From an uncultured bacterium (GTDB lineage Bacteria; Omnitrophota; Omnitrophia; Omnitrophales; Abzuiibacteriaceae): DNA of 64,000 nt. Location: positions 128,001 to 192,000 of the forward strand of contig CAYLXA010000005.1 of assembly GCA_964387845.1 (NCBI GenBank), given 5' to 3'. Below the pieces are notes generated by a model, which was not told the origin of the DNA, made no database searches, and saw nothing but the letters and a program-made list of their open reading frames with translations. Positions within the stretch are counted from its first letter, which is position 1. The number at the start of each line of letters is the position of its first letter. The position numbers and the translations under genes were made by a program. Below, piece by piece: positions 1 through 64,000 of the stretch.

Positions 1-485
1 AGCCCTTTCTTATCTTTGCTTAAAGAAAGCCGTTCAAAAAGCAGGGAACCCTTTTGACGCTCCAATTCCCGGACTGACCAATTGTTTTTGACACATTCAA
101 TTTCATAAAAGGAGCGTGCCTCCGGTCGTTCGACGCGCATTAAAATCCGGTAATGTGTCCAGCTCAATTCGTGACGCAGTGCGTCACGAATTGGGAAGGT
201 AAGATAAAACTGACGAATATATCGCAAATTCGAATCATCAAAGCCTCTCCCAAAATCTCTTGTTAGTTTTTCCGAAAGCGACTTCAATAACGTCTCACCG
301 TAAGTGGCACGTTTTTGGCCTTTTTGTTCTTCTTCCACAATTTCACGGCCGATTAACCAATAGGCCTGCACCATTTCGGTGTTGACGGTACGCGCAATGT
401 TGGAACGTGCCGATTCTATGATCTGACGGATTTTGGAATAGACTTGGTCTTGCTTTGAGTTTTTCTTTTGAACTTCTTGCGGCAT
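1..485 (-). CDS. YhcG/DUF1016-family (PD-(D/E)xK nuclease-like) protein, N-terminal ~160 aa; gene continues beyond window start
   Basis: rc translation from ATG (483-485) with GGGAGGG RBS gives MPQEVQKK...VQAYWLIGREIVEEEQKGQKRATYGETLLKSLSEKLTRDFGRGFDDSNLRYIRQFYLTF..., matching the conserved DUF1016 N-terminal region; frame stays open to position 1, so it is missing from the ORF track. Confidence 0.6.
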   Translation of the reverse strand, partial: MPQEVQKKNSKQDQVYSKIRQIIESARSNIARTVNTEMVQAYWLIGREIVEEEQKGQKRATYGETLLKSLSEKLTRDFGRGFDDSNLRYIRQFYLTFPIRDALRHELSWTHYRILMRVERPEARSFYEIECVKNNWSVRELERQKGSLLFERLSLSKDKKG

Positions 486-789
486 GAGTAATTTGCCCTC
501 CCTTTTTTGGTAGCCCTTCCGCCTTTTGGCTTCAGGACGATGCTTCTAACTGCGTGAAGCATCGGGCAAATCACTTAATGTGGTGTCTTTATGCGATGAT
601 CGCAACCCTGTCCCAGCGCCACTTTGAAACAAAAACTTGTTTCTAATCAAAGCGCTGGACTGGACTCATTTCCTATAGACCGAACGGTTCCATTAATGAA
701 AATGAGTCCTGGTACTGCTTGATGCGAGAGTGAAGGATATCATATGTCCGGTCCGTATCAAAATGATTTTTTTCAGTTAAATTAATCCC

Positions 790-905
790 GAAAGGGTATA
801 TTTTATTAATTCGAGTTAAATATTATACCTTATAAGGTATAATATTTTTAAATTATACCAAAAAAGGTATAATATTTTACTAAAGTAGTTGATATTATAC
901 CCTTA
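790..905. promoter_or_regulatory. Three palindromic operator-like sites (AAATATTATACCT-n-AGGTATAATATTT and two variants) overlapping a sigma70-like promoter (TTGATA ... TGgTATACT) upstream of the hipB-like gene
   Basis: direct reading of inverted repeats at ~816-850, 851-878, 889-915. Confidence 0.5.
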
Positions 906-1145
906 ATGGTATACTATTCTGCCATGGATTACATTGGAGAAGAAATTCAAAATTTGCGTAAAAGAGCAGGGCTCACTCAACGAGAATTCGCGAAGCGAGT
1001 GGGTGTGGGGCTTAGATTTATTCGTGATCTTGAACAAGGAAAATCTACCGTACGGCTTGATAAGGTAAATCAGGTGCTTGAATTTTTAGGGCATCATTTG
1101 GAGATTGTTGCCAACCGTGAACGAAAAAATATTCAGAAAAGCTAG
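906..1145 (+). CDS. HTH XRE-family regulator, HipB-like antitoxin/repressor
   Basis: 79 aa with helix-turn-helix LTQREFAKRVGVGLRFIRDLEQG; first gene of three-gene hip-like operon. Confidence 0.7.
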   Translation: MVYYSAMDYIGEEIQNLRKRAGLTQREFAKRVGVGLRFIRDLEQGKSTVRLDKVNQVLEFLGHHLEIVANRERKNIQKS

Positions 1146-1461
1146 AGTTAACTACAAAGATGAACTTGCCGGTTATTTACAAGAAACCGAGAATGGTTTT
1201 CAATTTCTGTATGATGAAAATTATTTGCGTTCCGGCGGACAGCCAATTTCTGTGTCACTTCCTTTAACGAATGAGCCTTACGAATCAAAAGAGCTTTTTA
1301 GTTTCTTCCGCGGACTTTTGCCGGAAGGTTGGTACCTCGATATCGTGAGTGCGGCTAAGAAAATCGATACCAATGATTCTTTCGGCCTGCTTCTGGCTAC
1401 CACAGGCGACACGATCGGCGCAGTGACCGTATATCCAATCCGGGAAAGCGATGAGTCCTAA
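1105..1461 (+). CDS. HipS-like protein (stand-alone HipA N-terminal subdomain)
   Basis: 118 aa with HipA N-terminal/coupling-domain features (LPEGW, GxDxxGA); overlaps hipB 3' end and the downstream kinase gene start; alternative GTG start at 1114. Confidence 0.6.
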   Translation: MLPTVNEKIFRKARVNYKDELAGYLQETENGFQFLYDENYLRSGGQPISVSLPLTNEPYESKELFSFFRGLLPEGWYLDIVSAAKKIDTNDSFGLLLATTGDTIGAVTVYPIRESDES

Positions 1462-2311
1462 TCTGTTTGAAGAAATGTTTGGCACGAGCGAAGCTCCTAC
1501 AATCCCACTTTCGTTGAAGGATGTTCCTCTTCAAGCGCAAGTGATGGCGGGGTATATGTCCATTTCAGGGGTGCAGCCAAAATTGGTGCTGAAATTGGAT
1601 AAGCGTAAAAATGAGCTGACGGTGGCTCAGACGGATGGTGAATATATTTTAAAACCGCAAATCCCGCATTTCCCCCAGACGCCCGAAAATGAAAACTGCT
1701 GTATGGATATCGCTCAGGCGTTTGAGATTGAGGTGCCGCCCCATTGCCTTCTTCCACTGAAAGACGGAAGCCTGGCTTATGCGGTGAAGCGTTTCGATCG
1801 TGTGAGCGGCGAAAAAATCAATCAAGAAAGCTTTTATCAAATTCTTGAAAAAAGAGACAAATATATGGGCTCTCTGGAACAAATCGGTAACAGCCTGAAA
1901 CAAATTTCCGTAGTGCCGGGCCTGGATGTTCAGCTTTTCTTTGAATTAGTCGTTTTCAATTTTCTGATCGGCAATGGTGACGCGCATTTTAAAAATTACT
2001 CCATTTCTTATTTAAAGGATGGCATCCGGCTTTCTCCGGCCTATGATCTGGTTTGTTCCAAGCTGGTGATTCCGGGCGATTCGGATTCCGCACTCACGAT
2101 CAATGGCAAGAAGAATAATCTTAGGCGGGGCGATTTTGATGTGTTGGCTGCTTATTTAAAAATTCCGGAAAAGGTTCGTTACGATAAGTTTGCAGGTCAG
2201 CTTGGAAAAATGGAGCAATTGATTCGAGCCAGCCAACTCTCGGCAGATTTTAAAAAGACGTTTATTCAAATAGTTTCTTCACGTTTTGATCGGCTTAAAT
2301 TGGTGAATTAA
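1451..2311 (+). CDS. HipT-like Ser/Thr kinase toxin (HipA C-terminal kinase domain)
   Basis: 286 aa; Gly-rich loop MSISGVQPK (SIS motif) and catalytic GNGDAHFKNYS motif typical of HipA_C. Confidence 0.75.
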   Translation: MSPNLFEEMFGTSEAPTIPLSLKDVPLQAQVMAGYMSISGVQPKLVLKLDKRKNELTVAQTDGEYILKPQIPHFPQTPENENCCMDIAQAFEIEVPPHCLLPLKDGSLAYAVKRFDRVSGEKINQESFYQILEKRDKYMGSLEQIGNSLKQISVVPGLDVQLFFELVVFNFLIGNGDAHFKNYSISYLKDGIRLSPAYDLVCSKLVIPGDSDSALTINGKKNNLRRGDFDVLAAYLKIPEKVRYDKFAGQLGKMEQLIRASQLSADFKKTFIQIVSSRFDRLKLVN

Positions 2312-2339
2312 GCGCGCTGAGCCCGGCACGATTAGAACA

Positions 2340-2470
2340 GGTACCAAAACATTACAAAGTAGTTAATCTAATTTCCTTATATTCACAGTTAAAATATGTA
2401 TATTTATATACATATATATGTATTGAATAGTACATTTATATGTATATAATAATACATATTATATTTGACA
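2340..2470. promoter_or_regulatory. AT-rich region with several ATGTATAT..ATATACAT-type palindromes (candidate operators/promoter) upstream of an unknown two-gene module
   Basis: palindromes atgtatatttatatacat, acatatatatgt, tacatttatatgta read directly. Confidence 0.35.
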
Positions 2471-2480
2471 TTAACACTTT

Positions 2481-2909
2481 TTGAGGGTAGATTTTCTCGT
2501 ACCGGAGGAAGCTGAATATACTAGATTAGTCAAATTTATGACCGCGGCCGGCTATAAACAAGTGACAGGCTATGGTTGGCAGAAAAAAGGAGAGGCAATC
2601 ATTTTTGATCTTTATGTCGGTAATTCGGTTTATTCAACGGAATTATTGTCATCGCCGCTTGAAAAAGGCGGCCATCAGAAATTGAAGGAATGGAATAAAA
2701 TTTATTTAGGTGCTTTAAATCCGGTAGATCTGATTATTTCAAAAATGTTTCGCGGCAGCGAAGTGGATGTCCAGGACAGTTTAGCGTTACTCAAGCATGA
2801 GAAAATTAGTATTGAGGAATTAAAGAAACGATACATCAAAACAGCCAAATATGATGTAAGCGAAGACAGGGTATTGAAAAATTTAGATACATTACTCAGG
2901 AGGCTTTAA
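2481..2909 (+). CDS. hypothetical protein (TTG start); possibly nucleotidyltransferase/AbiE-like, unassigned
   Basis: 142 aa ORF, 3-nt gap to next gene (operon). Confidence 0.4.
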   Translation: MRVDFLVPEEAEYTRLVKFMTAAGYKQVTGYGWQKKGEAIIFDLYVGNSVYSTELLSSPLEKGGHQKLKEWNKIYLGALNPVDLIISKMFRGSEVDVQDSLALLKHEKISIEELKKRYIKTAKYDVSEDRVLKNLDTLLRRL

Positions 2910-2911
2910 TC

Positions 2912-3583
2912 ATGGATAAAAGTGATTTGTTGGACCAATTGGCTCAGCATGGCTATTCATTGATGAAGCCAAAATCAGCCGAGCCGGCCGAAAAACTGCT
3001 GGAGGCATTGCTGAAGCAGGATGATGCGCGTCTTTTGGAGGGCTTTCCGGTGGTGTTGGCCAACGCGTTTGACCAAAAAGACGGCTTGACGTGGGAAAAT
3101 CCTAAATGGAATGCTGAGGAATGGCAGGGAAAAAACAGAAGAAAATTGGTGGCCATGCTGTCTTTTAGTTATTATTTGTTTCGTTTATTTGGATTGGCGG
3201 AGTCTGAAAAGAAAGTTTTAGATTTGGTCAAGAAATTAAAAGGGGATAAAACGCTTCTTCATTTAACCGAATCTTTTGCGGAGTCCAAAGAAGTAGACTT
3301 GGACGGTGTCTCGCTATCAACGGAAAGATTAAAAAGCGCTTTCCGCCAATATGTATTAACGTCGGATCAAGGCGACGAAGTCGAAAAAAAGAAACGCGCG
3401 TTGGAATTAGAGCTGCTGCTTTCCGAACTGTTCAGCACGCGGCAAAAAGAACTGCTTGAGAAGCGGCTTGGTGGGGAGGAATTCACCAAAACAGAGCGTG
3501 AATACTATTACCGCGTCGTCAAAAAACGCTTGAAAGCGCTCGCGAGTGACGAACTTCACCAGATGGCCCGTTCGTTGGTTTAG
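2912..3583 (+). CDS. hypothetical protein (helical, coiled-coil-rich C-terminus)
   Basis: 223 aa ORF translationally coupled to preceding gene. Confidence 0.45.
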   Translation: MDKSDLLDQLAQHGYSLMKPKSAEPAEKLLEALLKQDDARLLEGFPVVLANAFDQKDGLTWENPKWNAEEWQGKNRRKLVAMLSFSYYLFRLFGLAESEKKVLDLVKKLKGDKTLLHLTESFAESKEVDLDGVSLSTERLKSAFRQYVLTSDQGDEVEKKKRALELELLLSELFSTRQKELLEKRLGGEEFTKTEREYYYRVVKKRLKALASDELHQMARSLV

Positions 3584-3595
3584 GGCGGGGGGTGT

Positions 3596-3628
3596 GGCTT
3601 GAAGCTTGAAGCTTGTAGCCTGCAGCCC
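3596..3628. repeat. tandem heptamer array (GCTTGAA GCTTGAA GCTTGTA GCCTGCA), family A intergenic element
   Basis: 7-nt periodicity read directly. Confidence 0.6.
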
Positions 3629-3647
3629 ACAATCCTATCCGCCGAGC

Positions 3648-3667
3648 CTTACCCCTTACCCCTAAGT
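3648..3667. repeat. heptamer half-element (TTACCCC)x2, inverted partner of 9827-9862
   Basis: CCTTACCCCTTACCCCTAAG; its reverse complement TAGGGGTAAGG recurs at 9826. Confidence 0.5.
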
Positions 3668-4014
3668 TTCAATCTGGACACAAAGCTTTTTGAGGCATAA
3701 ATCCTACTTAAATTGTGCCTGTACCTGTCCACCAAAATGATGCCTGGCACCTTTCTGTTAAGGATTCATATGCAACTCCTTTTTCCTGTAACATCAGGAT
3801 ATCAGGTGTTGCACTAGTAACTTGAACTCAAGCAGGTACCGAAGTAGAAATCCACTTCCTATCCGCTATACGTTGTTCGCGAACCAATAAAATAGTTGTT
3901 GAAATATAATATAAAGATTGTAAAATAATTACCTCACGCAAACAGTAAACCCCTCTCACGCCTTCACGCGCAAAATCAAACTAATTTCGTAATGCGTTCA
4001 CAAGAAAGGCGGAT

Positions 4015-4809
4015 TTGCCAATGAAAAAAGAAAAACTCATTTCTCAGAGGGATGGTTTACCAATTCGTTCAAGCGGTCCTTGGATCCGCAAAAAACATCA
4101 CTATTTAATCAGATATGCTGACATATTTACCCGAGGGATGAAGAACAAATGGGAATTGACGTACCTTGATCTTTTTGCCGGGCCCGGATGCTGCTTAATT
4201 GAGAAAGAGATGATCGAATTAGCCGGATCTCCGTTACTTGCATTAGGTTTTGATTTTAGGAAATACATTTTTATTGAACAGGATCATGATGACCTTGAAG
4301 CATTGAAACAGCGGTGCTCAAAATCACCAAAACTAAGCCAGATTCAATTCATAGAAGGGGATTGTAATAAGAATATTGATCAAATTCGATTGACGGGATT
4401 AACGCTGGCTTTTATCGATCCAACTGGTATTGACGTTCATTTTGAAACGATTAAACGACTCACCTCTTTAGGGCCGGTGGACCTGCTAATAAACATACCA
4501 TTTCACATTGATATCAAGCGCAACTTCACGAAGTATATAAAAACCCAACATAAAAAATTGGATCTCTTTCTTGGCGGTAAGGTACCGTGGGATAAATTGC
4601 ATCAAGAAAGGGATGTTTTAGAGTTATACAAAAAGCGAATAAAGGATTTGGGGTATCAAACCGTAGAATACAGCGACATAGTTGTCAGTAATACAAACAA
4701 AGTTCCTATGTACTTTCTTTTCTTTGCGTCCAAGCATTCGCGTGGTGTAGAATTCTGGAAGAAAATTACCAAGAAAGACGAAACCGGACAACTGGAGTTA
4801 GAACTCTAA
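4015..4809 (+). CDS. three-Cys-motif partner protein TcmP-like (class I SAM-MTase-like motifs)
   Basis: 264 aa; N-terminus matches TcmP family pattern; DLFAGPG (motif I-like) and FIDPTG (DPPY-like motif IV); immediately upstream of DUF5131 gene. Confidence 0.55.
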
Positions 4810-4811
4810 GA

Positions 4812-5570
4812 ATGAGCGATAAATCAAATATCGAATGGACCGACGCGACATGGAATCCGGTAACGGGATGCAATAAAATCAGCCCCGGATGTAAAAACTG
4901 CTACGCCGAAACTTTCGCTGAGCGCTGGCGGGGAATTCCGGGCCATCCCTACGAACAGGGTTTTGACCTCAGATTATGGCCTGAGCGTGTCGGCTTGCCA
5001 TTATCGTGGAAAGAGCCGCGGATGATTTTTGTCAATTCCATGTCTGATCTTTTTCATAAAGATGTTCCGGATGACTTTATAGGGAAAGTATTTGAAACGA
5101 TGCTCAAAGCTAATCAGCATACTTTCCAGGTTCTGACCAAGCGGCCTGAGCGCATGGTTGAATGGACCAAGAAAACATTCGGCAATCAAAAATTACCGCG
5201 TCATATCTGGCTTGGTGTTTCGGTTGAAAACCAGGATTACGTATGGCGAATCATGTATCTTCAGCAAACACCGGCTCAAATCCGTTTTCTTTCGGTTGAG
5301 CCTCTTTTGGGGCCTGTTGTTTTAAAATCTTCAAATTTAAAAGGCATTCATTGGGTGATCGTGGGTGGCGAGAGCGGACACAGAGCCCGTCCTATGAATC
5401 CCGACTGGGCGCGTGATATCCGCAATCAATGCGAAAAATATGGCGTCGCTTTTTTCTTCAAACAATGGGGCGCTTTTAACGCGAAAGGCGAACGCGTTGG
5501 TAAAAAAGCCGCCGGCCGGGTTCTCGACCGCAGAACCTGGAACGAAATGCCAATTACAATCCCCGCCTAG
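4812..5570 (+). CDS. DUF5131 / phage Gp37-Gp68 family three-Cys-motif protein
   Basis: 252 aa; [27 protein letters not shown] signature (C-x6-C-x2-C). Confidence 0.65.
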
Positions 5571-5593
5571 AATCCATCTCTCGTGGTTTAAAC

Positions 5594-5626
5594 GAGAAGC
5601 TTGTAGCCTGTAGCTTGCAGCTTATC
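5594..5626. repeat. tandem heptamer array (GAAGCTT GTAGCCT GTAGCTT GCAGCTT), family A
   Basis: read directly. Confidence 0.55.
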
Positions 5627-5744
5627 ATCATGATATAATTCCTATCGCGACGGCGCCCACATTGACCGCCGCGTGATGGCACTTGCGCCAGCGTTACCGC
5701 AGGTGCCTGCGAACGAAGTGACGCAGAATAAAGCGCAAGTGTCT

Positions 5745-6092
5745 ATGTCCGACATCAAGAAACTCACCGAAAAGATCAAGCAATTCCGCGACGAACGGGA
5801 TTGGAAGCAATTCCACAACCACAAAGATATGGCACTTTCACTTGTTCTTGAAGCCGCTGAACTTTTAGAACATTTCCAGTGGAAAACATTGGATGAAGTT
5901 GAAAAGCACGTGAAAACCTCAAAAGAGGATGTTTCAGATGAGCTTGGCGATGTCGCGATCTATCTTTTCGAGCTCGCCGATAACTTAGGGATAGACCTAT
6001 CAGAAGCGGTAGAAAGCAAGCTTCTTAAGAATGCCAGAAAATATCCTATACAAAAATCTAAAGGCACCATAACCAAGTACAATCAATTGTAA
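5745..6092 (+). CDS. MazG-like nucleotide pyrophosphohydrolase
   Basis: EHFQWK..E.ELGDV..YL..LA..LGIDL..A...KL.KN..KYP MazG signature; start taken at internal ATG 5745 (ORF track 5673). Confidence 0.65.
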   Translation: MSDIKKLTEKIKQFRDERDWKQFHNHKDMALSLVLEAAELLEHFQWKTLDEVEKHVKTSKEDVSDELGDVAIYLFELADNLGIDLSEAVESKLLKNARKYPIQKSKGTITKYNQL

Positions 6093-6099
6093 AGATTAA

Positions 6100-6876
6100 A
6101 TGCCCGGCAATGAATCTGCAGTAATAAAGTATTTGTTCAGAAATAAGAATCGTCTCGAGTTACCTCATTTAGGTTTAATAAAATCAATTGGGTTTCCAAA
6201 TGGACTCACAAATAACTACAAAGAAATAAAAAATGAAAATGAAATTTTAGAATGTTGCTCAGACAATGCTCGAAAAAAAGCAGATGTCTATATTAATGGG
6301 CAAGGCGTATCAATAAAACAATCAGGAGGAAGTTTTTCTTTTAATCGTTTGCAGCGTGCCGAGTTAATAGAAGTTTTTGCTAGTTTAATTTTTGATGCCC
6401 CTCATAATGTTTTAACTCAATTAGATAAAGAAGTTGAAAAATTTCATTTTGGAAAATTATCAGGACGTGGTAGGCCGTGGAAAGATTTTTTCTCAAATAA
6501 AGAATTTTATGCTTTAACAAATGCTCTTATGATGTTGCAATCTCCAAATTATGGACTTTCTCTTCATCCCGCTAAATTTATTCTGGAGGCTTCAAAAAAT
6601 TTAACAACCAATCCGAGTTTAAAAGTTTATACTTTTGATGAATATTTTGAACGTTATAACGAGTTTTTCAGGATTGCTATAAGACGTGTTTGGTTGGGGC
6701 AGAATAGTAAATCTGAGCATGGCCGTGCAAAAAGTCTAATAGCAAAACCTGAGAATGCAACCTGGGTCTTTAATACAATTTCCGGAACGCCAAGAAGTGG
6801 TTGGAAAGTTGATTTTCCAAAGTCGGAAAGAAGAACTGTGTATTATTTGATGATAGAAAAAGTAAATTCAAAATGA
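6100..6876 (+). CDS. hypothetical protein; candidate Type II restriction endonuclease of the adjacent vsr-dcm module
   Basis: 258 aa, low GC, 4-bp overlap with vsr; possible D...(V)SIK PD-(D/E)xK-like element; no family recognised. Confidence 0.35.
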   Translation: MPGNESAVIKYLFRNKNRLELPHLGLIKSIGFPNGLTNNYKEIKNENEILECCSDNARKKADVYINGQGVSIKQSGGSFSFNRLQRAELIEVFASLIFDAPHNVLTQLDKEVEKFHFGKLSGRGRPWKDFFSNKEFYALTNALMMLQSPNYGLSLHPAKFILEASKNLTTNPSLKVYTFDEYFERYNEFFRIAIRRVWLGQNSKSEHGRAKSLIAKPENATWVFNTISGTPRSGWKVDFPKSERRTVYYLMIEKVNSK

Positions 6877-7301
6877 CATTTGTATTTCAAACGACAAGTC
6901 AACGCTCCGAGTTAATGAAAAAGATTAAAGGAGTTAACACTAAGCCAGAAATTGCTTTTGCAAAGAAACTTGAATTATACAAAGTCAAGTTTAGAAAACA
7001 TTTTAAAAAACTCCCTGGAGTACCGGATTTTGCTATTTTGAGAGGTAGAGTAGCGGTGTTTATCGATGGGGAGTTTTGGCATGGATACAATTGGGTTAAT
7101 AAAAAGAAAAGGATAAGATCCAACCGACAATACTGGATTAAAAAAATAGAAAGAAATATACTAAGAGATTCGATAAATATGAGAGAATTAAAGAAAATAG
7201 GTTGGTATCCTTTAAGATTTTGGCAGCATGAAGTTGTTGCTGAGGGTGATAAATGTATAAAGAAAATCGAAAAAATAATGCAGCGACGAAGTTCAAAATA
7301 G
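6873..7301 (+). CDS. vsr: very-short-patch-repair endonuclease Vsr
   Basis: TSQRSELM...TKPE...FIDGEFWHG... conserved Vsr core. Confidence 0.8.
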   Translation: MTFVFQTTSQRSELMKKIKGVNTKPEIAFAKKLELYKVKFRKHFKKLPGVPDFAILRGRVAVFIDGEFWHGYNWVNKKKRIRSNRQYWIKKIERNILRDSINMRELKKIGWYPLRFWQHEVVAEGDKCIKKIEKIMQRRSSK

Positions 7302-8383
7302 CATCTTTTTTTGCTGGCTGTGGCGGCCTAGATTTAGGTTTCCAGCAAGCGGGCTTTGATGTTGTTTGGGCAAATGAATACGATAAAACAATTTGGGCTA
7401 CCTACGAACACAACCATCCTCATACGTTTTTATGCAAGAAATCTATTATCGATGTCAAATCAGATGAAATTCCAACTGTTGTTGGCATGATAGGTGGCCC
7501 GCCATGCCAAAGCTGGAGTTTAGCCGGAGCCATGAGGGGAGTAAAAGACCCGCGAGGTAAACTTTTTTATGAATACATAAGAATCTTGGCCGATAAACAA
7601 CCATCATTTTTCTTAGCCGAAAATGTTGCGGGCATTGTTTCTAGCACTCATGTGAATTCATTTGAAAATATCCTTAAAAAATTCGAAGAAATTGGTTACG
7701 TTACTTCATATAAATTGCTTGATGCAAAATCCTACGGCGTTCCTCAGGATCGGAAAAGAGTTATCATTGTAGGGTATTCTAAAGGTTTACATAAGAAATT
7801 TGAATTCCCGCAAGAAACTCATGGTGTAAATTCAGCGAATGGCGACTTATTCAAGCCACATTTAAAACCCTATGAAACTTTACGCTCTGCAATTGACGAT
7901 TTGCCTAATCCGGTGCCTGCTAGTTTGAAAAATAAGTCGAACAGCAGAATTCGTATTCCAAATCACGAATATATGACAGGAGGTTTTTCTACCATTTACA
8001 TGTCACGAAATAGGAGAAGAAATTGGAATGAGCCTTCATTTACAATTCAGGCGGGAGGCCGGCATGCACCGCTACATCCATCAAGCACTGAAATGATTAA
8101 AAAAGAGCCAGATTGGTGGGTATTTAAAAAGAAAGACAAAAAGGCTTATCGGCGAATGTCGGTAAGAGAATGCGCACGAGTTCAAACCTTCCCTGATAAA
8201 TTCATATTCAAATATGATTCAATTGCGGATGGTTATAAAATGGTTGGTAATGCAGTTCCCGTCGAGTTGGCGCGTGTTATAGCATTAAGAATAAAGTCAG
8301 ATTTGATACCAGAGAAAAATAATCTTAAAAGATCATCCCTTCGCAAAACACCCTATTCCGAATTGGTGTTAGCTTCCTCATAA
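7253..8383 (+). CDS. dcm: DNA (cytosine-5)-methyltransferase
   Basis: motif I FAGCGG, motif IV GGPPCQSWS, ENV motif VI, C-terminal target-recognition region. Confidence 0.85.
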   Translation: MYKENRKNNAATKFKIASFFAGCGGLDLGFQQAGFDVVWANEYDKTIWATYEHNHPHTFLCKKSIIDVKSDEIPTVVGMIGGPPCQSWSLAGAMRGVKDPRGKLFYEYIRILADKQPSFFLAENVAGIVSSTHVNSFENILKKFEEIGYVTSYKLLDAKSYGVPQDRKRVIIVGYSKGLHKKFEFPQETHGVNSANGDLFKPHLKPYETLRSAIDDLPNPVPASLKNKSNSRIRIPNHEYMTGGFSTIYMSRNRRRNWNEPSFTIQAGGRHAPLHPSSTEMIKKEPDWWVFKKKDKKAYRRMSVRECARVQTFPDKFIFKYDSIADGYKMVGNAVPVELARVIALRIKSDLIPEKNNLKRSSLRKTPYSELVLASS

Positions 8384-8424
8384 ACCGTAAACTGGACACC
8401 GTCCGGCAGAAAAAAGGTTGTTGA

Positions 8425-9540
8425 ATGAGGCAAATATTCATAGTAGTGGCAGGAGGCAATGCTGCTGCTGATCGTCACTTCGAAGATACAATCCAACGTA
8501 AACGTACCTTAGATGAAGTGCGGCAATTTCTATCTTCCCAAGAAATTCATGAGATCGAATCAGTTTATCATACAGCACCTTTTATTGTCTGGGGCGCTAT
8601 TCCCGGCCCAATGAATATTCCGCGTTGGCAAAGTATGCGTGTTGGCGATATTGTTTTGATTTACACAAGAGGACATATCCGATTAATTGGCGAAGTGGCA
8701 TCAAAAGTAAGAAGTAATTCGTTGGCTCGCTATTTTTGGAAAGAAACACCCGAAAACAAAACCTGGGAATTGATTTATTTTATTGTAAATGAACAAAGGG
8801 TAAATATACCGATGCCTTTATTAAATGAAGCGCTTGGTTATAGCGCAAGTTACTCTCCGAGGGGATTTAGTTCTGTCGATTCTGATAAGGTCAAATCATT
8901 CGTTAATCGTTATGGCGATATATTCGAAGGGCTTAAAACACTCAGTAAAGGCGAGAAACTAATCGAAATTTCGCCAGCGAAAAAGTTAGAAGTCCAACAG
9001 GTTGAAGAAAAGATTGAACAATCATCGAATGAGCATGACGAAATGCAATGGCGGTTAATTAGATTGGGCAAATTGTCAAGGTACGATGTTTGGGTTCCCA
9101 GAAATGATCAAGGGCACAGCTTTGGAGGTCAACGATTTCGGGATTTTGTGTTGCCGGAATTCCACGAGAGTTTAGATGTTCCACCCAGTATTAAAAATAT
9201 CGATGTCGTGTGGAAATTTGGTCCTTATTCGATCACATCTGCATTTGAAGTCGAACATTCAACATCCGTTTATTCAGGAATTTTAAGGCTTTCGGATCTG
9301 AGAACCGAAACACCGAATTCACAATACCCACTTTTTATTGTTGCTGACGAAGCAAGAAAGCGGAAGGTATTTTCGGAACTTGCGCGCCCCACTTTCTCAA
9401 ATCCCTTTTTGCGACTTCACGAAGTAATACGATTTTTGAGTTACGAAAGAATCAGGGACATTGATGAAAAGTATAAGCAAGAACCTGAATTTGAACCGCA
9501 AATACTCTTTACTGCCGGAGAAACTTTCGAGAAAAATTAA
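8425..9540 (+). CDS. hypothetical protein with EVE/PUA-like N-terminal domain and putative PD-(D/E)xK-like C-terminal nuclease domain (candidate modification-dependent restriction enzyme)
   Basis: VGDIVLIYTRGHIRLIGEVASKV resembles EVE core (VGDLVFFYHS..IVGIAEV); C-terminal DVWVP...IDVVWKFGP...AFEVEHS pattern. Confidence 0.4.
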   Translation: MRQIFIVVAGGNAAADRHFEDTIQRKRTLDEVRQFLSSQEIHEIESVYHTAPFIVWGAIPGPMNIPRWQSMRVGDIVLIYTRGHIRLIGEVASKVRSNSLARYFWKETPENKTWELIYFIVNEQRVNIPMPLLNEALGYSASYSPRGFSSVDSDKVKSFVNRYGDIFEGLKTLSKGEKLIEISPAKKLEVQQVEEKIEQSSNEHDEMQWRLIRLGKLSRYDVWVPRNDQGHSFGGQRFRDFVLPEFHESLDVPPSIKNIDVVWKFGPYSITSAFEVEHSTSVYSGILRLSDLRTETPNSQYPLFIVADEARKRKVFSELARPTFSNPFLRLHEVIRFLSYERIRDIDEKYKQEPEFEPQILFTAGETFEKN

Positions 9541-9729
9541 CAAATCGAGGATCTTATCATGATTAAATCAAGAAAATTGAAGGCTGATCTAACCCAGTTA
9601 TTAAATTATCTTTGGCATGACGAGAGAAAACATTATTTGGAGCGGCGAAACAAGAATCATATTTATTTAACAATTCGCAGATTGGCAAAAGAAATTAGTT
9701 ATAAGCCGTAAATCGAACGCGTCTCGACG

Positions 9730-9840
9730 ATGTGCGGAAGATATTCATTAACCCTCGATAAAAAGAAACTCCTCGCGGAATTCGCGCCCGAGCCCCGCGC
9801 CCACAAATTTCTTGATTTCCATTATAGGGGTAAGGATTAA
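9730..9840 (+). pseudogene. 5' fragment of a SRAP (YedK/HMCES, DUF159) gene: MCGRYSLTLDKKKLLAEFAPEPRAHKFLDFH then out-of-family tail and stop
   Basis: MCGR N-terminus with catalytic Cys2 is the SRAP hallmark; only ~31 family-like codons. Confidence 0.55.
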
Positions 9841-9862
9841 GGGGTAAGTCGTAAGTTTTAAG
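9827..9862. repeat. heptamer half-element GGGGTAA GGATTAA GGGGTAA GTCGTAA GTTTTAA, inverted partner of 3648-3667
   Basis: 7-nt periodicity; reverse complement of 3648-3667 motif. Confidence 0.5.
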
Positions 9863-9936
9863 TAGAATTATGCTGATAGTCATACCCCATCCCTCCTAAA
9901 CATTCCCCTTGAACATGTTGTAGTTATGTACTACAA

Positions 9937-10533
9937 TTGTTGTACATCATGACAACAAGTTTAATCTTTCAGCTCCAGCAAACCAAGTCGCCGCTCAGGA
10001 AGAAGCTTTTATCGTACTTCTTCACGAATCCCGGGGCGAAGCTCTATCTCAGAGATATCGCGCTCAAACTCCATGTCGATCCCGCGAATCTTTCGCGCGA
10101 GCTCAAGCGGCTCACCGATGAAAGTGTTTTTGTTGCCCAGAAGCAGGGTAATCTCAAATATTTCTCTTTGAATCCAAAGCACGCCTTATATGAAGAATTT
10201 AAGTCCATGATTTTTAAGACCATCGGCGCTCAAGGCGCGATTGAAAACCTGTTAAGTAAAATCCCGGGAATTAAACGCGCTTTTATTTATGGTTCGTTTG
10301 CCAAAAATACGGAGCGTGCGGATTCCGATATCGACCTTTGTATGATCATCCAAAAAAAAGAATTCAAAGAAAATCCTTTCCTTGAGGGAATTCATAAACT
10401 CGAAGGTGAACTTGGCAGGGAAATCAATTATACTTTCTTTACCGACGAAGAATGGCAGTCCAAGCAGCGATCTAAAGATAGCTTTGTCACCGGAATTCTT
10501 AAGAATAAAAAAATCGATCTCATGCATATATGA
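9937..10533 (+). CDS. minimal nucleotidyltransferase (MNT) with N-terminal winged-HTH, antitoxin-like partner of HEPN
   Basis: AFIYGSFAKNTERADSDIDLCMI NTase motif; wHTH N-terminus; ATGA overlap with next gene. Confidence 0.75.
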   Translation: MLYIMTTSLIFQLQQTKSPLRKKLLSYFFTNPGAKLYLRDIALKLHVDPANLSRELKRLTDESVFVAQKQGNLKYFSLNPKHALYEEFKSMIFKTIGAQGAIENLLSKIPGIKRAFIYGSFAKNTERADSDIDLCMIIQKKEFKENPFLEGIHKLEGELGREINYTFFTDEEWQSKQRSKDSFVTGILKNKKIDLMHI

Positions 10534-10994
10534 AAAAAATTGATCTTCAAGATTTAATTCAAGAAGGGCAGCTTCAAGAAGAGCCAGGTATCGGCTGGGA
10601 CCAGGTGGAGCGTTTAATTAAACGGGCATTTGAAGATTTGAAATCAGCCGACCGGAACATGTCCTTTGATGAGCCGGGCGCGATGGATTTTATCTATAAG
10701 GCGATGTTTCATGCTGGGAACGCTTTGATTCGTTCATATGGGTTTAGGCCGGGCGCTACCAGACAGCATCAAGGTGTGATTACGGCAGTTGGGCGGATCT
10801 TGGGCGTTGAATCAAAGGCGCTGATTCTGAAATTTGATAAACTCAGGAAACGCCGCAATGAGTTTGAATATCAGGGCATTTTTGCGATGGGAAGAGAAGA
10901 GTTGAAAGATTCCATCGAACAAGCCAAACAATTGGTTGGCGTGATACGAAAAGCACTCGAAGATTCTCATCCACAAAAGCAGTTTAAATGGTAA
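10530..10994 (+). CDS. HEPN-domain protein (putative toxin of MNT-HEPN pair)
   Basis: 154 aa helical protein with KRRNEFEY R-x4-6-H-like motif; genetic coupling to MNT. Confidence 0.55.
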   Translation: MKKIDLQDLIQEGQLQEEPGIGWDQVERLIKRAFEDLKSADRNMSFDEPGAMDFIYKAMFHAGNALIRSYGFRPGATRQHQGVITAVGRILGVESKALILKFDKLRKRRNEFEYQGIFAMGREELKDSIEQAKQLVGVIRKALEDSHPQKQFKW

Positions 10995-11024
10995 GCGAAG
11001 ACCATAAAGACGGCGCCGGGCACC

Positions 11025-11107
11025 TGCTACTCATTAACACTCGATAAAAAGAAGCTCCTCGCGGAATTCGCGACGAACCCCGCGCCCACAAATTTCTTGA
11101 TCTCCAT
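11025..11107 (+). pseudogene. second SRAP 5' fragment (CYSLTLDKKKLLAEFATNPAPTNFLISI), start codon lost
   Basis: ~77-bp direct repeat of 9745-9823 at ~90% identity. Confidence 0.5.
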
Positions 11108-11315
11108 CAAAGTTATATATACTATTCACCATAGTAAATAAGCATTAACCCCCTCCTCGCTCAAAGTATTAAATTCTCCAAGCTTCCTCCACATAAAGTC
11201 TCTTTTTTCACTTGCGCTTTATGCGCAAGTACCATCTCTCGAGGCTCAAAGTTAGCCTCGTATTGCTAGGCCGCGTAAACTATGGTTGACACTGTGTAGC
11301 ATATAGGGTACACTT

Positions 11316-11645
11316 ATGATGACTTGGAAAATTTTGCATTACCGGAGGCGCGACGGAAGGATTCCTTTCCAAGAATGGTTTTCCGAATTTTACGATGCTC
11401 GGGTTTGCGCTAGAATTCAATCACGGATTCACAGGTTAGAGCGTGGTAACTTTGGAGATTCAAAGAGCGTAGGTGATGGGCTCTTCGAGTTACGATTTCA
11501 CTTTGGGCCCGGCTATCGCATTTATTATGGAATTCGTCACGGCCGGATTGTTATTTTGCTTTGCGGGGGCGACAAAAGTAGTCAGCAAAAAGATATTCAA
11601 ATAGCAAACGTATATTGGCAGGATTATTTGGAGAGTCAACTATGA
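11316..11645 (+). CDS. RelE/ParE-superfamily addiction-module killer protein (HigB-like, Gp49 family)
   Basis: GDGLFELRFHFGPGYRIYYG...ILLCGGDKSSQQKDI signature. Confidence 0.75.
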   Translation: MMTWKILHYRRRDGRIPFQEWFSEFYDARVCARIQSRIHRLERGNFGDSKSVGDGLFELRFHFGPGYRIYYGIRHGRIVILLCGGDKSSQQKDIQIANVYWQDYLESQL

Positions 11646-11953
11646 GACGATATAAACCGTATGTAGATCATCAGGAATGGTTGTTGAAATCATTAAAGGA
11701 TCCTGAGATGGCTTCTGAATATCTAAATGCCGTGCTAGAAGAGGGTGATAAGCAATTATTTTTGATGGCACTCAAAAATGTGGTGGACGCGCAAGGTGGG
11801 ATGACAAAGATGTCGGATAAATCTAAAATCAATCGTGTGAGCCTTTACAAAATGCTCTCAAAGAACGGAAACCCCGGCTTTGAAAATATTTTGAGATTAC
11901 TTCAAATTGCCGGCATTCGTTTTCGGGTGACACCGCAATCTCGTAGGAAATAA
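11642..11953 (+). CDS. addiction-module antidote protein (HigA-like HTH)
   Basis: FLMALKNVVDAQGGMTKMSDKSKINRVSLYKMLSKNGNPGFENILRLLQIAGIRF matches antidote family; start at ATG 11642 overlapping toxin stop. Confidence 0.7.
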   Translation: MRRYKPYVDHQEWLLKSLKDPEMASEYLNAVLEEGDKQLFLMALKNVVDAQGGMTKMSDKSKINRVSLYKMLSKNGNPGFENILRLLQIAGIRFRVTPQSRRK

Positions 11954-12154
11954 TTGCTGCACACTCACGCTTGATGCGTGAGTGCTAAATCCGTAGAGAA
12001 ACCACAAGTTTCTCACGGATAATACTTGCACATAGGTGCAAGTGCATCCGCGCGGCGTGGTTGACAATCCACACCTAATTCTGTATGATACTTCATCGGT
12101 GCACGAAGTATTGAATTACAGATGTAAAACCCACCGATTAGTTCAATTAATCCA

Positions 12155-12280
12155 AGTAAAAATTCAAAATCTAAATATCAAAATTCAAAACAATTATTAA
12201 ATTCCAAATTCAAAACGTTTTGAAATTTAATATTTGTAATTTGAATTTGTTTTATGTTTTGATATTTGAATTTTGAAATT
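12155..12280. repeat. long AT-rich imperfect palindrome (CAAAAT/ATTTTG-rich arms centred on CAAAACGTTTTG) immediately upstream of guaB-like RBS
   Basis: read directly; ~60-nt arms. Confidence 0.55.
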
Positions 12281-12297
12281 ATATTTGAGGAGCAAAA

Positions 12298-13458
12298 ATG
12301 AGCGAGTGGATCGGACGAGATAGAAAAGCAAGGCGTGCATACGGTTTTGATGAAATTGCGTTGTCCCCCGGAAATCTGACCATTAATCCCGACGAAGTTG
12401 ACATCAGTTTTTATATCGATAAAAAGAAATTCGAAATTCCGTTTATTGCCTCCGCGATGGACGGTGTGGTGGATCCTAAGTTCGCGGTCGCGATGGGCAA
12501 AATGGGCGGCCTCGCGGTGCTTAATCTCGAAGGCATCTACACCCGCTACGACAATTATCAAGAAATCTTAGACGATATTGCCAAAGCCACGCCTGAAAAA
12601 GCCACTGAGCTGGTTCAGAAACTCTACGTGGAACCGGTCAAAGAAAAACTAATCTCAAAACGCATTCAGGAAATCAAGAAAGCCAAAGTACCTGCCGCTG
12701 TGAGTTCCATTCCGCAAAAAGCGGAGAAGTACGGCAAAATCGCCGAAGAAGCCGGCTGTGATGTGTTTGTGGTTCAATCGACCGTCACCACGGTTCGCCA
12801 CATCGCGAAAGCGTACAAAACCCTCGAATTCGAAAAGTTCTGCAAAGCGATGAAGATTCCCGTCATTCTCGGAAATTCCGTGACGTATCAAGTGGCGGTT
12901 GAACTCATGACGGCCGGCGCGGACGGACTCTTAGTCGGCATCGGTCCGGGATCGGCTTGCACGACCCGCGGCGTGTTGGGCCTCGGTGTTCCGCAGGTGA
13001 CCGCGATTTGTGATTCCGCAGCCGCGCGCGAATTTTATTACAAAAAGTCAGGACGCTACGTTCCGATCATCGCAGACGGCGGTATGTCCACGGGCGGCGA
13101 TATTTGCAAAGCATTCGCTTGCGGATCTGATGCCGTGATGGTGGGTTCCGCTTTTGCCCGCGCCAAGGAAGCGCCGGGGAAGGGATTCCATTGGGGCATG
13201 GCCACACCGCACGCCAATTTGCCGCGCGGCACACGCATTCGCGTCGGCACGACGGGAACTTTGCAGGAAATTATGTTCGGCCCCGCGAAATTGGATGACG
13301 GCACGCAAAATTTAGTCGGCGCACTTAAAACCTGCATGGGCAACATCGGCGCCCGCACGGTCAAGGAAATGCAAATGGCCGAAATCGTGATTGCGCCTGC
13401 GATTAAAACGGAAGGAAAGCTCTTTCAAGCGGCTCAAAAAGTTGGAATGATGAAATAA
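12298..13458 (+). CDS. IMP dehydrogenase/GMP reductase-family protein lacking CBS subdomain (GuaB-like)
   Basis: catalytic loop [20 protein letters not shown]; 386 aa, no CBS pair. Confidence 0.8.
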
Positions 13459-13468
13459 CTTAATATTC

Positions 13469-13543
13469 GGGCTTCATGCTGCATGCTACAAGTTACAAGC
13501 TGCAGGTTTGAAGCTTGGAGCCTGAAGCCTGTAGCTTTGAAAC
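13469..13543. repeat. heptamer-periodic palindromic element (CATGCTG CATGCTA CAAGTTA CAAGCTG / TTTGAAG CTTGGAG CCTGAAG CCTGTAG), family A
   Basis: read directly. Confidence 0.6.
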
Positions 13544-13544
13544 T

Positions 13545-15101
13545 ATGAACCAAGACGTCTGTTTAATTCTCGATTTTGGCTCGCAATACACCCAATTGAT
13601 TGCACGCCGCGTCCGCGAGAAAAAAGTTTTTTCGGCCATTCATCCTTACCACATTCCGTTCAGTAAAATCCTGGAAATCAATCCCAAAGCCATTATCCTC
13701 TCCGGTTCGCCGTCCAATGTCTACGCCAAACACGCACCGATTTCGGATAAACGGATTTTCTCACTCGGTGTTCCGATCCTGGGGATTTGTTACGGCCTGC
13801 AGCTCACCGCGCACGTCCTTAAAGGGCGCGTCAAGAAAGTTAAGCACCGCGAATATGGTTACGCCGATCTCGTGATCAACAAGCCGGGTGAATTGTTTGC
13901 GGGGCTTCCCAAAAAGTTTCACTGCTGGATGAGCCACGGCGATCAAGTCACCAAACTTCCGCAAGGATTTGAACGGCTCGCGCACACACGAACTTCAAGT
14001 GTCGCGAGTTTTGGAAACACAAAAGCCAAAATTTACGGCGTTCAGTTTCACCCGGAAGTCGTTCACACGCCGCTCGGCCACAAAATCATCGCGAACTTCC
14101 TATTCAAAGTCGCAAAATTCCGCGGCAATTGGTCGCCCAAGTCATTTATTAATGAAACCATCAAAGATATCCGCCGCAAAGTCGGAAAGGACAAAGTCGT
14201 TCTCGGGCTTTCGGGCGGCGTGGATTCATCCGTGGCCGGTGTGTTGATTCACAAAGCGATCAAGCATCAGCTGACCTGTATTTTCGTGGACAACGGTTTG
14301 CTCAGAAGAGGCGAGCGACGGCAAGTCGAAGAAGAATTCCGGAAACATTTTCATATGAACCTGCGTGTGATCGATGCGACGAATGAATTTCTGAATGCGC
14401 TGCGCGGCGTGACGGACCCCGAGAAAAAACGCAAAATCATCGGCGGACTCTTCATCAAGGTTTTCGAAAGGGAAGCCAAAAAACTCGGTAAAGTGAAGTT
14501 TCTGGCGCAAGGCACGCTTTATCCCGATGTGGTGGAATCGGTTTCGGCTCATGGCGGCCCGACGGCCGTGATCAAATCACATCACAACGTGGGTGGTCTT
14601 CCGAAGCGGATGAAATTTCAATTGCTCGAGCCCTTGCGTGATTTATTCAAAGACGAAGTCCGCGCGGTCGGCAGAACGCTTGGCATTAAATCGCAGTTTG
14701 TGGATCGCCACCCGTTTCCGGGCCCGGGTCTTGCGGTCAGGATTCTAGGCGAAATCACGCGCGAGCGGCTTTATTTGGTGCGCGAAGCCAATTGGATCAT
14801 GCTCGAAGAATTGATGAAGAATAAAGACAAAAACGGCAGATATTACGACCAGGTTTGGCAGGCCTTTGCAGTTTTGCTGCCGGTTAAAAGTGTCGGCGTT
14901 ATGGGCGATGAGAGAACGTATCAATACGTGACTTCTTTACGCGCGGTGGTCTCGGAAGACGGCATGACGGCCGACTGGGCGCGGCTTCCGGATTGGCTCC
15001 TCGCCAAGATTTCAAGCCGCATCATAAATGAGGTGAACGGCATCAACCGCGTGTGCTACGATATCAGCTCGAAGCCGCCCGCTACCATCGAATGGGAATA
15101 A
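13545..15101 (+). CDS. guaA: glutamine-hydrolysing GMP synthase
   Basis: GATase LILDFGSQYTQLIARRVRE, ATP-PPase SGGVDSSV. Confidence 0.9.
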   Translation: MNQDVCLILDFGSQYTQLIARRVREKKVFSAIHPYHIPFSKILEINPKAIILSGSPSNVYAKHAPISDKRIFSLGVPILGICYGLQLTAHVLKGRVKKVKHREYGYADLVINKPGELFAGLPKKFHCWMSHGDQVTKLPQGFERLAHTRTSSVASFGNTKAKIYGVQFHPEVVHTPLGHKIIANFLFKVAKFRGNWSPKSFINETIKDIRRKVGKDKVVLGLSGGVDSSVAGVLIHKAIKHQLTCIFVDNGLLRRGERRQVEEEFRKHFHMNLRVIDATNEFLNALRGVTDPEKKRKIIGGLFIKVFEREAKKLGKVKFLAQGTLYPDVVESVSAHGGPTAVIKSHHNVGGLPKRMKFQLLEPLRDLFKDEVRAVGRTLGIKSQFVDRHPFPGPGLAVRILGEITRERLYLVREANWIMLEELMKNKDKNGRYYDQVWQAFAVLLPVKSVGVMGDERTYQYVTSLRAVVSEDGMTADWARLPDWLLAKISSRIINEVNGINRVCYDISSKPPATIEWE

Positions 15102-15231
15102 AGTTTAGCGGTTAGCGAATAGCGTTTAGCGCATAGAAAAACAAACGAGACCATTTTTGTGAGAACTCATTTTTATTCTTTTCATTTTGTTTTTTCAGTT
15201 ATACGCTATCCGCTAGACGCTATACGCTAAT
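15102..15231. repeat. heptamer hairpin element, family B: TTTAGCG GTTAGCG AATAGCG TTTAGCG ...65-nt spacer... TATACGC TATCCGC TAGACGC TATACGC
   Basis: read directly. Confidence 0.6.
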
Positions 15232-15235
15232 AGTT

Positions 15236-18200
15236 ATGGATCATCATTCTGATTTTGTCCATCTGCATTGCCACACGCAGTATTCGCTTTTAGACGCTGC
15301 TTCCAAAGTCGAAGAGCTCGTGAAGCGCGCGGCCGACCTCAAATTTCCCGCGCTTGCGATGACCGATCACGGCAATTTGTTTGGCGCGATCGAATTTTAC
15401 GAAAAAGCCATGAAGGCGGGCGTCAAACCCATCATCGGCATGGAAGCCTACATCGCGCCGCGCTCACGCTTCGATAAATCCGCGCACGGCGTCAAAGAAG
15501 CATCGTTTCACATCACTCTGCTCGTTAAAAACGAAGTCGGCTACCGCAATCTTCTCAAATTATCTTCCGCGGCGTACCTCGAAGGTTTTTACTATCGCCC
15601 CCGGATCGATAAAGAAATTCTCAAGAAACACTCAGAAGGCCTGATCGCGCTTTCCGGATGCCTCAAAGGCGAAGTGCCGTACTATTTATGGAATGACCAG
15701 CCGCAGGAATCCAAACGCGCCATCAAGGAATTTATCGATATTTTCGGCCGTGACGATTTTTACTTGGAATGCATGAATCAGGGCATTGAGCAGCAGCGCC
15801 GCGTGGTGAATGAATACCTGAAACTCTCCAAAGAATTCAAGCTCAAGATGGTGGCGACGAATGATTGCCATTACATTTATCAGAAAGATGCGCAATCGCA
15901 CGACGCCTTGATTTGTATCGGTACGGGGTCGCTTATTTCCGATGAGGACCGTATGCGTTATCACGGCGATAACTTTTATTTGAAATCCGCGGATGAAATG
16001 AAGGAGCTCTTCAAAGAGTTGCCGGAAGCTGTTTTGGAAACGCGCGCCATTGCGGATAAATGTAACTTGGAACTCGATTTCTCAAAAACGCACTTGCCGG
16101 CTTTTAAACCACCGGCAGGGCAATCGCAAAAGGAATATTTGCGTTCACTTTGCTTTAAATTGCTCGCTAACCGGTTTTCCGGCGAAATTCCGAAGCAATA
16201 CGACGAGCGGCTCCGTTTTGAGCTGGCGCTTATCGAAAAAATGGGGTTCGTCAGTTACTTTCTCGTCGTGTGGGATTTTATCCGCTTCGCGAAGGAAAAA
16301 AAGATTCCGGTCGGGCCGGGACGCGGTTCGGCGGCCGGCAGTTTGGTGGCTTACGCACTCGGCATCACGAATTTGGATCCCATCGAACACGGCCTCATTT
16401 TTGAACGTTTCCTCAATCCAGAACGTATTTCGATGCCGGATATCGATATCGACTTTTGTTATGAACGCCGCGACGAAGTGATTGCCTACGTGCGCGAAAA
16501 ATACGGCGAAGAGAGCGTTGCGCAAATCATCACGTTCGGAACGATGGCGGCACGCGCCGCACTGCGCGATGTGGGACGTGTGATGGGCCTCAGTTATCAA
16601 GATGTCGATAAAATCGCGAAAATGGTGCCGATACAGCTTGATATGACACTCGAAACCGCGCTTGAAGTCGAGCCGCGCATGAAGCAGCTTGCCAAATCCG
16701 ACCCGCAAGTCGGTCAACTTATCGAAACCTCGAAAGCCTTGGAAGGCCTTGCACGCCATGCTTCTACGCACGCGGCCGGTGTTGTGATCTCGGAAGGGCC
16801 TCTGTCGGATCATTGCCCGCTTTTTAAAGCGGATGATGTGATCACAACGCAATACGACATGAAAGCCGTCGAGAAAATCGGCCTTCTCAAAATGGACTTT
16901 TTGGGATTGCGCACGCTGACCGTGATTGACGAAGCAGTGCGGCTGATTGAAAAAACACGCGGCGTGAAAATCGAAATCGATTCACTCAAGCTCGAAGATA
17001 AAGCGACTTATGAATTGCTCGGCCACGGCGAATCCATCGGCGTGTTCCAGCTTGAAAGTTCGGGCATGCGCGACCTGCTGAAAAAAATGAAACCGAAAGT
17101 ATTTGGCGACATTGTGGCTTTGCTTGCGCTTTATCGTCCGGGGCCTTTGGGCAGCGGCATGGTCGATGATTTTATTCAGCGCATGCACAACCCCAAGCTC
17201 ATCAAGTATGACCACCCGGCCTTGGAGCCCATTTTGCGTGAAACGTACGGCATTATTTTGTATCAAGAGCAGGTCATGCAGATTGTGAGCACGCTCGCGG
17301 GATTCTCGATGGCAAAAGCCGATTCCTTAAGGCGCGCGATGGGTAAGAAAATCCCGGAAATCATGGAAAAGGAAAAAGAATCATTCCTGAAAGGCGCCGG
17401 CGACAACGGTATTCAGCCGCGCATTGCGGAAAAAATTTGGAACCTGATCGAATATTTCTCAGGGTACGGCTTCAATAAATCACATTCGACCGCCTACGCC
17501 TACATTTCCTATCAGACAGCTTATTTGAAAGCAAACTATACTGTCGAATTCATGACCGCGCTGCTCACGTCGGAAAAAGACAACACGGACAAAATCGTCC
17601 GCTACATTGACGAATCCAAGCGGCTCGGCCTTCAGGTGACGCCGCCTTCTATTAATGAAAGCTTCTCTGTCTTTACCTGTGTCGGAAATGTGATTTGCTT
17701 CGGGCTTTCGGCGGTGAAAAATGTGGGCACGACGGCGGTGGAGTCTATCATCGAAACCCGCAGCGAGAAGGGGAAGTTCAAGTCGCTTGTCGATTTTGTG
17801 GAACGCGTGGATCTGCGCGTCTGCAACCGGAAAGTGCTTGAAAGCTTGATTAAATGCGGCGCTTTTGACGGTTTCAAATTAAAACGCTCACAAATGATGG
17901 CGATGGTGGACCGTCTTTTGGAAATCGGTGCTAAAACGCAGAAGGACCGGTCAAAAGGTCAACTCTCACTTCTTGATCAGTTGGATTCAAGCGACGGTTT
18001 CAAAGAACATATGCATGACGCGCCCGACATTGAAGAATGGCCGGAAAATGAATTGCTCGCGCACGAACGTGAAATGCTCGGGTTTTTCGTGAGCACACAT
18101 CCTTTGGCACGTTTCGAGAATGTGTTGAAAACTTATGCGTCAACGACCACGGCGAACTTAAATGACTTGAGCGACCAAGCCGGTGTTTCAATGGGCGGCA

Positions 18201-18679
18201 TTGTGAATTCTGCGAAAGAAATCATTACCAAGCGCGGCGATAAAATGGCGTTTGTGAATTTTGAAGACCTGAACGGAAGCTGTGAAATCGTCGTGTTTCC
18301 CGATCTTTATAAGACCGCATATCAACTGCTCGGCAAGGATTCTATTATTTTTGTGCGGGGCCGGGCAAACGCCAGGGAAGATACCGTCAAAATTATTGCG
18401 GAAGAAATTATTCCGCTGGAAGATGTTAAAAAGAAAATGACCAAAGTTGTGTCGATCGATTTGATGACCGCGGGCCTTGATCCGGCGCTTTTGTCGCAGC
18501 TGAAATCGGTTTTTGCCGAGCACAAAGGCATGACGCCCGTTCATCTCAATTTTCGCGACTCAACCGGAAAGGCCACCACGCTGGATTCCGGTGACAATTG
18601 CCGTGTTGAGGTGACCGACGAATTTTTCGAGAAAATCGAGAAGATTGTCGGTTCCAACATGATTAAAATCCGCTGCTAA
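15236..18679 (+). CDS. dnaE: DNA polymerase III alpha subunit
   Basis: 1147 aa; PHP domain HLHCHTQYSLLD, polymerase core, OB fold. Confidence 0.95.
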   Translation: MDHHSDFVHLHCHTQYSLLDAASKVEELVKRAADLKFPALAMTDHGNLFGAIEFYEKAMKAGVKPIIGMEAYIAPRSRFDKSAHGVKEASFHITLLVKNEVGYRNLLKLSSAAYLEGFYYRPRIDKEILKKHSEGLIALSGCLKGEVPYYLWNDQPQESKRAIKEFIDIFGRDDFYLECMNQGIEQQRRVVNEYLKLSKEFKLKMVATNDCHYIYQKDAQSHDALICIGTGSLISDEDRMRYHGDNFYLKSADEMKELFKELPEAVLETRAIADKCNLELDFSKTHLPAFKPPAGQSQKEYLRSLCFKLLANRFSGEIPKQYDERLRFELALIEKMGFVSYFLVVWDFIRFAKEKKIPVGPGRGSAAGSLVAYALGITNLDPIEHGLIFERFLNPERISMPDIDIDFCYERRDEVIAYVREKYGEESVAQIITFGTMAARAALRDVGRVMGLSYQDVDKIAKMVPIQLDMTLETALEVEPRMKQLAKSDPQVGQLIETSKALEGLARHASTHAAGVVISEGPLSDHCPLFKADDVITTQYDMKAVEKIGLLKMDFLGLRTLTVIDEAVRLIEKTRGVKIEIDSLKLEDKATYELLGHGESIGVFQLESSGMRDLLKKMKPKVFGDIVALLALYRPGPLGSGMVDDFIQRMHNPKLIKYDHPALEPILRETYGIILYQEQVMQIVSTLAGFSMAKADSLRRAMGKKIPEIMEKEKESFLKGAGDNGIQPRIAEKIWNLIEYFSGYGFNKSHSTAYAYISYQTAYLKANYTVEFMTALLTSEKDNTDKIVRYIDESKRLGLQVTPPSINESFSVFTCVGNVICFGLSAVKNVGTTAVESIIETRSEKGKFKSLVDFVERVDLRVCNRKVLESLIKCGAFDGFKLKRSQMMAMVDRLLEIGAKTQKDRSKGQLSLLDQLDSSDGFKEHMHDAPDIEEWPENELLAHEREMLGFFVSTHPLARFENVLKTYASTTTANLNDLSDQAGVSMGGIVNSAKEIITKRGDKMAFVNFEDLNGSCEIVVFPDLYKTAYQLLGKDSIIFVRGRANAREDTVKIIAEEIIPLEDVKKKMTKVVSIDLMTAGLDPALLSQLKSVFAEHKGMTPVHLNFRDSTGKATTLDSGDNCRVEVTDEFFEKIEKIVGSNMIKIRC

Positions 18680-18844
18680 AATCTCTCTGGTTTTACCTGT
18701 AAAAACCGGCTTTTCTCTCGTTAAGTGTAGCTCATTCAATGAGTTAGAATAAAAAGATGCTTGACAATAGAAGCCAAAGTTTGTATTTTCTTATCCTGTA
18801 ATCACTTACAGAGTTTTAGTCCCCTGACAGAGGAGGCAGCCCGA

Positions 18845-19117
18845 ATGACAAAAAAAGACATTGTCATGAAAATTTCAAACGAGACAAATCTGACGCAGAT
18901 CGACGTCAAAAAAATCGTTCAACGTACGCTGGATGCCGTTGCGGAAAGCCTGGAGCGCGGCGAAACCGTCGAGCTTCGCAATTTCGGCGTTTTCAAAGTG
19001 AAAAGCCGCCGCGGCAGGCTGGGACGCAATCCCAGAACCGGCCAAGAAGTCCAAGTTCCGGAAAAGAAAGTAGTCGTTTTCAAGCCGGGACTTATTTTGA
19101 AACATAAAGTTAAGTAG
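18845..19117 (+). CDS. hup: HU/IHF-family DNA-binding protein
   Basis: MTKKDIV...RNFGVFKVKSRRGRLGRNPRTGQEV; start at internal ATG. Confidence 0.85.
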   Translation: MTKKDIVMKISNETNLTQIDVKKIVQRTLDAVAESLERGETVELRNFGVFKVKSRRGRLGRNPRTGQEVQVPEKKVVVFKPGLILKHKVK

Positions 19118-19144
19118 TCGTTTTCGTTTGAAGGAGAAATAGAA

Positions 19145-19369
19145 ATGGCAGAGAAGGGCAAAGTGAAGTGGTTTTCGAATGTAAAGGGTTATGGCTTTCT
19201 TGAAAAAGACGGCGGTGACAAAGATATCTTCGTTCATTATTCCGCGATCCAAAAGCAAGGCTACAAGCGTTTAAAAGGCGGCGATGCAGTTTCGTTCGAT
19301 GTTGTGGATGGCGCCAAGGGCCCTCAGGCATCTAACGTTGTAATCGAAAAGAAAGAAGAAAAGAAGTAA
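19145..19369 (+). CDS. csp: cold-shock protein (CspA family)
   Basis: [16 protein letters not shown]...DIFVHYSAI. Confidence 0.9.
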
Positions 19370-19417
19370 CCGTTTTTTTGATTCAAATCCCGTATTTCTT
19401 CCGAAACGGATTATTCC

Positions 19418-20188
19418 GTGCCAGCTGAGCGATCCAAAAAACGCTTTTTTTCATCCGAAATTTTAAGCTCCCGCCCGAAAACTATCCTTCTAGATCCGGA
19501 TGAGTCGCATCATCTGCGGCACGTCCTCAGGCTCGAAACGCGCGACCATTGCCTGGTCTTCGACCGGGAAGGAAATGAATGGTCCGGCAAAGTTTCGGGT
19601 TTTTCAAAAAGCGGCCAAGCCGAAATCGAATTGCTCAATCCAATGAAACGCGCATCGGCGAGCCCGATTGAGCTTGTGATCGCGCAGGCAATCCCGCAGC
19701 GTTCAAAAATGGATGAGATTGTTGAAAAGGCGGCCGAGCTTGGGGTTCATCAGGTGGTTCCGCTTGTAACGGAACGGACGATTGTCCGCATTAAAAAGGA
19801 AGACGAAGCGAAAGTAATGGCGCGATGGTCTAAAATTGTGCAGATTGCGCAAAAACAATGCCATTCGCACGTGCCGACCGAAGTCGTGAAACCCGTTTCT
19901 TTCGAAAAATTTTTAGATTCAATCGAAGACCGCTCGCTTGCGTTTATTTTTGACCCCATCGCCGAAAATGGCCTCCGCGAAACGCTTGAAAATTTACGGC
20001 AAAAAATAAAAAACAAAACTTCCGTCACAATCACGGCTTTAATCGGGCCTGAAGGCGGATTTTCGGAGAAAGAATTTAAATCAGCTGTCTCGAAAGGCAT
20101 TCAGCCTGTGTTATTGGGAGAAACCTTGCTTAAAACCGATACGGCGTTTGTAACGATTGCAAGCGCTTTTCAGTATGGTGTTTTATGA
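19418..20188 (+). CDS. rsmE: 16S rRNA (uracil1498-N3)-methyltransferase RsmE
   Basis: family pattern incl. ALIGPEGGFSEKE. Confidence 0.8.
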   Translation: MPAERSKKRFFSSEILSSRPKTILLDPDESHHLRHVLRLETRDHCLVFDREGNEWSGKVSGFSKSGQAEIELLNPMKRASASPIELVIAQAIPQRSKMDEIVEKAAELGVHQVVPLVTERTIVRIKKEDEAKVMARWSKIVQIAQKQCHSHVPTEVVKPVSFEKFLDSIEDRSLAFIFDPIAENGLRETLENLRQKIKNKTSVTITALIGPEGGFSEKEFKSAVSKGIQPVLLGETLLKTDTAFVTIASAFQYGVL

Positions 20189-21519
20189 GTGAAAATTTAA
20201 AAAAAGAAACCGTCAAATACGTGACGCTCGGCTGCCGGCTCAATCAATATGAAACGCAGGCGATGCGCGAAAGCCTCGAGTCGCGCGGATTTTGCGAAGC
20301 AGCCGGCGATCAAAGGGCGGATGTTTATGTTTTAAATACCTGCACGGTGACGAATGACAGTGACCGCACGAGCCGCTACTTGATCCGCAAATTTCACCGG
20401 GAAAATCCGAACGCCAAAATCATCGTGACGGGCTGTTACGTGGAGCGCAACCGGAATGAAGTGGCGAGTCTGCCCGGCGTGACGCATGTGCTTCTCAACC
20501 GTCAGAAATCCGACATCGCCGATCTGCTTGATAGCTGCACGGGCCTTGCGCTTCGGGCTTCGGAATTGCCGCTCCGGTCAAAATCAGAATTTACACCGCT
20601 TTCTATTTCGGAATTTGCCGGCAAAACGCGCGCCCACATCAAAGTTCAGGACGGCTGCAATCACGCCTGCTCATTTTGCAAAGTCGTGCTTGTGCGCGGA
20701 AAATCCCGGAGCAGGCCGCTTCAAGACATTATCGAAGAAGCGAAGCGTCTTTCTGAAAACGGATATTCGGAAGTTGTGCTGACCGGCATTCAGCTCGGCG
20801 CTTACGGCCTTGACCTTGCTTCAAAAATTTCTTTGGTTGAAGTGATTCGCGAATTGGAATCAATTGAGAAAATCAAACGGATTCGTTTGAGTTCGATTGA
20901 ACCGATTGACGTTACGGACGAGTTGATTCAGGCGATGAAAGAGTCAAAGAAAGCGTGCCCGCATCTCCATATTCCGCTTCAAAGCGGTTCCGATGAAGTT
21001 CTAAAGGCAATGAACCGTCGGTATGGGCGCGAATTTTATATCGACCTCATTCAAAAATTAAAATCCAAAATCCCGGACTTTGTTTTAACGGCGGATGTGA
21101 TGGTGGGTTTTCCGGCAGAGACCGACTTTGAATTCGAAGAAACCGTGCAGCTGCTTGAGCAAGTGAAGCCTTTTAAGTTGCACGTGTTTCCGTATAGTGC
21201 CCGCGAAGGGACGCGCGCGTTTGCATTGGGCGTTTTGGATCCGAAGGTGATCCGGAGGCGTCAAACTGTTTTGAATCAGCTGGATGCCAAATTGCGCGCG
21301 GAAGTGTTAAAATCCTACGTTAGCCGCACCCTTGAAATTTTGATTGAAAACGAAACCGAAGGCGCAGATTATATAGAAGGCAGGGCGGTTAACTATTTGC
21401 CGGCCCGTTTCGATTTATCAGAAGGTTTAAAAGCCGGCGATATAGTCAGCGCTGTCATGCAATCGTCAAGCATTGATGCTCTATCCGGAAAATTAGAAAA
21501 GGAACTCATTCGTGACTGA
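20185..21519 (+). CDS. mtaB: MiaB-like tRNA methylthiotransferase (MtaB-type radical SAM)
   Basis: MTTase N-domain GCRLNQYETQ, radical SAM CNHACSFC, C-terminal TRAM. Confidence 0.75.
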   Translation: MSENLKKETVKYVTLGCRLNQYETQAMRESLESRGFCEAAGDQRADVYVLNTCTVTNDSDRTSRYLIRKFHRENPNAKIIVTGCYVERNRNEVASLPGVTHVLLNRQKSDIADLLDSCTGLALRASELPLRSKSEFTPLSISEFAGKTRAHIKVQDGCNHACSFCKVVLVRGKSRSRPLQDIIEEAKRLSENGYSEVVLTGIQLGAYGLDLASKISLVEVIRELESIEKIKRIRLSSIEPIDVTDELIQAMKESKKACPHLHIPLQSGSDEVLKAMNRRYGREFYIDLIQKLKSKIPDFVLTADVMVGFPAETDFEFEETVQLLEQVKPFKLHVFPYSAREGTRAFALGVLDPKVIRRRQTVLNQLDAKLRAEVLKSYVSRTLEILIENETEGADYIEGRAVNYLPARFDLSEGLKAGDIVSAVMQSSSIDALSGKLEKELIRD

Positions 21520-22093
21520 TCCGACCCATACACCGTGGTTTCATGCGCTTGCCCGGCTGCCGTCCCAATTCAGCTCGCTGACGTGGCTGGACTATACATT
21601 TTTGATTGTTATCCTGGTCGGGCTTTTGATCGGTAACCGGAAGGGCTTTGCGGCATTCCTGGGGCATTTGATTGTGCTTGTGTTTTCAGTCACCATCACG
21701 CATCAATTTGCGGCACCCATCGCGCAGTCATTTCCGTTTGAGTCGCCGATCGCTAGAATGCTGATGAGCGCGCTGACGTTTGCTTCGATGGCGATTGTGA
21801 GCATGTTTTGCGTCGGAATCGTGTTTAAAGTGATCGGGAAGGTGCTCCAATTTAAATTCTCGGAATTTGTCGACCGTTTAACCGGCGCCATTTTGGGAAG
21901 CCTGTATTTTGTGCTGCTGCTTTCTTTTATTTCGAATTTTGCACTTATTTTTCCGGGCGAGTGGCTTCAGAAAACTTACCGAGAGCAGGCATTGGTCGGC
22001 AAGTTTTTAATTACGCTTTCGCCGAAAATTCATAATGGCATTATTCAGTTCGTTCCGCCGGAATGGCGCGGGCTTAAAGCCGAGTTAAAATGA
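21512..22093 (+). CDS. cvpA: CvpA-family membrane protein
   Basis: 193 aa, 4 TM helices, CvpA-like pattern. Confidence 0.6.
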   Translation: MTDPTHTPWFHALARLPSQFSSLTWLDYTFLIVILVGLLIGNRKGFAAFLGHLIVLVFSVTITHQFAAPIAQSFPFESPIARMLMSALTFASMAIVSMFCVGIVFKVIGKVLQFKFSEFVDRLTGAILGSLYFVLLLSFISNFALIFPGEWLQKTYREQALVGKFLITLSPKIHNGIIQFVPPEWRGLKAELK

Positions 22094-22749
22094 AGTTGGT
22101 TGAAGCAGCTCAAAATTCCGGAGCCGGTTTAATATCGCGGAAGCTGGCGCGCGAATTTTACGCCCGCCCGGCTCGTGTTGTTGCGATTGAATTAATCGGA
22201 AAAGTTTTGGTGTATCGCAGCTCTCAAGATGAATTTCGCGGCCGCATTGTAGAAACTGAGGCTTATCAAGGCGCCGATGATCCCGCAAGCCACGCTTACC
22301 GCGGCCCGACGCCGCGCAATCAGGTGATGTTTGGAAAACCGGGCGTCAGTTATGTGTATTTCACTTACGGGAATCACCATTGCATGAATGTTGTCACGGA
22401 TTCTGACGGTGTTGCGGGCGCTGTTTTGATCCGGGCGCTCGAACCTCTGACCGGCACCCAATCCATGAAGGAAAACCGCGGTGTTTCAAGTCTCGAACAG
22501 CTTGCAAGCGGCCCGGGGAAACTGACCCAAGCATTTGGCATTACGCGCGCGCAGAACGGCATCGATTTGACGGAAGATGTCTTATATATAGAAGGCGAAA
22601 CCCATGATTTTTGCAGGATCGGCGCCTCGGCCAGGATCGGCATTTCGGCTGCCGCGGACCGACTGCTCCGGTTTTACGAAGAAAATAATCCGCATGTGTC
22701 TACCTATCGAAAGAAAGCGTTAAATGGCTTACGATCAGCGAATCATTGA
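22090..22749 (+). CDS. mpg: DNA-3-methyladenine glycosylase (Mpg/AAG family)
   Basis: GRIVETEAYQGADDPASHAYRG..R...MFG.PG..YVYF.YG.H.C.NVV. Confidence 0.8.
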   Translation: MKLVEAAQNSGAGLISRKLAREFYARPARVVAIELIGKVLVYRSSQDEFRGRIVETEAYQGADDPASHAYRGPTPRNQVMFGKPGVSYVYFTYGNHHCMNVVTDSDGVAGAVLIRALEPLTGTQSMKENRGVSSLEQLASGPGKLTQAFGITRAQNGIDLTEDVLYIEGETHDFCRIGASARIGISAAADRLLRFYEENNPHVSTYRKKALNGLRSANH

Positions 22750-24559
22750 ACAGGTCCAGTCTCTGAACGATATTGTGGAGGTGCTTTCCAATTATATCGT
22801 TCTGAAACGCGCAGGACGCGGCTTCAAGGCGGTTTGCCCGTTTCACGGCGAAAAGACGCCCTCTTTTCACGTGAATCCCGAAAGGCAGATCTTTCATTGT
22901 TTCGGCTGCGGCGAAGGCGGCGATGTGTTTGCGTTTTTGATGAAGCACGAGCAGATGAGCTTTCCGGAAGCGCTCAAGATGCTTGCCGAGCGCGTTCATG
23001 TGACGCTGCCCGAAACTAGTTTTCAGAAGCAGGAAAAAAGCCAAAGCGATGTTCTGTATCAGATTTATGAACAGGCGCAAAATTTCTACCGCGCTCAATT
23101 TTTGGAGACACAGGCGGCCGCAAAAGCACGCGACTACTGGAAAGCGCGCGGATTTGGTTCTGAAGAAGCAAAAACTTACGGCATCGGCTACGCGCCGGAC
23201 GATTGGCGGCAGCTTTTTGAATTCTTGAGCAAAAAGGGTTTTAAACAGGACCTGCTTTTAAAAAGCGGCCTCTTCGGCCGTTCCGGACAGGGAAATCCGT
23301 ATGACCTTTTCCGCTCGCGGCTCATGTTTCCGATTCATAATCTGCAGAACAAAGTGATGGCCTTTGGCGGCCGTATTCTCGAATCCGGAGCAAAAACAGA
23401 CTCAAAATCCACGGAAAAGCAAGGCCCCAAATATTTGAATTCGCCCGAAACAGACATATTTAAGAAGCGGCGCGAATTTTACGGGCTTCCGGCCGCGCGC
23501 AAATCGCTTCTTTCGCAGGGCGATATCCGCCGGTTTTTGATTGTCGAAGGTTATATGGATTGCATCCAGCTGCAGGTCCACGGATTTCAAAATACGGTCG
23601 CGACACTCGGAACGGCGCTCACGCCCGAGCATGTCCGGATCCTGAAACGCTACATCGATGAAGCGATTATGGTTTATGACGGCGACAAAGCAGGCGAAGA
23701 GGCCGCGCTGCGCGGTTTGGATGTATTTTTGGAAGAAGGTTTGAGTGTCCGCGCACTCAGTCTGCCGAAAGGAATGGACCCAGATGACTTTATCCGCTCA
23801 AAAGGCGAAGCGGCTTTGCGCGAAATGGTTGAGAACGCGCAGGATTTCTTCGATTTTAAATTGCGGGCACTGCTTTCAAAATACAACAAGACGGATTCGA
23901 TCGGGCTTCTTAAAATTACAAACGAATTTTTTGATACTTTTCTCAAAATTCAAAGCTCCGTGCTGCTGGACCGCTACCTGAAACGGCTTGCGTCTTCGCT
24001 CGGCGTCGACGAACGGTCTATCCGCCAGGAATTTTCGAAACTCCAGTCAAAAGGCAAAATGATGCGCCAAGGAGAGCCCGCTCAACCCGCTCAGCCCGCG
24101 CAACCAAAAGTCACGACCAGCGAGCTTGCATATGAAAAAGTGATGCTGGCGATTTTATTGCAGTATCCGCAGCTTTTGGAGTCATTCCGGTATGAGCTTC
24201 CGGATTATGAATTTCAGGGAAGGCAGTCGCGCGAACTTTTTCAGCTGCTTGGCCATCAAATTTCGAAAAATCCGGAGCAGTTTTCGTCCGTCAAATTTTT
24301 GGGGCAGGTGACCGATGCCGTACTCAGGCGTTTTGTGAGCGAACTAGCCGTATCGGAATGGAGCGAGAGCGAAGCCGAGCGCGCTTTTCGCGATTGCCTG
24401 CAGAAAATGAAGCATGTCACCAAAGAAACCCAGCTCAAAGAACTCCGCAACAAAATCAGCCGAGCCGAAGAAATCCGGGATCACAAGGCGGTCGATCAAC
24501 TGATGCAGGAATATAAGCAGCTTCTCGGTTCGTCCGGTTCTAAGGCTTCTTTCGATTAA
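22724..24559 (+). CDS. dnaG: DNA primase
   Basis: zinc ribbon CPFHGEKTPSFHVNPERQIFHCFGCGEGGDV, TOPRIM domain. Confidence 0.9.
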   Translation: MAYDQRIIEQVQSLNDIVEVLSNYIVLKRAGRGFKAVCPFHGEKTPSFHVNPERQIFHCFGCGEGGDVFAFLMKHEQMSFPEALKMLAERVHVTLPETSFQKQEKSQSDVLYQIYEQAQNFYRAQFLETQAAAKARDYWKARGFGSEEAKTYGIGYAPDDWRQLFEFLSKKGFKQDLLLKSGLFGRSGQGNPYDLFRSRLMFPIHNLQNKVMAFGGRILESGAKTDSKSTEKQGPKYLNSPETDIFKKRREFYGLPAARKSLLSQGDIRRFLIVEGYMDCIQLQVHGFQNTVATLGTALTPEHVRILKRYIDEAIMVYDGDKAGEEAALRGLDVFLEEGLSVRALSLPKGMDPDDFIRSKGEAALREMVENAQDFFDFKLRALLSKYNKTDSIGLLKITNEFFDTFLKIQSSVLLDRYLKRLASSLGVDERSIRQEFSKLQSKGKMMRQGEPAQPAQPAQPKVTTSELAYEKVMLAILLQYPQLLESFRYELPDYEFQGRQSRELFQLLGHQISKNPEQFSSVKFLGQVTDAVLRRFVSELAVSEWSESEAERAFRDCLQKMKHVTKETQLKELRNKISRAEEIRDHKAVDQLMQEYKQLLGSSGSKASFD

Positions 24560-24673
24560 AAATCACTTCCTTGGAATCACCTTAAATTTTCTGTAAGTTA
24601 TTTTAAATAAACAACTTACGTCAATTTAACGCCTCACTTCTATTTCCAGTCGGTTTAATAATTTGCAAAACAG

Positions 24674-26575
24674 GTGTGCAAAAGATACAATATGCGCTTT
24701 TCACGAGAATCGCTGGCAAACCCGCTAACCCCATTGGCAGAAATGAATAAGCGCAAAAAGAAAACTTTGGCTCAAAAGAAAAAGAACAACAAGAAGTCAA
24801 AGCACGCTTTTAGCCATACACCTAAACGTCCAGCCAAGGCGAAATCGCGCCCTGCGGAAAAATCTAAAACAAAAGTTAAGGCACAGAAAACCCAAATTGC
24901 CGCCAAATCCCTTACCCGTGAAGCCGTTCACAAATTAGCCAAACTGGCACAGCAGGCAACCGCTGCCATCGGCAAGCTCAAGAACAATAAAGATGAGAAG
25001 GGTAAAACGTCTGCCGGAAAACCGAAGAGTTATCAGGACGCGCTCAATAAACTAATTGCGCTTGGCAAAAAGCAGGGCTATTTAACCTACGAACAGATCA
25101 ACAACGCCATTCCGTCCGAAATCATGGAATCGGATAAGATCGAAGAAGTTATTACGGCGCTTTCCGAGAAAAATATCGAAATTACCACCAGCGCGGTCCA
25201 GCGCGAAAAAGGCGCGCCCGCTGCGGATGATAAAGATTCCGACAAAGATTCCAGCGATGAAAAGGAAGGCGAGGAGTTTGAGCGCGTCCGCATGGACGAT
25301 CCTGTCCGGATGTATTTGCGGCAGATGGGCCAAATTCCGCTTTTAAAACGCGAAGAGGAAATCGCGCTCGCCAAACGCATCGAAGCAGCAGAAGCCGATT
25401 TGAAACGCGCCGTCTATGAAATCCGTGCGGCCCGCGGCGAAGTTCTTAACCTGGTCAATCAAATCCTTCGCGGTGAAGTCAGCCTCGAAGCGATTATAGA
25501 AGAAGACGAGCAGGACAAAATTATGGTTACGAAGCGTGCGCTGCAGAAGCTCACGCGCAAGCTCCGGTCTTCGCGGAAGGGTTCGGACAATGTGCAGCTT
25601 TTGATGCAATTTAATCTGCATCCTGCCATCGTCGAGAAAATTTTGGCGAATTTGCGTTCCAAATTGCGGGAACTCGACCGTAACCGCCGCGATATCAAGC
25701 GTTACAAAAAATCACATGTTCGCGGAAAAGTAACAAACCTGATTTTACGAAACCGTGAAATCAATCGTGAATTCGGCGAAACGGAAGCTAAAATTTATGA
25801 CCATATGAAAGTGGTGGTCGAAAAAGAGCGGGAATTGGCGCGCGCCAAAAAAGCGCTGACTGCCGCCAATTTGAGGCTTGTGGTCAGTATTGCAAAAAAA
25901 TATACAAACCGCGGGCTTTCATTTCTGGATTTAATTCAGGAAGGCAATATCGGCCTCATGAAAGCGGTCGACAAATTCGAATACAAACGCGGTTATAAAT
26001 TTTCGACCTACGCAACTTGGTGGATCCGGCAGGCCATCACGCGTTCGATTGCCGATCAAGCGCGCACGATCAGGATTCCCGTCCACATGATCGAAACCAT
26101 TAATAAGTTTTTCCGCGCTTCGCGGCATTTGGTCCAGGAAACCGGCCGCGAGCCGACGCCGGAAGAAGTTGCGCGCGTGATGAAAATGCCGCTCGATAAA
26201 GTAAAAGGCATTTTGAAAATCGCACAGGAACCGATTTCACTTCAAACACCGATCGGAGATGAAGGGGATACGCAATTCGGCGATTTTATCGAAGACAAAT
26301 CTGCCGTGTCGCCCGCAAACGCAACGGCGTATTCAATGCTCAAAGAGCAGATGAATGATGTTCTAGATACTTTGACGGAGCGCGAAGAAAAAGTGTTGCG
26401 CCTGCGCTTCGGGATCGGCGACGGCTATCCGCGCACGCTCGAAGAAGTCGGCCAGATTTTTAACGTGACGCGCGAACGTGTCCGTCAGATTGAAGCCAAA
26501 GCGCTGCGGAAACTCCGCCATCCAACCCGTTCGCGCAAACTCAAGAATTTCCTCGATATCAAGTTAAGCGATTAA
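24674..26575 (+). CDS. rpoD: RNA polymerase sigma-70 factor RpoD with Lys-rich N-terminal extension
   Basis: regions 2-4 ([38 protein letters not shown]...); N-terminal ~100 aa [28 protein letters not shown]; exact start uncertain. Confidence 0.9.
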
Positions 26576-26693
26576 ATCAGTTTTTCGCGAATTTCCTCTT
26601 TGCAGGGCTTTTATTTGTCCGCATAAAGGCTCTGTACATCCGAAGTTTTAAGCGTATAATTGCCCACATCGCCTTTCAACACAGGAGTTTGTC

Positions 26694-27287
26694 ATGAAAA
26701 GTGCTGCTTTTAAGTCATTTCTCCTTTTATCCCTATCTTTCTTTGCCGTTCAACCCGCTTTTGCCGCTCAATATAAAATTGATCCCGATCACACGACGGT
26801 ACAATTCGAAATCAAACATCTGCTCACCAACGTGCGCGGCCGGTTCAATCATTTCAGCGGAAGTTTCACTTATGAAGCCGGTAAGCCTGAAACCTGGAAT
26901 GCCAATGTTAACATTCAGGCCGAAAGCATCGATACGAACGTTTCGGCGCGCGACAAGCATTTGCGGTCCGAAGACTTCGTCGATGTTGAAAAATTTCCGA
27001 TATTGAAATTTGAAAGCACAGGTGTTTCGGATGCGGGTGAATCGAGTTTTAAGCTGCAGGGCAATTTAACGATTCATGGCGTGACGAAACCCGTGACATT
27101 TGATGCCGAAATTTTAGGGACCGCAAAAGATCCTTGGGGTAATACATTTGCAAGTTTTACGGCTACGGCCAAGATTAACCGCAAAGATTTCGGGTTGACT
27201 TGGAATCAGGCCGTGGAAACAGGCGGATTCCTGGTTGGGGACGAAGTGACCATCATGCTGGAAGTGGCGGGATTACTTCAAGCGTAA
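26694..27287 (+). CDS. YceI-family periplasmic protein
   Basis: signal peptide + YKIDPDHTTVQFEIKHLLTNVRGRFNHFSGS. Confidence 0.8.
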   Translation: MKSAAFKSFLLLSLSFFAVQPAFAAQYKIDPDHTTVQFEIKHLLTNVRGRFNHFSGSFTYEAGKPETWNANVNIQAESIDTNVSARDKHLRSEDFVDVEKFPILKFESTGVSDAGESSFKLQGNLTIHGVTKPVTFDAEILGTAKDPWGNTFASFTATAKINRKDFGLTWNQAVETGGFLVGDEVTIMLEVAGLLQA

Positions 27288-27348
27288 TGGGAACTATTTC
27301 CGGCCGGAATGTGTTAAGTCAATAACATCAACAACAGGAGGAGTACAA

Positions 27349-27606
27349 GTGGAAAAGAAGAATAGCAAAAAGAAAGCATTGTTGGCGGCGTCCATCGCAG
27401 GCTTAATTGCGGTTGCAGGCGCGGTGTTGCCGGCATCAGTTGCTTATGCGGAAGATGTAAAATGTTCAGGCGTCAATGCTTGCAAGGGCAATGGCGATTG
27501 CGGCGGCGCGGGAAGTTCTTGTGCTGGTTCTAATGCCTGCAAAGGCCAGGGCTGGATTTCGGTTTCTGAGAAGGCCTGCAAGCAGCTCGGCGGAACAGTG
27601 GCTTAA
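27349..27606 (+). CDS. bufferin-like RiPP precursor (Sec signal peptide + 6-Cys core, DUF2282-like)
   Basis: GTG start with AGGAGGAG RBS; signal peptide ...ASVAYA; core KCSGVNACKGNGDCGGAGSSCAGSNACKGQGWISVSEKACKQLGG. Confidence 0.65.
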   Translation: MEKKNSKKKALLAASIAGLIAVAGAVLPASVAYAEDVKCSGVNACKGNGDCGGAGSSCAGSNACKGQGWISVSEKACKQLGGTVA

Positions 27607-27662
27607 TAGCTGTGCCTTGAGTTGGTTTGTTGAAATACCGTGAAGCGTGACTGGAAAATGCA

Positions 27663-29381
27663 ATGAGCAAGATCACAAGCCGCGGCGTCGGAGTCGGTTT
27701 AAGAAAAGAGCACTACCCATCGATTCTTGAAAAATGGCCGCCCATGGATTGGTTTGAGGCCATTTCCGAGAATTACATGGATACGGGCGGCCGGCCGCTT
27801 GCTGCTTTGGAAAAAGTTCGTGCGCATTATCCCGTCGCGCTTCACGGTACTTCGATGTCGCTTGGCTCTACCGATCCTTTCCATCCCGATTATTTGCCCC
27901 GTCTGAAAAAATTAATCGATCGCATCGATCCTTTTATTGTTTCGGACCACCTTTGCTGGTCCGGCGTCGACAAAAACCACCTTTACGACTTACTGCCGCT
28001 TCCGTTTACCGAAGAGGCCATCCGGCACTTGGTTTCGCGCATTCAGCAGGTCCAGGAATATTTGGGGCGCTCCATCCTGATTGAAAATGTTTCGACTTAC
28101 ATCACTTTCAAGAACTCCGAAATCAGCGAATGGGAATTTATTTCCGAAATTTCAAAGCGTTCAGGATGCGGCATTCTGCTTGATCTCAACAACATTTATG
28201 TCAATTCCGTTAATCACCATTTTGACCCTTTCGACTATATTCAAAACATTCCAACCGAAGCCGTCGGTCAGTTTCATTTGGCGGGGCACACGGATATGGG
28301 AAAATATTTATTTGATACACACAGCGGTGCCGTGATTGACCGGGTTTGGGATCTGTACCGGAAAGCACTTGAGCGATTCGGACAAGTTTCAACCTTAATC
28401 GAGTGGGACGCCGAAATCCCGAGTTTCGAGAAGTTATCCGAAGAAGCCGCGAAAGCGCGGAATGTTTACAAAGAGTTTCCAGCCGTTGTTGCGAGGCATG
28501 AACCAAGCGGCGCCGAAGCAATCTCTGAATCGCAGATTGCTTCGACATCAACTTTGGAAACATCTCGCAATGACCGCAAAATTTTACTTTCCGAAATTCA
28601 AAAAAAATTCAGGCCCCGAATCCAGCCAAAGCGCCAGGCATTTGATCCTGCCGGCGAAGTTTTGAATCCCCAGGGCGGCGATCCGGGCGAAGTGCGCCTT
28701 GATGTTTACTCAAACGGTTATGTTGCGAGGTTCCAGGAGTCGCTCTCAGAAGTGTTCGAAGCTGTACACGCAGTCTTGGGCGATAGCGCATTCTATGATT
28801 TGGCGAGCGAATACACATTTCATTATCCGTCGATGCATTACAATTTAAATTTAGTCGGCTGTCATTTTCCGGATTTTTTAAAAACGCACCCGCTTTCAAA
28901 AAAAGTTCCTTTTTTGGCTGATTTGGCGCAGCTCGAGTGGCAAATTTCAGCGGCTTTTCATGCCTACGATATCGAGCCGATCAATCCGGCGCAGCTTGCG
29001 TCGATTCCGGCGGAGGAGTGGGAAGATCTGAGGGTGACTTTTCAGCCGTCGGTTTCGCTGCTTTCGTCGACATGGCCCGTGCTCGATATTTGGCTGAAAC
29101 GGCATGAGCGCGCAGAGCGAGTCAATATCGACTTAGAAAACAGGCCTCAACATGTATTAATCGGGCGCCGCGAACTTCAAGTCCGGTGCGAATTTTTGGA
29201 TTCACTCCAGTTTCACTTAATCAAAGGACTTTTAAACGGCCAAACGCTGGGCGAGGTATGCGGTGAGTTGGCGGATTTGGTTGAGGATGAAACCGAAATT
29301 CCCATAACCGATTGGTTTCAGCGCTGGGTCCGGGATCAAATGATTGTTCGCTGCGAATCTGCACGTCAAGCATCTTTGTAA
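27663..29381 (+). CDS. fused MNIO (DUF692/MbnB-like TIM-barrel) - DUF2063 partner-domain protein
   Basis: N-terminal ~290 aa matches DUF692 (ISENYMDTGG, HLCWSG, metal-ligand-rich GQFHLAGH); C-terminal ~280 aa DUF2063-like; directly downstream of Cys-rich precursor. Confidence 0.75.
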   Translation: MSKITSRGVGVGLRKEHYPSILEKWPPMDWFEAISENYMDTGGRPLAALEKVRAHYPVALHGTSMSLGSTDPFHPDYLPRLKKLIDRIDPFIVSDHLCWSGVDKNHLYDLLPLPFTEEAIRHLVSRIQQVQEYLGRSILIENVSTYITFKNSEISEWEFISEISKRSGCGILLDLNNIYVNSVNHHFDPFDYIQNIPTEAVGQFHLAGHTDMGKYLFDTHSGAVIDRVWDLYRKALERFGQVSTLIEWDAEIPSFEKLSEEAAKARNVYKEFPAVVARHEPSGAEAISESQIASTSTLETSRNDRKILLSEIQKKFRPRIQPKRQAFDPAGEVLNPQGGDPGEVRLDVYSNGYVARFQESLSEVFEAVHAVLGDSAFYDLASEYTFHYPSMHYNLNLVGCHFPDFLKTHPLSKKVPFLADLAQLEWQISAAFHAYDIEPINPAQLASIPAEEWEDLRVTFQPSVSLLSSTWPVLDIWLKRHERAERVNIDLENRPQHVLIGRRELQVRCEFLDSLQFHLIKGLLNGQTLGEVCGELADLVEDETEIPITDWFQRWVRDQMIVRCESARQASL

Positions 29382-29517
29382 GTTATTTTACCATAATAGT
29401 TTATATAAATTCCATTGGTCGCCCATTGACGGCACTGTTTTTACTGGTTATTATTATCAGGTCAGTTTCGGAATCAATCTTTGATTCAATTCGAGCGAGT
29501 TTATCAGGAGGAAAAAG

Positions 29518-29817
29518 ATGAAAAAGTTTTTTGCAGTGTTTGCAGTTTTGTTTTTGGCGGTTTTTGTGTTTTCAAGCCCGGCACTTCTTATTGCCGAGGA
29601 AGCAGCTCAACCGGCAGCTCCGGAAGAGCCTGTTGTTGAGCCTGCTGTAGCCGAACCCGCGGATGCATTGGTGGATGAAATGGATTCGGAAGAGTATTTT
29701 GATGAAGCCAAGGTTCTTCGTGATGCAGCGGCAAAGCTGAAAGGAATGGCGGGCGATGCGGAAGCTCAAAAGTTAGCCGGCCAGCTCGAAGAATTAGCGT
29801 CTGATTACGAATATTAA
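29518..29817 (+). CDS. small secreted acidic protein, hypothetical
   Basis: signal peptide MKKFFAVFAVLFLAVFVFSSPALLIA; Glu/Ala/Pro-rich. Confidence 0.4.
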   Translation: MKKFFAVFAVLFLAVFVFSSPALLIAEEAAQPAAPEEPVVEPAVAEPADALVDEMDSEEYFDEAKVLRDAAAKLKGMAGDAEAQKLAGQLEELASDYEY

Positions 29818-29887
29818 TCGATTGTAGTTTGTTCACCAAAAAGGCCAGCAGCTGAACACTGCTGGCCTTTTTTTCTCAGGGAAGTTC

Positions 29888-32026
29888 ATGCCGTCTCACT
29901 CACAAAAGTCTCCCAATCATCTGATCCGGGAAAAAAGTCCCTATCTTTTGCAGCACGCCTATAATCCGGTCCATTGGTATCCGTGGGGCGGGGAAGCTTT
30001 TCAAAAATCCAAACTCGAAGACAAGCCCATCTTTCTTTCGATCGGATACTCAACCTGCCACTGGTGCCACGTAATGGAAGAAGAATCTTTCGAGAATCAA
30101 GCGGTCGCGGATATCCTGAACGAATATTTTGTATCGATCAAAGTGGACCGGGAAGAGCGGCCGGACGTGGACGGTATTTATATGAAAGCTGTCATGGCCA
30201 TGACCGGCTCAGGCGGTTGGCCGATGAGTGTTTTTCTGACACCGGATTTAGAACCTTTTTACGGCGGCACATATTTTCCGCCGGAAAGCCGCTACGGGCG
30301 TCCGGGATTCCTTACCATCTTGAATGCGATTGCGGATAAATGGAAAACCGAGAAAGGTTCTATGACAAGCGCCGGCAAAGAATTAGCCGGAGCGCTTCGG
30401 GCCGATTCGGAAAACGAGCCCGGTCAAAAAGCCGCATTGGATCAAAAGCTGCTTTCGGTTGCTTTTCATCAATTGGAATCCCAATATGACGGAGCCTTGG
30501 GCGGATTCGGCGGAGCACCGAAATTTCCGCGAAGCCACGTTATGTCTTACTTGTTCCGGTTTTGGAAACGCTCAGGGGAATCCGTGGCACTTGATATGTC
30601 GCTTCAAACGCTGCGTGAAATGGCGAAGGGCGGCATGTATGACCATGTGGGCGGCGGATTTCACCGATACTCCACCGATGCCAAATGGCACATCCCGCAT
30701 TTCGAAAAAATGCTTTACGACCAGGCGCTGATCGCCAAAACCTATCTCGAAGCATATCAGGCCACGCATGAGGAAAACTTTGCAAATGTAGCAGGGGAAA
30801 TATTTAATTATGTGCTCCATGATATGAAAGCCCCCGAGGGGGCATTCTATTCTGCCGAAGATGCCGATAGCTTGCCGGAGAAAGACTCAGCCAAAAAAAC
30901 AGAAGGCGCATTTTATATTTGGAGCGAGAAAGAAATTTTGGCGCTCTTGGGTGAAAAAAACGGAAAGTTTTTTAATTTCATCTTTGGTGTTGAACCGGAC
31001 GGCAATGCCGAAACCGATCCTCATGGTGAGTTTACCGGAAAGAATATTTTGTACTTAGCGCATTCGATTGATGAAGCGGCAAAAAATTTTAATAAAACCG
31101 AAGAAGAAATCAAAAAAATCGTCCGAGAATCAAAAACCATCTTACTAAAAGCGCGCGCAGAACGCCCAAAACCGCATCTGGATGACAAAATTTTGGCCGA
31201 CTGGAACGGCTTGATGATTTCAGCGCTCGCATCGGGTTCGCTCATTCTTCGAAATCCGTGCTATGCGGAGGTTGCTTGCAAAGCCGCCGATTTCATTATG
31301 GAGAAAATGACGATTCACGGGAAACTCATGCACCGTTACCGCGACGGAGAAGTGGCAATCGAAGGATTTCTGGATGATTATGCGTTTTTCTCGAACGCGC
31401 TTTTGGATCTTTATGAGGCGACTTTTCAGGTGCGGTATTTGAGTGAAGCGGCTCGGTTGGTTGAAAGAATGAATGCGCTTTTTTGGGATGGAAAAAGCGG
31501 AGGCTACTTTTTCTCAAGCTCTGGCGGCGAAAAATTGATTGCTCGAAGTAAGGAAATTTATGATGGCGCGATTCCTTCGGGGAATTCCGTAGCGGCAATG
31601 GTATTGGTTCGGCTTAACCGGATGACGGCAAAATCCGAATACGAAAAGCGTGCCGGTGAATTATTCGACGCGTTTTCTGTTCAGCTTGCGCAGTTTCCGG
31701 CCGGATATCCGCAGATGATGATGGCGTTTGATTTTTCGCAAGGCCCCTCGCGCGAAATCGTGATCGCGGGCAATCAAAAAGCCGAAGAGGTCCGGAAAAT
31801 AGCCGATATAATATTCAGCACATTTTCGCCGAACCAAGTAGTTCTGTTTCATCCTCAGGACGGAAGTGAGGCAGAAGCGGTTGAGCAGTTGGCACCGTTC
31901 GTGAAGAGCCAAGGACTTGTGAGCGGCAAACCGGCGGTTTATATTTGTGAGAATTACACATGTTCGCTTCCTGTGACGGATGTGTCAGATTTAAAAAAGA
32001 AATTGGGAGTTAGTGGAAATGCCTGA
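29888..32026 (+). CDS. thioredoxin-domain protein of the DUF255/YyaL family (N-terminal Trx-like CxxC + six-hairpin glycosidase-like domain)
   Basis: [20 protein letters not shown] motif, 712 aa. Confidence 0.8.
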
Positions 32027-33218
32027 AAGTTTTCTTGAAATCCTAAGTATTTATCTGCTTGGGCTTGGACTCAATCTGACGCCCTGCGTGTATCCCATGC
32101 TATCGATTACTGTTTCTCTATTTGGACGGCAAACGGGCGGGCACCATCATCACTCAGCTTTGAAGGCAATTGTCTATGTGCTTGGGATGGCAGCCATGTA
32201 CAGTGCGCTTGGCGTGACAGCAGCACTGACGGGCGGATTTTTCGGTTCATTTCTGCAAAATACTTATATCTTGCTAGCGATCGGTGCCGTTTTGGTGGCG
32301 CTTGCGCTCAGCATGTTCGGCTTTTATCAAATTAATGCACCCTCCTGGATTCTGCAGAGAATCGGCGCTCCCAAACACGTGGGGCTCATCGGCATTTTTT
32401 TCTCTGGGCTGATGGTGGGTATTATCGCCGCGCCTTGCGTGGGGCCGCCCGTCATCGCACTCTTGGCGATTGTGGGTTCGCGTGGCGAACCGCTTTATGG
32501 ATTCCTCGTATTCTTTGTTCTATCCATCGGGCTCGGAACACCCTATTTAATATTGGGAACATTCTCCGAGCTGCTCCGAAAAATCCCAAAATCAGGGGTT
32601 TGGCTTATTTGGATGGAACGTTTTTTTGGTGTCGTACTTCTTGCGATGGCGGCGTATTATTTCTTAATTGCACTAAATCCTACGCTTCTCAAATGGCTTC
32701 CGACCGCGGCACTTGTGCTGGGCGGTATTTATCTCGGATTTCTAGAAACATCGGGAAATCAAAAAATAAAATTCAATCGCTTTAAGAAAACAGTAGGTGT
32801 TATTGCAGTCGTTGTTGGTTTGGCACTTCCTTTTACAGGGCCGAAGCAAAATGTGGTTTGGGAAGCGTATTCAGCTGAAAAGATAGAAACCGCGAAAGCC
32901 GCGGGGCAGCCTGTTATCTTTGATTTCTATGCCGATTGGTGCATTCCTTGTCATGAGCTGGACCGGTTTACTTATTCAGACCCCGAAGTTATCAAAGCGC
33001 TCGATCATTTTCTCCGCATCAAAGTTGATTTGACTGACACGGATACACCTGAAGCCGAAGAGCTGACGGATAAGTACGAGATTGTCGGCGTCCCCACCAT
33101 CGTTTTCCTGGATAAGCAGGGAAATGAAGTCGAGGAGGCCCGCACAAACGGCTTCATTGATGCCCAGGAAATGCTCGAAATCCTGAATTCGCCTTCTTTT
33201 GTAGAACCAACTTCCTAA
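32013..33218 (+). CDS. DsbD/CcdA-family thiol:disulfide transporter with C-terminal thioredoxin domain
   Basis: 8 TM CcdA-like core with conserved Cys + C-terminal [12 protein letters not shown] thioredoxin motif. Confidence 0.75.
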
Positions 33219-33320
33219 TCCAAATTTTTATTGACTTTCATAATCATCATATACAATATACATTTCTTAATAACTCACCACGCTCATCTCCGCGCAAGAC
33301 GGTTTGACTTCCGCTTCTTC

Positions 33321-33345
33321 TAGTATATACTTTAGGTATATACCA
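33321..33345. promoter_or_regulatory. palindromic operator pair (AGTATATACT / GGTATATACC) at the antitoxin promoter
   Basis: read directly, between -35-like TTGACT and RBS. Confidence 0.4.
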
Positions 33346-33355
33346 GGAGGCCTCC

Positions 33356-33592
33356 ATGAAAGTATTGTCGCTTAAATTAAGAGATGATGTGTTTGACGAA
33401 GTCGAGCAAGTAATCAAAAAAAACAATATGCCGCGTAACGCGTATATTAATGAGGCGCTCATTTTTTTCAATCAGTTAAACAAGCGGAAATGGATGAGAA
33501 AAAAACTGCAGAAGGAGTCTCTCTTGACGCGGGGGGTTTCCATGGAAGTACTGCGTGAAATGGAAAAGTTAGAAGACAGCTTGGATTCATGA
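33356..33592 (+). CDS. MazE/RHH-type antitoxin candidate
   Basis: 78 aa, upstream of and 4 nt from mazF-like gene. Confidence 0.5.
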   Translation: MKVLSLKLRDDVFDEVEQVIKKNNMPRNAYINEALIFFNQLNKRKWMRKKLQKESLLTRGVSMEVLREMEKLEDSLDS

Positions 33593-33596
33593 AATC

Positions 33597-33938
33597 ATGA
33601 AAATCGAAAAGTTTCATATCTACTTAACCGATCTTAATCCGCAAATCGGGACCGAGCCCGGAAAAATCAGGCCGGTCACCGTGATTCAAACCAACCTGTT
33701 AAACAATACCCATCCCAGCACGATTATTTGCCCGATGACGACCAAAGTGGTCAGGCAGGCAAGGATTTTAAGGGTTCATGTTTCTTCTGCTGAATCGGGA
33801 CTGAACACAGCTTCTGATATCCTGGTAGATCAAATTCGGGCTATTGATAATCGGCGGCTTAGGAAACATATTGGAAAGCTGACCTCCCCGCAGGCGAAAG
33901 AGCTTCTGGCCAATCTTAAACTTTTAATCTTAGAATAA
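33597..33938 (+). CDS. MazF/PemK-family endoribonuclease toxin
   Basis: IYLTDLNPQIGTEPGKIRPVTVIQTN...ICPMTT pattern. Confidence 0.8.
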   Translation: MKIEKFHIYLTDLNPQIGTEPGKIRPVTVIQTNLLNNTHPSTIICPMTTKVVRQARILRVHVSSAESGLNTASDILVDQIRAIDNRRLRKHIGKLTSPQAKELLANLKLLILE

Positions 33939-33988
33939 TCATTCCGTTTTGGTATAATATGGTTGTTTTTAACTGTTAAAGACCGCTT

Positions 33989-35932
33989 ATGTCCATTACG
34001 CAATCAACCACGGCCAAACTCCGAATTATTAGTTTCGAAAGCCGTCTGTCCTCAACCATGACAGAGCTGATCCACAAAGCCGGCCATGCGCCTATCGCGG
34101 CGCCGGCACTGCAGGAAATCCCGCTCGAGAAAAATCCCGAAGCGTTTCAATTAGGGGAGCGGCTCCTCAATCACGAAATTGATTTCATGATCTTTCTAAC
34201 GGGTGTCGGCACAAAAGCGCTCTTTGAAACCTTGAGAACCCGTTACAACATGAAACAAATCATTGCGGCCTTGAATCAAACCATCATTGTTGCGCGAGGC
34301 CCGAAGCCGGTTCAGGTTTTGCAAGATTACGGAATCATGGTTTCGGTCCTGGTGCCGGAGCCCAATACCTGGCGCGACATTTTGGAAGTTTTAGACTCAG
34401 ACGAGCATAGCATTTCTCTGATGAAAAGGACTGTCGCGGTCCAAGAATACGGAGAGGAAAATCCGCAGCTCATCGCCGGATTGGTGGAGCGCGGCGCGCG
34501 CGTAATCCGGGTTCCCGTCTACCGGTGGGCGCTGCCGGATGATACCAAGCCGCTAAAAAATGCGATTCGGACCATCATCGAACACAACGCGGACGCGGTG
34601 CTCTTCACAAACTCGGTGCAGGTCAATCATTTATTTCGGCTGGCCTCGGAAATAGGCCTTGAAAGGCATTTAAAACAGGCCTTTGCCAAAATGGTGATCG
34701 CTTCCGTCGGCCCTCATTGTTCTCAAGCGATTGTTGAGCATGGGCTTTCCGTTGATATCCAGCCCGAGACGCCGAACATGGAGTCGCTCGTCTTGGAAGT
34801 GTCAAAACGCGCGAAGGCCATTTGGGATGAGAAGCAATTACATGAAAGCAAACTCATGGATTCCGGCATCCGAATGGAATCAGAAAGAGTCCAAAAAAAG
34901 GAATTGGTGGAAAGCGTATTTTTAAAAGCGTGCCGGCTTGAAAAAACATCTCACACACCGGTTTGGCTGATGCGCCAAGCAGGGCGCTACATGAAAGAAT
35001 ACCGGCAGCTGCGTGAAAAAATGCCCTTTCTGGAACTTTGCAAAAACCCATCACTGTGTGCAGAGGTTACAATTCATGCCCAGGAAACCATCGGAGCGGA
35101 CGCTGCTATTATTTTTTCGGATATCCTGCTTTTGGTACAGCCGTTTGGCCTGGGCCTTGAGTATTCGCGGGAAGACGGGCCCGTGATTGACAATGTTATT
35201 CACCGCGGATCGCGCATCGATGAACTTCCCGAGATCGAACCGGCCGATTCGCTCGGATTTGTATATGAAGCGATCCGAAAAACGCGCGAGAATCTGCAGT
35301 CCAACATTCCGCTGATCGGGTTTGCCGGAGCACCGTTTACGCTGGCGTCTTACATGATTGAAGGCGGCTCATCAAAAGATTTTAGGCGCACAAAGCTATT
35401 CATGTATTCCGATGAAGGCCAGTGGCGCGCACTGATGGAAAAATTGGCACGCGCCGTATCGAAACATCTCAAGGCGCAAATTGAGGCCGGTGCTCAGGCG
35501 GTTCAGCTTTTTGACAGCTGGGTCGGTTGTTTAGGCCCCGGCGATTATAAAAAATATGTACAGCCGTACTCCAAACAGGTATTTGATTCGCTAGAAGGGC
35601 TCGCGCCGACCATTCACTTTGGAACCAACACCGGAAATTTGTTGGAGCTCATGAAAGAGGCGGGCGGTGATGTAATCGGCGTCGATTTTCGGATCACGTT
35701 GGACCAGGCTTGGCGAAGAGTGGGATATTCAAAAGCAGTGCAAGGAAATTTGGATCCGCTGGTGCTGCAGTCATCGATTCCTTATATTAATCAGCGTGCA
35801 CAGGAAATTATCAAGCAGGCCTCCGGACGCCCAGGGCACATTTTCAATTTGGGCCACGGTGTTTTGCCGGATACGCCTGTTGAAAATGTGATCGCGTTGG
35901 TGGATATGGTCCACGAACTCAGTGGTAAGTGA
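33989..35932 (+). CDS. hemE: bifunctional uroporphyrinogen-III synthase (HemD) / uroporphyrinogen decarboxylase (HemE) fusion
   Basis: N-terminal ~250 aa HemD-like; C-terminal HemE with VWLMRQAGRYMKEYR...IIFSDIL; stop codon lies inside heptamer repeat. Confidence 0.85.
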   Translation: MSITQSTTAKLRIISFESRLSSTMTELIHKAGHAPIAAPALQEIPLEKNPEAFQLGERLLNHEIDFMIFLTGVGTKALFETLRTRYNMKQIIAALNQTIIVARGPKPVQVLQDYGIMVSVLVPEPNTWRDILEVLDSDEHSISLMKRTVAVQEYGEENPQLIAGLVERGARVIRVPVYRWALPDDTKPLKNAIRTIIEHNADAVLFTNSVQVNHLFRLASEIGLERHLKQAFAKMVIASVGPHCSQAIVEHGLSVDIQPETPNMESLVLEVSKRAKAIWDEKQLHESKLMDSGIRMESERVQKKELVESVFLKACRLEKTSHTPVWLMRQAGRYMKEYRQLREKMPFLELCKNPSLCAEVTIHAQETIGADAAIIFSDILLLVQPFGLGLEYSREDGPVIDNVIHRGSRIDELPEIEPADSLGFVYEAIRKTRENLQSNIPLIGFAGAPFTLASYMIEGGSSKDFRRTKLFMYSDEGQWRALMEKLARAVSKHLKAQIEAGAQAVQLFDSWVGCLGPGDYKKYVQPYSKQVFDSLEGLAPTIHFGTNTGNLLELMKEAGGDVIGVDFRITLDQAWRRVGYSKAVQGNLDPLVLQSSIPYINQRAQEIIKQASGRPGHIFNLGHGVLPDTPVENVIALVDMVHELSGK

Positions 35933-36025
35933 TAAGTGGTAAGTGGTAAGTTTGGATGAACCAGTCAAACTTGATTAAAATTTTATTTTTACTTATCACT
36001 TACAACTTACAACTTACAACTTAAA
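35930..36025. repeat. heptamer hairpin element, family D: GTGGTAA GTGATAA GTGGTAA GTGGTAA ... TTATCAC TTACAAC TTACAAC TTACAAC
   Basis: read directly; supplies hemDE codons SGK + TGA. Confidence 0.65.
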
Positions 36026-36035
36026 ACTGGAAAAT

Positions 36036-37478
36036 ATGCCTAAAATCGCGATTATCGGCGGCGGAATATCAGGGCTTTCCTGCGCGTACCGTTTGCTCGA
36101 ACTTGCAAAAGAATTCGGAAAAGAGCTTGAAGTCCGGATTTTTGAACGTGGTGACCGGTTGGGCGGTACGATCGAGACTGAAATCCGCGATGGTTTTGTT
36201 CTGGAGAAAGGCCCTGATTCTTTTATCTCCGAAAAACCAGCCGCGGTCGAGCTTGCAAAAAAACTTCGCATTGAAAACTTCCTGATCAATACCCGGAGCG
36301 AAAACCGGAAAAGTTTTATCCTGAAAAACGGAAAACTTTTTCCCGTTCCGCCCGGTTTTTATTTAATCGCACCCACGCAGGCATTGGAGTTTATGAAGTC
36401 TCCGCTCTTGTCATTTCCCGCCCGGTGCCGCGCCATGGCGGAGATTTTTATTCCAAAGCGCGTCAGCGAAAATGACGAAAGCATCGGTTCGTTTGTCCGC
36501 AGGCGGTTCGGCGATGAAATGCTTGAACGGATCGGACAGCCGATGATCGGCGGAATTTACACCGGCGATCCGGACCGCTTAAGTCTTCTGTCCACCATGC
36601 CGAGATTTCGTGATTTGGAAAAAAAATCCGGAAGCGTGATTAAAGGAATGTTGGCCGCAATGTCGCGAACAGAAACCGGTGTTTCAGAAGCGAGCGGCCC
36701 GCGTTACAGTTTGTTTTTGTCGTTTAAAAACGGAATGGAAACTCTGGTCAGCTCGCTCATGAGCCAGATTCCGTACAATTTTGTGCAGTTTGAATCCAAG
36801 CTGACCGAGATTGATTACAGTTTTGAAAAACAGGCGTGGTTTGTTGAAATGCAAAACGGGGAGGTGTATGAAGCAGATGCAGTTTGTGTGGCGGCATCGG
36901 CTCGGACGGCTGCGCAGCTTTTTGCGAATTCTTTTCCCGATTTGTCGCGCAAGCTCAACCGGATCCGGTTTGAATCCGTGGCGACCATCAATTTTGCATT
37001 CAAACGGGACCAAATCCGTCATCTGCTCGATGGATTCGGTTTTGTCGTACCCAAAATCGAGAAAAGGCCTCTTGTGGCCTGTTCCTTCAGTTCTCAGAAG
37101 TTTGAAGGCCGCGCACCCAATGACTGCGTTTTGCTTCGGGCGTTTACGGGCGGCGCGTTCGGGCGCGAATATTATCAAATGGAAGATAAAGATCTGATTA
37201 GCGCGGTTGCCCGTGATTTGGCAGAACTGCTCGGTATTCAAGGGGATGCGCTCTTTTATGATTTGGCCCGGTATCCAAATGCGATGGTTCAGTATGAAGT
37301 AGGGCATCTTGAGTTGGTCGGATCGATTCAATCAGATATCAACGAGATGAAGGGACTTTTTCTAACCGGTTCTTCATTCAAAGGGGTCGGAATTCCGGAC
37401 TGTATTGCGGATGCTTTTAAGCAGGCGGAAGCCATGTTTGCGCTTTTGAGCCAGAAATGCGAAAGCATCAAGTCTTGA
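36036..37478 (+). CDS. hemY: protoporphyrinogen/coproporphyrinogen oxidase (HemY/CgoX family, FAD-dependent)
   Basis: IAIIGGGISGLSCAY dinucleotide-binding motif, 480 aa. Confidence 0.8.
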   Translation: MPKIAIIGGGISGLSCAYRLLELAKEFGKELEVRIFERGDRLGGTIETEIRDGFVLEKGPDSFISEKPAAVELAKKLRIENFLINTRSENRKSFILKNGKLFPVPPGFYLIAPTQALEFMKSPLLSFPARCRAMAEIFIPKRVSENDESIGSFVRRRFGDEMLERIGQPMIGGIYTGDPDRLSLLSTMPRFRDLEKKSGSVIKGMLAAMSRTETGVSEASGPRYSLFLSFKNGMETLVSSLMSQIPYNFVQFESKLTEIDYSFEKQAWFVEMQNGEVYEADAVCVAASARTAAQLFANSFPDLSRKLNRIRFESVATINFAFKRDQIRHLLDGFGFVVPKIEKRPLVACSFSSQKFEGRAPNDCVLLRAFTGGAFGREYYQMEDKDLISAVARDLAELLGIQGDALFYDLARYPNAMVQYEVGHLELVGSIQSDINEMKGLFLTGSSFKGVGIPDCIADAFKQAEAMFALLSQKCESIKS

Positions 37479-37518
37479 TTCGGGTGATATAATAATTGCC
37501 TCAAAATTTGGAGTTACC

Positions 37519-38616
37519 ATGAACCACAAACATCTGATTTTGACAGGCCTCGTAGCGAGCTTGCTGTTTTCTCCCGCCGTTTTTGCGGCAGAATCGGCTT
37601 CAGCGCCGTCAATCCAAGCGAATCCAAGTTCGGAAGCTAAAATTCCCCAAGCGCTCGGAATCGGTTTCGAAGCATACCGGAAAGCGTTGGACGATCTTTT
37701 CTTTTTGTCGCTAAAAACCAATCAAAATGCCGATTTCGGTATCAACGAAATCATCGTCGGGCTCAACGAAAAAATCAAAACTAATCCCAAGGACCAGGAA
37801 TCGCTGGCTTATCTGGGCCACATTTACCGGATTTTAAACCAACCGCGCGAAGCCAACCGGTTTTACCAAAAAGCGCTTGCGCTTGGGGCAGACAAATTCC
37901 AGCTCAACTCATTTTCGGGCGTCATGCTGCTCCAGCTTCAGGATTTTGAAAAATCCATGGAAGCGCTCAGTCATTCGTTGGAGCTAAACCCGAACGACAG
38001 CGACATCTGGGTTCTCTACGGCCGTGCGCTTTTGTATTTGCAGGATTTTGACAATGCAATCTTGAGTTATGAAAAAGCGTTTAGCCTGGCTCCGCAGAGC
38101 GAAGAAGCCGCGCTTGCGCTTGTCACCATTTATGAACGCCAGAAAAAATACGATGAAGCAGTACGCGTGCTTGAGAATTTCCTGAAAGCGGTTCCGGACC
38201 ATAAGATGGCGCAATTTCATCTCGGCGTTGTTCATTTGTCTCAGAAGCAGCCCGAGCGCGCCGTTCAGGATTGGGAAACGCTTTATTATGCCGGCGTCCG
38301 CGAGCCGCAATTTTTGCTTAATTTGTCGGTTGCCTATCTGGAAGCGGGTGAGTCGGCAAAATCTCAGAAAATTTTGGAACATCTCCAGTTTTTCTTTCCG
38401 AGAAACACCGATCTTTTATTTCTAACGGCGGAAGCAAACCGTCAAATGAACCGCCTGGACGACTCGGCACGAAATTATCGAAAAGCAATTGCAGAAGACC
38501 CGTCTTTCATGAGCGCCCATATCGGTTTGGCGCAGGTTTTGAAGGAAATGGGGAAGGACAAGGAAAGCCAGAAAATCCTACAGAAAACAGCGGAGCGTTT
38601 TCGCGACGAGTCATAA
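37519..38616 (+). CDS. secreted TPR-repeat protein
   Basis: signal peptide + multiple TPR-like repeats. Confidence 0.7.
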   Translation: MNHKHLILTGLVASLLFSPAVFAAESASAPSIQANPSSEAKIPQALGIGFEAYRKALDDLFFLSLKTNQNADFGINEIIVGLNEKIKTNPKDQESLAYLGHIYRILNQPREANRFYQKALALGADKFQLNSFSGVMLLQLQDFEKSMEALSHSLELNPNDSDIWVLYGRALLYLQDFDNAILSYEKAFSLAPQSEEAALALVTIYERQKKYDEAVRVLENFLKAVPDHKMAQFHLGVVHLSQKQPERAVQDWETLYYAGVREPQFLLNLSVAYLEAGESAKSQKILEHLQFFFPRNTDLLFLTAEANRQMNRLDDSARNYRKAIAEDPSFMSAHIGLAQVLKEMGKDKESQKILQKTAERFRDES

Positions 38617-38634
38617 AGTCAGGAGAGTTTTCTC

Positions 38635-39030
38635 ATGGCCATGATCGGTTACAAAGAAGAACCCGAGAAGCGTAAATTTCCCAGAACCAAAAAACAGTTC
38701 ATCATCCGCTATCGCGCGTTTAAAGGTGCCGAATATGAAGGCGGATGGAGCCCGGCAACCACCCAGGATATTAGCGAGGAGGGCTGTTATTTCACTGCAA
38801 CCGCGCCTTTTGAAAAAGAAGCCCACATCGAAATATTGATGAAAATTCCGGCATCACGCGACGATCTTAGGTTTGTTGCCGAAGTTCGGCATTGCACCCA
38901 GCTATCGGCTAGAGCGATGGAGGTTTACGGGATCGGCGTCCAGTTTCAGCGCGTGGGTTCTTCGAATTTATCGATGGCGGTTTTGAAGTCTTACCTGGAC
39001 AAAGTTATTCCTGCCAAAAACTCAGCGTGA
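38635..39030 (+). CDS. PilZ-domain protein
   Basis: RKFPR (RxxxR) and DISEEG (DxSxGG) c-di-GMP-binding motifs. Confidence 0.7.
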
Positions 39031-39951
39031 CGATTCGTTCGGCACGATTTTTTGCAATTCCTGCGGCAATTTTGCTTCAAATACTTTTTTTTCCTTCGTG
39101 ACCGGGTGTTCCATGGTCAGCCGAAAAGCATGAAGCGCCAGGCGTCCGGCCGGATTGGTTTTAGCGCCGTATTTTTCATCACCGACAATCGGGTGCCCCA
39201 AGTCAGCCAAGTGAACGCGGATCTGGTTTTTCCGGCCTGTTTCGAGCGTGACTTCCAAAAGCGCCCGTTCGCGGTTTGACTTCACCGTTTGATATTTTGT
39301 GACTGAAAATTTGGAAGCCGGATTCGGCCGTCCGGAAAAAACACGTTGAAATTTGTCTTCGCTTAGAAAGCTTTTGATCGTTCCGAATTTCCTTTTCGGA
39401 CATCCTTCCACAATCGCGTAATATTTTTTATCAATCGATTTCCAATTTTCCTGAAGCCATTCTCGGATTTTTTCGGATTTTGCGAACAATAAAATTCCGG
39501 ATGCGTTCCGGTCCAGCCGGTGCGCAATCACGGCGCGCGTTTTTCCGGAAGAATCGCGGCGTTTCAGAAATTCGTTCAACTGATGATCGGCCGTCTGTGT
39601 TTTGATTTTGTCTGTCGCGACGCTCAGGAGCCCGGAAGGCTTGTTGATGACGAGGATCGAATCGTCTTCGTAAATAATTTCTAATTTTGAGGCGATTTTT
39701 TTGGCATGATGAAATTCCGGTTTCGACGACGATTCGGTGACGCTGATTTTATCGCCGGGTGAAACTTCCCAGTTGTAGCGTGTATTGACCTGACCGTTGA
39801 CGGAAATCTGCCCGCGTTCCAAGAGTTTCTTTAGCTTGCTCCGGGAATAACCTGCTGCATGGGTAGTTAAATATTCTAAAAGCTTTCCGGATGAGCGGAC
39901 GGCAACGGTAAACATGACGTGCATCATAGTGGATTTAAAGGGAACGGTCAA
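39022..39951 (-). CDS. RluA-family pseudouridine synthase with N-terminal S4 domain
   Basis: [16 protein letters not shown] catalytic motif; start may be a downstream Met. Confidence 0.85.
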
Positions 39952-40015
39952 TTTGCCTTATGGCTTGGTTTTGATTCATGTGTTAAAATACTTCTGTTCG
40001 CATCTTGAGGGATTT

Positions 40016-40828
40016 ATGAAGAAAAGTTTTGTTTTAGTCATCCTATTATCTGCATGTTTGATTTCACCTGTCCTCTTTGCCGATGATGAAAACCCCGTCC
40101 GAGCCGAGTTGATCTCCGAAGTTAAATCAGTTCAGCCCGGGCATCCGTTTTGGGTTGCGATCCATTTTAAAATGGATGAAGGCTGGCATACTTATTGGAA
40201 AAACCCGGGCGAAGTCGGGCTTCCCAACAAAGTGAAGTGGGATTTACCCGAAGGATTCGAAGCCGGGAAACTCAAATGGCCTTATCCGGAAAAGATCATG
40301 GAAGGCGACATTGCCGCATTTGCTTACGAGGGCGAGGTGCTTTTGCTTAGCGAAATCAAAACACCGGCTTCGATTGAGGGCCCGGAAGTGACGCTTAAAG
40401 CAGAAGTCGGTTGGTTGGCTTGCAAAGAAATTTGCTTGCCGGGAGAGGCAAGCGTGACGCTTTCACTTCCGGTTACCGCTGAAACACCCGAAGCAGACGA
40501 GCGCAATAAAGACCTATTCTCTGTAACCCGCTCGCATTTGCCTGTAACGGAGCCTGCTTGGGGTGTGAAAGTCGAAAGCAGTTGGGGTAAATTCAAGCTG
40601 CAATTTGCCGCGCTTGCGCAGCTGGAGAGTGCCGAATTTTTCCCGATCGAGAAACGAGTCGTTGAGCTTAGCGCTAATCAGGATTTCAAAAAAACAAAAG
40701 AAGGTTATGAGTTAATGTTGGTGCGCGCAAAAGATTTTGATAAATCAATCAAACAATTTCAGGGCGTTTTGGTGGTCCGGGGCATTGGAGCGGATGCGAA
40801 GGCGATCTGGGTTGACGTTAACCTTTAA
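40016..40828 (+). CDS. DsbD N-terminal-domain (alpha-domain)-like periplasmic protein
   Basis: signal peptide MKKSFVLVILLSACL; HPFWVAIHFKMDEGWHTYWKNPGEVGLP pattern; start at internal ATG. Confidence 0.7.
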   Translation: MKKSFVLVILLSACLISPVLFADDENPVRAELISEVKSVQPGHPFWVAIHFKMDEGWHTYWKNPGEVGLPNKVKWDLPEGFEAGKLKWPYPEKIMEGDIAAFAYEGEVLLLSEIKTPASIEGPEVTLKAEVGWLACKEICLPGEASVTLSLPVTAETPEADERNKDLFSVTRSHLPVTEPAWGVKVESSWGKFKLQFAALAQLESAEFFPIEKRVVELSANQDFKKTKEGYELMLVRAKDFDKSIKQFQGVLVVRGIGADAKAIWVDVNL

Positions 40829-40895
40829 CTCCGGGGCCCATGTCTCGGAGCAATAACCGGATTGAAACTCGAGGTTTCGATTCATTGGAGGAATT

Positions 40896-41501
40896 ATGAA
40901 AAAGTTATTTTGGGTTCTTTTGCTGGCATTGTGCGCGGGATTTTCAGCCCATTTGTTTGCGGCTGCGGAAGTCGGCCAGCCGGCTCCGGATTTTTCACTG
41001 ACGGATTCATCGGGCACAACGCATACGCTGTCGGAACATAAAGGAAAGTTTGTCGTGCTGGAATGGGTCAATTACGACTGCCCGTTTGTCAAAAAACATT
41101 ACAGTGTCGGCAATATGCAAAATTTACAGAAAGAATTCACCGGAAAAGGCGCTGTGTGGTTCTCGATCAATTCTTCTGCGCCCGGCAAGCAGGGCAATTT
41201 CTCAGCCGAAGAAATTAATCAAAAAATCGCAGAGAGCGGCGCTGCCCCTTCGGCTTATTTAATGGATCAAACAGGCGATACGGGAAGAGCTTATGGCGCT
41301 AAAACAACGCCGCATATGTTTGTTGTGGATCCGCAAGGTGTTTTGATTTACAAAGGCGGCATTGATGATAAGCCGTCAACCGATTCGGCGGATATCGCGG
41401 GCTCCAAAAATTATGTTTCCGCGGCGCTGAATGAAGCCATGGCAGGGAATGCCGTGACCAATGCGAGCACCGATTCGTACGGCTGTTCCGTGAAGTATTA
41501 A
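40896..41501 (+). CDS. secreted thioredoxin-fold redoxin (AhpC/TSA/TlpA-like)
   Basis: signal peptide; VVLEWVNYDCPFVKKHY active-site region. Confidence 0.6.
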   Translation: MKKLFWVLLLALCAGFSAHLFAAAEVGQPAPDFSLTDSSGTTHTLSEHKGKFVVLEWVNYDCPFVKKHYSVGNMQNLQKEFTGKGAVWFSINSSAPGKQGNFSAEEINQKIAESGAAPSAYLMDQTGDTGRAYGAKTTPHMFVVDPQGVLIYKGGIDDKPSTDSADIAGSKNYVSAALNEAMAGNAVTNASTDSYGCSVKY

Positions 41502-41766
41502 AGCAAAACCATCATTGCGAGCCGCATTGTTTGTTGGCGAAGCAATCTCAGCTCGATTTATTTCTCTCCGCTTTCTTGCGCGCGATGATTTTTAGCCGAT
41601 CGGGCTAAACAAAAATCATCGTGCTCAGCCCATTCAGAAAGATTGAGCCATTCAATCTTTCCTCATGATGGCGCTCCGAGAAACAATTTGAGCTTCGATG
41701 TTTATAAAAGCTTCCTGAAGGGCGAAATGTTTTGTTAATACAAATTTAACATGGTACTTTTAAAGG

Positions 41767-42621
41767 GTGCTTGAGCAAAAATACAAAAACGTGATTACAG
41801 CTTATTTGGATACTAGTGTTTACAATAAAATCTTAAATTCGGACGCAAATGAAATCGAACGGTTAATCGAGAGTTGTGTTCGAGAAAAGAAAGTAATTAT
41901 CAGGGCCTCGCTTTTGAATGCTCAAGAAATATTGTTGGCAGATGCAGAAAGTAAAAGAAAACTTTTCTCGCTTGCAAGAAAAATAACCCATAATCTTGTT
42001 TATGAAGAAACCCGTAATATTTTGAAGTTGGATTTTGATAGTTTTTTAAGAATTAAGACACAACATCAAAATATATATTCCACAGCTAATTGGTACTCAT
42101 TTTTAGAGAAAGGAACCGCTGGTAATTTTGATCAAATGTATGGCGATATTAAGAAAGATAGCTCATATCATCAATACAAACCTGTATTCTTAAGCGAAAT
42201 CAAAGAAGCTTGTGAGAAGGCAGATAAATTTTCTGATCGAAATTTAAGATTCTCGAAAGTAAAATTGCTATCACAAAAATCAGATATACAATTTTTGTCT
42301 GGTCTTTTACGGTTATTTTACCCAGCAGAATATATTTCGGATTTGGTCAAATTGATTGATCTAAGAAAAATGCCACGATTGCGCTACGTGGTAAAATTTT
42401 TGTTACATACCATGGAACTGCATCTAACTGGCGGATTAAAACCAAAGTGGGGAGATAATACCGATATGCAGCATGTTATATACGCTTCTGATAATAAATA
42501 TTTTGTTACCGCCGACAAAAATTTTTTATCTCTCTTGCAGGGAATTAGTAACGAAGATACTAAATTTTTAATGTATGATGATTTCGCCAAAGAAATCAGT
42601 AGTCAATCTAAGTGGTTCTAA
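41767..42621 (+). CDS. hypothetical protein with PIN-like termini (N-term YLDTSVYN, C-term FVTADKNF)
   Basis: 284 aa, low-GC island. Confidence 0.35.
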   Translation: MLEQKYKNVITAYLDTSVYNKILNSDANEIERLIESCVREKKVIIRASLLNAQEILLADAESKRKLFSLARKITHNLVYEETRNILKLDFDSFLRIKTQHQNIYSTANWYSFLEKGTAGNFDQMYGDIKKDSSYHQYKPVFLSEIKEACEKADKFSDRNLRFSKVKLLSQKSDIQFLSGLLRLFYPAEYISDLVKLIDLRKMPRLRYVVKFLLHTMELHLTGGLKPKWGDNTDMQHVIYASDNKYFVTADKNFLSLLQGISNEDTKFLMYDDFAKEISSQSKWF

Positions 42622-42675
42622 GAATATAAAAATAGGGTAGAAAGCTACAGTCGCTTTTTTTTGTAGACCGCTATA

Positions 42676-43047
42676 ATGTTAAATAATCTACAGCTCAAAC
42701 TCATTTTCTCTAAAACCAAAGGCCATTGTCATTTTTGTGGCGACAAACTACGGTTTGATCGATACGGAAACCGAAGCGCAAAATCCTTAGATGGTATGTG
42801 GGAATTGGATCATATAATTCAGAGGGGCAAAGGCGGAAAGGATGAAATTAATAATTTTCTTCCGGCTTGCGCACGTTGTAATCAGCTCAGATGGCATCGC
42901 AAGGGAAAGCAGCTTCGAGAATTGATTTTCTTAGGTTTAATAGCAAAAGTAGAAATTAAAAAACATTCGCCTACAGGTAAACAAATTCTCTTGCTTAGGA
43001 AGAAGCGAATAGCTTCCAACCAAAAGCGCAGACGACTTTTTTTATAG
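42676..43047 (+). CDS. HNH endonuclease
   Basis: HCHFCGDK...ELDHIIQRGKGG...NFLPACARCNQLRWHR. Confidence 0.75.
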   Translation: MLNNLQLKLIFSKTKGHCHFCGDKLRFDRYGNRSAKSLDGMWELDHIIQRGKGGKDEINNFLPACARCNQLRWHRKGKQLRELIFLGLIAKVEIKKHSPTGKQILLLRKKRIASNQKRRRLFL

Positions 43048-43268
43048 AGAAGGAAGAATCTCCTGTTGCGGGAGCGGCGTCGAGAGAACGAGCGTCAGAC
43101 CGACGCGAGTGAACGAGCCGCAGTGAGTAAGGATGATTCTGCTTTGGCAGGCCGCCAAGAATCATCCGACGGAGCGTAGCGAAGCAATAGGAGATTCTGA
43201 CCTTGAGCGTAGATTGCTTCAGCACCAAATAATGCGCTTTCCTCCATAAAGCATGGCGGACAAGCGCA

Positions 43269-44108
43269 ATGACGAAATTTTTTATGTTTACTATTAAAGC
43301 ACCGGATTTTAATTTAGAGGCGACTCTGGAATCCGGACAGGTGTTCGGGTTCCAGAAATCACCGGATGGATTTTACGAGGGCACGATTGACGGCAGAGAG
43401 GTCCGGTTGCGTCAAGATTTAAACTTTCTTCAGGTTCAAAATCATTCGCAAAAAAGCACGGAGCCAAAAGTCCGGCACTTTTTTGATTTAGATCGCGATT
43501 TAAATCCTGTTTACGAAATTTTGAACAAAGAAGAACCCCTCGCCAAAATCCTCCAAAAATTTCGAGGGCTTCGCCTGATCCGGCAAAATTCATGGGAAGC
43601 GCTTGCATGCTTTATCATTTCTTCCAACAACAATGTGAAGCGCATTCAGGGAATTTGGAAAAACCTGACATCACGTTTGAGTGCAGACGGTTTTTCGTTT
43701 CCGAAGCCGTTTGAAATTGCTAAGAGCCATGAGCGGATGCTGAGAGAACTTGGGCTTGGCTACCGTGCACCGTTTTTATTTCGTTCCGCACAATTTTTGG
43801 CGCACAATCCCGTAAGTCTTGATCTCATTCGTGAAGCGGAATATTCGGAAGCACGCCACAGGCTGCTTCAATTTCCCGGCATCGGCCCCAAAGTCGCGGA
43901 TTGCGCGCTCCTGTACGGATTTCAAAAATATGAAGCGTTTCCTGTTGATGTTTGGATTTTGCGTGTGATGCGGAAATTATACTTCCGAAATCGGAAGGTT
44001 TCGGAAGAAAAAATTCACGGTTTTGGCCAAAAGCGCTGGGGAAATCTTGCGGGCTATGTGCAGCAATATTTATTTCACGGTGCCCGCAGCGGTCTTTTTG
44101 ATCTTTAA
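43269..44108 (+). CDS. ogg: HhH-GPD DNA glycosylase, Ogg-type (8-oxoguanine DNA glycosylase/lyase)
   Basis: [17 protein letters not shown] HhH-GPD motif with catalytic Lys/Asp context. Confidence 0.75.
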
Positions 44109-45778
44109 CCGGTAATGGCGCCCTTCGATGAAGAGGAAACAAGCTTCGCGTATTTTGCCATGACGCCCATTTTGTAACGGGGTTTCGGTTCTTTCCATTT
44201 GCGAAGCCGCGCGTCGATTTCTTTCTTAGACAGTTTCACATCCAACCGGCGTTTTTTGGTATCGATCACGATCGTATCGCCGTTTTTCAAAGCGGCGATG
44301 GGCCCGCAAACCGCCGCTTCCGGCGCGACGTGGCCGATCATGAGGCCGTGCGTGGCACCCGAAAACCTTCCGTCTGTGAGAAGCGCGACAGATTCACCGA
44401 GTCCTTCACCGACAATGGCAGCAGTGACGCTGAGCATTTCACGCATGCCGGGGCCGCCTTTGGGGCCTTCGTAACGGATCACAATCACGTCGCCGGATTT
44501 GATTTTTCGGTCTTTTACCGCTTGAAAGGCATCTTCTTCACATTCAAACACTTTCGCCGGGCCTTCATGAAAAGCCCGAGTCTTTTCGGACATTTTCACA
44601 ACGCAGCCTTCGGGCGCGAGATTGCCTTTTAAAATCACAAGGCCGCCCGTGGGTTTCAGGGGATTTGAAAGCGGACGGACGACTTCTTGATTTTTGATTT
44701 CAACGGCTTTGGATGCTTCATCACCGATAGTTTTTCCGGTCACCGTTAAACAATCTTTGTGGAGTATCTTTGCTTCAAGCAGGCGCTTGGCAATCAACGG
44801 AATGCCGCCGACATTGTAAAGATCATTGGCCACGAACTTTCCGCTCGGTTTCAAATCGGCGAGCAGGGGAGTTTTGGCGCTGATTTTATCGAAATCTTCA
44901 ATTTTTAACGGAATTCCGGCTTCATAGGCCACGGCTAACAAATGTAAAACACCGTTTGTAGAGCCGCCGGTTGTTGCAACTGCCGCAATAGCGTTCTCGA
45001 TCGATTGGCGAGTGATAATTTTGTTTGGCCGAATATCTTTTTTCAAAAGTTCCATGACCATATGGCCGCACTGGCGCGCGATTTCAAACTTCTTAGGATC
45101 CAAAGCCGGAATGCTGTTGGCGCCCATCGGCGAAATGCCCATGACTTCGAACGCGGTCGACATCGTGTTGGCCGTGAATTGTCCGCCGCAAGCGCCGGCG
45201 CCGGGGCAGGCCTCGTCTTCTAAGTCATGCACTTCCTCCGGTGTCATTTTTCCGGCCGCGCATTTTCCGACGGCTTCGAAAACGTCTTGAATGGTGACGT
45301 CCTTACCTTTGAATTTTCCGGGTGCGATCGAGCCGCCATAGAGCATTAATGAAGGCACATTTAAACGGATGAGTGCCATCACAGTTCCCGGAATGGTTTT
45401 GTCGCATCCCGAAAGCGCAATCACGGCGTCTAATAAATGCGAGCGCGCGGCAAGTTCAATGGAGTCGGCGACCACTTCGCGGCTCACGAGAGAGCCTTTC
45501 ATGCCCTCGGTGCCCATAGTGATGCCGTCTGAAACGGAGATGGTATTGAATTCGATCGGTGTTCCGCCGGCTTCGCGAATCCCTTGGCGTACTTTCTCGG
45601 CTAGATCGCGCAGATGGAAATTGCACGGCATGACTTCGATCCAGGTATTGGCGATACCGATTAACGGCTTATCGAGATCCTCGTCTTTGAGGCCGATGGC
45701 CTTGAGCATGGCGCGCGCCGGAGCACGGTCAGTGCCGTCGGTTAAGAATTTGCTGCGGTGTTTCAAGGGTGATGACAT
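44105..45778 (-). CDS. ilvD: dihydroxy-acid dehydratase
   Basis: 557 aa IlvD/Edd family with CPGAGACGG Fe-S motif. Confidence 0.95.
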
Positions 45779-45889
45779 GAATTCCTCCGGTCGATAATCT
45801 TTAAAAGCGTCAATATAATCCCAGTTTCAGAAAAAGAAAACAGTTTTTTTATGCGTCCCAATTATGATAAATTGAGCGGGTTTTGACTC

Positions 45890-45964
45890 GGGCCCTTAGC
45901 TCAACCTGGTTAGAGCAGGGCGCTCATAACGCCTTGGTTGGAGGTTCAAATCCTCCAGGGCCCA
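45890..45964 (+). tRNA. tRNA with CAU anticodon, most similar to tRNA-Ile2 (lysidine) rather than elongator Met
   Basis: cloverleaf GGGCCCU acceptor, anticodon loop CUCAUAA, T-arm GGTTCAAATCC; close to E. coli ileX; no encoded CCA. Confidence 0.8.
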
Positions 45965-46103
45965 TTCTGCGTCGCTGCGTCCTTTGCGGCGCAGCTATGC
46001 AGAATTGAAAAGTCGGAGGATTTGAAGGGAGCCCCGCATGACGCGAGGAAAGCCGAGCGTCAAGCTTGCGGGGCTTCGAAGAACAAGTTCTACTACAAAA
46101 AAT

Positions 46104-46481
46104 ATGAAACTAAATTTTTGGACTTTGCTCATGCTTTTGACAATCACCGGCTGCTCGCATCCGCCGGTTCAGACTGCTGTGTGGCACCGAAGCATCTCGG
46201 GTGTTATCAGCGAAGTGAACCGGGATGATTATCGTTTTGTCTTGTTAAGTGAAGATGCTGTGAGCGGAGTCACAAGCGTTTTTCAATTGAAGCCGGATAC
46301 CGGTACGCGATTTCAAAACGCCGTGGGTTTCCGTGATTTAGGAAAAGGCGATTCAGTTTCGGTCGATTTTACGCAAAATGCAAAGGGCGAGTTTGTTCCT
46401 AGCCGGGTTATTTTAACCAAGAAAGCAGTGGAAGACGAATCAAGCCAGGCGGAAAGCAAAGGATACGCGCTTCTCGAATGA
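46104..46481 (+). CDS. lipoprotein, hypothetical
   Basis: lipobox LTITGC; start at internal ATG. Confidence 0.5.
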   Translation: MKLNFWTLLMLLTITGCSHPPVQTAVWHRSISGVISEVNRDDYRFVLLSEDAVSGVTSVFQLKPDTGTRFQNAVGFRDLGKGDSVSVDFTQNAKGEFVPSRVILTKKAVEDESSQAESKGYALLE

Positions 46482-46500
46482 TGAAACAAATGGGTGCAGC

Positions 46501-47655
46501 TTGAAAATTTTACGGACTTATTGCCTCAAAGAATTGGTGACACCTTTTTTGCTCTCACTTTCTCTTTTCGGCTTTGTGTTTATTGTCGGTAATTTGGTGA
46601 AGCTTGCGGATTTGCTCGTCAACCGCGGCGTCAGCATTGTTGATATTATCAAAATCCTGCTTCTCTTGATTCCGGAACTCATCGGATTTATTTTGCCGAC
46701 CGCAGCGCTGGCGTCGGTGCTTTTGGTTTTCGGCGGATTTGCGCAGAATAATGAAATTACGGCAATGAAGGCAAGCGGGGTCAATATTTTCCGCGTGATG
46801 ATCCCAATCATGACCATCGCACTGATCATGAGCATCGGCGCTTTGTTTTTGATCGATCAGCTCCAGCCCCGCGCTAAATTTACTTCGCGCATGATCATCA
46901 ATGAGATGTTGACCAAAAAACCGACGGCTTATATCGAATCTGGGCGCTTCATCAAGGATTTCAAAGGTTACATTCTGCGTGTCCGTAATGTGAAAGGAAA
47001 TCAGTTGGAGGGCGTTACGATTTTCCAGATGCGTGAAGGCGGGCCGACGCGGACCATCATGGCCGAGCGGGGCGAGCTGGTGACGTCGGATGACGGCGAG
47101 CACAACACAGTCGGGCTTCAGCTTTATAACGGAACCAGCGATGAACCAAATCCGGATGATCCGACGGTGGTTTATAAATTAAATTTTGATACTTTCTTTC
47201 TGCCCGCGATTAACGTGACGGACAATGCGTCTCAGAAGTCAAAGCGCAAAATCAAAGAAATGACGCTCGATGAACTCATTTTGATTTTACGCAATATGCG
47301 GGATTATAAAGAAGAGATGCGGGAGCAGGGAAAAGCAGAAGATGAAATTGCAACCGAAACCCAGGAGTTGACATTAAGAGCAAAGGCCGAAATTCACAAG
47401 AAAATCGCATTTTCCCTTGCCACTTTTTGTTTTGTCATGGTCGGACTTCCGCTTGCAATCGTCACGCGGCGCGGCGAAGCCGTCGTCAGCTTTGGTTTGT
47501 CGATGGCTGTCGTGGCGATCTACTATATTTTGTTTATTTGGGGAGGCACGCTCGCGGTAAACGGTTATCTGCCTGCTTATATCGCGCTTTGGATTCCCAA
47601 CGTGGTTGCGATTCTGGCATCAACCTTCTTCATGGCGAAGATTGTGCGGTTATAG
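46501..47655 (+). CDS. LptF/LptG-family LPS export permease
   Basis: YjgP/YjgQ topology with periplasmic beta-jellyroll insert. Confidence 0.8.
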   Translation: MKILRTYCLKELVTPFLLSLSLFGFVFIVGNLVKLADLLVNRGVSIVDIIKILLLLIPELIGFILPTAALASVLLVFGGFAQNNEITAMKASGVNIFRVMIPIMTIALIMSIGALFLIDQLQPRAKFTSRMIINEMLTKKPTAYIESGRFIKDFKGYILRVRNVKGNQLEGVTIFQMREGGPTRTIMAERGELVTSDDGEHNTVGLQLYNGTSDEPNPDDPTVVYKLNFDTFFLPAINVTDNASQKSKRKIKEMTLDELILILRNMRDYKEEMREQGKAEDEIATETQELTLRAKAEIHKKIAFSLATFCFVMVGLPLAIVTRRGEAVVSFGLSMAVVAIYYILFIWGGTLAVNGYLPAYIALWIPNVVAILASTFFMAKIVRL

Positions 47656-47689
47656 CTCTTTTGTGTTATACTCTTTCGGTTCTTTGAGA

Positions 47690-48125
47690 AAGGCTTTTCT
47701 CGGTAGATGATCGCCTGCTGCATTTTGCAGTGGGAGGAAAGTCCGAACTTCACAGGGCAAGGCGCCCCGTAATACGGGGTGGGGCGGGAGCAAATCCCGC
47801 TTTAAGGAAAGTGCCACAGAGATTATACATCCGAAGTGGTAAGTGATAAGTGGTAGGTGGTAAATAGTAAATAAAGGAGTTATTGGCTTCTCATCAACTT
47901 AGCACTTACAACTTATCACTTACTACTGGATAAAGGTGAAACGGTGGCGTAAGAGACCACCGTGTATCGGCGTAAGCTGGTATGCAAGGTAAACCCCGCC
48001 TGAAGAAAGATGAAGATCGCGCAAGTTGACTTGTTCAGCTCAGGGCGGCCCGTTCTGCGCGCGTCTAACAAGATCGAATGACCCGAGGTTGCAAAATCCG
48101 GGCTAGACAGATGATCATCGCTTCT
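47690..48125 (+). ncRNA. rnpB: RNase P RNA (bacterial type A) with heptamer-repeat hairpin in P12 position
   Basis: P4 GGAGGAAAGUCCG; GGUGAAACGGUGGCGUAAGAGACCACC; AAUCCGGGCUAGACAG 3' P4 strand; boundaries approximate. Confidence 0.8.
47836..47928. repeat. family D heptamer hairpin (GTGGTAA GTGATAA GTGGTAG GTGGTAA ... CTTACAA CTTATCA CTTACTA) inside rnpB
   Basis: read directly. Confidence 0.65.
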
Positions 48126-48127
48126 TC

Positions 48128-48212
48128 AGTTGTAAGTGATAAGTGATAAGTGGTAAGTTGTAAGTTTTAAGAATTCATAAACTTATCACTTAAAACTTAC
48201 CACTTACAACTG
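48128..48212. repeat. family D heptamer hairpin immediately 3' of rnpB
   Basis: GTTGTAA GTGATAA GTGATAA GTGGTAA GTTGTAA ... rc arm. Confidence 0.65.
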
Positions 48213-48259
48213 GGGAAGAAACAGAATTCGGCTTATGCCGAGAAAAGCCTCTCTTTTTT

Positions 48260-48344
48260 AGTTTTAAGTGATAAGCGTTAAGGGATAAGTTAAAAACTGC
48301 ATATTTTTGTTTTTCTTACCTCTTACAACTTATCACTTACCACC
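48260..48344. repeat. family D heptamer hairpin (degenerate)
   Basis: GTTTTAA GTGATAA GCGTTAA GGGATAA ... CTTACCT CTTACAA CTTATCA CTTACCA. Confidence 0.6.
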
Positions 48345-48450
48345 GAATCCACTTAATTTCCTCTGCATAGTTATCAGATTATCCTCCTTGACAAATCGTA
48401 TATGTAATGTATTATTTAATATATAGAATGTATTACATTAAGGAGACCCT

Positions 48451-48684
48451 ATGAAACGAAAAGAAAAGCGAGAGGGCTTGACCTCCGTTCAAATCCGACC
48501 TCAAATTGCCCGCATGATGGAGAAGTTTGCGCGCCGGGGCCTCAGTAAGAGCGAGTTAATCAATGAAGCCCTCAGGCAATATTTGATCGAGAAAGAATTT
48601 CAGGAACTGCGCAATGAACTGCTTCCTTACGCCCAGGCGAAGGGTATTTATACCGATGAAGATGTCGAGCGGCTTTTGAAATGA
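48451..48684 (+). CDS. ribbon-helix-helix (CopG-like) antitoxin
   Basis: 77 aa; palindromic AT operators upstream (48368-48440). Confidence 0.7.
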   Translation: MKRKEKREGLTSVQIRPQIARMMEKFARRGLSKSELINEALRQYLIEKEFQELRNELLPYAQAKGIYTDEDVERLLK

Positions 48685-49076
48685 AAGTTGTTTTTGACAC
48701 CAATGTCTTAATCTCAGGTTTTCTGACAACCACCGGCCTTTGCGAGCGCGCACTGAACATCGGGCTCAAACGCCATGCGGTCATTTTATCTGAGTTTATT
48801 CTGAAGGAATTTGGTGAGAAATTGCACCATAAATTAGAAGTGCCGTTAGAGAAGGTTTTGCGTACAGTTACTTTTTTAAAGAAAAGAACGCTGGTTTTGG
48901 ACATTCCGAACAACCCAAAAATTGAGTTTTCAGATAAGAAAGATATCCCCATCTTGAGTCTGATAGAAGCCGCGAAGCCAAATTATTTGGTCACAGGAGA
49001 TAAGCGTTTGCTTGGCTTAAAGAAGTTTGGCCCAACCCTCATCATCTCCGCCAGGGAAGGAGTAGAGGTTCTTTAA
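48681..49076 (+). CDS. PIN-domain toxin (VapC-like)
   Basis: VVFDTNVLISG...YLVTGDKRLL acidic tetrad pattern; ATGA overlap. Confidence 0.8.
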   Translation: MKVVFDTNVLISGFLTTTGLCERALNIGLKRHAVILSEFILKEFGEKLHHKLEVPLEKVLRTVTFLKKRTLVLDIPNNPKIEFSDKKDIPILSLIEAAKPNYLVTGDKRLLGLKKFGPTLIISAREGVEVL

Positions 49077-49077
49077 A

Positions 49078-49180
49078 GCAAGCGTCAAGCCACCGGCTAC
49101 AGGCCTCAAGCTTAAAAGGCTGAAGCTTAGGGCTTATAGCTTGAAGCCTGCAGCCTGCGGCTAGTAGCTTGACTACAGAT
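49078..49180. repeat. family A heptamer-periodic palindromic element
   Basis: ...CAAGCTT AAAAGGC TGAAGCT TAGGGCT TATAGCT TGAAGCC TGCAGCC TGCGGCT AGTAGCT... Confidence 0.55.
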
Positions 49181-49359
49181 AATCCCCAAAAAACCTGATT
49201 TTCACGAAAAACCACGGTTTTAAGAAGATTTTCCCTATAGAAATTCACTTTTCAAAAGCCCGCAAGTAAGTCATCCTGGACTTTTGCTAGCCCTTGAATT
49301 CCCCCCCCATGTGTTAATTTTCCTTTGAAGTAAGTCAAATCAAAAGGAGAAATAAAAAA

Positions 49360-49941
49360 ATGAAACAATTTGCCATTGCTCTAGTTTTAATCGCTTTAAT
49401 CCTGATGCCAAACATGGTTTTCGCTGCACAAAAAGCAGTATCACCGGCCAATATCAGTGAAACAGCCACCTTGACACCTTCTACGCCAGTGGAATTTCCT
49501 ACCAAAGTGTATAAATTTGATAACGGGGAAACAGCGAAGATTGGCGCAAAATATGAGGTGGGATTAAATGACAGTGCGGAACCTCAAGTTGTTTTGAAAG
49601 CAAAAATGGAATTTCCGGGCGGCAATACGATTGAAAAAACACTACCCATGGGAGAATATGCAGGTCCCACAGAAATCAACATAACACCCGCAGAATTTCC
49701 GGAAGATGGTGGAGATAGCGGAATTACTCCTCCCAACGAACCAAATTCAGCCAATTCTCTTTCGTGTGGTTACGTTCCTCATCCGAATGGTGCAAATTTT
49801 TCGTGTGTAAACTGCAGCAGTGGGCTTCAGAGCTGTTCATTGTGCTGGGGTACAACTGACGGTTTTTGGGGGCCTCTTCCGTATGTCAGGAGCAATTGTC
49901 ACACAAGGCCCGCTGTTGTCCCACAGTCATTTACAAATTAA
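49360..49941 (+). CDS. secreted hypothetical protein with Cys-rich C-terminus
   Basis: signal peptide; C-terminal SCGYVPHPNGANFSCVNCSSGLQSCSLCWG...NCH. Confidence 0.5.
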   Translation: MKQFAIALVLIALILMPNMVFAAQKAVSPANISETATLTPSTPVEFPTKVYKFDNGETAKIGAKYEVGLNDSAEPQVVLKAKMEFPGGNTIEKTLPMGEYAGPTEINITPAEFPEDGGDSGITPPNEPNSANSLSCGYVPHPNGANFSCVNCSSGLQSCSLCWGTTDGFWGPLPYVRSNCHTRPAVVPQSFTN

Positions 49942-49948
49942 ATAATCC

Positions 49949-49976
49949 GGGGACAGTCCCAATTGGGACTGTCCCC
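49949..49976. terminator. perfect 28-bp palindrome GGGGACAGTCCCAATTGGGACTGTCCCC (hairpin; no U-tract)
   Basis: read directly. Confidence 0.4.
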
Positions 49977-50043
49977 AATCAACTAGTTTTTCTTGACATT
50001 CGGATCCGTCTCGTGTAATATTCCATAACTTTAGCGCAATTGA

Positions 50044-50138
50044 AACCCTTTTAATCTGGTTCTGCGAAACCAGGAAAGGCACGAAAATGAAAACCGACTC
50101 TTACTGTACCCGTCTAGAATCCACAGGCGGGTTTTTTT
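50044..50138 (+). promoter_or_regulatory. pyr leader: PyrR-binding hairpin (CUUUUAAUCUGG...CCAGGAAAGGC) followed by attenuator terminator (CCCGUCU..AGGCGGG + U7)
   Basis: similarity to PyrR binding-loop consensus (CUUUnAGUCCAGAGAGGCU) and a 7-bp stem + U-tract. Confidence 0.55.
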
Positions 50139-50162
50139 ATGCCTCTTCCCGAATAACGAGCC

Positions 50163-50236
50163 ACAAGCTTCAGGCTGCAAGCTCCAAGCTTAAGGCTTTA
50201 AGCATGAAGCCTGGGGCCTGCAGCTTGAAGCCGCTA
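50163..50236. repeat. family A heptamer-periodic palindromic element between pyr leader and pyrR
   Basis: CAAGCTT CAGGCTG CAAGCTC CAAGCTT AAGGCTT ... CCTGCAG CTTGAAG. Confidence 0.55.
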
Positions 50237-50247
50237 TCGAGGTTCAC

Positions 50248-50784
50248 ATGAGCAAAATCATCATGAATAACGATGAAATGAATCGTGCGATTACGCGTAT
50301 TGCACATGAAATCCTCGAAAAAAATCGAAACGACAAAAGTCTCGCGATTGTGGGGATCCGCACCGGAGGCGCATTTTTGGCCGAGCGGCTCCTTAAGAAA
50401 ATAAAAGAAATCTCCAAAGAAGACATCCCCTCAGGCGTTCTCGATATCACACTTTACCGCGATGATTTGTCTGAGGTCGGCCCGCAGCCCGATGTGAAAG
50501 AAACCAAAATCGATTTTGATGTCACGGAGAAGATAATCGTAGTTGTGGATGACGTTCTCTTCACGGGCCGGACGGTGAAATGTGCTTTGGACGGCATCAT
50601 TGATTACGGCAGGCCGAAAGCGATTCAGCTCGCGGTTTTGATCGACCGCGGCCACCGGGAGCTTCCTATTAAGCCGGATTTTGTCGGCAAAAACATTCCA
50701 ACTTCCAATAACGAAGAAGTCAGAGTCTATTTCACCGAAGAGCACGGCAAAGACGAAGTGCTGGTCGAGGAGGTCAAACCATGA
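50248..50784 (+). CDS. pyrR: bifunctional pyr operon regulator / uracil phosphoribosyltransferase PyrR
   Basis: [14 protein letters not shown]...[10 protein letters not shown]...[10 protein letters not shown]. Confidence 0.9.
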
Positions 50785-51743
50785 CGGCGTCCGTAGCAAC
50801 CATGAAGTGGACCAAAAAGGATCTTGTAGGGCTTCAGGATTTAACGCGCGAAGAAATCGAAATGATTCTTGATACCGCAAAGTCGTTACAGGAAATTTCC
50901 TCACGGCCGGTCAAAAAAGTTCCGACTCTACGCGGCAAAACAGTGGCCAACATTTTCTTCGAGCCAAGCACGAGGACCCGTATTTCGTTTGAGCTTGCCG
51001 AAAAAAGGTTAAGCGCAGATACCATTAATATTCAGGCGCAAACCTCAAGCACCGTAAAAGGCGAAACACTCAAAGACACAATCCGCAACATTGAAGCGCT
51101 AAAAGTGGAAATGATCGTAATGCGCCATCCGGCTTCCGGCGCGCCGCACCGGCTTGCAAAAGCGTTGGATGTCAGCGTGGTCAACGCAGGCGACGGCACG
51201 AACGAACATCCGACACAAGCGCTCTTAGATATGTTCACAATCCGTGAGAAGAAGGGAAAGCTTTCCGGGCTGCGCATAGCGTTTATCGGTGATATTTTAC
51301 ACAGCCGGGTTGCGCGTTCCAATATTTGGGGCCTGACCAAATTAGGCGCTCAGGTCGTTGTTTGCGGGCCAAAGACACTGCTGCCGCCGCAGGTGGAAAA
51401 GTTGGGCGTTGAAGTGACGACCGACCTCAGAAAAGCGATTAAAGGCGCGGATGTGATCAATTTGCTGCGCATCCAAACCGAACGGCAGAAAGAATGTTTT
51501 TTCCCGAGCATCCGCGAATATGCAAATCTTTACCAAATCAACCGCTCGGTTTTGGAAAATGCAAAGTCAGACGTTCTCATCATGCATCCCGGACCCGTGA
51601 ACCGCGGCGTCGAAATTTCAAGCGAAGTCATGGACGGGCCTTATTCGGTCATCTTAGACCAGGTCACAAACGGACTTGCCGTGAGAATGGCGGTTTTGTA
51701 CTTGCTGAGCGGTGTCAGAGGCTCGGCGGAGGGCGAAAAATAA
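50781..51743 (+). CDS. pyrB: aspartate carbamoyltransferase catalytic subunit
   Basis: [17 protein letters not shown] motifs. Confidence 0.9.
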
Positions 51744-51744
51744 C

Positions 51745-53022
51745 ATGCACCTACTTATTCGAAACGCACGCATCCTGGATCCAAAAAATAAAATTGACGA
51801 TACGCTCGACATTTTGACGCACAACCGAAAAATTCTCGAAATCAAAAAGAAAATCGACGCGCAGGAAGGCGCCATTGAAGTCGATGCCAAAGGCCTCGTG
51901 GCTGTGCCGGGATTTATTGATATGCACGTTCACTTCCGCGAACCGGGTTTTGAGCAAAAGGAAACCATTTCAACCGGCGGCATGGCTGCTTTAAAAGGCG
52001 GAATTGTCGCAACGGTGACGATGCCAAATACTAATCCGCCGTGTGACCACCAAAGCGTTATTGATAACATTATCCGGAAAGCGAAAGAACTTCCGTTGAA
52101 TGTGTTTCCCTCAGGAACTTTGAGTAAGAATCGCGAAGGCAAGGAACTTTCCGAAATGACCGACTTGAAACGCGCAGGCGCCATTGCCGTCACGGATGAC
52201 GGAAGCTGGCTGTATGATTCGCTCCTCATGCGCCGCGCGATGGAATATGCGGGCATGCTGGGACTTCTCGTGATCACACACGCCGAAGATCACCGGCTGA
52301 GCACGGGCGGCGTCATGAATGAAAGTTTATCATCGACCAAACTCGGCCTTCAGGGAACACCGAACGCGGCAGAAGACATCGCGGTTTTGCGGGATGTGGA
52401 ACTTTGCCGGCTGACGCGCTCACCGCTTCACATTGCACATTTATCGACGAAAGGTGCCGTCGAAATCGTCCGCCGTGCAAAAGCAGAGGGGCTTCCGGTG
52501 ACGGCTGAAGTGACGCCGCACCATTTGGCACTCACCGATGAATCAATCAAGGATTACAACACGGATTTCAAAATGAATCCGCCGCTTCGGACCGAAGAAG
52601 ACCGGCAGGCAATTTTAAAGGGACTCAAAGATGGAACCATCGATACGATCGCAACGGATCACGCGCCGCATACGGAAGAAGAAAAAATGGCAGAGTTTCA
52701 GGATGCGCCGGTTGGTGTGATCGGCCTCGAGACTTCCGCATCGGTTGTGCTGACCGAGCTTTATCACAAGAAAGTGCTAACGCTTGAGGAAATCATCCGG
52801 AAAATGTCCGTTCGCCCTGCGGAAATCTTAAAATTACCTTCGGGATTCGGCGAAATCAAAGTCGGAACATCGCCCAACATCGCGTTCCTTAATCTGGACC
52901 AAGAATGGGATGTTAAAAAAGAAGGTTTTGTTTCAAAATCAAAGAATTCATGTTTTATCGGCCGCAAACTGAAAGGCCGTGTGGTGATGACAATTTGTGA
53001 AGGAAGGCTGTGGAAATGGTAA
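51745..53022 (+). CDS. pyrC: dihydroorotase (multifunctional-complex type)
   Basis: GFIDMHVHFREPG metal-binding motif; start at internal ATG 51745. Confidence 0.85.
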   Translation: MHLLIRNARILDPKNKIDDTLDILTHNRKILEIKKKIDAQEGAIEVDAKGLVAVPGFIDMHVHFREPGFEQKETISTGGMAALKGGIVATVTMPNTNPPCDHQSVIDNIIRKAKELPLNVFPSGTLSKNREGKELSEMTDLKRAGAIAVTDDGSWLYDSLLMRRAMEYAGMLGLLVITHAEDHRLSTGGVMNESLSSTKLGLQGTPNAAEDIAVLRDVELCRLTRSPLHIAHLSTKGAVEIVRRAKAEGLPVTAEVTPHHLALTDESIKDYNTDFKMNPPLRTEEDRQAILKGLKDGTIDTIATDHAPHTEEEKMAEFQDAPVGVIGLETSASVVLTELYHKKVLTLEEIIRKMSVRPAEILKLPSGFGEIKVGTSPNIAFLNLDQEWDVKKEGFVSKSKNSCFIGRKLKGRVVMTICEGRLWKW

Positions 53023-53023
53023 T

Positions 53024-53107
53024 TTTAGCGTATAGCGTTCAGCGGATAGCGTATAGGAAAGACTATTCAATTTGTTCCTACCCGCTATACGCTAAACGCT
53101 ATCCGCC
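53024..53107. repeat. family B heptamer hairpin (TTTAGCG TATAGCG TTCAGCG GATAGCG TATAGG ... CCGCTAT ACGCTAA ACGCTAT CCGCC)
   Basis: read directly. Confidence 0.65.
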
Positions 53108-53116
53108 GACCGGAGA

Positions 53117-54250
53117 TTGTTCATGAAAGCAATTCTTGCATTAGAAGACGGTCTGACGTTCGAAGGTGAAAGTTTTGGCGCGCGCGGCGAAACATTCGGC
53201 GAAGTGGTGTTTAATACCTCGCTTTCAGGATATCAAGAAATCCTGACGGATCCTTCCTATGCAGGGCAGCTCGTGACCATGACTTATCCGCACATCGGTA
53301 ATTACGGTATCAATAAAGCCGACGTCGAGTCTGCAAAACCTCACGCTGATGGCTTCATCGTCAAGGAAGTCAGCCCGCTTGTCAGCAATTGGCGATCTGA
53401 AATGACGCTGGATGAATATTTAAAAGATTCAAAGATTGTCGGGATCCAGGGAATTGACACGCGAAAACTCGTCAAACATTTACGCGATAATGGCGCGAAA
53501 AAAGGGATTATTTCAACGGAAGATTTGGACGTGAAGCGGCTTGTGAAGCGCGCCAAAGATTCCGAAAGTATTGTCGGTGTGGATTTGGTGAAGAAAGTGA
53601 CTTGCGCGAAGAAATATCAATTTACAGAGAGAATCCCCGAGGAATTTGAATGGCCGCAATTTGAAAAGCGAAAAATCAAAAAGCAATACTCGCTTGTTTG
53701 CGTGGATAGCGGTATTAAACACAACATTTTACGCAAACTCAATCAGCATGGTTTTAAATTAACGGTGGTGCCGGCGTCGACACCTTCGTCAGAAATTCTG
53801 GCGCTCAAGCCGGACGGCATCTTTCTCTCAAACGGGCCCGGCGATCCGGAGCCGGTGACGTATTTGGTGGAAACCGTTCGGAATCTCATCGGCAAAAAAC
53901 CAATTTTCGGGATTTGTCTCGGGCATCAAATCTTGGGGCTCGCACTCGGCGGAAAAACATACAAACTCAAATTCGGCCACCGGGGCGGAAATCATCCGGT
54001 GATGGATTTGAAAACCAACAAAGTTGAAATTACCTCACAGAATCACGGATTTTGCGTGGATTTGGAATCGCTTCCCAGAGACACAGTAGCAACCCATACC
54101 AATCTGAATGACAAAACCAACGAAGGCTTCCGGCACAAAAAATATCCGGTGTTTTCGGTGCAATATCACCCGGAAAATTCACCCGGGCCGCACGACAGCG
54201 ATTATTTGTTCCGAAGGTTTTACGAACTTGTTGAAAAAGGAAAGTGGTAA
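53117..54250 (+). CDS. carA: carbamoyl-phosphate synthase small (glutaminase) subunit
   Basis: CPSase_sm N-domain + GATase GICLGHQ. Confidence 0.9.
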
Positions 54251-54253
54251 ATT

Positions 54254-54333
54254 TGGTATCTAGTATCTGGTATCTAGTATCTCGCTAAAGAATTTTCGCT
54301 TGCCAGATATTAGATACGAGATACCAGATACGC
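54254..54333. repeat. family C heptamer hairpin (GGTATCT AGTATCT GGTATCT AGTATCT ... AGATATT AGATACG AGATACC AGATACG)
   Basis: read directly; overlaps the 5' extension of the ORF-track carB call, supporting carB start at 54348. Confidence 0.65.
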
Positions 54334-54347
54334 GAAAGATTAGAAGT

Positions 54348-57657
<3,310 letters not shown>

Positions 57658-57665
<8 letters not shown>

Positions 57666-58413
57666 CGAAATTGTAGAAATTGCCTCTAACCAGAAGATCA
57701 ATTCCGAATACTGGAAATTGACTTTTGCGTCAAAAAATCTTTCCAAGCAAGTTTTGCCGGGCCAATTCATGAACGTCCAGATCGAAGATCAGTCGGATCC
57801 ATTTCTACGCCGTCCGTTCAGTTATTACCGGGTCTCGGGACAAAAAATCGAGATTTTGTACGAAATTTTGGGGCGCTGTACGGAAATCCTCACAAAAAAG
57901 AAAAAAGGCGAAACATTGAAAATCCTTGGACCGCTCGGGAAGCCGTTTTCACAGAAAATCAAAGGGAAGAAGCGCGTGCTCGTGGCAGGCGGAATCGGTG
58001 TGCCGCCGCTTGTGTATCTCGCAGAAGAAGAAAAAACAGATTTTCTGCTCGTCGGCTGCCACACAAAAGCCGAAGCGCTCCCGAAGTCGGAACTCCGAAA
58101 AGTGAAAGCAAAAGTCATGTACGCAACCGAAGACGGCTCACTCGGCGTGAAAGGTTTTGTAACGGTGGCGCTCGAGAAATTAGTCAAAGAAGAGGATCCA
58201 AAAAATTTATTCATTCAAACCTGCGGCCCGTTTCCGATGATGAGCGCCGTGATGAAGATCGCGCGCGCTTACGGAGTTGAGGGCGAGGCCTCAATGGAAG
58301 AAATGATGGCGTGCGGCGTCGGCGCGTGTTTGGGCTGTATGACGCTTACGACGGATGGTTACAAAACTTCGTGTGTGGATGGGCCGGTTTTTAGTTTTAA
58401 CCAGTTAAAGTAA
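57658..58413 (+). CDS. pyrK: dihydroorotate dehydrogenase electron-transfer subunit
   Basis: FAD/NAD-binding + C-terminal 2Fe-2S Cys cluster (CGVGACLGC). Confidence 0.85.
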
Positions 58414-58415
58414 TC

Positions 58416-58472
58416 TGCTACAAGCTGCAAGCCGCAGGCTTCATGCCTGGAGCTTGAAGCCTGTAGCCTGAA
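58416..58472. repeat. family A heptamer-periodic palindromic element
   Basis: CTGCTA CAAGCTG CAAGCCG CAGGCTT CATGCCT GGAGCTT GAAGCCT GTAGCCT GAAGC. Confidence 0.55.
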
Positions 58473-58481
58473 GCAAAGAAT

Positions 58482-59402
58482 ATGAAAAACAAAATTGACC
58501 TAACAACTACAATCGCCGGGCTGACGTTCAAGAATCCCGTCACCGTTGCGTCCGGCACTTTCGGAACGAAAGACGAGTTTGCGAAATTTTTTTCCTACGC
58601 TGAACTCGGTGCTGTAATCACCAAAACAGTGACGCGCAAACCGCGTGCCGGAAATCCGATGCCCAGGATTTGCGAAACACCAAGCGGGATGCTGAATTCC
58701 ATTGGGCTTCAGAACAAAGGGATCGACGAATTTATTGACGACACGATCCCGCATTTCCGGAGAATCAAAACACATTTGATCGTTAATATCGCGGGCGAGA
58801 ATATCGATGACTTTGCGCATCTTGCCAAGCGGCTCGATGCCGAAAAAGGAGTTTCGGCTTTGGAGCTTAATTTATCATGCCCAAATGTGGCGCATGGCAC
58901 CGAATTCTGTGATGAGCCTGAGATGGCATACGACCTCATTAAAGCCGTCAAAGAGTCAACCAAACTGCCGATTTTTGCCAAAATATCGCCTGAGGCGCGT
59001 GATTTTGTGAAATTGGCCGAGCAACTCGTGAAAGCCGGCACGGACGGGATCAGCGCGATCAATACGATCCGCGGCATGGCGGTTGATATCAGGACAGCGA
59101 AGCCGAAGCTAGCGCGTGTTATGGGCGGCTTGAGCGGCCCTGCCATCAAACCTATTGCGCTCCGGTACTGTCATGAAATAAAATCACGCTTTAAAATTCC
59201 CGTGATTGCGATGGGCGGAATTTGTAACGCCAAAGATGCGCTCGAATTTATCATCACCGGTGCTGACTTGGTTGCGATCGGCTCTGCGAACTTCGTCAAT
59301 CCAACGGCGAGTGTGAATGTTGTAAAAGGGCTTGAAGCTTATTTAAAAGAAAACAAATTGAAATCAATCGATGAAATACGCGGAACGCTGAAACTATCAT
59401 GA
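58482..59402 (+). CDS. pyrD: dihydroorotate dehydrogenase catalytic subunit (class 1B)
   Basis: TIM-barrel DHOD pattern with Cys active site. Confidence 0.9.
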   Translation: MKNKIDLTTTIAGLTFKNPVTVASGTFGTKDEFAKFFSYAELGAVITKTVTRKPRAGNPMPRICETPSGMLNSIGLQNKGIDEFIDDTIPHFRRIKTHLIVNIAGENIDDFAHLAKRLDAEKGVSALELNLSCPNVAHGTEFCDEPEMAYDLIKAVKESTKLPIFAKISPEARDFVKLAEQLVKAGTDGISAINTIRGMAVDIRTAKPKLARVMGGLSGPAIKPIALRYCHEIKSRFKIPVIAMGGICNAKDALEFIITGADLVAIGSANFVNPTASVNVVKGLEAYLKENKLKSIDEIRGTLKLS

Positions 59403-60139
59403 AAAAAGAAAATCCGGCTGAAAAAATTATTGTCGCGCTTGATACGCAAGATTTAAACAAAGCAAAAAAGATCGTCAAGAAGCTCCACAAGATCATTCCG
59501 CATTTCAAAATCGGAAGCGAGCTTTTCACGGCGCATGGACCCGAAGCCGTCAAAGCTTTGCGGTGGGTGGGTGGCCATATTTTTCTCGATCTCAAATTTC
59601 ACGATATCCCCAACACGGTGGCGGGCGCCGTTCGTTCGGCAACCGCGCTGAATGTCTTCATGATGACGATTCATACGATCGGTGGATCTGAAATGATGCA
59701 AGCCGCGCGCAAAGCTGCTGAAGAAGTCGCGCGCAGCAAGAAGCTGAAGCGCAGGCCGAAACTTTTGGGCGTTACTGTTTTAACCAGCATTAATCAGGAA
59801 GTTTTGAAAAAGGAAATCGGGATTGATGATTCGGTTGATAAAACGGTTTTACGCTACGCGGAAATGGCCGAACATGCCGGCATGGATGGCGTGGTTTGTT
59901 CCGGCAGGGAACTTGCTAAAATTCGTTCAAAATTAGATCAAGATATGCTTGTGGTGGTTCCCGGAATCCGTCCCGCATGGTCGGTACCGGGCGATCAAGA
60001 ACGCATCATGACTCCGCAAAAAGCGCTCGCCCTGGGCGCTGATTATTTGGTGATCGGGCGGCCCATTACGGCAGCTCGCGATCAAAAGGAGGCGGCTGAG
60101 CGGGTGATTGACGAAATCAAGGCGGCTATCTCTTCCTAA
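59399..60139 (+). CDS. pyrF: orotidine-5'-phosphate decarboxylase
   Basis: IIVALD...K motif, 246 aa. Confidence 0.9.
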   Translation: MKKENPAEKIIVALDTQDLNKAKKIVKKLHKIIPHFKIGSELFTAHGPEAVKALRWVGGHIFLDLKFHDIPNTVAGAVRSATALNVFMMTIHTIGGSEMMQAARKAAEEVARSKKLKRRPKLLGVTVLTSINQEVLKKEIGIDDSVDKTVLRYAEMAEHAGMDGVVCSGRELAKIRSKLDQDMLVVVPGIRPAWSVPGDQERIMTPQKALALGADYLVIGRPITAARDQKEAAERVIDEIKAAISS

Positions 60140-60302
60140 GTGGTTGTTACTTCTCGCCTTAGTAACTAGAACTTTTTAGTTCTATTTACTACTTATTATA
60201 CTAGTTTTAAATCCGTTTATCTTGTAATCTGATTATTTTTAGGATATACTTTTAGCTCGGGAATACCCGAAAAATTTCCGGCGAAAGGATTTCCTTTAAA
60301 TA

Positions 60303-63300
60303 GTGAGGCCCTACTCTTTTTTTCTGCGCGCCATCTCCGCGCTCCTGATTTTTACTTTCTCTTTCACTGAAACCATCGCACGCGCTGACGCAGCTCAGAC
60401 ATCGTCGCAGTTAGCGGCGATGCTAGAGCAGTCATCAAACCGGATGGGTTTGATGGCCGAAACTATTTCTAGTTTTACGCGCAATAGTTATCTCGCCATC
60501 GAAAAATTCGCCAACTCCGTCGATGTCCGTTCCGAACTGCGTTCTCGAGGACTTGAATTATCTGGCGGTCATAAACCCATACCCCAAAGTGATACTAAAG
60601 AGGTAAATAATAATGACAAATCAGAGGCAGGGCATGAGCAGTCAGAAAAAGAAATTCAGAGTTACGCTAAAAAATTAAAGGAATCAAAAGGTGATTTAAA
60701 GATTATTCGAGAGGCGATTGTTAATTTTCACCGCTTGGGCTATAGCGAAGTGAAAGTCGCAGAAATGATTAACCAAGTCAATCAAAATCAACCTTATGCA
60801 CAAATTCAATATTGGTCGGATGAAGTCACCCAATCTACGTTAATCAAACGCTTTTCACAGCATCGAAAATTAATTAAATCTCTCCTTTGGCTTTTACTCC
60901 CGGTTGTTTGTTATTTTTTACCTTATCCAGGCGCGACTGCTTTACTTCTCTTGATTTATCACGACGCAATGCACCGGTATCAAGCCGGCTTTTACTTTCT
61001 GACTTATTTTCTGGGTGATTTTTGGAATAATCGAATGGAAGATATTCAAAATTTTCTGGTCAAGAAGTATCACGAGCCCGATTTTAATTTTGAGGGTGAT
61101 TTGTGGCTAAATCCGGTAGACCGGGCGCATGACCAATTATTCGAAGCCAAAAGGCAATTTTGGAAAAGCGTCCTTGAAAGCATGAGCGGAGTTTATATGG
61201 TCAGCTCGATCCTGGTTTTCCCATGGCTATTTTCAGCCCTGAGAATGCTGATATCAGCCCCCATGGTTCTTGTTCAAACAGGCGTTTTTTCGTTCTTGGG
61301 CGCAATATCGATTGGTTTCTTCGGGCTAGTTCCTTTACGCGGGCCCCACTTTCAAGTTACGGCGGCAGATTTGGGCTTGGAGCATGCCGTCGATGTTGAA
61401 AGAACGTCCGTGACAGGTCTCCGGTGGCCTCAATTTTCAAACAAGCAGAATGCAATGATTGAAGCTGCCCGTTTTTACTGGAATAGAAATCCGATGGTCC
61501 TGTATGTTGAGAAGAACCGCGAATCGAAGTTTGAATGGAATAGGCAAATCCGCCGCGACACTGCAAGCCGTCTTTTAGCCCGCCATTTTTTAACGGTCGT
61601 TTTGTTTGTTACGACTGCCTTAAGCACCATTTTATTGATTGCTATCAGCATTATTCTTGGCTCAGGCGTTATAGGCGCGGTTGAGTTTGTTATTCAAAAA
61701 TTCGGCCAGAGTTTTATAACGAATGTGTTGCTGATCGTGGGTTCTTGCTGCTTTTTTCCGCTTGTGGCCGTTATCATCATCAGCGCGATAGTTGTCGGAA
61801 GCGAACAAAGCATTGCTGGAGCATGGCAAAAAGCCCGGGCAGATATTAAAAGCTTGAAGAAAAACGTTTTCCTTAATCCGAATCAGTCTGATGAAAAATT
61901 TTGGAAAAATTTAATTAAGCAACTAAAGCGGATCAGTAAAGAAGAGGCGCCCTTTAGCGATATTAGTTTCCCTGAGTCGATTGAGCGGTTGATCCGTGAT
62001 TTGTCATCTCTCAAAGAGGATCATTCGGAATTAATTCCGCTGCATGAGGCTCTCGCTACAGGCAAGGAGGGCACCGAATATCAAATCAAAGGGCAGGCGG
62101 CTCTGACTTCTGATCGACATTCGGATGATCCTTCAACGAAAGTCAGGGCAGAACTCAGGACGACGAATGAACGGCTGATTTGGAAGGCAATTGCTCAATT
62201 TGGAATTCCGGAGTTTTATCAAGAGCAAGCCTATTTGTTTCTAAGCGGCTTGCTGGAAATTAATCAGAGTCAGTGGGGAACACCTTTCGAAGACGCAATC
62301 AGTAGACTTTCTCAAGTACAAGTTGAACAAATTAAATCTTCCATTTCTTTCGAACCCATTGTCATGTCCACTACTTCTTTGGTTAGACGCACGGTTCGTT
62401 TTTCGGTTTATATGGCCGGTGTTATCGTTTTGGCGTATGCCGCCGGGGCTGCTTTGGCACGAGACATCAATTTGTTTAAACTTTTCAGCCAGATCGGAAA
62501 ACAAAAACTTCCGGGGCCGGAGCAGATCGACATAGGGTTCGCGGCCATATTTTTATTCACAATGTTTATCGGATTACCGTTTGTGATTACGCGTTTTCAA
62601 AGGTGGCTTGACGCCAAAATAAAACCTTATCCCATTTCTTACGATCTCAGGCGCACAATCTTAAATGAATTGTTCGTCAAGCAAGGCCTCATGTCAACGG
62701 ATGATGCGGAAGAATTGACCCGAAGAAAATATCGATCGGAATTGCGGACGGAGTGGGCAGATCAAATTAAGAGTTTGCTTTTAAAAGATTTTCCGTTCTT
62801 GGAACTCGATTTTTCTGAAAATGGTTACCTGTTTCGCGCTATCAGAAGTGGTTTGCGTGATGGATTGTCAAGAGGATCGTTCTCTTACCTAAATGACGGA
62901 GGCGTTGCGGCCGGTTGGCAAGAAAAGCATCTTGTCTATTTTGTTTCCGAAGATCCAAATGATGCCCTTGATGTTGCTGAATTTCAAAACGGATTTCCGG
63001 ATAACGCAGTCGTTATTTTCCCGAGCAAATTATTTCACGATGAAATGAATGCAGGCCGTGCTGCCATCATGACCACCCATGGGCTTTCCGGGACGTTGAC
63101 GGGTATCAAATGGCCTCTCATGACGAACCCGGTTACGATTCAAGATTCTGCTTTTATTATTGTTACTCCTGAAACCAAACAATATTTGGACAATCTGCTG
63201 GTCAATGGTCAGGCAAGCGGCGAAGAAGAAAAATTAAGACTCCGGCTTTTGGAATATCAGAAGCAGGGGATTTATCAAAAAATTGTTGCCTTGAATTTTG

Positions 63301-64000
63301 AACCAAAAGGCATGGCAGCGGATGCGATTCAAGAGAAGTTTAAGGCATTTTTATTGAGCAAAAGCATTCAGCCGGCGCAAGCGATTGATTCTGAAATATA
63401 TCCAAACTTGGCCGAAATTCAAAGTGATGGCGTAAACAAAAGGCGCTCCGAGCTGCGGTCCAGGGAATTTGTTAAATTTAGCGAGCTTGGATCTGCAATC
63501 GCTGACTATATTGATCTTTTTCGCAAGAGAAACGGAAGGTTTAGTCCATCGGTTTTAAGAGCGGTTGCTGATCTTGATTTCGGAACCGAGCGGCAATTTG
63601 TTAATGTAGCGTCTGTGCCGTTGAGAAACGGTTTCGTACCCGATCCTCAAGCTTTTGGCAGGGCCGTTGTTGAGGGGATCGTAAGAGAACTTCCGTTTGA
63701 AGTACGGCCCATCGAAAAGTTCAGTTTTGCGTATAAAAAGCATGCGTTCAGAATTCGCATGGAAACGGGGAATCAGCAGACGCAGAATAAAGAAGCACAT
63801 TCGGAGTTGAGGGCAAGGAAAGTTAGAAATGATACGAGCGAGACCAAGTTACACCCTAGAGCCGATCGTTTCCATTCATTACGTTCTCTCAAGCGATTTT
63901 TCTTAGGCCTACTGATAATTGGCTTAGCTGCGAGCATGTTTATTTGGACACACGATCATGACCGATTATCTCTGGATCCCTCATTCATAAAGGTGGCCGT
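60303..64000 (+). CDS. giant hypothetical secreted/polytopic membrane protein, partial (>1,230 aa, continues past window end)
   Basis: manual translation in frame 0 mod 3 from GTG 60303 shows no stop to 64000; N-terminal signal peptide VRPYSFFLRAISALLIFTFSFTETIARA; at least 5 hydrophobic TM clusters; absent from ORF track (no stop in window). Confidence 0.6.
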   Translation, partial: MRPYSFFLRAISALLIFTFSFTETIARADAAQTSSQLAAMLEQSSNRMGLMAETISSFTRNSYLAIEKFANSVDVRSELRSRGLELSGGHKPIPQSDTKEVNNNDKSEAGHEQSEKEIQSYAKKLKESKGDLKIIREAIVNFHRLGYSEVKVAEMINQVNQNQPYAQIQYWSDEVTQSTLIKRFSQHRKLIKSLLWLLLPVVCYFLPYPGATALLLLIYHDAMHRYQAGFYFLTYFLGDFWNNRMEDIQNFLVKKYHEPDFNFEGDLWLNPVDRAHDQLFEAKRQFWKSVLESMSGVYMVSSILVFPWLFSALRMLISAPMVLVQTGVFSFLGAISIGFFGLVPLRGPHFQVTAADLGLEHAVDVERTSVTGLRWPQFSNKQNAMIEAARFYWNRNPMVLYVEKNRESKFEWNRQIRRDTASRLLARHFLTVVLFVTTALSTILLIAISIILGSGVIGAVEFVIQKFGQSFITNVLLIVGSCCFFPLVAVIIISAIVVGSEQSIAGAWQKARADIKSLKKNVFLNPNQSDEKFWKNLIKQLKRISKEEAPFSDISFPESIERLIRDLSSLKEDHSELIPLHEALATGKEGTEYQIKGQAALTSDRHSDDPSTKVRAELRTTNERLIWKAIAQFGIPEFYQEQAYLFLSGLLEINQSQWGTPFEDAISRLSQVQVEQIKSSISFEPIVMSTTSLVRRTVRFSVYMAGVIVLAYAAGAALARDINLFKLFSQIGKQKLPGPEQIDIGFAAIFLFTMFIGLPFVITRFQRWLDAKIKPYPISYDLRRTILNELFVKQGLMSTDDAEELTRRKYRSELRTEWADQIKSLLLKDFPFLELDFSENGYLFRAIRSGLRDGLSRGSFSYLNDGGVAAGWQEKHLVYFVSEDPNDALDVAEFQNGFPDNAVVIFPSKLFHDEMNAGRAAIMTTHGLSGTLTGIKWPLMTNPVTIQDSAFIIVTPETKQYLDNLLVNGQASGEEEKLRLRLLEYQKQGIYQKIVALNFEPKGMAADAIQEKFKAFLLSKSIQPAQAIDSEIYPNLAEIQSDGVNKRRSELRSREFVKFSELGSAIADYIDLFRKRNGRFSPSVLRAVADLDFGTERQFVNVASVPLRNGFVPDPQAFGRAVVEGIVRELPFEVRPIEKFSFAYKKHAFRIRMETGNQQTQNKEAHSELRARKVRNDTSETKLHPRADRFHSLRSLKRFFLGLLIIGLAASMFIWTHDHDRLSLDPSFIKVA

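Follow-up and report, generated by a model that had tools for sequence, protein, structure and literature searches.

A probable autonomous HipBST-type toxin-antitoxin cassette with four predicted HipB operators in an uncultured Omnitrophota-type bacterium

The stretch of DNA analysed here, hereafter the window, is 64 kb long and carries three overlapping genes, hipB, hipS and hipT, preceded by a predicted promoter and four palindromic sites. Their positions in the window are as follows.

783–800, unstranded: O4, distal and degenerate predicted operator TAATCC-cgaaag-GGTATA (TAATCCCGAAAGGGTATA), whose left half-site has two mismatches; 113 bp 5' of O1
824–841, unstranded: O3, perfect predicted operator TATACC-ttataa-GGTATA, at the centre of a perfect 30-nt palindrome (818–847)
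854–871, unstranded: O2, predicted operator TATACC-aaaaaa-GGTATA
889–917, plus strand: predicted sigma-70-type promoter from a consensus scan, with -35 TTGATA (889–894), a 17-nt spacer and -10 TACTAT (912–917)
896–913, unstranded: O1, promoter-proximal predicted operator TATACC-cttaat-GGTATA, which follows the -35 hexamer and overlaps the -10 hexamer
924–1145, plus strand: hipB, a 73-aa Cro/C1-type HTH protein and predicted operator-binding autorepressor (HTH_3, TIGR03070, homologue starts)
1117–1461, plus strand: hipS, a 114-aa homologue of HipA N-subdomain 1 and predicted antitoxin (Couple_hipA, solved HipS relatives)
1451–2311, plus strand: hipT, a 286-aa HipA_C core Ser/Thr kinase and predicted toxin (HipA_C, HipT relatives, residue mapping)

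A preliminary description of this DNA had proposed the order HTH-HipS-HipT, and this order is confirmed by open reading frames at 906..1145 (79 aa, HTH), 1105..1461 (118 aa) and 1451..2311 (286 aa); it is also kept in the related loci L001–L034. The three frames stand as placed there, but the first two proteins are likely to be shorter than described. The start of HipB is most likely ATG 924 (73 aa) rather than ATG 906, because ATG 906 falls within operator O1 and the alignments with homologues start at the first residue of the 924-start protein. This holds for the HipB match in most close loci, many of which also have an open reading frame beginning at that point. For HipS, the likely start is GTG 1117, which is used by the gene call on an independent contig and gives 114 aa, whereas TTG 1105 would give 118 aa. 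The overlapping stops and starts are real: the hipB stop at 1145 produces a 29–41-nt overlap with hipS, set by the choice of hipS start, and the hipS TAA (1459–1461) overlaps hipT, which begins at ATG 1451, by 11 nt.

Profile searches for HipA-family domains returned Couple_hipA (PF13657, 1.9e-25) and TIGR03071 (8.2e-27) for HipS, and HipA_C (PF07804, 1.2e-45) as the sole domain detected in HipT, whose Gly-rich loop lies near the N-terminus (residues 36–45). The 906-start HipB frame matches HTH_3 (1.9e-10) and TIGR03070 'couple_hipB' (80.2 bits, against a cut-off of 71.65 bits). For all three products the closest solved relatives are Legionella pneumophila HipB/HipS/HipT, followed by E. coli O127 HipBST and, lastly, fused HipA. 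The best solved relative of HipB is HipB(Lp) (8ezt_A, 5e-08). HipS aligns to HipA residues 12–108 and to the solved HipS proteins, with matches to HipS(Lp) (7vkb_B, 5e-17), HI_0666 (7czo_A, 2.4e-14) and HipS of O127 (7ab3_B, 3.3e-12). HipT matches HipT(Lp) best (8ezr_B, 6.3e-43, residues 20–283), followed by HipT of O127 (7ab3_C, 2.2e-16, residues 35–202 only) and HipA (1e-4 to 1e-5). By this PDB ranking, HipT is nearer in sequence to the HipT kinases than to HipA. Fold comparison with Foldseek gives the same ranking for a low-confidence model (HipT(Lp), TM 0.77; HipT(O127), ~0.70; HipA, ~0.57). The mean pLDDT of this AlphaFold model, built with 36 homologues, is 59.5, a low value that probably results from an alignment spanning only 63–74% identity.

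The residues expected of an active kinase are conserved. Both kinase motifs quoted in the preliminary description are found, MSISGVQPK (with S37 and S39 of the S37-I-S39 Gly-rich loop) and GNGDAHFKN (with the catalytic residues D177, H179 and N182). The ATP-binding and catalytic residues needed in HipT(Lp) and HipT(O127) are, in Lp numbering, K61, K85, D197, H199, N202 and D219 (PMC9325769, and D197Q/D219Q constructs). They align to K44, K68, D177, H179, N182 and the Mg-binding D199 of the window HipT, all six of which are invariant in the 36 aligned homologues; K68, D177, N182 and D199 are kept in 79–80 of 80 related loci. The HipS-contact residues of HipT(Lp), namely D133, R134, E144, R154, K157 and K201 (PMC9325769), correspond to D116, R117, E126, K134, K137 and K181, so that five of the six are identical and the sixth is changed from R to K. 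At 286 aa, HipT is 5 aa under the 291–346 aa given for HipT kinases (PMC8262856). HipS in turn retains the Glu-Gly-Trp wedge (residues 74–76 in 118-aa numbering), which is present in all 33 closest loci with a detected HipS. Its Trp aligns to Trp65 of E. coli O127 HipS, which is essential for antitoxin function (PMC10627512).

Hip families are defined by their genetic organisation (Gerdes et al. 2021). On the observed anatomy, homology, residue conservation, genuine gene split and operator footprint, positions 783–2311 very probably constitute an intact, autonomous HipBST-type type II toxin-antitoxin cassette, HipB-HipS-HipT. The HipBST assignment made earlier is supported by the gene order, the homology of HipS to N-subdomain 1, the kinase lacking that subdomain and the best solved relatives. 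The family has already been characterised in E. coli O127 and Legionella, and the window cassette is an additional, ordinary member from an uncultured Omnitrophota-type host.

Three other identities were considered and rejected. A canonical HipBA does not fit a 286-aa kinase without Couple_hipA and an N-subdomain 1 on a separate open reading frame. HipJS and HipIN are two-gene modules named kinase first, with HipS or a HipS-HIRAN fusion as the partner and no HTH gene described (PMC8262856); that description sets them apart from the window, where the genes run HTH, hipS, kinase and HipS carries no additional domain. A YjjJ/HipH identity for HipT was dismissed because its only NCBIfam hit, to YjjJ, scored 22 bits, below the threshold of 401.

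In a HipBST system, HipB is expected to bind operators in the promoter and to autoregulate the operon. The 18-bp motif TATACC-N6-GGTATA (6-6-6) occurs with zero mismatches at 824, 854 and 896 and nowhere else in the 64 kb, compared with 0.02 sites expected by chance; at least three sites were found in 0 of 100 shuffles. The preliminary description had reported three inverted repeats overlapping the promoter region. These three exact sites stand, but with the degenerate O4 the count is four (783, 824, 854 and 896), spaced by 41, 30 and 42 bp. The same spacing is found again 5' of hipB in over 20 orthologous loci, where O2 is kept at -41/-42, O3 at -72 and a fourth site at -113 to -115 relative to O1, the O4 position; in one locus (L011), a comparably degenerate AATCCC...GGTATA occupies the latter. 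The proximal site lies 9–16 nt, mostly 10–13 nt, 5' of the hipB ATG in 22 of the 23 compared loci, the window included. Loci from Omnitrophota, Elusimicrobia, Flavobacterium, Dyadobacter, Cloacimonadota and Gastranaerophilales carry the identical motif at equal offsets from the hipB ATG. Across loci, the half-sites keep their G/C positions (ACC/GGT) and the spacer stays 6 nt long, with a variable sequence. EMSA has shown binding of Legionella HipB to three 18-nt operators of the 6-N6-6 type, O1 being TTACTG-ctataa-CAGTAA (PMC10653801). Both this match in geometry and the phylogenetic footprint support the earlier proposal that the palindromes are HipB operators, and the four sites are predicted to serve as such, perhaps cooperatively.

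A TTGnnn hexamer directly precedes O1 in 20 of the 23 compared loci, and a Shine-Dalgarno motif before hipB was found in none of the 23. The predicted transcript start is at or next to ATG 924, which would yield a leaderless hipB mRNA. The -10 and -35 hexamers are a consensus match only, as the scan gave seven promoter-like sites in the region and 5.1 in shuffles. No terminator was detected 3' of hipT by consensus scan.

By analogy with the characterised systems, free HipT, a HipA-family Ser/Thr kinase without N-subdomain 1, would phosphorylate an essential protein and stop growth, the likely kind of target being an aminoacyl-tRNA synthetase. E. coli O127 HipT acts on TrpS. The target is not transferable from homologues, because HipT(Lp), the closest characterised homologue and the nearer of the two, has neither TrpS nor GltX as its target (PMC10653801), and TrpS cannot be assumed for the window HipT. 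HipS (~114 aa), as a detached N-subdomain 1, would bind beside the kinase active site, its Glu-Gly-Trp motif holding the Gly-rich (P-) loop inactive; ATP binding would be blocked, and HipS would therefore be the antitoxin. HipB (73 aa), as a predicted dimer, would bind HipT and also repress the operon through occupancy of the four 18-bp operators, set at intervals of three to four helical turns. O1 would cover the promoter spacer and overlap the -10 of the promoter from which the leaderless mRNA is made, and the overlapping reading frames may couple translation of hipB, hipS and hipT.

The cassette recurs in varied surroundings. More than 100 protein clusters have 63–74% identity to the window HipT, and the DUF1016, DUF6036 and 223-aa genes flanking the window cassette are absent from all 80 related loci; thus, the cassette is context-independent. 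In the window it occupies the border of a ~10-kb defence and TA gene cluster that includes a DUF6036 nucleotidyltransferase pair, a MazG-like protein, Vsr with a C5 methylase and MNT-HEPN, as well as a TcmP-like protein and DUF5131 that match PADLOC candidates PDC-M41/M30 (9e-106). This location raises the question of whether the cassette is HipBST by descent but has abortive-infection phage defence, rather than persistence or addiction, as its main role, with infection freeing HipT from HipS and HipB. DS-6/HipAD, a HipA-family kinase system of different organisation, has been validated as anti-phage (PMC13092281), and HipS and HipT match candidate PDC-M03A/B (1.5e-09 and 9e-05). However, these matches are weak and partial, none of the papers surveyed reports phage defence by a HipBST system, and co-location in a defence island is only suggestive. 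We therefore regard a main role in phage defence as possible but on the whole unlikely. Such a role concerns the biology of the cassette and is compatible with the molecular mechanism proposed for HipS, HipT and HipB. A PADLOC-recognised defence system was rejected for the hipBST locus on the same PDC-M03A/B matches.

A broader proposal, offered tentatively and rather doubtful as a whole, is that there is a large, well-conserved branch of Legionella-like HipBST modules centred on Omnitrophota, of which the cassette is a representative. The minimal 286-aa kinase would have a target other than TrpS or GltX, and the module would be a mobile abortive-infection cassette with four-operator, helically phased, leaderless autoregulation, in which half-site specificity and HipB would have diverged together, with one 6-N6-6 geometry preserved across phyla.

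Within the HipBST assignment, the antitoxin role could be apportioned differently. HipB is the antitoxin in HipBA systems (PMC8262856) and Legionella HipB binds HipT directly (PMC10653801), so that HipB might be the principal antitoxin here as well, with HipS as an accessory lid only. Yet in the two HipBST systems characterised so far, neutralisation is achieved by HipS and not by HipB on its own (PMC8262856, PMC9325769), and the window proteins keep the wedge of HipS and the majority of the contact residues of HipT, which makes this arrangement very improbable. We judge it very improbable that the palindromes are something other than HipB operators, either repeated promoter-like, AT-rich sequence or the sites of an unrelated regulator. 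The operator region is indeed AT-rich, the right half-site with its flank resembles a -10 hexamer (GGTATAAT), and each palindrome contains TATAAT or TATACT. Nevertheless, conserved half-site G/C positions and spacer length around a variable spacer, constant distances to the hipB ATG in loci whose flanks are unrelated, the geometry of the EMSA-validated Legionella operators and the restriction of the sites to this one region of the window all argue for operators. Finally, HipS plus HipT are colinear with HipA and their open reading frames overlap by 11 nt in different frames, as might suggest a single hipA broken by a frameshift (sequencing error or pseudogene), but this is effectively refuted: hipS and hipT are separate in 77 of the 77 related loci carrying both, with junctions that vary between -167 and +16 nt; comparison with two independent Logan assemblies, each from its own run, gave no mismatch in 3788 and 1264 bases, the junction included; the best 120 HipT homologues are 275–314 aa long with HipA_C only; and the closest solved relatives are naturally split HipS/HipT. 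The split architecture described earlier is therefore genuine.

As a HipBST cassette, the locus does not overturn current understanding; the result is the correct annotation of a known system. With it, the range of HipBST grows from Proteobacteria to include an uncultured phylum of small genomes. With four operators at conserved offsets, a fixed 6-N6-6 architecture and clade-specific half-sites, these loci form a clean comparative set for HipB recognition, usable for the recognition code and for cooperativity of occupancy, a question left by the Legionella study. The branch also pairs Legionella-like sequences with regulatory residues of the E. coli type, namely an SIS loop and a Trp wedge in HipS, and could therefore help to separate the determinants of neutralisation from those of target choice.

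Among the known systems, E. coli K-12 HipBA is the most distant. Its kinase has a homologous fold and an HTH protein as partner, and its promoter is reported to carry four 18-bp palindromic operators, TATCC-N8-GGATA, bound by HipB (Black 1994; Schumacher 2009); in number and overall length these resemble the window sites, whereas the half-site and internal spacing differ. In K-12, N-subdomain 1 forms part of one 440-aa kinase and the antitoxin is HipB; sequence similarity is weak (E ~1e-4).

E. coli O127:H6 HipBST (PDB 7ab3, 7ab4 and 7ab5) has the same tripartite organisation, dual-serine S-I-S Gly-rich loop and HipS Glu-x-Trp wedge (Glu63/Trp65 in O127). The window SIS loop is equal to the autophosphorylation motif of O127 HipT, S57-I-S59 (PMC10627512). 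In contrast, O127 is far more distant in sequence than Legionella for both HipT and HipS, its HipT has 335 aa, and Legionella-type operator motifs are absent 5' of hipBST(Ec) (PMC10653801).

The nearest counterpart is the HipBST of Legionella pneumophila. This system, Lpg2368-Lpg2369-Lpg2370 (PDB 8ezr, 8ezt, 7vkb), provides the best solved match for all three products and agrees with the window in gene order, in ATP-binding and catalytic residues, in most HipS-contact residues and in having 18-bp 6-N6-6 operators adjoining the hipB start. The half-sites differ, however (TATACC/GGTATA in the window, TTACTG/CAGTAA in Legionella), as does the layout, with four operators and 12–24-bp gaps compared with three operators and 53-bp gaps. 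The window HipT is ~26 aa shorter, ~17 of them missing at the N-terminus, its hipB is apparently leaderless, and its host is an uncultured Omnitrophota-type bacterium rather than a T4SS-bearing pathogen. The Gly-rich loop reads SIS in the window HipT and SVQ in Lp. The window HipS has Trp where Lp has Ile65, so that neutralisation may differ in detail between the branches.

Three overlapping plus-strand ORFs, which the preliminary description had read as a tripartite HipB-HipS-HipT module, were found in the window, and Pfam searches confirmed HipA-family domains in the second and third:

924-1145 (alternative start 906), plus strand: hipB, HTH_3/HTH_31
1105 or 1117-1461, plus strand: hipS, Couple_hipA (1.9e-25)
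1451-2311, plus strand: hipT, HipA_C (1.2e-45)

The hipB product passes the NCBIfam model TIGR03070 'couple_hipB', an HTH subfamily defined by pairing with HipA-type genes (80.2 bits against a curated cut-off of 71.65), and the hipS product matches TIGR03071 couple_hipA. Depending on whether hipS starts at GTG 1117 or TTG 1105, it overlaps the 3' end of hipB (window 1100-1145) by 29 or 41 nt. Such overlaps, of 20 to >100 nt when counted from the first possible start codon, are seen again in the 14 closest orthologues and exceed the usual 1-4-nt coupling overlap.

A single hipA broken by a frameshift was the case named against the tripartite reading, and it is ruled out. Scanning a single genome for each species recovered 80 related loci, mostly in Omnitrophota MAGs, with Elusimicrobia, Bacteroidota, Verrucomicrobiota and Cloacimonadota among the remainder. 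The hipS and hipT parts lie in separate ORFs at all 77 loci where both are detectable; at the junctions the two ORFs overlap by up to 167 nt or stand up to 16 nt apart. Contigs assembled independently from runs SRR15237813 and SRR15237816 encode an identical HipT protein and show 0 mismatches to the window over 3788 and 1264 bases, junction included, and the best 120 protein homologues of HipT (275-314 aa) carry HipA_C as their sole domain. A protein search also returned >100 distinct 90%-identity clusters of ~286-aa HipT proteins, 63-74% identical to the window HipT, whose named members are nearly all Omnitrophota (Omnitrophica) MAGs. Conservation this tight and abundance this high are unusual for a TA toxin across one phylum, and could stem from frequent horizontal transfer or from multiple copies within a genome.

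For all three products, the closest solved relatives are the HipBST proteins of Legionella pneumophila (Lp). HipT residues 20-283 match HipT(Lp) best (8ezr_B, 6.3e-43), followed by HipT of Escherichia coli O127:H6 (O127; 2.2e-16) and the fused HipA proteins of Shewanella and E. coli (about 1e-4). HipS matches HipS(Lp) (5e-17), then H. influenzae HI_0666 (2.4e-14) and O127 HipS (3.3e-12), and HipB matches HipB(Lp) (8ezt_A, 5e-08). An AlphaFold model of HipT is of low confidence (pLDDT 59.5); its fold ranking places HipT(Lp) first (TM 0.77), HipT(O127) second and HipA third, which is consistent with the sequence evidence but is no independent proof.

The kinase motifs noted earlier, MSISGVQPK (S37, S39) and GNGDAHFKN (D177, H179, N182), are present in HipT. 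HipT was aligned to HipT(Lp) and read against mutational data (PMC9325769) and the D197Q/D219Q constructs (PMC10653801). HipT(Lp) K61, K85, D197, H199, N202 and D219 correspond to window K44, K68, D177, H179, N182 and D199, all invariant in 36 aligned homologues; K68, D177, N182 and D199 are kept in 79-80 of the 80 related loci. Mutation of HipT(Lp) D133, R134, E144, R154, K157 or K201 abolishes or weakens HipS binding (PMC9325769), and the window equivalents (D116, R117, E126, K134, K137 and K181) comprise five identical residues and one conservative change. The HipT S-I-S loop, seen in 67/80 related loci, corresponds to S57-I-S59, the dual autophosphorylation motif in O127 HipT (PMC10627512), whereas the HipT(Lp) loop is SVQ. 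Likewise, HipS carries Glu-Gly-Trp aligned at Glu63/Trp65 of O127 HipS, where Trp65 is wedged next to the Gly-rich loop and antitoxin function depends on it (PMC10627512); HipS(Lp) has Ile in place of the Trp. This motif occurs in 33/33 closest loci with HipS detected. Thus, the module is Legionella-like overall but with E. coli-type regulatory residues.

By analogy with characterised homologues, free HipT would phosphorylate an essential protein and cause growth arrest, HipS would dock beside the HipT active site and lock the P-loop so that ATP binding is blocked, and HipB would bind HipT and the operators to repress transcription. The kinase target is uncertain, since O127 HipT inactivates TrpS (PMC8262856) but HipT(Lp) toxicity is rescued by neither TrpS nor GltX (PMC10653801), and the window kinase is closer to HipT(Lp).

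Upstream of hipB, three palindromic operators had been proposed. Three mismatch-free copies of TATACC-N6-GGTATA are indeed present (824, 854 and the proximal site at 896), with none elsewhere in the 64-kb window (chance expectation 0.02), but the count must be raised by a degenerate fourth site, TAATCC-cgaaag-GGTATA (783-800), exactly -113 from the proximal site. Counted from start to start, the sites are 41, 30 and 42 bp apart, or roughly 4, 3 and 4 helical turns, which predicts that they share one DNA face. The motif recurs upstream of hipB in related loci at offsets of about -114, -72 and -42 from the proximal site, and also in Flavobacterium, Dyadobacter, Gastranaerophilales and Cloacimonadota loci. 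Since the window's flanking genes, sought at related loci, are shared by none, the sites belong to the cassette rather than to its neighbourhood. In Legionella, EMSA showed HipB binding to three operators, each 18 nt long and built on 6-nt inverted repeats; the one closest to the promoter is 24 nt upstream of the start codon (PMC10653801). The geometry is the same (18-nt, 6-N6-6), although the half-site differs (O1 is TTACTG-ctataa-CAGTAA in the oligonucleotide table of PMC10653801) and the Legionella sites stand farther apart (gaps of 53 bp). Perfect 6-N6-6 palindromes with other half-sites are found upstream of hipS in related loci L033, L038, L051, L058, L060, L066, L068, L071 and L078, which represent other clades; these split-kinase loci carry TATTCA-N6-TGAATA in Verrucomicrobiota, Spartobacteria and Tenebribacter MAGs, ATCACA-ttataa-TGTGAT in Flavobacteriia and TATATG-N6-CATATA in one Marinilabiliaceae MAG. 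These patterns suggest an 18-bp operator geometry general for HipBST with clade-specific recognition.

A predicted -35 hexamer (TTGATA, 889-894) is separated by 17 nt from a predicted -10 (TACTAT, 912-917). In 20/23 compared loci a TTGnnn hexamer lies directly 5' of the proximal operator, a conserved hipB ATG follows that operator by 10-13 nt in 20/23, and a Shine-Dalgarno motif before hipB was found in none of the 23. The HTH gene proposed earlier is retained, but its 79-aa length is not: ATG 906 sits inside the operator, and the conserved position and missing Shine-Dalgarno motif argue for ATG 924 (73 aa). The same features suggest that the hipB mRNA has no leader or almost none. The predicted -10 ends 6-9 nt before the hipB ATG (window 889-926; loci L001-L024), and a longer leader, containing GGAG, is seen at the more distant loci L025 and L027.

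The cassette is flanked on one side by a DUF1016/YhcG gene adjoining groEL, and on the other by a series of genes of defence or TA type (2481-10994) ending before an IMPDH-family gene at 12298:

2481-3583: DUF6036 nucleotidyltransferase-like pair
2481-2909: DUF6036 nucleotidyltransferase-like gene
2912-3583: second ORF of the pair, 223 aa, no family match
4015-4809: TcmP-like protein
4812-5570: DUF5131, with the TcmP-like protein matching PADLOC candidates PDC-M41A/B and M30B (9e-106)
5673-6092: MazG-like protein
6873-7301: Vsr
7253-8383: C5 cytosine methylase
8425-9540: unannotated 371-aa ORF after the methylase, which could be its cognate restriction enzyme
9937-10994: MNT-HEPN

An anti-phage role for the cassette is plausible, because DS-6/HipAD, a HipA-family kinase of other architecture, is validated as anti-phage (PMC13092281). 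A second AT-rich palindromic array at 2390-2463 (33-nt arms, 88% complementary) contains ATATGTATAT-N2-ATATACATAT at 2394-2415 and again at 2438-2459, and overlaps promoter-like hexamers TTGAAT...TATAAT (2423-2450) and TTGACA (2465) shortly before the DUF6036 gene. The array resembles an operator region for this two-gene module, where there is no evident HTH protein.

The published criterion for a Hip family is its gene organisation (Gerdes et al. 2021). HipJS and HipIN, by their description (PMC8262856), have kinase-first, HTH-less layouts that the cassette does not match, and canonical HipBA is ruled out because the kinase is not fused. The cassette has the HipBST gene order, its HipS is homologous to N-subdomain 1 of HipA, its kinase core lacks that subdomain, the motifs are conserved and the split is genuine; by gene organisation and homology it is a HipBST module. 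It belongs to an already known kind, to which it adds modest points: an array of four operators whose footprint is conserved, a common 6-N6-6 geometry despite divergent half-sites, a probably leaderless hipB, and the size of the Omnitrophota branch.

What the first reader, a model, noticed from the sequence alone, without database searches (positions are those of the whole stretch)
3648..9862. Inverted heptamer half-elements bracket the 6.2 kb TcmP-MazG-RM island
CCTTACCCCTTACCCCTA at 3648 and its reverse complement TAGGGGTAAGGatTAAGGGGTAAG at 9826 sit in outward-facing, terminal-inverted-repeat-like orientation. They flank TcmP, DUF5131, MazG, the putative REase, vsr, dcm and the EVE-like nuclease. 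The enclosed DNA is markedly AT-richer than the flanks. Either a mobile or inverted segment is delimited by repeats, or two unrelated copies of the heptamer-element family landed here by chance.
Basis: seen in the sequence. Interest (0 to 1): 0.5.

Follow-up and report, generated by a model that had tools for sequence, protein, structure and literature searches.

The report
Chance repeats in mosaic defence island
The two short inverted repeats are real, but they are stray single copies of a 7-base repeat family common in this Omnitrophota genome, and they sit at two unrelated seams of a patchwork of defence genes rather than marking the ends of one mobile or invertible 6.2 kb element.

Summary
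The match is weak: 11 nt exact, 16 of 18 extended. It is one of 32 inverted pairs of that quality lying 0.5-10 kb apart in the window; block shuffles give 6-12. The right copy matches heptamer hairpin arms 26-38 kb away better than it matches the left copy.

There is no target-site duplication and no transposase, integrase or invertase. The block is only about 2 GC points below its flanks (0.397 against 0.420 and 0.414).

The enclosed DNA is not one unit:
- One relative has the left-flank gene followed directly by MazG, with no TcmP-DUF5131.
- Another has MazG directly followed by the EVE/NmeDI_C nuclease, with no REase-Vsr-Dcm.
- TcmP-DUF5131 and NTase-HEPN each occur alone elsewhere.

The real island is about 12.9 kb of defence and toxin-antitoxin modules between groEL and an IMPDH-family gene. 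Those two genes are adjacent in several relatives.

The two repeats are orphan arms of a genome-wide heptamer-hairpin family. That family normally fills intercistronic spacers and even sits inside the RNase P RNA gene. Verdict: the bracketing is coincidental and the finding as stated is ordinary. A role for heptamer arrays as recombination seams remains an untested minority possibility.

The parts
3597..3626 (.). Orphan heptamer array (a), GCTTGAA/GCCTGCA type. It starts 14 nt after the stop of the 223-aa gene.
   Evidence: TRF. The lag-7 scan found no inverted partner within 150 nt (score 7, against 11 or more for all core arrays). It matches arrays at 58445, 13505, 49131 and 50194.
3648..3665 (+). 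Left repeat of the finding (b): 2.4 copies of CCTTACC, the NNNCTTA-type arm.
   Evidence: The local fold is no better than shuffles (z 0.28). A possible local 11-bp partner lies at 3589-3599 (read from the sequence and the centroid).
4015..5570 (+). TcmP (4015-4809) plus DUF5131 (4812-5570): a two-gene candidate defence module, PADLOC PDC-M41/M30.
   Evidence: The pair is found alone in L084-L087. It is absent between the unk223 homologue and MazG in L083.
5593..5626 (.). Orphan heptamer array (c), GCTTGTA type, in direct orientation to (a).
   Evidence: (family D1). The match 3601-3626 against 5596-5621 is 88% identical.
5673..6092 (+). MazG-like pyrophosphohydrolase. The conserved start is probably the Met at 5745.
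   Evidence: Pfam PF12643. It is 87% nt identical to L083 1271-1361 and 67% aa identical to the L094 copy, which abuts the NmeDI_C gene.
6100..8383 (+). AT-rich cassette: 258-aa unassigned ORF (candidate REase), Vsr (6873-7301) and C5 DNA methyltransferase (7253-8383).
   Evidence: Pfam. GC3 is 0.22, 0.29 and 0.33 and segment GC is 0.362. The cassette is absent between MazG and the nuclease in L094.
8425..9540 (+).
   Evidence: PF27126 and PADLOC REase_II. Homologues of 63-79% identity are solitary, with no adjacent methylase, in L094-L101.
9742..9827 (+). Copy A of an ~86-nt direct repeat. The sequence from 9731 reads MCGRY..., a weak SRAP N-terminus. Homology to copy B ends exactly where array (d) starts.
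   Evidence: 91% over 81 nt. Pfam SRAP E=0.029.
9826..9862 (+). Right repeat of the finding (d): an orphan TAAGNNN-type heptamer array (TAAGGAT TAAGGGG TAAGTCG TAAGTTT TAAGTAG).
   Evidence: No local partner (score 6.5; fold z -0.16). Its best matches are arms at 48122 (19) and 35915 (18).
9949..10994 (+). MNT-type nucleotidyltransferase plus HEPN module (PADLOC PDC-M05), bracketed by the 86-nt direct repeats.
   Evidence: Homology to L088-L093 covers only window 9907/9916-10994.
11028..11112 (+). Copy B of the ~86-nt direct repeat.
1..12297 (.). The in-window part of the real island: about 12.9 kb of defence and toxin-antitoxin modules between groEL (about 650 nt left of the window, seen in L082) and the IMPDH-family gene at 12298.
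   Evidence: L082 is 100% identical to window 1-3788 and carries groEL. groEL lies 190-300 nt upstream of IMPDH in L007, L030, L032 and L058. No island gene lies upstream of IMPDH in 80 related loci.

Best explanation
The two repeats are independent, degenerate single arms ('orphans') of a repeat family that pervades this Candidatus Omnitrophota genome. The family consists of tandem heptamers that normally occur as two inverted arrays forming a long hairpin. These hairpins fill the spacer between consecutive genes. Both copies here belong to the TAAGNNN / NNNCTTA subfamily, and that shared membership is why they resemble each other in inverted orientation.

They sit at two different seams of a roughly 12.9 kb mosaic of defence and toxin-antitoxin modules that has accumulated between groEL and an IMPDH-family gene:
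- The left copy lies at the junction between the DUF6036/223-aa pair and TcmP-DUF5131.
- The right copy lies at the junction between a duplicated 86-nt relic and the NTase-HEPN module.

The 6.2 kb between them was assembled from at least three separately inherited pieces: TcmP-DUF5131; MazG plus a solitary NmeDI_C nuclease; and a nested AT-rich REase-Vsr-Dcm cassette. It does not move or invert as a unit.

Shown: repeat positions, family membership, lack of local partners, mosaic structure, and the empty groEL|IMPDH arrangement in relatives.
Inferred: that the orphan arms are relics of hairpins truncated when neighbouring modules were gained or lost, and that they have no present function as recombination sites.
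For: - Period-7 arrays are a genome feature: 38 sliding windows at lag 7 against 0-3 at lags 4-12.
- Canonical elements are strong hairpins (z -5.6 and -8.7).
- Most begin within about 10 nt of a stop codon, and several also end 3-21 nt before the next start.
- The arrays at 3583-3632, 5590-5626 and 9826-9865 have no inverted partner within 150 nt (scores 6-7). Core arrays score 11-23.
- Orphan arrays are common elsewhere: 41 of 98 arrays in 80 related loci.
- The TAAGGGG variant occurs in a normal paired hairpin in L040 9887-9971.
- The b-d match ranks 73rd of 650 arm pairs, and d matches distant arms better. It is one of 32 comparable inverted pairs against 6-12 in shuffles.
- There is no target-site duplication and no recombinase.
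- Mosaic structure: L083 has unk223 then MazG 252 nt later. L094 has MazG abutting the nuclease. TcmP-DUF5131 occurs alone in L084-L087. NTase-HEPN occurs alone in L088-L093, with homology limited to 9907-10994.
- GC3 is heterogeneous, 0.22-0.49 inside the block.
- groEL is adjacent to IMPDH in relatives.
Against: - The 9826 array is the single best match in the window for the 3648 array. Only these two sites carry CCCCTTA/TAAGGGG, so a specific historical relation is not excluded.
- All orphan arrays in the window lie in the island and none in the core. That hints that junctions and arrays are connected rather than merely co-located.
- No same-species genome was available. The closest relative has 87% IMPDH identity, so no true empty site for the 6.2 kb block could be examined.
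- The direction of each indel (insertion here or loss in the relative) is inferred, not shown.
Confidence: 0.8

Rival explanations
1. The 6.2 kb block is a single mobile element, either a non-autonomous transposon or an excisable island. The heptamer arrays would be its terminal inverted repeats, mobilised in trans.
For: - The arrays are in inverted orientation at the two ends.
- 9826 is the best window-wide match of 3648.
- The Logan assembly of the same sample breaks about 125-150 nt inside the left end, between 3788 and 3814.
Against: - There is no target-site duplication and no transposase or integrase in the whole island.
- The match is at the chance or family level.
- The enclosed genes are split differently in relatives: L083 links an outside gene to an inside gene, and L094 lacks the middle of the block.
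- The right array abuts the end of an 86-nt duplication that brackets the neighbouring NTase-HEPN module.
Confidence: 0.03
2. The segment is invertible. Recombination between the inverted arrays flips 3.65-9.86 kb, as in shufflons or phase-variable R-M loci.
For: Only the inverted orientation of the two arrays.
Against: - No invertase or tyrosine/serine recombinase gene lies in or near the block.
- All genes of the block and both flanks are on the + strand.
- GC skew shows no change of sign that tracks the block: it dips negative in the windows spanning both boundaries, about 3.5-4.25 and 9.5-10.5 kb.
- MazG and the nuclease have the same orientation relative to their neighbours in L083 and L094.
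- The two independent assemblies, the window and Logan contigs L001/L082, agree 100% in one orientation.
Confidence: 0.02
3. The two arrays are the cognate arms of one former hairpin. For example, a circular cassette carrying a complete TAAGGGG...CCCCTTA hairpin could have been opened in the loop on integration, leaving the CTTA arm on the left and the TAAG arm on the right. Later insertions then blurred the unit.
For: - The CTTA-left / TAAG-right order is what opening a circle in the hairpin loop would give (inference).
- The G-rich variant is shared and occurs only at these two sites in the window.
- 1 of 60 shuffles reaches the observed score.
- Joined, the arms would fold to -26.1 kcal/mol.
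Against: - The match is not reciprocal: d matches other arms better.
- The left array has only 2.4 units.
- An equally good local 11-bp partner for the left array exists at 3589-3599.
- No recombinase was found.
- The outside gene unk223 is linked to the inside gene MazG in L083. The left boundary therefore belongs to the TcmP-DUF5131 indel, while the right boundary belongs to the NTase-HEPN indel.
Confidence: 0.05
4. Heptamer arrays are the preferred breakpoints for gain and loss of defence modules in this lineage, through recombination between dispersed arrays or breakage at hairpins. On this view the arrays are mechanistically tied to the seams, though not as a pair.
For: - All orphan arrays in the window are in the island and all lie at module junctions.
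- Direct arrays 3601-3626 and 5596-5621 (88%) flank the interval containing TcmP-DUF5131 and array (b), and TcmP-DUF5131 is missing from that interval in L083.
- Array d begins at the exact end of the 86-nt duplication.
Against: - The junctions of the REase-Vsr-Dcm cassette (6093-6099 and 8384-8424) carry no array.
- Array (a) matches the array at 58445 better than it matches (c).
- Arrays sit in nearly every intergenic spacer anyway, so co-location with junctions is expected.
- Orphans make up about 40% of arrays in related loci without regard to islands.
- Only three or four cases are available.
Confidence: 0.1

Closest known systems
STRR (short tandemly repeated repetitive) heptamer sequences of heterocyst-forming cyanobacteria, and the contiguous heptamer repeats of Nostoc PCC 7120
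   Same: Both are tandem 7-nt units of several sequence families, located in intergenic regions near start codons. Both are present inside the RNase P RNA gene. Here a heptamer hairpin sits at the apex of the helix I take to be P12 (helix naming from my own knowledge) and a second lies near the 3' end. The cyanobacterial case is Vioque 1997, NAR 25:3471, cited in PMC4748335. Nostoc repeats near promoters and start codons are described in bioRxiv 10.1101/2022.06.06.494920.
   Different: The phylum is different (Candidatus Omnitrophota). The units are different (TAAGTGG, GCTTGAA, TAGCGTA, GGTATCT). Here the arrays are mostly arranged as inverted pairs that fill intercistronic spacers. No paper in the searchable library links heptamer repeats with Omnitrophota. 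The two copies in the finding are unpaired.
REP/BIME-type intergenic palindromic repeats of enterobacteria
   Same: Both are dispersed, hairpin-forming, extragenic elements between co-directional genes, with many copies per genome (my own knowledge for REP; for this genome).
   Different: REPs have a fixed ~35-nt consensus and a dedicated RAYT transposase. Here the arms are built of tandem heptamers whose sequence differs between elements and between relatives at the same spacer. No RAYT-like gene was seen in the window, but this was not searched systematically.
Defence islands and integration hotspots between conserved core genes
   Same: A variable stretch of lower GC packed with R-M, toxin-antitoxin and candidate defence modules lies between two core genes that are adjacent in relatives.
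   Different: No integrase, tRNA or att-type flanking repeats were seen for the island as a whole. The modules appear to have been added piecemeal.
TIR-bounded transposons and MITEs
   Same: Two short inverted sequences lie at the ends of a gene-bearing segment.
   Different: There is no target-site duplication, no transposase and no second copy. The repeat quality is at chance level, and the interior is not inherited as a unit.

Membership tests
TIR-bounded transposable element | Terminal inverted repeats matched beyond chance | tested here: not met
   The match is 16/18. It is one of 32 such pairs at 0.5-10 kb, against 6-12 in shuffles. It ranks 73rd of 650 among heptamer arms. There is no BLAST hit at E<=0.01.
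TIR-bounded transposable element | Target-site duplication abutting the termini | tested here: not met
   No direct repeat of 4-12 nt was found for any combination of ends at 3640-3651 and 9843-9867.
TIR-bounded transposable element | Transposase inside the element, or further copies of the element elsewhere | tested here: not met
   Pfam, NCBIfam and PADLOC on all ORFs found no transposase. The gene set was not found together in any of about 100 fetched loci.
Site-specific invertible segment | Invertase or recombinase gene adjacent to the inverted repeats | tested here: not met
   None lies between groEL and IMPDH.
Site-specific invertible segment | Both orientations present in a population or among relatives | tested here: inconclusive
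   The window and Logan contigs L001/L082 agree in one orientation. L083 and L094 are colinear. Raw reads could not be examined.
Heptamer-hairpin repeat family of this genome (STRR-like) | Tandem period-7 array in an intergenic spacer | tested here: met
   TRF gives period 7 at 3647-3663 (2.4 copies) and 9826-9848 (3.3 copies). The lag-7 scan detects 9826-9865. Both lie between ORFs. The left copy is at the lower limit of detection.
Heptamer-hairpin repeat family of this genome (STRR-like) | Unit sequence shared with other members | tested here: met
   9826-9862 matches arrays at 48147-48171 (92%), 35921-35953, 48188-48207 and 35998-36024. After 9826, the next best match of 3648 is 35931. TAAGGGG/CCCCTTACC arms occur in the L040 hairpin.
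Heptamer-hairpin repeat family of this genome (STRR-like) | Inverted partner array within about 150 nt, giving a hairpin more stable than shuffles | tested here: not met
   The partner score is 6.5 for 9826-9865. 3648-3665 was too short for that scan, and the nearby array 3583-3632 scores 7, against 11 or more for core arrays. Fold z is +0.28 and -0.16. Both are therefore classed as orphan arms.
Defence island at a core-gene hotspot | Flanking core genes adjacent in relatives, the interior absent there, and the interior rich in defence/TA genes with deviant composition | tested here: met
   groEL|IMPDH adjacency is seen in L007, L030, L032 and L058. No island gene was found in 80 loci. PADLOC, Pfam and NCBIfam give hits. 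GC is 0.40-0.42 against 0.476.
Integron cassette array | IntI integrase and attC sites with conserved R/L boxes at each cassette end | tested here: not met
   No integrase was found. Junction sequences are heterogeneous, and two junctions have no repeat at all. attC covariance models were not run.

The most novel reading that the evidence does not exclude
Dispersed heptamer arrays act as the recombination seams through which defence modules are swapped in and out of the groEL-IMPDH hotspot in this Omnitrophota lineage. This could work by homologous exchange between arrays of the same family or by breakage at the hairpins. On this reading the orphan arms at 3597, 3648, 5593 and 9826 are scars of such events. 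The direct GCTTG arrays at 3601-3626 and 5596-5621 would be the junctions of the TcmP-DUF5131 insertion.
Probability: 0.1. Interest if true: 0.55.

Novelty: not a real feature. Interest (0 to 1): 0.15.

Why it matters
As stated, the finding does not matter much: there is no repeat-delimited 6.2 kb mobile or invertible island.

Three things are worth keeping:
- A cleanly documented hotspot. groEL and the IMPDH-family gene are adjacent in relatives and about 12.9 kb apart here. Nested indels show how defence modules are layered: TcmP-DUF5131, MazG plus a solitary NmeDI_C nuclease, REase-Vsr-Dcm, MNT-HEPN and HigB/A-like.
- The background repeat family itself. Heptamer hairpins fill intercistronic spacers, keep their position but change their unit sequence between relatives, and are present inside RNase P RNA. 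This parallels cyanobacterial STRRs in an unrelated, uncultivated phylum.
- A caution for scanning. In a genome full of one repeat family, any two copies will look like terminal inverted repeats.

Tried and rejected
- **Syntenic empty site for the 6.2 kb block.** The genome-contig scan with the IMPDH-family protein gave 80 loci, best 87% identity. None has any island gene upstream. Only the empty site of the whole 12.9 kb island could be defined, not that of the block.
- **Exact-protein look-ups.** These found only two Logan contigs of one sample, 100% identical to the window, so no strain variant was obtained.
- **Aligning the L083 intergenic spacer to the window** to locate the TcmP-DUF5131 breakpoints. 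The best local score was 25, against a shuffle mean of 18.5 and maximum of 34. This is not significant.
- **Split-hairpin idea.** I considered that the 6.2 kb had inserted into the loop of one canonical hairpin. I rejected it because canonical elements read TAAG-arm then CTTA-arm on either strand, and here the order is reversed.
- **Array d as part of the NTase-HEPN module.** Rejected because homology with L088-L093 starts only at 9907-9916.
- **RNA-level strand asymmetry of canonical hairpins** (sense against antisense folding energy and G-U pairs). Seven of 12 favour the sense strand, which is inconclusive.
- **Rfam and tRNA scans of the window.** Nothing was found in the island.
- **Literature search for heptamer repeats in Omnitrophota.** No papers were found.
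- **Promoter and terminator scan of 3300-10100.** Counts are at shuffle level. The best promoter-like site, at 3899-3926, lies upstream of TcmP.

Full report
**Observation**

The two sequences are present exactly as described. CCTTACCCCTTACCCCTA is at 3648-3665 and TAGGGGTAAGGATTAAGGGGTAAG is at 9826-9849, in inverted orientation. The gene content between them is also as described:
- TcmP (TIGR04474, 4015-4809).
- DUF5131 (4812-5570).
- MazG-like (5673-6092).
- An unassigned 258-aa ORF (6100-6876).
- Vsr (6873-7301).
- A C5 methyltransferase (7253-8383).
- A 371-aa protein with an NmeDI_C nuclease domain (8425-9540).

The claim that the enclosed DNA is markedly AT-richer than its flanks does not hold. 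The block has GC 0.397, the left flank 0.420 and the right flank 0.414. The core of the window has 0.476. Only 6100-8424 is clearly lower, at 0.362.

**Is the inverted match more than chance?**

- The longest exact inverted match is 11 nt, and the extended match is 16 of 18.
- The heptamer CCCCTTA occurs twice in the window against 4.3 expected.
- An exhaustive count found 32 inverted pairs of at least 16/18 separated by 0.5-10 kb. Composition shuffles within 2-kb blocks gave 6, 12 and 11. A pair of this quality is therefore expected by chance several times over.
- BLAST at E<=0.01 does not connect the two sites. It does connect 9826-9862 to arrays at 35921, 36024, 48147 and 48207.
- In an all-against-all comparison of 26 heptamer arms, the pair scores 13 and ranks 73rd of 650. 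The right copy matches arms at 48122 (19), 35915 (18) and 48179 (16.5) better than it matches the left copy.
- In favour of a specific relation, 9826 is the best hit in the window for the left copy (13, next best 11). One of 60 composition shuffles reaches 13.
- No direct repeat of 4-12 nt abuts any plausible pair of ends.

**What the repeats are**

The window comes from a Candidatus Omnitrophota genome. The best IMPDH-family matches are 87% and 83% to Omnitrophota MAGs.

The genome is full of tandem heptamer arrays. There are 38 sliding windows with lag-7 periodicity, against 0-3 for lags 4-12.

Outside the island the arrays come as two inverted arrays forming long hairpins. The folding z-scores are -5.6 and -8.7 for the two tested. 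Several unit families occur: TAAGTGG, GCTTGAA, TAGCGTA and GGTATCT.

Most of these hairpins begin within about 10 nt of the stop of the upstream gene, and several also end 3-21 nt before the next start. The three at and just downstream of the RNase P RNA gene and the one at 50156 are exceptions.

Relatives carry heptamer hairpins at the same spacers (IMPDH|GuaA and GuaA|DnaE) but with different unit sequences.

Both copies of the finding belong to the TAAGNNN / NNNCTTA subfamily. A normal paired hairpin with TAAGGGG and CCCCTTACC arms occurs upstream of IMPDH in L040.

Neither copy has a local inverted partner. The right array's partner score is 6.5, and the left copy was too short for that scan. 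The arrays at 3583-3632 and 5590-5626 score 7 and 6. Core arrays score 11-23. The local folds of both copies are no better than shuffles (z +0.28 and -0.16). Both are therefore orphan arms.

Two further orphan arrays of the GCTTGAA family lie at 3597-3626 and 5593-5626.

Orphan arrays are not rare in the phylum: 41 of 98 arrays in 80 related loci lack a partner.

Canonical elements read TAAG-arm, loop, CTTA-arm on either strand. Here the CTTA arm is on the left and the TAAG arm on the right, so the block cannot simply be an insertion into the loop of one hairpin.

**The surroundings**

A Logan contig from sample SRR15237813 (L082) is 100% identical to window 1-3788. It extends leftwards to groEL.

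In L007, L030, L032 and L058, groEL lies 190-300 nt upstream of the IMPDH-family gene. None of 80 related loci has any of the island genes upstream of that gene. Downstream synteny (IMPDH-GuaA-DnaE and onward) is conserved.

The real island is therefore the whole ~12.9 kb between groEL and 12298. In order it contains:
- A DUF1016 gene.
- HTH-HipA.
- DUF6036 plus the 223-aa partner.
- TcmP-DUF5131 (PADLOC PDC-M41/M30).
- MazG.
- The 258-aa ORF, Vsr and Dcm.
- The NmeDI_C nuclease.
- MNT-HEPN (PDC-M05).
- A RelE/HigB-like pair.

No integrase, transposase, invertase or tRNA is present.

**The 6.2 kb block is not a unit**

- In L083, the DUF6036/223-aa pair is 76% nt identical to window 2572-3584. 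It is followed 252 nt later by the 5' end of MazG, which is 87% identical to 5752-5842. In the window these two points are 2168 nt apart, and the difference is TcmP-DUF5131. A gene outside the block is thus linked to a gene inside it.
- In L094, MazG (67% aa) is followed after about 2 nt by the NmeDI_C protein (79% aa). The 258-aa ORF, Vsr and Dcm are absent.
- Homologues of the nuclease at 63-65% identity stand without any methyltransferase in three further contexts. The protein is therefore probably a solitary nuclease, possibly modification-dependent. The 258-aa ORF-Vsr-Dcm segment is probably a separate R-V-M cassette nested between MazG and the nuclease.
- TcmP-DUF5131 pairs occur alone, without heptamer arrays, in four metagenome loci.
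- GC3 is 0.40-0.49 for TcmP, DUF5131 and MazG, and 0.22-0.34 for the 258-aa ORF, Vsr, Dcm and the nuclease. It is 0.49-0.52 for the immediate flanking genes and 0.59-0.60 for the core.

**The right boundary belongs to another event**

An ~86-nt direct repeat (9742-9827 and 11028-11112, 91% over 81 nt) brackets the MNT-HEPN module. Homology between the two copies ends exactly where the 9826 array begins.

Copy A begins with a weak SRAP-like N-terminus, MCGRY.

MNT-HEPN homologues in L088-L093 share only window 9907/9916-10994.

The left repeat therefore sits at the seam of the TcmP-DUF5131 indel, and the right repeat at the seam of the MNT-HEPN indel. These are two different events.

**Inversion**

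All genes of the block and both flanks are on the + strand. GC skew shows no change of sign that tracks the block boundaries, though it dips negative in the windows spanning both of them. L083 and L094 are colinear with the window. Two independent assemblies agree in one orientation.

**Mechanism**

The best-supported reading is that the two repeats are truncated relics of the ordinary intercistronic heptamer hairpins. They were left at junctions when neighbouring modules were gained or lost, and they have no role as ends of an element.

What the hairpins themselves do is not established. A test for sense-strand RNA bias in folding energy and G-U pairs was inconclusive: 7 of 12 favour the sense strand.

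A minority reading is that arrays are themselves recombination seams. In its favour:
- All orphans in the window are in the island.
- Direct GCTTG arrays (3601-3626 and 5596-5621, 88%) flank the interval containing TcmP-DUF5131, which is absent from L083.

Against it:
- The REase-Vsr-Dcm junctions have no arrays.
- Arrays occupy nearly every spacer anyway.
- The case numbers are tiny.

**Comparison with known systems**

The repeat family resembles cyanobacterial STRR heptamers, including presence inside RNase P RNA. It also resembles REP-type extragenic palindromes.

The island resembles defence hotspots between core genes.

The block fails every tested defining feature of a TIR transposon and of an invertible segment.

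**Limits**

No conspecific genome was available, so an empty site for the exact block could not be looked for. The polarity of each indel is inferred.

**Verdict**

Interest in the finding as stated is low.

Noticed in passing
window 47695-48250: The RNase P RNA gene (RF00010, 183.6 bits) is 556 nt against a 367-nt model because two heptamer hairpins lie inside it. One (47830-47927) is at the apex of the helix I take to be P12. The other (48128-48211) is in the region just before the 3' ACAGAA strand. A third hairpin (48254-48344) follows the gene. This parallels STRR heptamers in RNase P RNA of heterocystous cyanobacteria (Vioque 1997), but in Omnitrophota.
   Followed up: partly
window 13465-13540, 15102-15233, 35915-36037, 53024-53112, 58416-58476; L020 11164-11236 and 12781-12878; L027 3020-3108; L048 11158-11272; L003 12931-12964: At these spacers paired heptamer hairpins fill almost the whole gap between co-directional genes, lying within about 10 nt of the upstream stop and ending a few nt before (or just overlapping) the next start. 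Relatives have heptamer hairpins at the same spacers (IMPDH|GuaA, GuaA|DnaE) but with unrelated unit sequences. Position is conserved while sequence turns over.
   Followed up: partly
L030 9788-9990: Between groEL and IMPDH, the two arms of a heptamer hairpin are about 95 nt apart. They enclose what looks by eye like an intrinsic terminator and a TTGACA/TATAAG-type promoter. Arms can therefore bracket functional signals.
   Followed up: no
window 9742-9827 and 11028-11112: An ~86-nt direct repeat (91% over 81 nt) brackets the MNT-HEPN module. Copy A, read from 9731, gives MCGRYSLTLDKKKLLAEF, a weak match to the N-terminus of SRAP/YedK (E 0.029). This suggests a duplicated gene relic at an insertion seam.
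   Followed up: partly
window 3789-3813: The Logan assembly of SRR15237813 breaks here. L082 ends at 3788 and L001 starts at 3814, and both are otherwise 100% identical to the window. The cause could be a coverage drop or a graph branch (population variation) about 125-150 nt right of the left repeat.
   Followed up: no
window 11991-12050; L088 2514-2580: A two-hairpin motif starting CCGTAGAGAAACCNCAAGTTTCTCACGG is shared between the window, downstream of the RelE-like pair, and L088. In L088 it follows a tRNA-Met gene and precedes a repeat of the tRNA 3' end, next to an MNT-HEPN module. It may be an att-site relic or a small RNA.
   Followed up: partly
window 8425-9540; L094-L101: The NmeDI_C-domain protein has 60-79% identical homologues in Omnitrophota and Patescibacteria records and in many unassigned metagenome contigs. 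In the five neighbourhoods examined they are solitary: none lies next to a methyltransferase, and one abuts MazG. It is therefore probably not the cognate REase of the neighbouring Dcm and may be a modification-dependent nuclease.
   Followed up: partly
window 814-920 and 2390-2463: Three copies of a 27-nt palindromic unit (ATTATACC...GGTATAAT) lie just upstream of the HTH-HipA operon and look operator-like. An AT-rich 33-nt inverted repeat lies between HipA and DUF6036.
   Followed up: no
window 12153-12287: An AT-rich heptamer hairpin (arms of 62 nt, 71% complementary; units AAAATTC / TTTGAAT) lies immediately upstream of the IMPDH-family start codon. It is downstream of a TTGACA...TATGAT promoter-like site read by eye at about 12060-12090.
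   Followed up: no

Follow-up and report, generated by a model that had tools for sequence, protein, structure and literature searches.

To our knowledge, radical-SAM chemistry on DNA has so far been limited to the spore photoproduct lyase (SPL), which acts in repair, and gp53 of phage M6. SPL works without a methyltransferase partner. The phage M6 protein is an SPL-like radical-SAM isomerase of thymidine hypermodification, which remodels a DNA base modification (PMC8989533). DUF5131 is listed in SFLD as a radical-SAM subgroup of Megacluster-5, adjoining SPL (PMC9477430). Genes for DUF5131 and for TcmP together form the PADLOC phage-defence candidates PDC-M41 and PDC-M30, which are among 145 obtained by 'guilt by embedding' (bioRxiv 10.1101/2024.01.29.577857). 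Because these candidates were predicted in this way only, membership is silent on mechanism. In S. meliloti, TcmP has been grouped with the defence gene hna (PMC12445080). NCBI PGAP also recognizes the pairing, as TIGR04474 (TcmP) with a PF07505 partner; this is an annotation-level family to which no function is attached. PDC-M41 has the short TcmP and PDC-M30 the long one. A full-text literature search on DUF5131, TcmP, PF07505, Gp37/Gp68 and PDC-M41/M30 gave list or table mentions only. No experimental characterization, known activity or solved structure of either family was found in the literature or the PDB, in agreement with the first-pass annotation, which had called such pairs uncharacterized.

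The locus studied here lies in a window of 64,000 nucleotides, by which we mean the whole stretch of DNA that was analysed (Table 1). The first-pass annotation had named three genes as TcmP, DUF5131 and MazG-like. All three family names were upheld by HMM searches, and the coordinates and strand are as first given. PF07505 covers DUF5131 over its full length (model positions 1–243 of 243; E 1.8e-104; score 349 bits, cut-off 28.9), and TcmP matches TIGR04474 (E 1.1e-39; score 136.9 bits, cut-off 53). The two genes are adjacent and pass both PGAP cut-offs. They also match the PADLOC models M41A (E 7.7e-27) and M41B (E 9.2e-106), with the adjacency that the system definition demands, and we see no structural difference between PDC-M41 and this pair. 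The earlier reading of the locus as a candidate for modification or defence is fair, but it is not new, as the pair is already PDC-M41/M30. The TcmP open reading frame spans 4015–4809 on the + strand; its probable start is ATG 4021, with AAAGG just before it. Only 2 bases separate the TcmP stop codon from the ATG of DUF5131. The nearest relatives in the searches were from Omnitrophota MAGs.

Table 1. Features in and around the TcmP–DUF5131 locus (positions in the window).
Feature	Position	Strand	Remarks
REP-like heptamer run (RAGCYTG)n, left edge of the TcmP–DUF5131 module	3599..3629	+	Direct repeat with 5587–5614 (family D9)
Sigma-70-like promoter candidate 5' of TcmP	3899..3926	+	TTGAAA, 16 nt, TAAAAT; 10/12 consensus; consensus match only
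TcmP, short form (PADLOC PDC-M41A)	4021..4809	+	Predicted RlmJ-like class-I SAM-dependent methyltransferase fold; motif IV DPTG
DUF5131 (Gp37/Gp68; PDC-M41B)	4812..5570	+	Predicted SPL-like radical-SAM enzyme; C-x6-C-x2-C cluster motif
Second REP-like heptamer run, right edge of the module	5597..5624	+	Same heptamer motif
Extended -10 (TGATATAAT)	5631..5639	+	Candidate separate promoter for MazG and RM genes; direct sequence reading
MazG-like, DCTPP1/RS21-C6-type dCTP pyrophosphatase	5745..6092	+	PF12643; module probably distinct from TcmP–DUF5131
orf258 (uncharacterized family), probably the restriction endonuclease paired with the m5C methyltransferase	6100..6876	+	Homologues adjoin a PF00145 methylase in 5/6 other contexts
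Vsr very-short-patch repair endonuclease	6873..7301	+	PF03852 E 9e-20; TIGR00632 E 7.9e-32
Dcm-type C5-cytosine DNA methyltransferase	7253..8383	+	PF00145 E 7.9e-90; TIGR00675 E 3.8e-81
NmeDI_C-like type II restriction-enzyme-like protein	8425..9540	+	PF27126 NmeDI_C; PADLOC REase_II E 8.4e-10

A Pfam search of TcmP gave zero matches, and neither PHROGs nor Pfam assigns it a function. Both motifs read earlier in the protein are present, DLFAGPG at residues 52–58 and FIDPTG within AFIDPTG at 132–138. In an alignment of 63 relatives, G56, P57, G58, D135 and P136 are invariant. Motif IV is D135-P136-T137-G138; among the 63 relatives the threonine is kept in at least 90%, and there is no aromatic residue. 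This is not the (D/N/S)PP(Y/F/W) motif of amino-methyltransferases. Across 150 representatives of the family, the third residue of motif IV is T in 39, E in 16, F in 7 and Y in 5. The model has a Rossmann-like methyltransferase fold with a glycine-rich motif I. Its top structural matches are all RNA methyltransferases (RlmJ, TrmR, RlmCD, Trm1, CmoA and RsmD-like enzymes). By eye, the motifs of TcmP are collinear with those of E. coli RlmJ (YLDLFAGPG/YLDTHAGAG, AGSPLLA/PGSPLIA and FIDPTG/LIDPPY), with GSPL[IL]A and [IL]DP common to the two. Weak matches to the RsmD-type family PF03602 came from 13 of the 63 relatives. An hhalign comparison of the TcmP profile with a single RlmJ sequence was weak and insignificant (E 0.023, 30 columns, motif I only), and sequence and profile searches of the PDB with TcmP and DUF5131 returned noise only.

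The model suggests that TcmP binds SAM and is an enzyme of the RlmJ/Trm1/RsmD type with a class-I methyltransferase fold; the predicted likeness to the fold of RlmJ, an rRNA m6A methyltransferase, is new here. Enzymes of this type alkylate exocyclic amines on nucleic-acid bases. Amine methylation by TcmP is not assured, because its DPTG motif IV is without the aromatic residue of amino-methyltransferases. RNA could be the substrate, since all of the nearest structures are RNA methyltransferases. RlmJ (the 23S rRNA m6A2030 methyltransferase; PDB ID: 6qe5) and Legionella lpl1258 (PDB ID: 2oo3) carry DPPY, in contrast to the DPTG of TcmP. RlmJ is also a stand-alone housekeeping gene, whereas TcmP is mobile and is accompanied by a radical-SAM partner.

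The cysteine triad of DUF5131 pointed out in the first-pass annotation consists of Cys20, Cys27 and Cys30, which are invariant in 68 close relatives. The three cysteines are kept in 20 diverse members that include homologues from archaeal viruses, and they are invariant out to these viruses along with S-x-E-P-L and G-x-E-x-G. Their spacing is C-x6-C-x2-C instead of the canonical CX3CX2C. Such non-canonical spacing is already known from the DUF5131 radical-SAM subgroup. The structural model, of moderate quality (pLDDT 84, with a poor C-terminus), shows a partial or full radical-SAM TIM barrel whose cluster loop follows strand 1. By two methods, the closest solved structure is SPL. On this model DUF5131, which PHROGs labels 'unknown function', is predicted to be a radical-SAM enzyme with the DNA-acting SPL as its nearest characterized relative. 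The choice of SPL as best fold match is new here.

The likeness to SPL has its limits. SplB (PF20903; PDB ID: 4fhc) has C-x3-C-x2-C and is about 340 aa long, whereas DUF5131 has 252 aa, and sequence similarity between them is undetectable in searches. Cys207 of DUF5131, the possible counterpart of the SPL hydrogen donor Cys140/141, is not conserved. DUF5131 also usually has a methyltransferase-like partner, unlike SPL. Phage M6 gp53 is similar to our reading of DUF5131 in being an SPL-like radical-SAM enzyme that acts on a modified DNA base in phage–host conflict, but it has the canonical CX3CX2C, and the 5-hmdU pathway to which it belongs involves several further enzymes (kinase, aGPT-Pplase, PLP enzyme) that are all missing here (PMC8989533). 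DUF5131 also matches protein A of the 'Radical SAM mobile pair' (TIGR04471, E 9.3e-18, far under the curated cut-off). That pair is likewise a two-gene mobile module; however, both of its partners are radical-SAM proteins and it has no TcmP.

Of 87 DUF5131 loci, which represent more than 10 phyla, about 75 (~86%) have an adjoining TcmP-family gene; the order of the two genes and their strand vary. No conserved third gene accompanies the pair; clustering of the 530 neighbouring ORFs gave 504 clusters, none of them seen at more than 3 loci. Plasmids, pCAR1 among them, carry the same pair in the PGAP annotation. DUF5131 was found in 442 plasmids and in 180 phages, which include cyanophages, a halovirus and soil actinophages, and its identity across phyla is 55–80%. 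Both families are large, with more than 8,000 clusters at 90% identity for DUF5131 among the matches listed and 6,213 representatives at 50% identity for TcmP. A scan of IMG/VR for TcmP yielded just 5 loci, which does not allow statistics. In the Gordonia phages Pytheas and BaxterFox, the integrase lies on one side of the pair and the immunity repressor on the other. In the window, it sits in an island of low GC with HipBST-like, MNT/HEPN, Gp49/HI1420 and restriction-modification modules. From this gene-level comparison, TcmP–DUF5131 (4021–5570) is a self-contained, horizontally mobile two-gene module, which has probably spread among chromosomal defence/toxin–antitoxin islands, plasmids and temperate phages.

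The partnership is looser than first described. DUF5131 had been called an obligate partner, which is overstated: about 12 of the 87 genomic DUF5131 loci have no adjacent TcmP, and the copies in the lytic regions of many actinophages are solitary. DUF5131 can therefore work without TcmP. No consistent replacement partner was found in 11 TcmP-less loci, where the neighbours are an M20 peptidase, Schlafen AlbA_2, a PLD-like protein, DUF488 and an oxidoreductase. TcmP in turn occurs with other enzymes. A TcmP with 52% identity to that in the window is followed, 10 nt 3', by a canonical CX3CX2C protein (PF04055) of the PA0069/Rv2578c type (loci L131/L185). This alternative partner in L131 matches protein B of the 'Radical SAM mobile pair' (TIGR04470, E 3.8e-17, far under the curated cut-off). 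One 634-aa protein (P0367) is a fusion of a TcmP domain (E 1e-88) with a true SPL-family domain (60 bits against PF20903; E 1e-7 against the SPL crystal-structure sequence); it comes from one metagenome contig and could be two adjacent genes whose stop codon was lost. The pairing of TcmP relatives with a canonical radical-SAM protein, and once their fusion to a true SPL-family domain, are new here. TcmP thus appears to swap its partner within the SPL-like radical-SAM enzymes.

The MazG-like ORF spans 5673–6092, and the conserved protein from ATG 5745 has 115 aa, the same length as its relatives. It matches PF12643 (E 7.5e-21, 74.6 bits against a cut-off of 27) and, in the PDB, DCTPP1/RS21-C6 (E 1.4e-19). 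The latter match, to the mouse and human enzymes, runs across the whole domain with the metal-binding residues ExxE...ExxD aligned (EAAE/ELGD to EVGE/ELSD). The bacterial protein, unlike DCTPP1, is island-borne. As noted earlier, the gene lies on the same strand and immediately 5' of a restriction-modification (RM) system, from which only 7 bases separate it. The RM genes comprise a C5 methyltransferase, Vsr and a predicted adjacent endonuclease, as expected of a type II m5C system with Vsr; orf258 itself has zero family matches in Pfam, NCBIfam, PADLOC and PHROGs. On the other side, the gap to DUF5131 is 174 nt and holds a repeat element and the extended -10 (TGATATAAT), which was not among the results of a two-hexamer promoter scan.

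The first-pass annotation had joined the three genes in one cassette. The comparative data largely refute this: neither phmmer nor a MazG-family HMM found a MazG-like gene at any of the 82 other independent DUF5131 loci. In the converse comparison, a TcmP module adjoins 2 of 43 long MazG loci, in the order TcmP-DUF5131-MazG with a 33-nt gap in L097 and MazG-TcmP-rSAM in L131. In 37 of 80 loci with MazG relatives, the gene that follows downstream encodes an SLFN-g3/DUF2075 helicase. Dcm and Vsr occur together at 6 of the 43 long MazG loci against 0 of 82 (Fisher p = 0.0013); the methylases at these 6 loci belong to 3 lineages, all distinct from that in the window. One further MazG locus contains an orf258 homologue, Vsr, Dcm and MazG in that order. 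Third-position GC counts against a separate MazG, as its value of 0.46 resembles those of TcmP (0.40) and DUF5131 (0.49) and not those of the RM block (0.22–0.34). On balance, the region appears to consist of two unrelated modules, with the MazG-like gene outside the TcmP–DUF5131 module and probably co-transcribed with the orf258-Vsr-Dcm-NmeDI-like m5C RM genes. The predicted dCTP pyrophosphatase is plausibly a clean-up enzyme for 5-methyl-dCTP. Preference for this nucleotide is a property of mammalian DCTPP1-type enzymes and is assumed for the MazG-like protein. The recurrence of a DCTPP1-like pyrophosphatase beside Dcm/Vsr RM genes suggests that m5C methylation has an accessory for 'nucleotide-pool hygiene' that has so far gone undescribed.

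The heptamer RAGCYTG occurs 14 times in the window, where 0.31 matches would be expected, and forms six intergenic runs. The two runs that flank the module were considered as cassette ends or att sites. As at least six intergenic regions in the window contain this heptamer, the flanking runs are not specific evidence of module ends, and this reading was rejected. An integron-like cassette array, with all genes on one strand and repeats between cassettes, was also considered; the repeats do not resemble attC sites.

Since no experiment on either family was found, the substrate and chemistry of the pair are inferred from distant fold similarity (12–19% identity), and its biological role likewise stays conditional. 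The RlmJ-like and SPL-like folds, the partner swapping and the TcmP–SPL fusion together point towards a physically coupled, DNA-directed reaction of two SAM enzymes. Our best explanation, to which we give about an even chance, is that TcmP and DUF5131 constitute a two-enzyme, SAM-dependent base-modification module for nucleic acid, probably DNA, and that MazG belongs to a second, unrelated module. The two enzymes would share one nucleic-acid substrate, in all likelihood DNA, and act on it jointly. A flipped-out base would be bound and N-alkylated (methylated) by TcmP. DUF5131 would use a [4Fe-4S] cluster and SAM to generate a 5'-deoxyadenosyl radical, which would abstract hydrogen from the methylated or a neighbouring base and so complete or rearrange the modification. 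The DNA of the element or of its host would thereby receive a mark, which may block phages (as PDC-M41) or protect the element from restriction.

An RM-like or abortive defence is an unlikely alternative, in which the DUF5131 effector would damage or cross-link invading DNA by radicals and TcmP would methylate host DNA as self. The tight two-gene linkage, free gene order and wide horizontal spread are RM-like. The embedding of PDC-M41/M30 in BREX, DISARM and type I RM loci, the position beside hna in S. meliloti and in the lysogeny/immunity region of the Gordonia prophages, and the defence/toxin–antitoxin island in the window all favour it. Phage-plaquing data for PDC-M41/M30 were not found in the literature searched, and we know of no radical-SAM restriction enzyme. 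Many lytic actinophages carry DUF5131 without TcmP in their early/replication regions, and about 12 of the 87 genomic loci likewise have it alone; in such places a self-toxic effector would be unexpected. The solitary copies sit among replication and repair genes, which would suit DNA repair, with TcmP as an accessory and DUF5131 reversing an SPL-type or other radical-repairable lesion, e.g., in the tightly packed DNA of a phage or element. The presence of DUF5131 in 180 phage genomes and SPL as nearest solved structure agree with this. We consider it very unlikely, however, given the methyltransferase partner of ~86% of genomic DUF5131 genes, the lack of conservation of Cys207 and a patchy, island-borne distribution that is unusual for repair.

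It is distinctly unlikely that the pair modifies tRNA or rRNA, with TcmP methylating a base and DUF5131 adding an RlmN/MiaB-like radical step that alters translation in conflict. The structural matches of TcmP and the weak PF03602 matches of its relatives would fit this, as would the 'RNA methyltransferase' label that some phage annotators give to DUF5131. Against it stand the closeness of DUF5131 to a DNA-acting enzyme by two methods, the fusion of a TcmP domain to a true SPL-family domain, and a DNA-centred genomic company of RM systems, DNA methylases and replication genes. Least probable, and hardly to be expected, is a single three-gene pathway of nucleotide modification or depletion. The adjacency of the genes on one strand in the window, the two loci L097 and L131 with MazG beside a TcmP module, and the third-position GC of MazG speak for it. 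The absence of MazG from the other DUF5131 loci, the long gap with an extended -10 of its own, and the preference of MazG relatives for SLFN-type helicases or m5C RM/Vsr genes speak against it. With MazG absent elsewhere and separated from DUF5131 here, the nucleotide depletion or other MazG-involving nucleotide-level pathway proposed earlier has no comparative support.

The base-modification reading may extend beyond DUF5131. We tentatively suggest, as a rather doubtful generalization, that TcmP, which could take DUF5131, a PA0069-like protein or a true SPL-family domain interchangeably as its SPL-like radical-SAM partner, is part of a general and hitherto unrecognized two-component machine for a new, radical-derived base hypermodification of DNA or for radical restriction. 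If true, this would be the first cellular radical-SAM system of DNA modification or restriction. In the restriction variant, radical chemistry on DNA would serve as the 'restriction' arm of a methylation-guarded immunity. If the pair modifies DNA, radical-SAM chemistry would be added to cellular DNA epigenetics and immunity.

Three neighbouring genes in the window, encoding the methyltransferase-like TcmP (TIGR04474), DUF5131 (Gp37/Gp68) and a MazG-like protein, were proposed in the first-pass annotation to form one modification or defence cassette. The ORFs and their family names were borne out, with a full-length PF07505 match for DUF5131 and a PF12643 match for the third ORF; TcmP has no match in Pfam. 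The cited motifs are also present: DLFAGPG (residues 52-58) and FIDPTG (within AFIDPTG, residues 132-138) in TcmP, and Cys20-x6-Cys27-x2-Cys30 in DUF5131. The glycines and Asp-Pro of the TcmP motifs are invariant among 63 aligned relatives, and the three cysteines of DUF5131 among 68. The probable start of TcmP (ATG 4021) is slightly inside the ORF limit. That of the MazG-like gene (ATG 5745) gives 115 aa, the same length as its relatives.

The grouping of the three genes did not hold. We fetched 80 DUF5131 loci (55-73% protein identity) from many phyla, including Omnitrophota, Planctomycetota, Chloroflexota, Acidobacteriota, Cyanobacteria, Actinomycetota and Alpha-, Gamma- and Deltaproteobacteria, and added contigs with close homologues. 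With an iterated HMM, about 75 of 87 loci proved to have a TcmP-family gene immediately beside DUF5131; both gene orders and both strands occur. Neither phmmer nor an HMM made from 80 MazG relatives found the MazG-like gene in these loci outside the window and its duplicate contig. No conserved third gene was seen beside DUF5131, since the 530 neighbouring ORFs fall into 504 clusters, each present in at most three loci. TcmP and DUF5131 are thus a self-contained two-gene module with variable surroundings. In the window they are 2 bases apart, and 174 nt separate DUF5131 from the MazG-like start; within this gap are a repeat element and, at 5631-5639, a perfect extended -10 (TGATATAAT). With this gap and the restricted occurrence of the MazG-like gene, the three-gene cassette is no real unit. 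Two observations speak for the grouping. The third-position GC of the MazG-like gene (0.46) is close to that of TcmP (0.40) and DUF5131 (0.49) and unlike the 0.22-0.34 of the restriction-modification block, and at two MazG loci (L097 and L131) a TcmP module is next door. We read the latter as co-location in defence islands, and because of it we keep the three-gene model as very improbable.

Coordinates of features in the window and at the compared loci
Feature	Locus	Position	Strand	Remark
HTH (Xre), PF13657 and HipA_C genes	window	906-2311		
TcmP	window	4015-4809	+	ORF limits
DUF5131	window	4812-5570	+	PF07505, 349 bits, full length
MazG-like	window	5673-6092	+	PF12643
MazG (DCTPP1-like), Dcm and Vsr together	window	5745-9540		also at L091, L096, L106, L127, L137, L138, L173/L174
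orf258	window	6100-6876		
85-nt direct repeat	window	9742-9827, 11028-11112		87-90% identical
MNT/HEPN cassette	window	9937-10994		
REP-like element, tandem heptamers (RAGCYTG)n	window	3599-3629, 5597-5624, 13470-13540, 49070-49170, 50140-50230, 58420-58475		intergenic
RNase P RNA	window	47695-48250		RF00010, 183.6 bits
TcmP with other radical-SAM gene	L185	4856-6577		
TcmP with other radical-SAM gene	L131	6375-7687		
TcmP fused to SPL-family domain (P0367)	L192	1526-3430		
DUF5131, phage BaxterFox	L169	3960-4973	-	E 6e-75
Helicase beside MazG-like gene	L093	6354-8798		
Helicase beside MazG-like gene	L097	7496-9472		end-to-end match to PDC-S41

The MazG-like gene is followed 7 bases later by orf258, which overlaps Vsr; Vsr in turn overlaps a Dcm-type m5C methyltransferase, and an NmeDI_C-like protein comes next. 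In the PDB, the MazG-like protein is closest to the mammalian dCTP pyrophosphatases DCTPP1/RS21-C6 (E 1.4e-19), and the metal ligands of the ExxE...ExxD motif align. Among 80 loci encoding relatives 61-75% identical, the commonest neighbour is a SLFN-group-3/DUF2075 helicase gene directly downstream (37 of 80), related to the PADLOC phage-defence candidate PDC-S41, which suggests a two-gene module. In some helicase copies at loci L087-L166 the N-terminus is PD-(D/E)XK-like and the C-terminus is an S24 peptidase. Counting only loci longer than 5 kb, Dcm and Vsr lie beside the MazG-like gene in 6 of 43, compared with 0 of 82 DUF5131-anchored loci (Fisher p = 0.0013). The Dcm genes concerned belong to three lineages, which share only 24-36% identity among themselves and with the window's Dcm, and the accompanying endonucleases differ (EcoRII-C-like, EcoO109I-like and unassigned). 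The orf258 family is unannotated and counts at least 157 members in different phyla. The window protein matches no known family; since its homologues adjoin a PF00145 m5C methylase in five of six other contexts, they are probably an undescribed family of type II restriction endonucleases. One orf258-anchored locus has the order orf258 homologue, Vsr, Dcm, MazG-like. From this locus and the Dcm/Vsr co-occurrence we assign the MazG-like gene to the restriction-modification operon. By analogy with the mammalian enzymes, it may perhaps clean up 5-methyl-dCTP alongside Vsr. We found no literature linking MazG, Vsr and 5-methyl-dCTP.

These genes lie in a low-GC island, the first 12 kb of the window (0.33-0.45, against approximately 0.48-0.52 elsewhere in it), with all genes on one strand. 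The order is a HipB/HipS/HipT-like split kinase system, a DUF6036 nucleotidyltransferase-like gene, TcmP-DUF5131, the MazG/restriction-modification block, an MNT/HEPN pair, a Gp49/HI1420 pair, guaB and guaA. The kinase system consists of an HTH (Xre) gene, a 118-aa PF13657 HipA N-terminal-domain protein and a 286-aa HipA_C kinase in a row, which is the tripartite HipBST split type of toxin-antitoxin and not classical HipBA. The 85-nt direct repeat brackets the MNT/HEPN cassette and may mark its boundaries or duplicated regulatory DNA. The core motif of the REP-like element has 14 matches in the window against 0.31 expected; its half-sites are often inverted and could form long hairpins. Two forward half-elements, 1,988 nt apart, bracket the TcmP-DUF5131 module. 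The bacterial RNase P RNA covers 556 nt for a 367-position model and so must hold large insertions with respect to the consensus.

Single-sequence and profile searches of the PDB gave no sequence relative for either TcmP or DUF5131. The AlphaFold2 model of TcmP is confident (pLDDT 94.4, pTM 0.92). Side by side with RlmJ, the E. coli rRNA m6A methyltransferase, the motifs come in like order (YLDLFAGPG/YLDTHAGAG, AGSPLLA/PGSPLIA, FIDPTG/LIDPPY); the similarity of the TcmP profile to one RlmJ sequence is not significant. RsmD-type PF03602 is weakly matched by 13 of 63 TcmP relatives. On the model, the motif order and these weak matches, TcmP is predicted to be a SAM-binding class-I fold from a clade whose members alkylate nucleic-acid bases at their exocyclic amines. 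Unlike that clade, its motif IV has no aromatic residue. The DUF5131 model is moderate (pLDDT 83.9). SFLD/RadicalSAM.org classifies DUF5131 as a radical-SAM subgroup in Megacluster-5, beside spore photoproduct lyase (SPL) and MJ0683-like proteins (PMC9477430). Across 20 aligned sequences, some from as far away as archaeal viruses, the invariant features include the three cysteines, Ser76, S161-x-E-P-L, G185-x-E-x-G and Lys217, but not Cys207.

Partner swapping and fusion are the most informative new results. In L131 and L185, a TcmP 52% identical to that of the window (P0206) is followed 10 nt on not by DUF5131 but by a 301-aa PF04055 protein with a canonical CX3CX2C motif. This partner is of the PA0069/Rv2578c/"mobile pair B" type, and its PF07505 match is sub-threshold. 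An exhaustive TcmP profile search yielded 6,213 representatives of the family, and the top 150 include a 634-aa protein (P0367) whose TcmP domain spans residues 25-300 (E 1e-88) and precedes a true SPL-family domain (PF20903, 60.3 bits, cut-off 27), which aligns to the SPL crystal-structure sequence across the cluster motif (E 1e-7). P0367 is one continuous ORF on a single 9.5-kb metagenome contig and could be two neighbouring genes merged through loss of a stop codon, in which case TcmP and the SPL-family gene would still be adjacent. TcmP thus appears to work alongside SPL-like radical-SAM enzymes of three lineages or more, and may be covalently joined to one. The three partner lineages and the fusion argue for a physical complex and, since SPL acts on DNA, for DNA as the substrate.

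Among 72,556 plasmids, 442 carry DUF5131; one is the conjugative pCAR1, whose PGAP annotation gives names to both genes. DUF5131 also turns up in 180 of 50,697 phage records. Two Gordonia phages, Pytheas and BaxterFox, carry convergent TcmP-DUF5131 between integrase and immunity repressor, an actinophage region that is often home to prophage-expressed defence genes. The full BaxterFox DUF5131 ORF is missing from the GenBank annotation, which has small plus-strand ORFs at its position. Mycobacterium and Burkholderia phages have a longer DUF5131, alone; in both Mycobacterium phages its neighbours are replication and DNA methylase genes. For S. meliloti, a putative transcription unit is listed that contains TcmP together with hna, a validated defence gene (PMC12445080). 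The proteins match PADLOC candidates PDC-M41A/B (short TcmP) and PDC-M30A/B (long TcmP). These candidates belong to a set of 145, predicted because the genes are embedded in BREX, DISARM and type I restriction-modification loci; their authors call them untested (bioRxiv 10.1101/2024.01.29.577857); a later paper tried eight, PDC-M41 and PDC-M30 not among them. As an annotation, TcmP-DUF5131 is thus not new, and it has been put forward as a defence candidate before.

We hold with about even confidence that the two enzymes TcmP and DUF5131 act in a coupled, SAM-dependent reaction that modifies a base in nucleic acid, with DNA the likeliest target. The analysis itself shows family membership, folds, motif conservation, gene linkage, the exchange of partners and the fusion; what the pair acts on, in which order and with what product we infer as follows. 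TcmP would bind SAM, present a flipped-out base and N-alkylate it. The [4Fe-4S] cluster of DUF5131 would reductively cleave a second SAM, and the resulting 5'-deoxyadenosyl radical would take a hydrogen from the treated base or a neighbour, so that the modification is completed or rearranged. There is a precedent in gp53 of phage M6, likewise an SPL-like radical-SAM enzyme acting on DNA, which isomerises N-alpha-glycinyl-thymidine (PMC8989533). A restriction-modification-like system with the radical-SAM enzyme as effector is unlikely. RNA modification by the pair is more doubtful than that. SPL-like repair we consider slightly more doubtful again. The family is of interest as it is large, strongly conserved and mobile and has no known activity, and the constraints from this analysis make that activity directly testable.

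Follow-up and report, generated by a model that had tools for sequence, protein, structure and literature searches.

What does a gene that joins a putative modified-base reader to a nuclease do when it lies directly downstream of a cytosine methylase gene? In the 64,000-nt stretch of DNA analyzed here (the window), the initial annotation described such a gene, proposed that its product is a modification-dependent (Type IV) restriction enzyme recognizing modified cytosines, and called its position next to a dcm gene paradoxical. Our analysis suggests that the gene probably encodes a stand-alone, single-chain Type IV restriction endonuclease, whose most likely role is the destruction of foreign DNA carrying modifications, and that this enzyme probably reads a base other than host 5-methylcytosine. 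This prediction draws on the homology and folds of the two domains, on their shuffling among proteins, on conserved key residues, on the solitary occurrence and island context of the gene, and on the insertion of a separate methylase cassette beside it.

Domain architecture and family of the predicted nuclease

The gene and the main parts of its product, numbered by position in the window, are as follows.

8425–9540, (+) strand: target gene, ATG start, 371 aa; YTH/EVE-like reader plus NmeDI_C nuclease, predicted Type IV restriction endonuclease
8425–8949, (+) strand: residues 1–175, PUA-superfamily YTH/EVE-like modified-base reader domain
8950–9024, (+) strand: residues 176–200, inter-domain linker, low confidence and partly helical (pLDDT <50 at residues 183–191; helix at 188–198)
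9025–9480, (+) strand: residues 201–352, NmeDI_C (PF27126), FokI/BspD6I-like PD-(D/E)xK cleavage domain
9202–9255, (+) strand: candidate catalytic acidic residues D260 ... E275-V-E277, conserved at 100%, 100% and 99% in 83 representatives

Both peptides quoted earlier, PFIVWGAIPG...VGDIVLIYTRGHIRLIGEVASKV (residues 52–95) and NIDVVWKFGPYSITSAFEVEHSTS (residues 258–281), are present in the translation. The ORF is genuine and not a chance one, with 753 homologous clusters (E<=1e-3) and 299 matches among the 185,579 GTDB species genomes searched; these matches are spread patchily over many phyla and include one Promethearchaeota (Loki) MAG. In addition, 2,381 representatives matched the reader and/or the nuclease domain. 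The target family is large, strongly conserved (mean column identity of 73% in an alignment of 51 sequences) and uncharacterized; it is mostly bacterial and concentrated in the uncultured lineages Patescibacteria, Acidobacteriota and Omnitrophota, whose defense biology is poorly known. A search of plasmid and phage collections found no full-length homolog: plasmid matches were to the NmeDI_C domain only, and an AAA ATPase of an Archaeoglobus provirus was the single reader-domain match.

Residues 1–175 were predicted to fold as a PUA-like beta-barrel with flanking helices (the initial annotation had proposed a PUA/EVE beta-barrel core at residues ~50–125), and the nuclease half has the PD-(D/E)xK restriction-endonuclease-like fold of FokI/BspD6I-like type. 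The predicted structure of the whole protein had a pTM of 0.56, with pLDDT >70 in one of five models, and the inter-domain arrangement is poorly predicted. Scans of the protein with Pfam (a set without the PF27126 model) and NCBIfam returned nothing useful; the precomputed annotation PF27126.1 is carried by the identical protein P0001 and by 120 of 120 homologs among the matches listed, and the PADLOC model PDLC03534 ("REase_II", 351 positions) matched residues 202–326 (E=8.4e-10). When compared with 83 NmeDI_C representatives that have other N-termini, D228, D260, E275, E277, R288 and D291 proved 98–100% conserved (R288 and D291 100%), and all six are kept in the target. The proposed D...EVEH-type PD-(D/E)xK element is thus backed by the NmeDI_C match and by the retained acidic residues D260, E275 and E277, which are candidates for catalysis; as E277 occupies the third catalytic position in place of the canonical lysine, this assignment of the active site is tentative. 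Nothing found pointed to the regulatory role that had also been suggested, and the invariant catalytic residues are retained.

The reader and nuclease domains are shuffled independently. Alternative partners of the reader are HNH_2, HNH, NucS-like PD-(D/E)xK, McrB-type AAA_5 (AAA+) and ParB_N domains, while the NmeDI_C nuclease is also fused to EVE, HEPN and TPR modules. Taken with the fold and profile results, this shuffling supports the proposed architecture of a PUA/EVE-like reader joined to a PD-(D/E)xK nuclease, and these lines together with the genomic context (see below) support the prediction of a modification-dependent enzyme.

Candidate base recognized by the predicted reader domain

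Among solved structures, the N-terminal domain of Thermococcus gammatolerans McrB (TgMcrB) comes nearest to the reader, by fold as well as by sequence profile. Searched against PDB sequences, the reader profile A4 aligned over positions 2–145 with 6p0f (E=3.6e-5) and 6ut5 (E=1.1e-3), making this 6mA-reading domain its sole significant match (next match, E=0.64). Profile A1 alone gave E=0.042, and a single-sequence search of the PDB sequences with the target gave only noise, so that profiles were required. Identity between the reader and the TgMcrB domain is about 18–19%. The Pfam EVE (PF01878) and YTH (PF04146) models did not match the target at E<=1; among 23 reader relatives, EVE matched weakly in 5 (best E=0.0057) and YTH in none. 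Because both models fell below threshold, we class the reader as YTH/EVE-like and assign it to neither Pfam family.

Three aromatic residues are candidates for a base-binding cage.

8590–8592, (+) strand: codon of W56, first candidate aromatic-cage residue (VWG motif), 100% conserved, aligned with the W of FWG in TgMcrB
8737–8739, (+) strand: codon of W105, second candidate, 100% conserved, aligned with the W of DFWRK in TgMcrB
8764–8766, (+) strand: codon of W114, third candidate, 96% conserved, aligned with F in TgMcrB

In the alignment, W56, G57 and W105 are invariant in readers of every fusion type and W114 is 96% conserved, outlining a candidate pocket with the pattern W/W/W in the target versus W/W/F in TgMcrB. 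This candidate pattern resembles the three-aromatic cage of YTH structures. The TgMcrB N-terminal domain is reported to have a YTH fold and to be directed at 6mA in DNA, with little binding of RNA (PMC7680126, PMC7544203, PMC7897488). Since the reader is closest to this 6mA-specific domain, the claim that it recognizes modified cytosines is unsupported. A different modification, which the initial annotation had also raised, appears from the sequence comparisons to be the better guess, with N6-methyladenine as the leading candidate on the strength of homology to a relative only 18–19% identical; hypermodified phage bases are possible.

A variant of the Type IV reading is that an EVE-like reader senses 5hmC, glucosyl-5hmC or another hypermodified pyrimidine and ignores plain 5mC. 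The weak EVE matches among the reader relatives, with none to YTH, fit this proposal, as does the presence of VcaM4I and THYN1 among the structural matches of the reader; moreover, prokaryotic YTH-like domains are not cleanly separable from EVE (PMC7641849), and indifference to 5mC would suffice for coexistence with C5-methylases. However, the only significant PDB sequence match is the 6mA-reading TgMcrB domain, and the candidate W/W/W cage lies close to the W/W/F of TgMcrB, whereas the VcaM4I pocket, which binds 5mC and 5hmC, consists of P24, W82 and Y130 (PMC7897488). We therefore regard this variant as an unlikely minority option. It is extremely unlikely, by comparison, that the protein acts on modified RNA such as m6A transcripts, an idea prompted by the RNA-binding eukaryotic YTH proteins and by proposals for some Type IV-like systems: the TgMcrB domain is reported to favor 6mA DNA with little RNA affinity (PMC7544203), the cleavage domain is of a restriction type acting on dsDNA and akin to those of NmeDI, FokI and BspD6I (PMC2095814), and the fusion partners of the reader (HNH, NucS-like, McrB and ParB) are DNA enzymes.

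The adjoining methylase cassette and the genomic neighborhood

The following genes lie upstream of the target gene in the window.

5745–6092, (+) strand: MazG-like NTP pyrophosphohydrolase, ancestral upstream partner (PF12643, E=7.5e-21; the listed ORF begins at 5673, with the likely start Met at 5745)
6100–6876, (+) strand: HinP1I/MspI/HhaI-like Type IIP restriction endonuclease, first gene of the cassette and separate from the target enzyme
6873–7301, (+) strand: Vsr very-short-patch repair endonuclease of the cassette (PF03852, E=9e-20; TIGR00632, E=8e-32)
7253–8383, (+) strand: C5 cytosine DNA methyltransferase of the cassette (PF00145, E=8e-90; TIGR00675)

Together, the endonuclease at 6100–6876, Vsr and the C5-methylase constitute a complete R-V-M cassette of Type IIP, which separates the MazG-like gene from the target as the result of an insertion. 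The methylase is 55–56% identical to methylases adjoining homologs of the endonuclease ORF (orf258), the same cassette is found elsewhere adjoining a serine recombinase, and the GC content of 6100–8383 is lower, at 0.33–0.39. In the closest relative of the target (L088, 79% identical), which is without a methylase, the MazG-like gene stops 2 nt before the start codon of the target homolog, and its product is 68% identical to the MazG-like protein of the window. Since the two genes are directly adjacent there, the cassette between them in the window is an insertion, and the target adjoins a cytosine methylase only because this separate cassette was inserted beside it. The methylase is unrelated to the function of the target. 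Thus, the adjacency noted initially stands (the gap is 41 nt), but the paradox does not, because the methylase belongs to its own complete cassette. A promoter and terminator scan of 5500–10000 stayed at background level and was uninformative on co-transcription. The locus is a clear case of nesting, with a Type II R-V-M cassette lying inside a predicted Type IV operon, and it illustrates that methylase adjacency need not mean a functional link.

To describe the neighborhoods of homologs, we used 54 non-redundant full-length loci and scanned their 107 nearest-neighbor ORFs with Pfam. Almost all homologs stand alone, surrounded by toxin-antitoxin and defense genes that vary between loci and include NERD, HNH, MTES_1575, AIPR, Fic, RhuM, MmeI and toxin-antitoxin pairs; the island in the window carries HipA, DUF5131, MNT-HEPN and Gp49/HI1420 genes. 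No Pfam family occurred in more than 4 of the 107 ORFs, and a multi-gene system defined by a conserved neighbor was rejected. Vsr was likewise dismissed as a functional partner: the Vsr gene of one related locus (L044) is part of an HpaII R-M-V cassette, and no locus has Vsr without also having a C5-methylase. The family is patchily distributed and located among defense and mobile genes, and it couples its reader to a nuclease in the absence of a cognate methylase, as expected of Type IV enzymes; a cognate methyltransferase of matching specificity, as expected of a Type II enzyme, is lacking.

These data bear directly on whether the target could instead be a classical NmeDI-type Type II endonuclease cognate to the adjacent C5-methylase, which would recognize an unmethylated site, cut outside it and be blocked by methylation. 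The only database labels of the target, NmeDI_C (PF27126) and the PADLOC "REase_II", would suggest so; the order of methylase and then nuclease, with Vsr, mimics the NmeDI M-R system (PMC2095814); the 41-nt gap holds no terminator-like site on the (+) strand; and Vsr plus a C5-methylase also occur in three related loci. Nevertheless, the NmeDI match is confined to the cleavage domain (residues 202–326), and the N-terminal half differs from that of NmeDI in having a fold of base-flipping readers. Apart from the window, only 3 of the 54 loci have a C5-methylase within 8 kb, and its absence beside >90% of full-length homologs would be lethal if the protein were a Type II enzyme; the closest relative is among those entirely without one. 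The methylase of the window already has a co-inherited HinP1I/MspI-like endonuclease; C5-methylase systems with their own effector genes also adjoin the homologs in L044 (HpaII R-M) and L040 (helicase/MZB), and in L038 the neighbor is a LexA-methylase fusion, neighbors that point to compatibility of the target family with 5mC. Finally, methylases beside different homologs are ~30% identical to one another, versus 73–77% for the target homologs themselves. A Type II enzyme is therefore very improbable, and the labels "NmeDI_C" and "REase_II" may mislead automatic annotation into calling the target family Type II.

The MazG-like gene calls for separate consideration. Using jackhmmer, we found it upstream of the homolog in seven loci from several clades (the closest relative and six others), plus the window; it is absent beside most homologs. 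One interpretation, which we put forward as speculative and on balance unlikely, is that the genes of the reader-nuclease and the MazG-like pyrophosphatase make up a two-gene module directed against modified DNA, in which the nuclease would destroy DNA with non-canonical bases (6mA, phage hypermodification) and MazG would hydrolyze the matching modified dNTP. If so, MazG might keep salvaged modified nucleotides out of the host chromosome and avert self-restriction or, alternatively, starve phages that replicate with modified dNTPs. Our literature search found no MazG-like proteins tied to Type IV restriction.

The same coupling to a house-cleaning enzyme could be read as a sign of a housekeeping or repair nuclease, in which the PUA domain senses a lesion (e.g., an alkylated base), the nuclease incises and MazG cleans the dNTP pool. 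For a defense gene, the cross-phylum identity of 60–65% (Patescibacteria, Acidobacteriota, Omnitrophota and Planctomycetia) is high, and the gene is present in small-genome Patescibacteria, both in keeping with such a role. Against it stand the very patchy distribution across species genomes, the variable neighborhoods rich in toxin-antitoxin and defense genes, the shuffling of the reader with McrB-type AAA+, HNH and other restriction modules, the restriction-enzyme type of the nuclease and the lack of a MazG partner beside most homologs. We consider a repair function improbable and retain the Type IV enzyme as the preferred interpretation.

Proposed mechanism and comparison with known systems

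As a Type IV endonuclease, the protein would scan DNA with its N-terminal YTH/EVE-like PUA domain, flipping a modified base from the helix into the putative pocket of W56, W105 and W114, where it would be held. The NmeDI_C domain would then cleave the DNA close to this base, at a fixed offset, probably once the protein has assembled into a dimer or tetramer on two modified sites, in the manner of NmeDI, FokI and MspJI.

The MspJI family, which depends on 5mC or 5hmC, combines an SRA-like reader with a PD-(D/E)xK-like nuclease, and its logic is the same as that predicted for the target: an N-terminal PUA-superfamily base-flipping reader and a C-terminal fixed-distance nuclease in a single polypeptide, with no NTP. 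The target differs in that its reader is YTH/EVE-like and not SRA, its nuclease is of another family and the modification read is probably different too. Single-chain cutters near 5-methylcytosine of the MspJI family became tools for mapping epigenomes, and the 6mA-dependent enzymes in the literature consulted are DpnI, other winged-helix fusions and the motor-driven TgMcrBC. If the target proves 6mA-dependent, its compact YTH-like reader and FokI-type cutter could enlarge the epigenome toolkit; with fixed-distance cutting as well, it would serve to map 6mA, as an "MspJI for adenine methylation."

TgMcrB (PDB 6p0f/6p0g/6ut5) combines its YTH-like N-terminal domain with an AAA+ GTPase and works with McrC. 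It thus requires a GTP-driven motor and a separate nuclease, whereas the target holds reader and nuclease in one 371-aa chain and has no NTPase. R.NmeDI of Neisseria meningitidis is a Type II enzyme that cuts as (12/7)RCCGGY(7/12) (PMC2095814) and has the C-terminal cleavage domain (PF27126) in common with the target, which by analogy may cut outside its recognition element, probably as an oligomer. The site that NmeDI reads is unmethylated, and the NmeDI gene overlaps that of a cognate C5-methylase, whereas the target family is solitary, and the N-terminal half of the target is unrelated to that of NmeDI. The EVE-HNH modification-dependent endonucleases VcaM4I and TspA15I (PMC7897488, PMC6765204) carry an HNH nuclease in place of the PD-(D/E)xK domain of the target.

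We found no experimental study of a single-chain YTH-nuclease in the literature, and YTH-HNH and YTH-NTPase fusions were named as future work in 2024 (PMC11037411). Fusions of prokaryotic YTH-like domains to PD-(D/E)XK nucleases were noticed bioinformatically by Bell, Wolf and Koonin in 2020 (PMC7641849), who called them rare and mostly archaeal and left the NmeDI_C and MazG associations undescribed; the target family, in contrast, is large and mostly bacterial.

A two-domain gene in a defence-rich island

The island at 1-12200 is lower in GC (0.33-0.47 vs about 0.5 downstream) and dense in toxin-antitoxin and defence-type genes; from 12298 on it gives way to housekeeping genes (an IMPDH-family gene, guaA and dnaE). 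It also holds a MazG-like gene, restriction-modification genes and the reader-nuclease ORF that is our target.

Features of the island
1105-2311, split HipA
2481-2909, DUF6036 nucleotidyltransferase
2912-3583 and 4015-4809, two unknown ORFs
4812-5570, DUF5131 gene (PADLOC candidates PDC-M41B and PDC-M30B, E about 1e-105)
5673-6092 (likely start 5745), MazG-like (PF12643) pyrophosphatase gene
6100-6876, putative endonuclease gene
6873-7301, Vsr, overlapping the methylase start
7253-8383, C5-cytosine methyltransferase (PF00145, E = 8e-90; TIGR00675)
8425-9540, + strand, target ORF (ATG start, 371 aa)
9937-10994, MNT-HEPN pair
11316-11953, Gp49/HI1420 addiction pair

The two strings quoted in the initial annotation were recovered in the target translation (PFIVWGAIPG...GEVASKV at residues 52-95 and NIDVVWKFGPYSITSAFEVEHSTS at residues 258-281), and the ORF does lie directly after the C5-methylase gene (7253-8383), with a gap of 41 nt. 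From its family counts, identity and alignment conservation, we judge the ORF to be a genuine gene and not a chance ORF. Specifically, homologues formed 753 90%-clusters at E ≤ 1e-3, the best 120 of which all showed 60-79% identity to the target along its full length, and mean column identity in the family alignment (n = 51 sequences) was 73%. Scanning a single genome for each GTDB species yielded 299 relatives, and HMMER matched 2381 proteins among 1.8 billion representatives to one or both halves. The AlphaFold2 model built with the family alignment (mean pLDDT 79) shows confident folds for two domains (residues 1-175 and about 200-350), with low confidence in the linker between them.

Neither the Pfam EVE nor the Pfam YTH model matched the target; among 23 relatives of its reader domain (residues 1-175), five gave a weak EVE match and none a YTH match, in keeping with the comment by Bell, Wolf and Koonin that relatives of the YTH domain of Thermococcus gammatolerans McrB (TgMcrB) in prokaryotes are hardly distinguishable from EVE (PMC7641849). 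The kinship with TgMcrB is visible at the sequence level too: searched against PDB sequences, the whole-family profile hit 6p0f at E = 0.042, and a reader-domain profile built from diverse fusion proteins hit 6p0f at E = 3.6e-5; against full-length TgMcrB it gave E = 1e-3, with an end-to-end alignment. When the comparison was restricted to reader domains of proteins that carry other effector domains, W56, G57 and W105 proved invariant, and conservation was 90% or more at W114, Y118, H18, T22, N64, D75, K94 and E115. The TgMcrB counterparts of W56, W105 and W114 are W, W and F, and this three-aromatic pattern (W/W/W vs W/W/F) resembles the aromatic cage of YTH structures; we infer that the three tryptophans line one pocket.

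The C-terminal half carries a PF27126 annotation on the identical database protein (family name NmeDI_C), and the PADLOC REase_II model PDLC03534, whose 351 positions equal the length of R.NmeDI (351 aa), matches residues 202-326 (E = 8.4e-10). Conservation across 83 NmeDI_C domains with other N-termini is 98-100% at D228, D260, E275, E277, R288 and D291, six residues that the target retains in full. The 'D...EVEH' element, initially proposed as a nuclease candidate, thus proved to be the core motif of this family, since its acidic residues show this conservation and are kept in the target. Its exact active-site assignment is tentative because E-x-E stands where lysine is usual.

Exchange of reader and nuclease modules

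The reader domain is also fused to HNH_2, HNH, NucS-like PD-(D/E)xK, McrB-type AAA_5 motors and ParB_N, with a weak match for a FokI-like cleavage domain, and NmeDI_C also stands behind an EVE domain, a Swt1-type HEPN domain, TPR arrays and HNH-associated repeats (P0240, P0188, P0221/P0227, P0251). This shuffling matches the published mix-and-match of sensors and effectors in modification-dependent restriction enzymes (PMC6765204, PMC7897488), and NmeDI_C is, as judged from domain architectures, a widely reused cleavage module.

Three further observations concern these modules. NmeDI_C occurs in many ~340-aa proteins with unannotated N-termini and on ~195 plasmid records, mostly labelled hypothetical. 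In one homologous protein (P0151, 480 aa), the reader domain is C-terminal with ParB_N/HTH_ParB ahead, so that a sensor of modified bases is, unusually, joined to a ParB-type CTPase/nuclease-like domain. In the phage collection the reader domain matched only once (H16; BK065154.1, 3739-4095), inside a protein labelled 'AAA family ATPase' that the archaeal Archaeoglobus profundus pleomorphic provirus 1 encodes; this is presumably a McrB-like protein carried by a virus and equipped with the same YTH-like sensor.

Neighboring genes in the window and elsewhere

The protein encoded at 6100-6876 (258 aa; 157 homologous clusters) matched no Pfam, NCBIfam or PADLOC family; modelled with very high confidence (pLDDT 92), it resembles the HinP1I, MspI and HhaI endonucleases and apparently represents an unannotated Type IIP restriction enzyme family that travels with Vsr and a C5-methylase. 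We regard 6100-8383 as a self-contained endonuclease-Vsr-methylase cassette, because homologues of this protein are co-inherited with the methylase: L089/L090 (1431-8774) keep the window's gene order beside DUF2924 and a large serine recombinase, each of the three proteins sharing 52-55% identity with its window counterpart, and in L093 the homologue is convergent with a methylase 56% identical to the window's. In Bacillus benzoevorans, a homologue (L091/L092) lacks any methylase within 4 kb. No other genes of the region are as AT-rich as those of the cassette (GC 0.33, 0.33 and 0.39). The simplest history is that the cassette was inserted between the MazG-like gene and the target, the methylase being a neighbor by accident of insertion and not a partner.

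At L088, the locus of the target's nearest relative (79% identical), the methylase is absent and a MazG-like gene (107-454) stops 2 nt ahead of the homologue's start codon. Six more loci (L032, L035, L036, L039, L046 and L059, at about 7520-8002) have MazG-like immediately upstream, so that the pair recurs in 7 loci from several family clades, the two genes being on the same strand and separated by -1 to about 30 nt. Identity of the window's MazG-like protein to the L088 partner is 68%, against only 42% to the different one that follows the L089/L090 cassette, ahead of a TIR-nSTAND protein; MazG-like genes thus also accompany a C5-methylase cassette independently of the reader-nuclease. MazG-like and reader-nuclease may form a functional pair, e.g., in cleansing of modified dNTPs, and we found no account of this pairing in the literature. 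A housekeeping or repair nuclease partnered with MazG is a rival reading that would suit this link and the high conservation, but the distribution is patchy, the contexts are islands and the fusion partners are of restriction type, all of which argues against it and for a modification-dependent (Type IV) enzyme.

In neighborhood statistics from a simple ORF caller (54-59 loci), no neighbor family appeared in more than 4 of 54 non-redundant full-length loci, and those that recurred were nuclease, defence or toxin families (MTES_1575, NERD, HNH, Vsr, MazG-like, AIPR, Fic, RhuM, MmeI). A C5-methylase lay within 8 kb in only 3 of the 54, a situation in which no classical Type II endonuclease could persist. 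The database labels NmeDI_C and REase_II would steer annotators wrongly to Type II. The reading as an NmeDI-type enzyme serving the adjacent methylase conflicts with three findings: homologues are solitary, the N-terminal domain differs from NmeDI's, and the methylase already has an endonuclease of its own. Vsr and a C5-methylase adjoin the reader-nuclease in 4 of about 59 loci, a recurrence for which island clustering may not be the full account. Within one subclade, whose homologues share 73-77% identity, Vsr is directly downstream on the same strand, and the adjoining C5-methylase systems differ.

C5-methylase systems adjoining the subclade
L038, 9160-11958, LexA-S24 peptidase fused to C5-methylase, Promethearchaeota (Loki) MAG
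L040, 9199-15964, methylase, MZB-domain protein and large helicase (DISARM-like set)
L044, 9122-13161, HpaII endonuclease, methylase, Vsr and DUF6339

Specificity and proposed mechanism

Repeated coexistence with C5-methylase systems (L044, L040, L038) speaks for a reader indifferent to ordinary 5mC. The TgMcrB N-terminal domain, the closest characterized relative, reportedly prefers 6mA DNA over unmodified or 5mC DNA and binds RNA poorly (PMC7544203); we therefore rank 6mA first as the base read, at somewhat short of even chances, by analogy with a relative only 18-19% identical. A hypermodified cytosine or another phage base would rank second, and an EVE-like specificity for cytosine derivatives is a live sub-variant of the same explanation. 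Action on RNA is unlikely given an effector of DNA type and the DNA preference of TgMcrB.

In the proposed mechanism, the reader would flip the modified base into the tryptophan pocket, and NmeDI_C, held to the reader by about 25 linker residues, would cut a fixed short distance away, probably after oligomerization on two modified sites. NmeDI cuts at 12/7 nt as a tetramer that needs two sites (PMC2095814), and relatives of the domain that cut outside the recognition element include NmeDI, FokI and BspD6I.

YTH-like/PD-(D/E)XK fusions received a brief mention in 2020, where they were described as rare and found mostly in archaea (PMC7641849), and a 2024 paper left YTH-HNH and YTH-NTPase fusions for future study (PMC11037411). 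Our literature search returned no experiments with a single-chain YTH-like nuclease and no description of the YTH-like and NmeDI_C combination. The main interest lies in a candidate compact 6mA-dependent cutter and its MazG coupling; as a find, the target will not surprise specialists. PUA-superfamily readers joined to nucleases are a well-established class (MspJI, VcaM4I/TspA15I, TgMcrBC); the target would follow the same logic as MspJI but differs from it in both reader branch and nuclease family.
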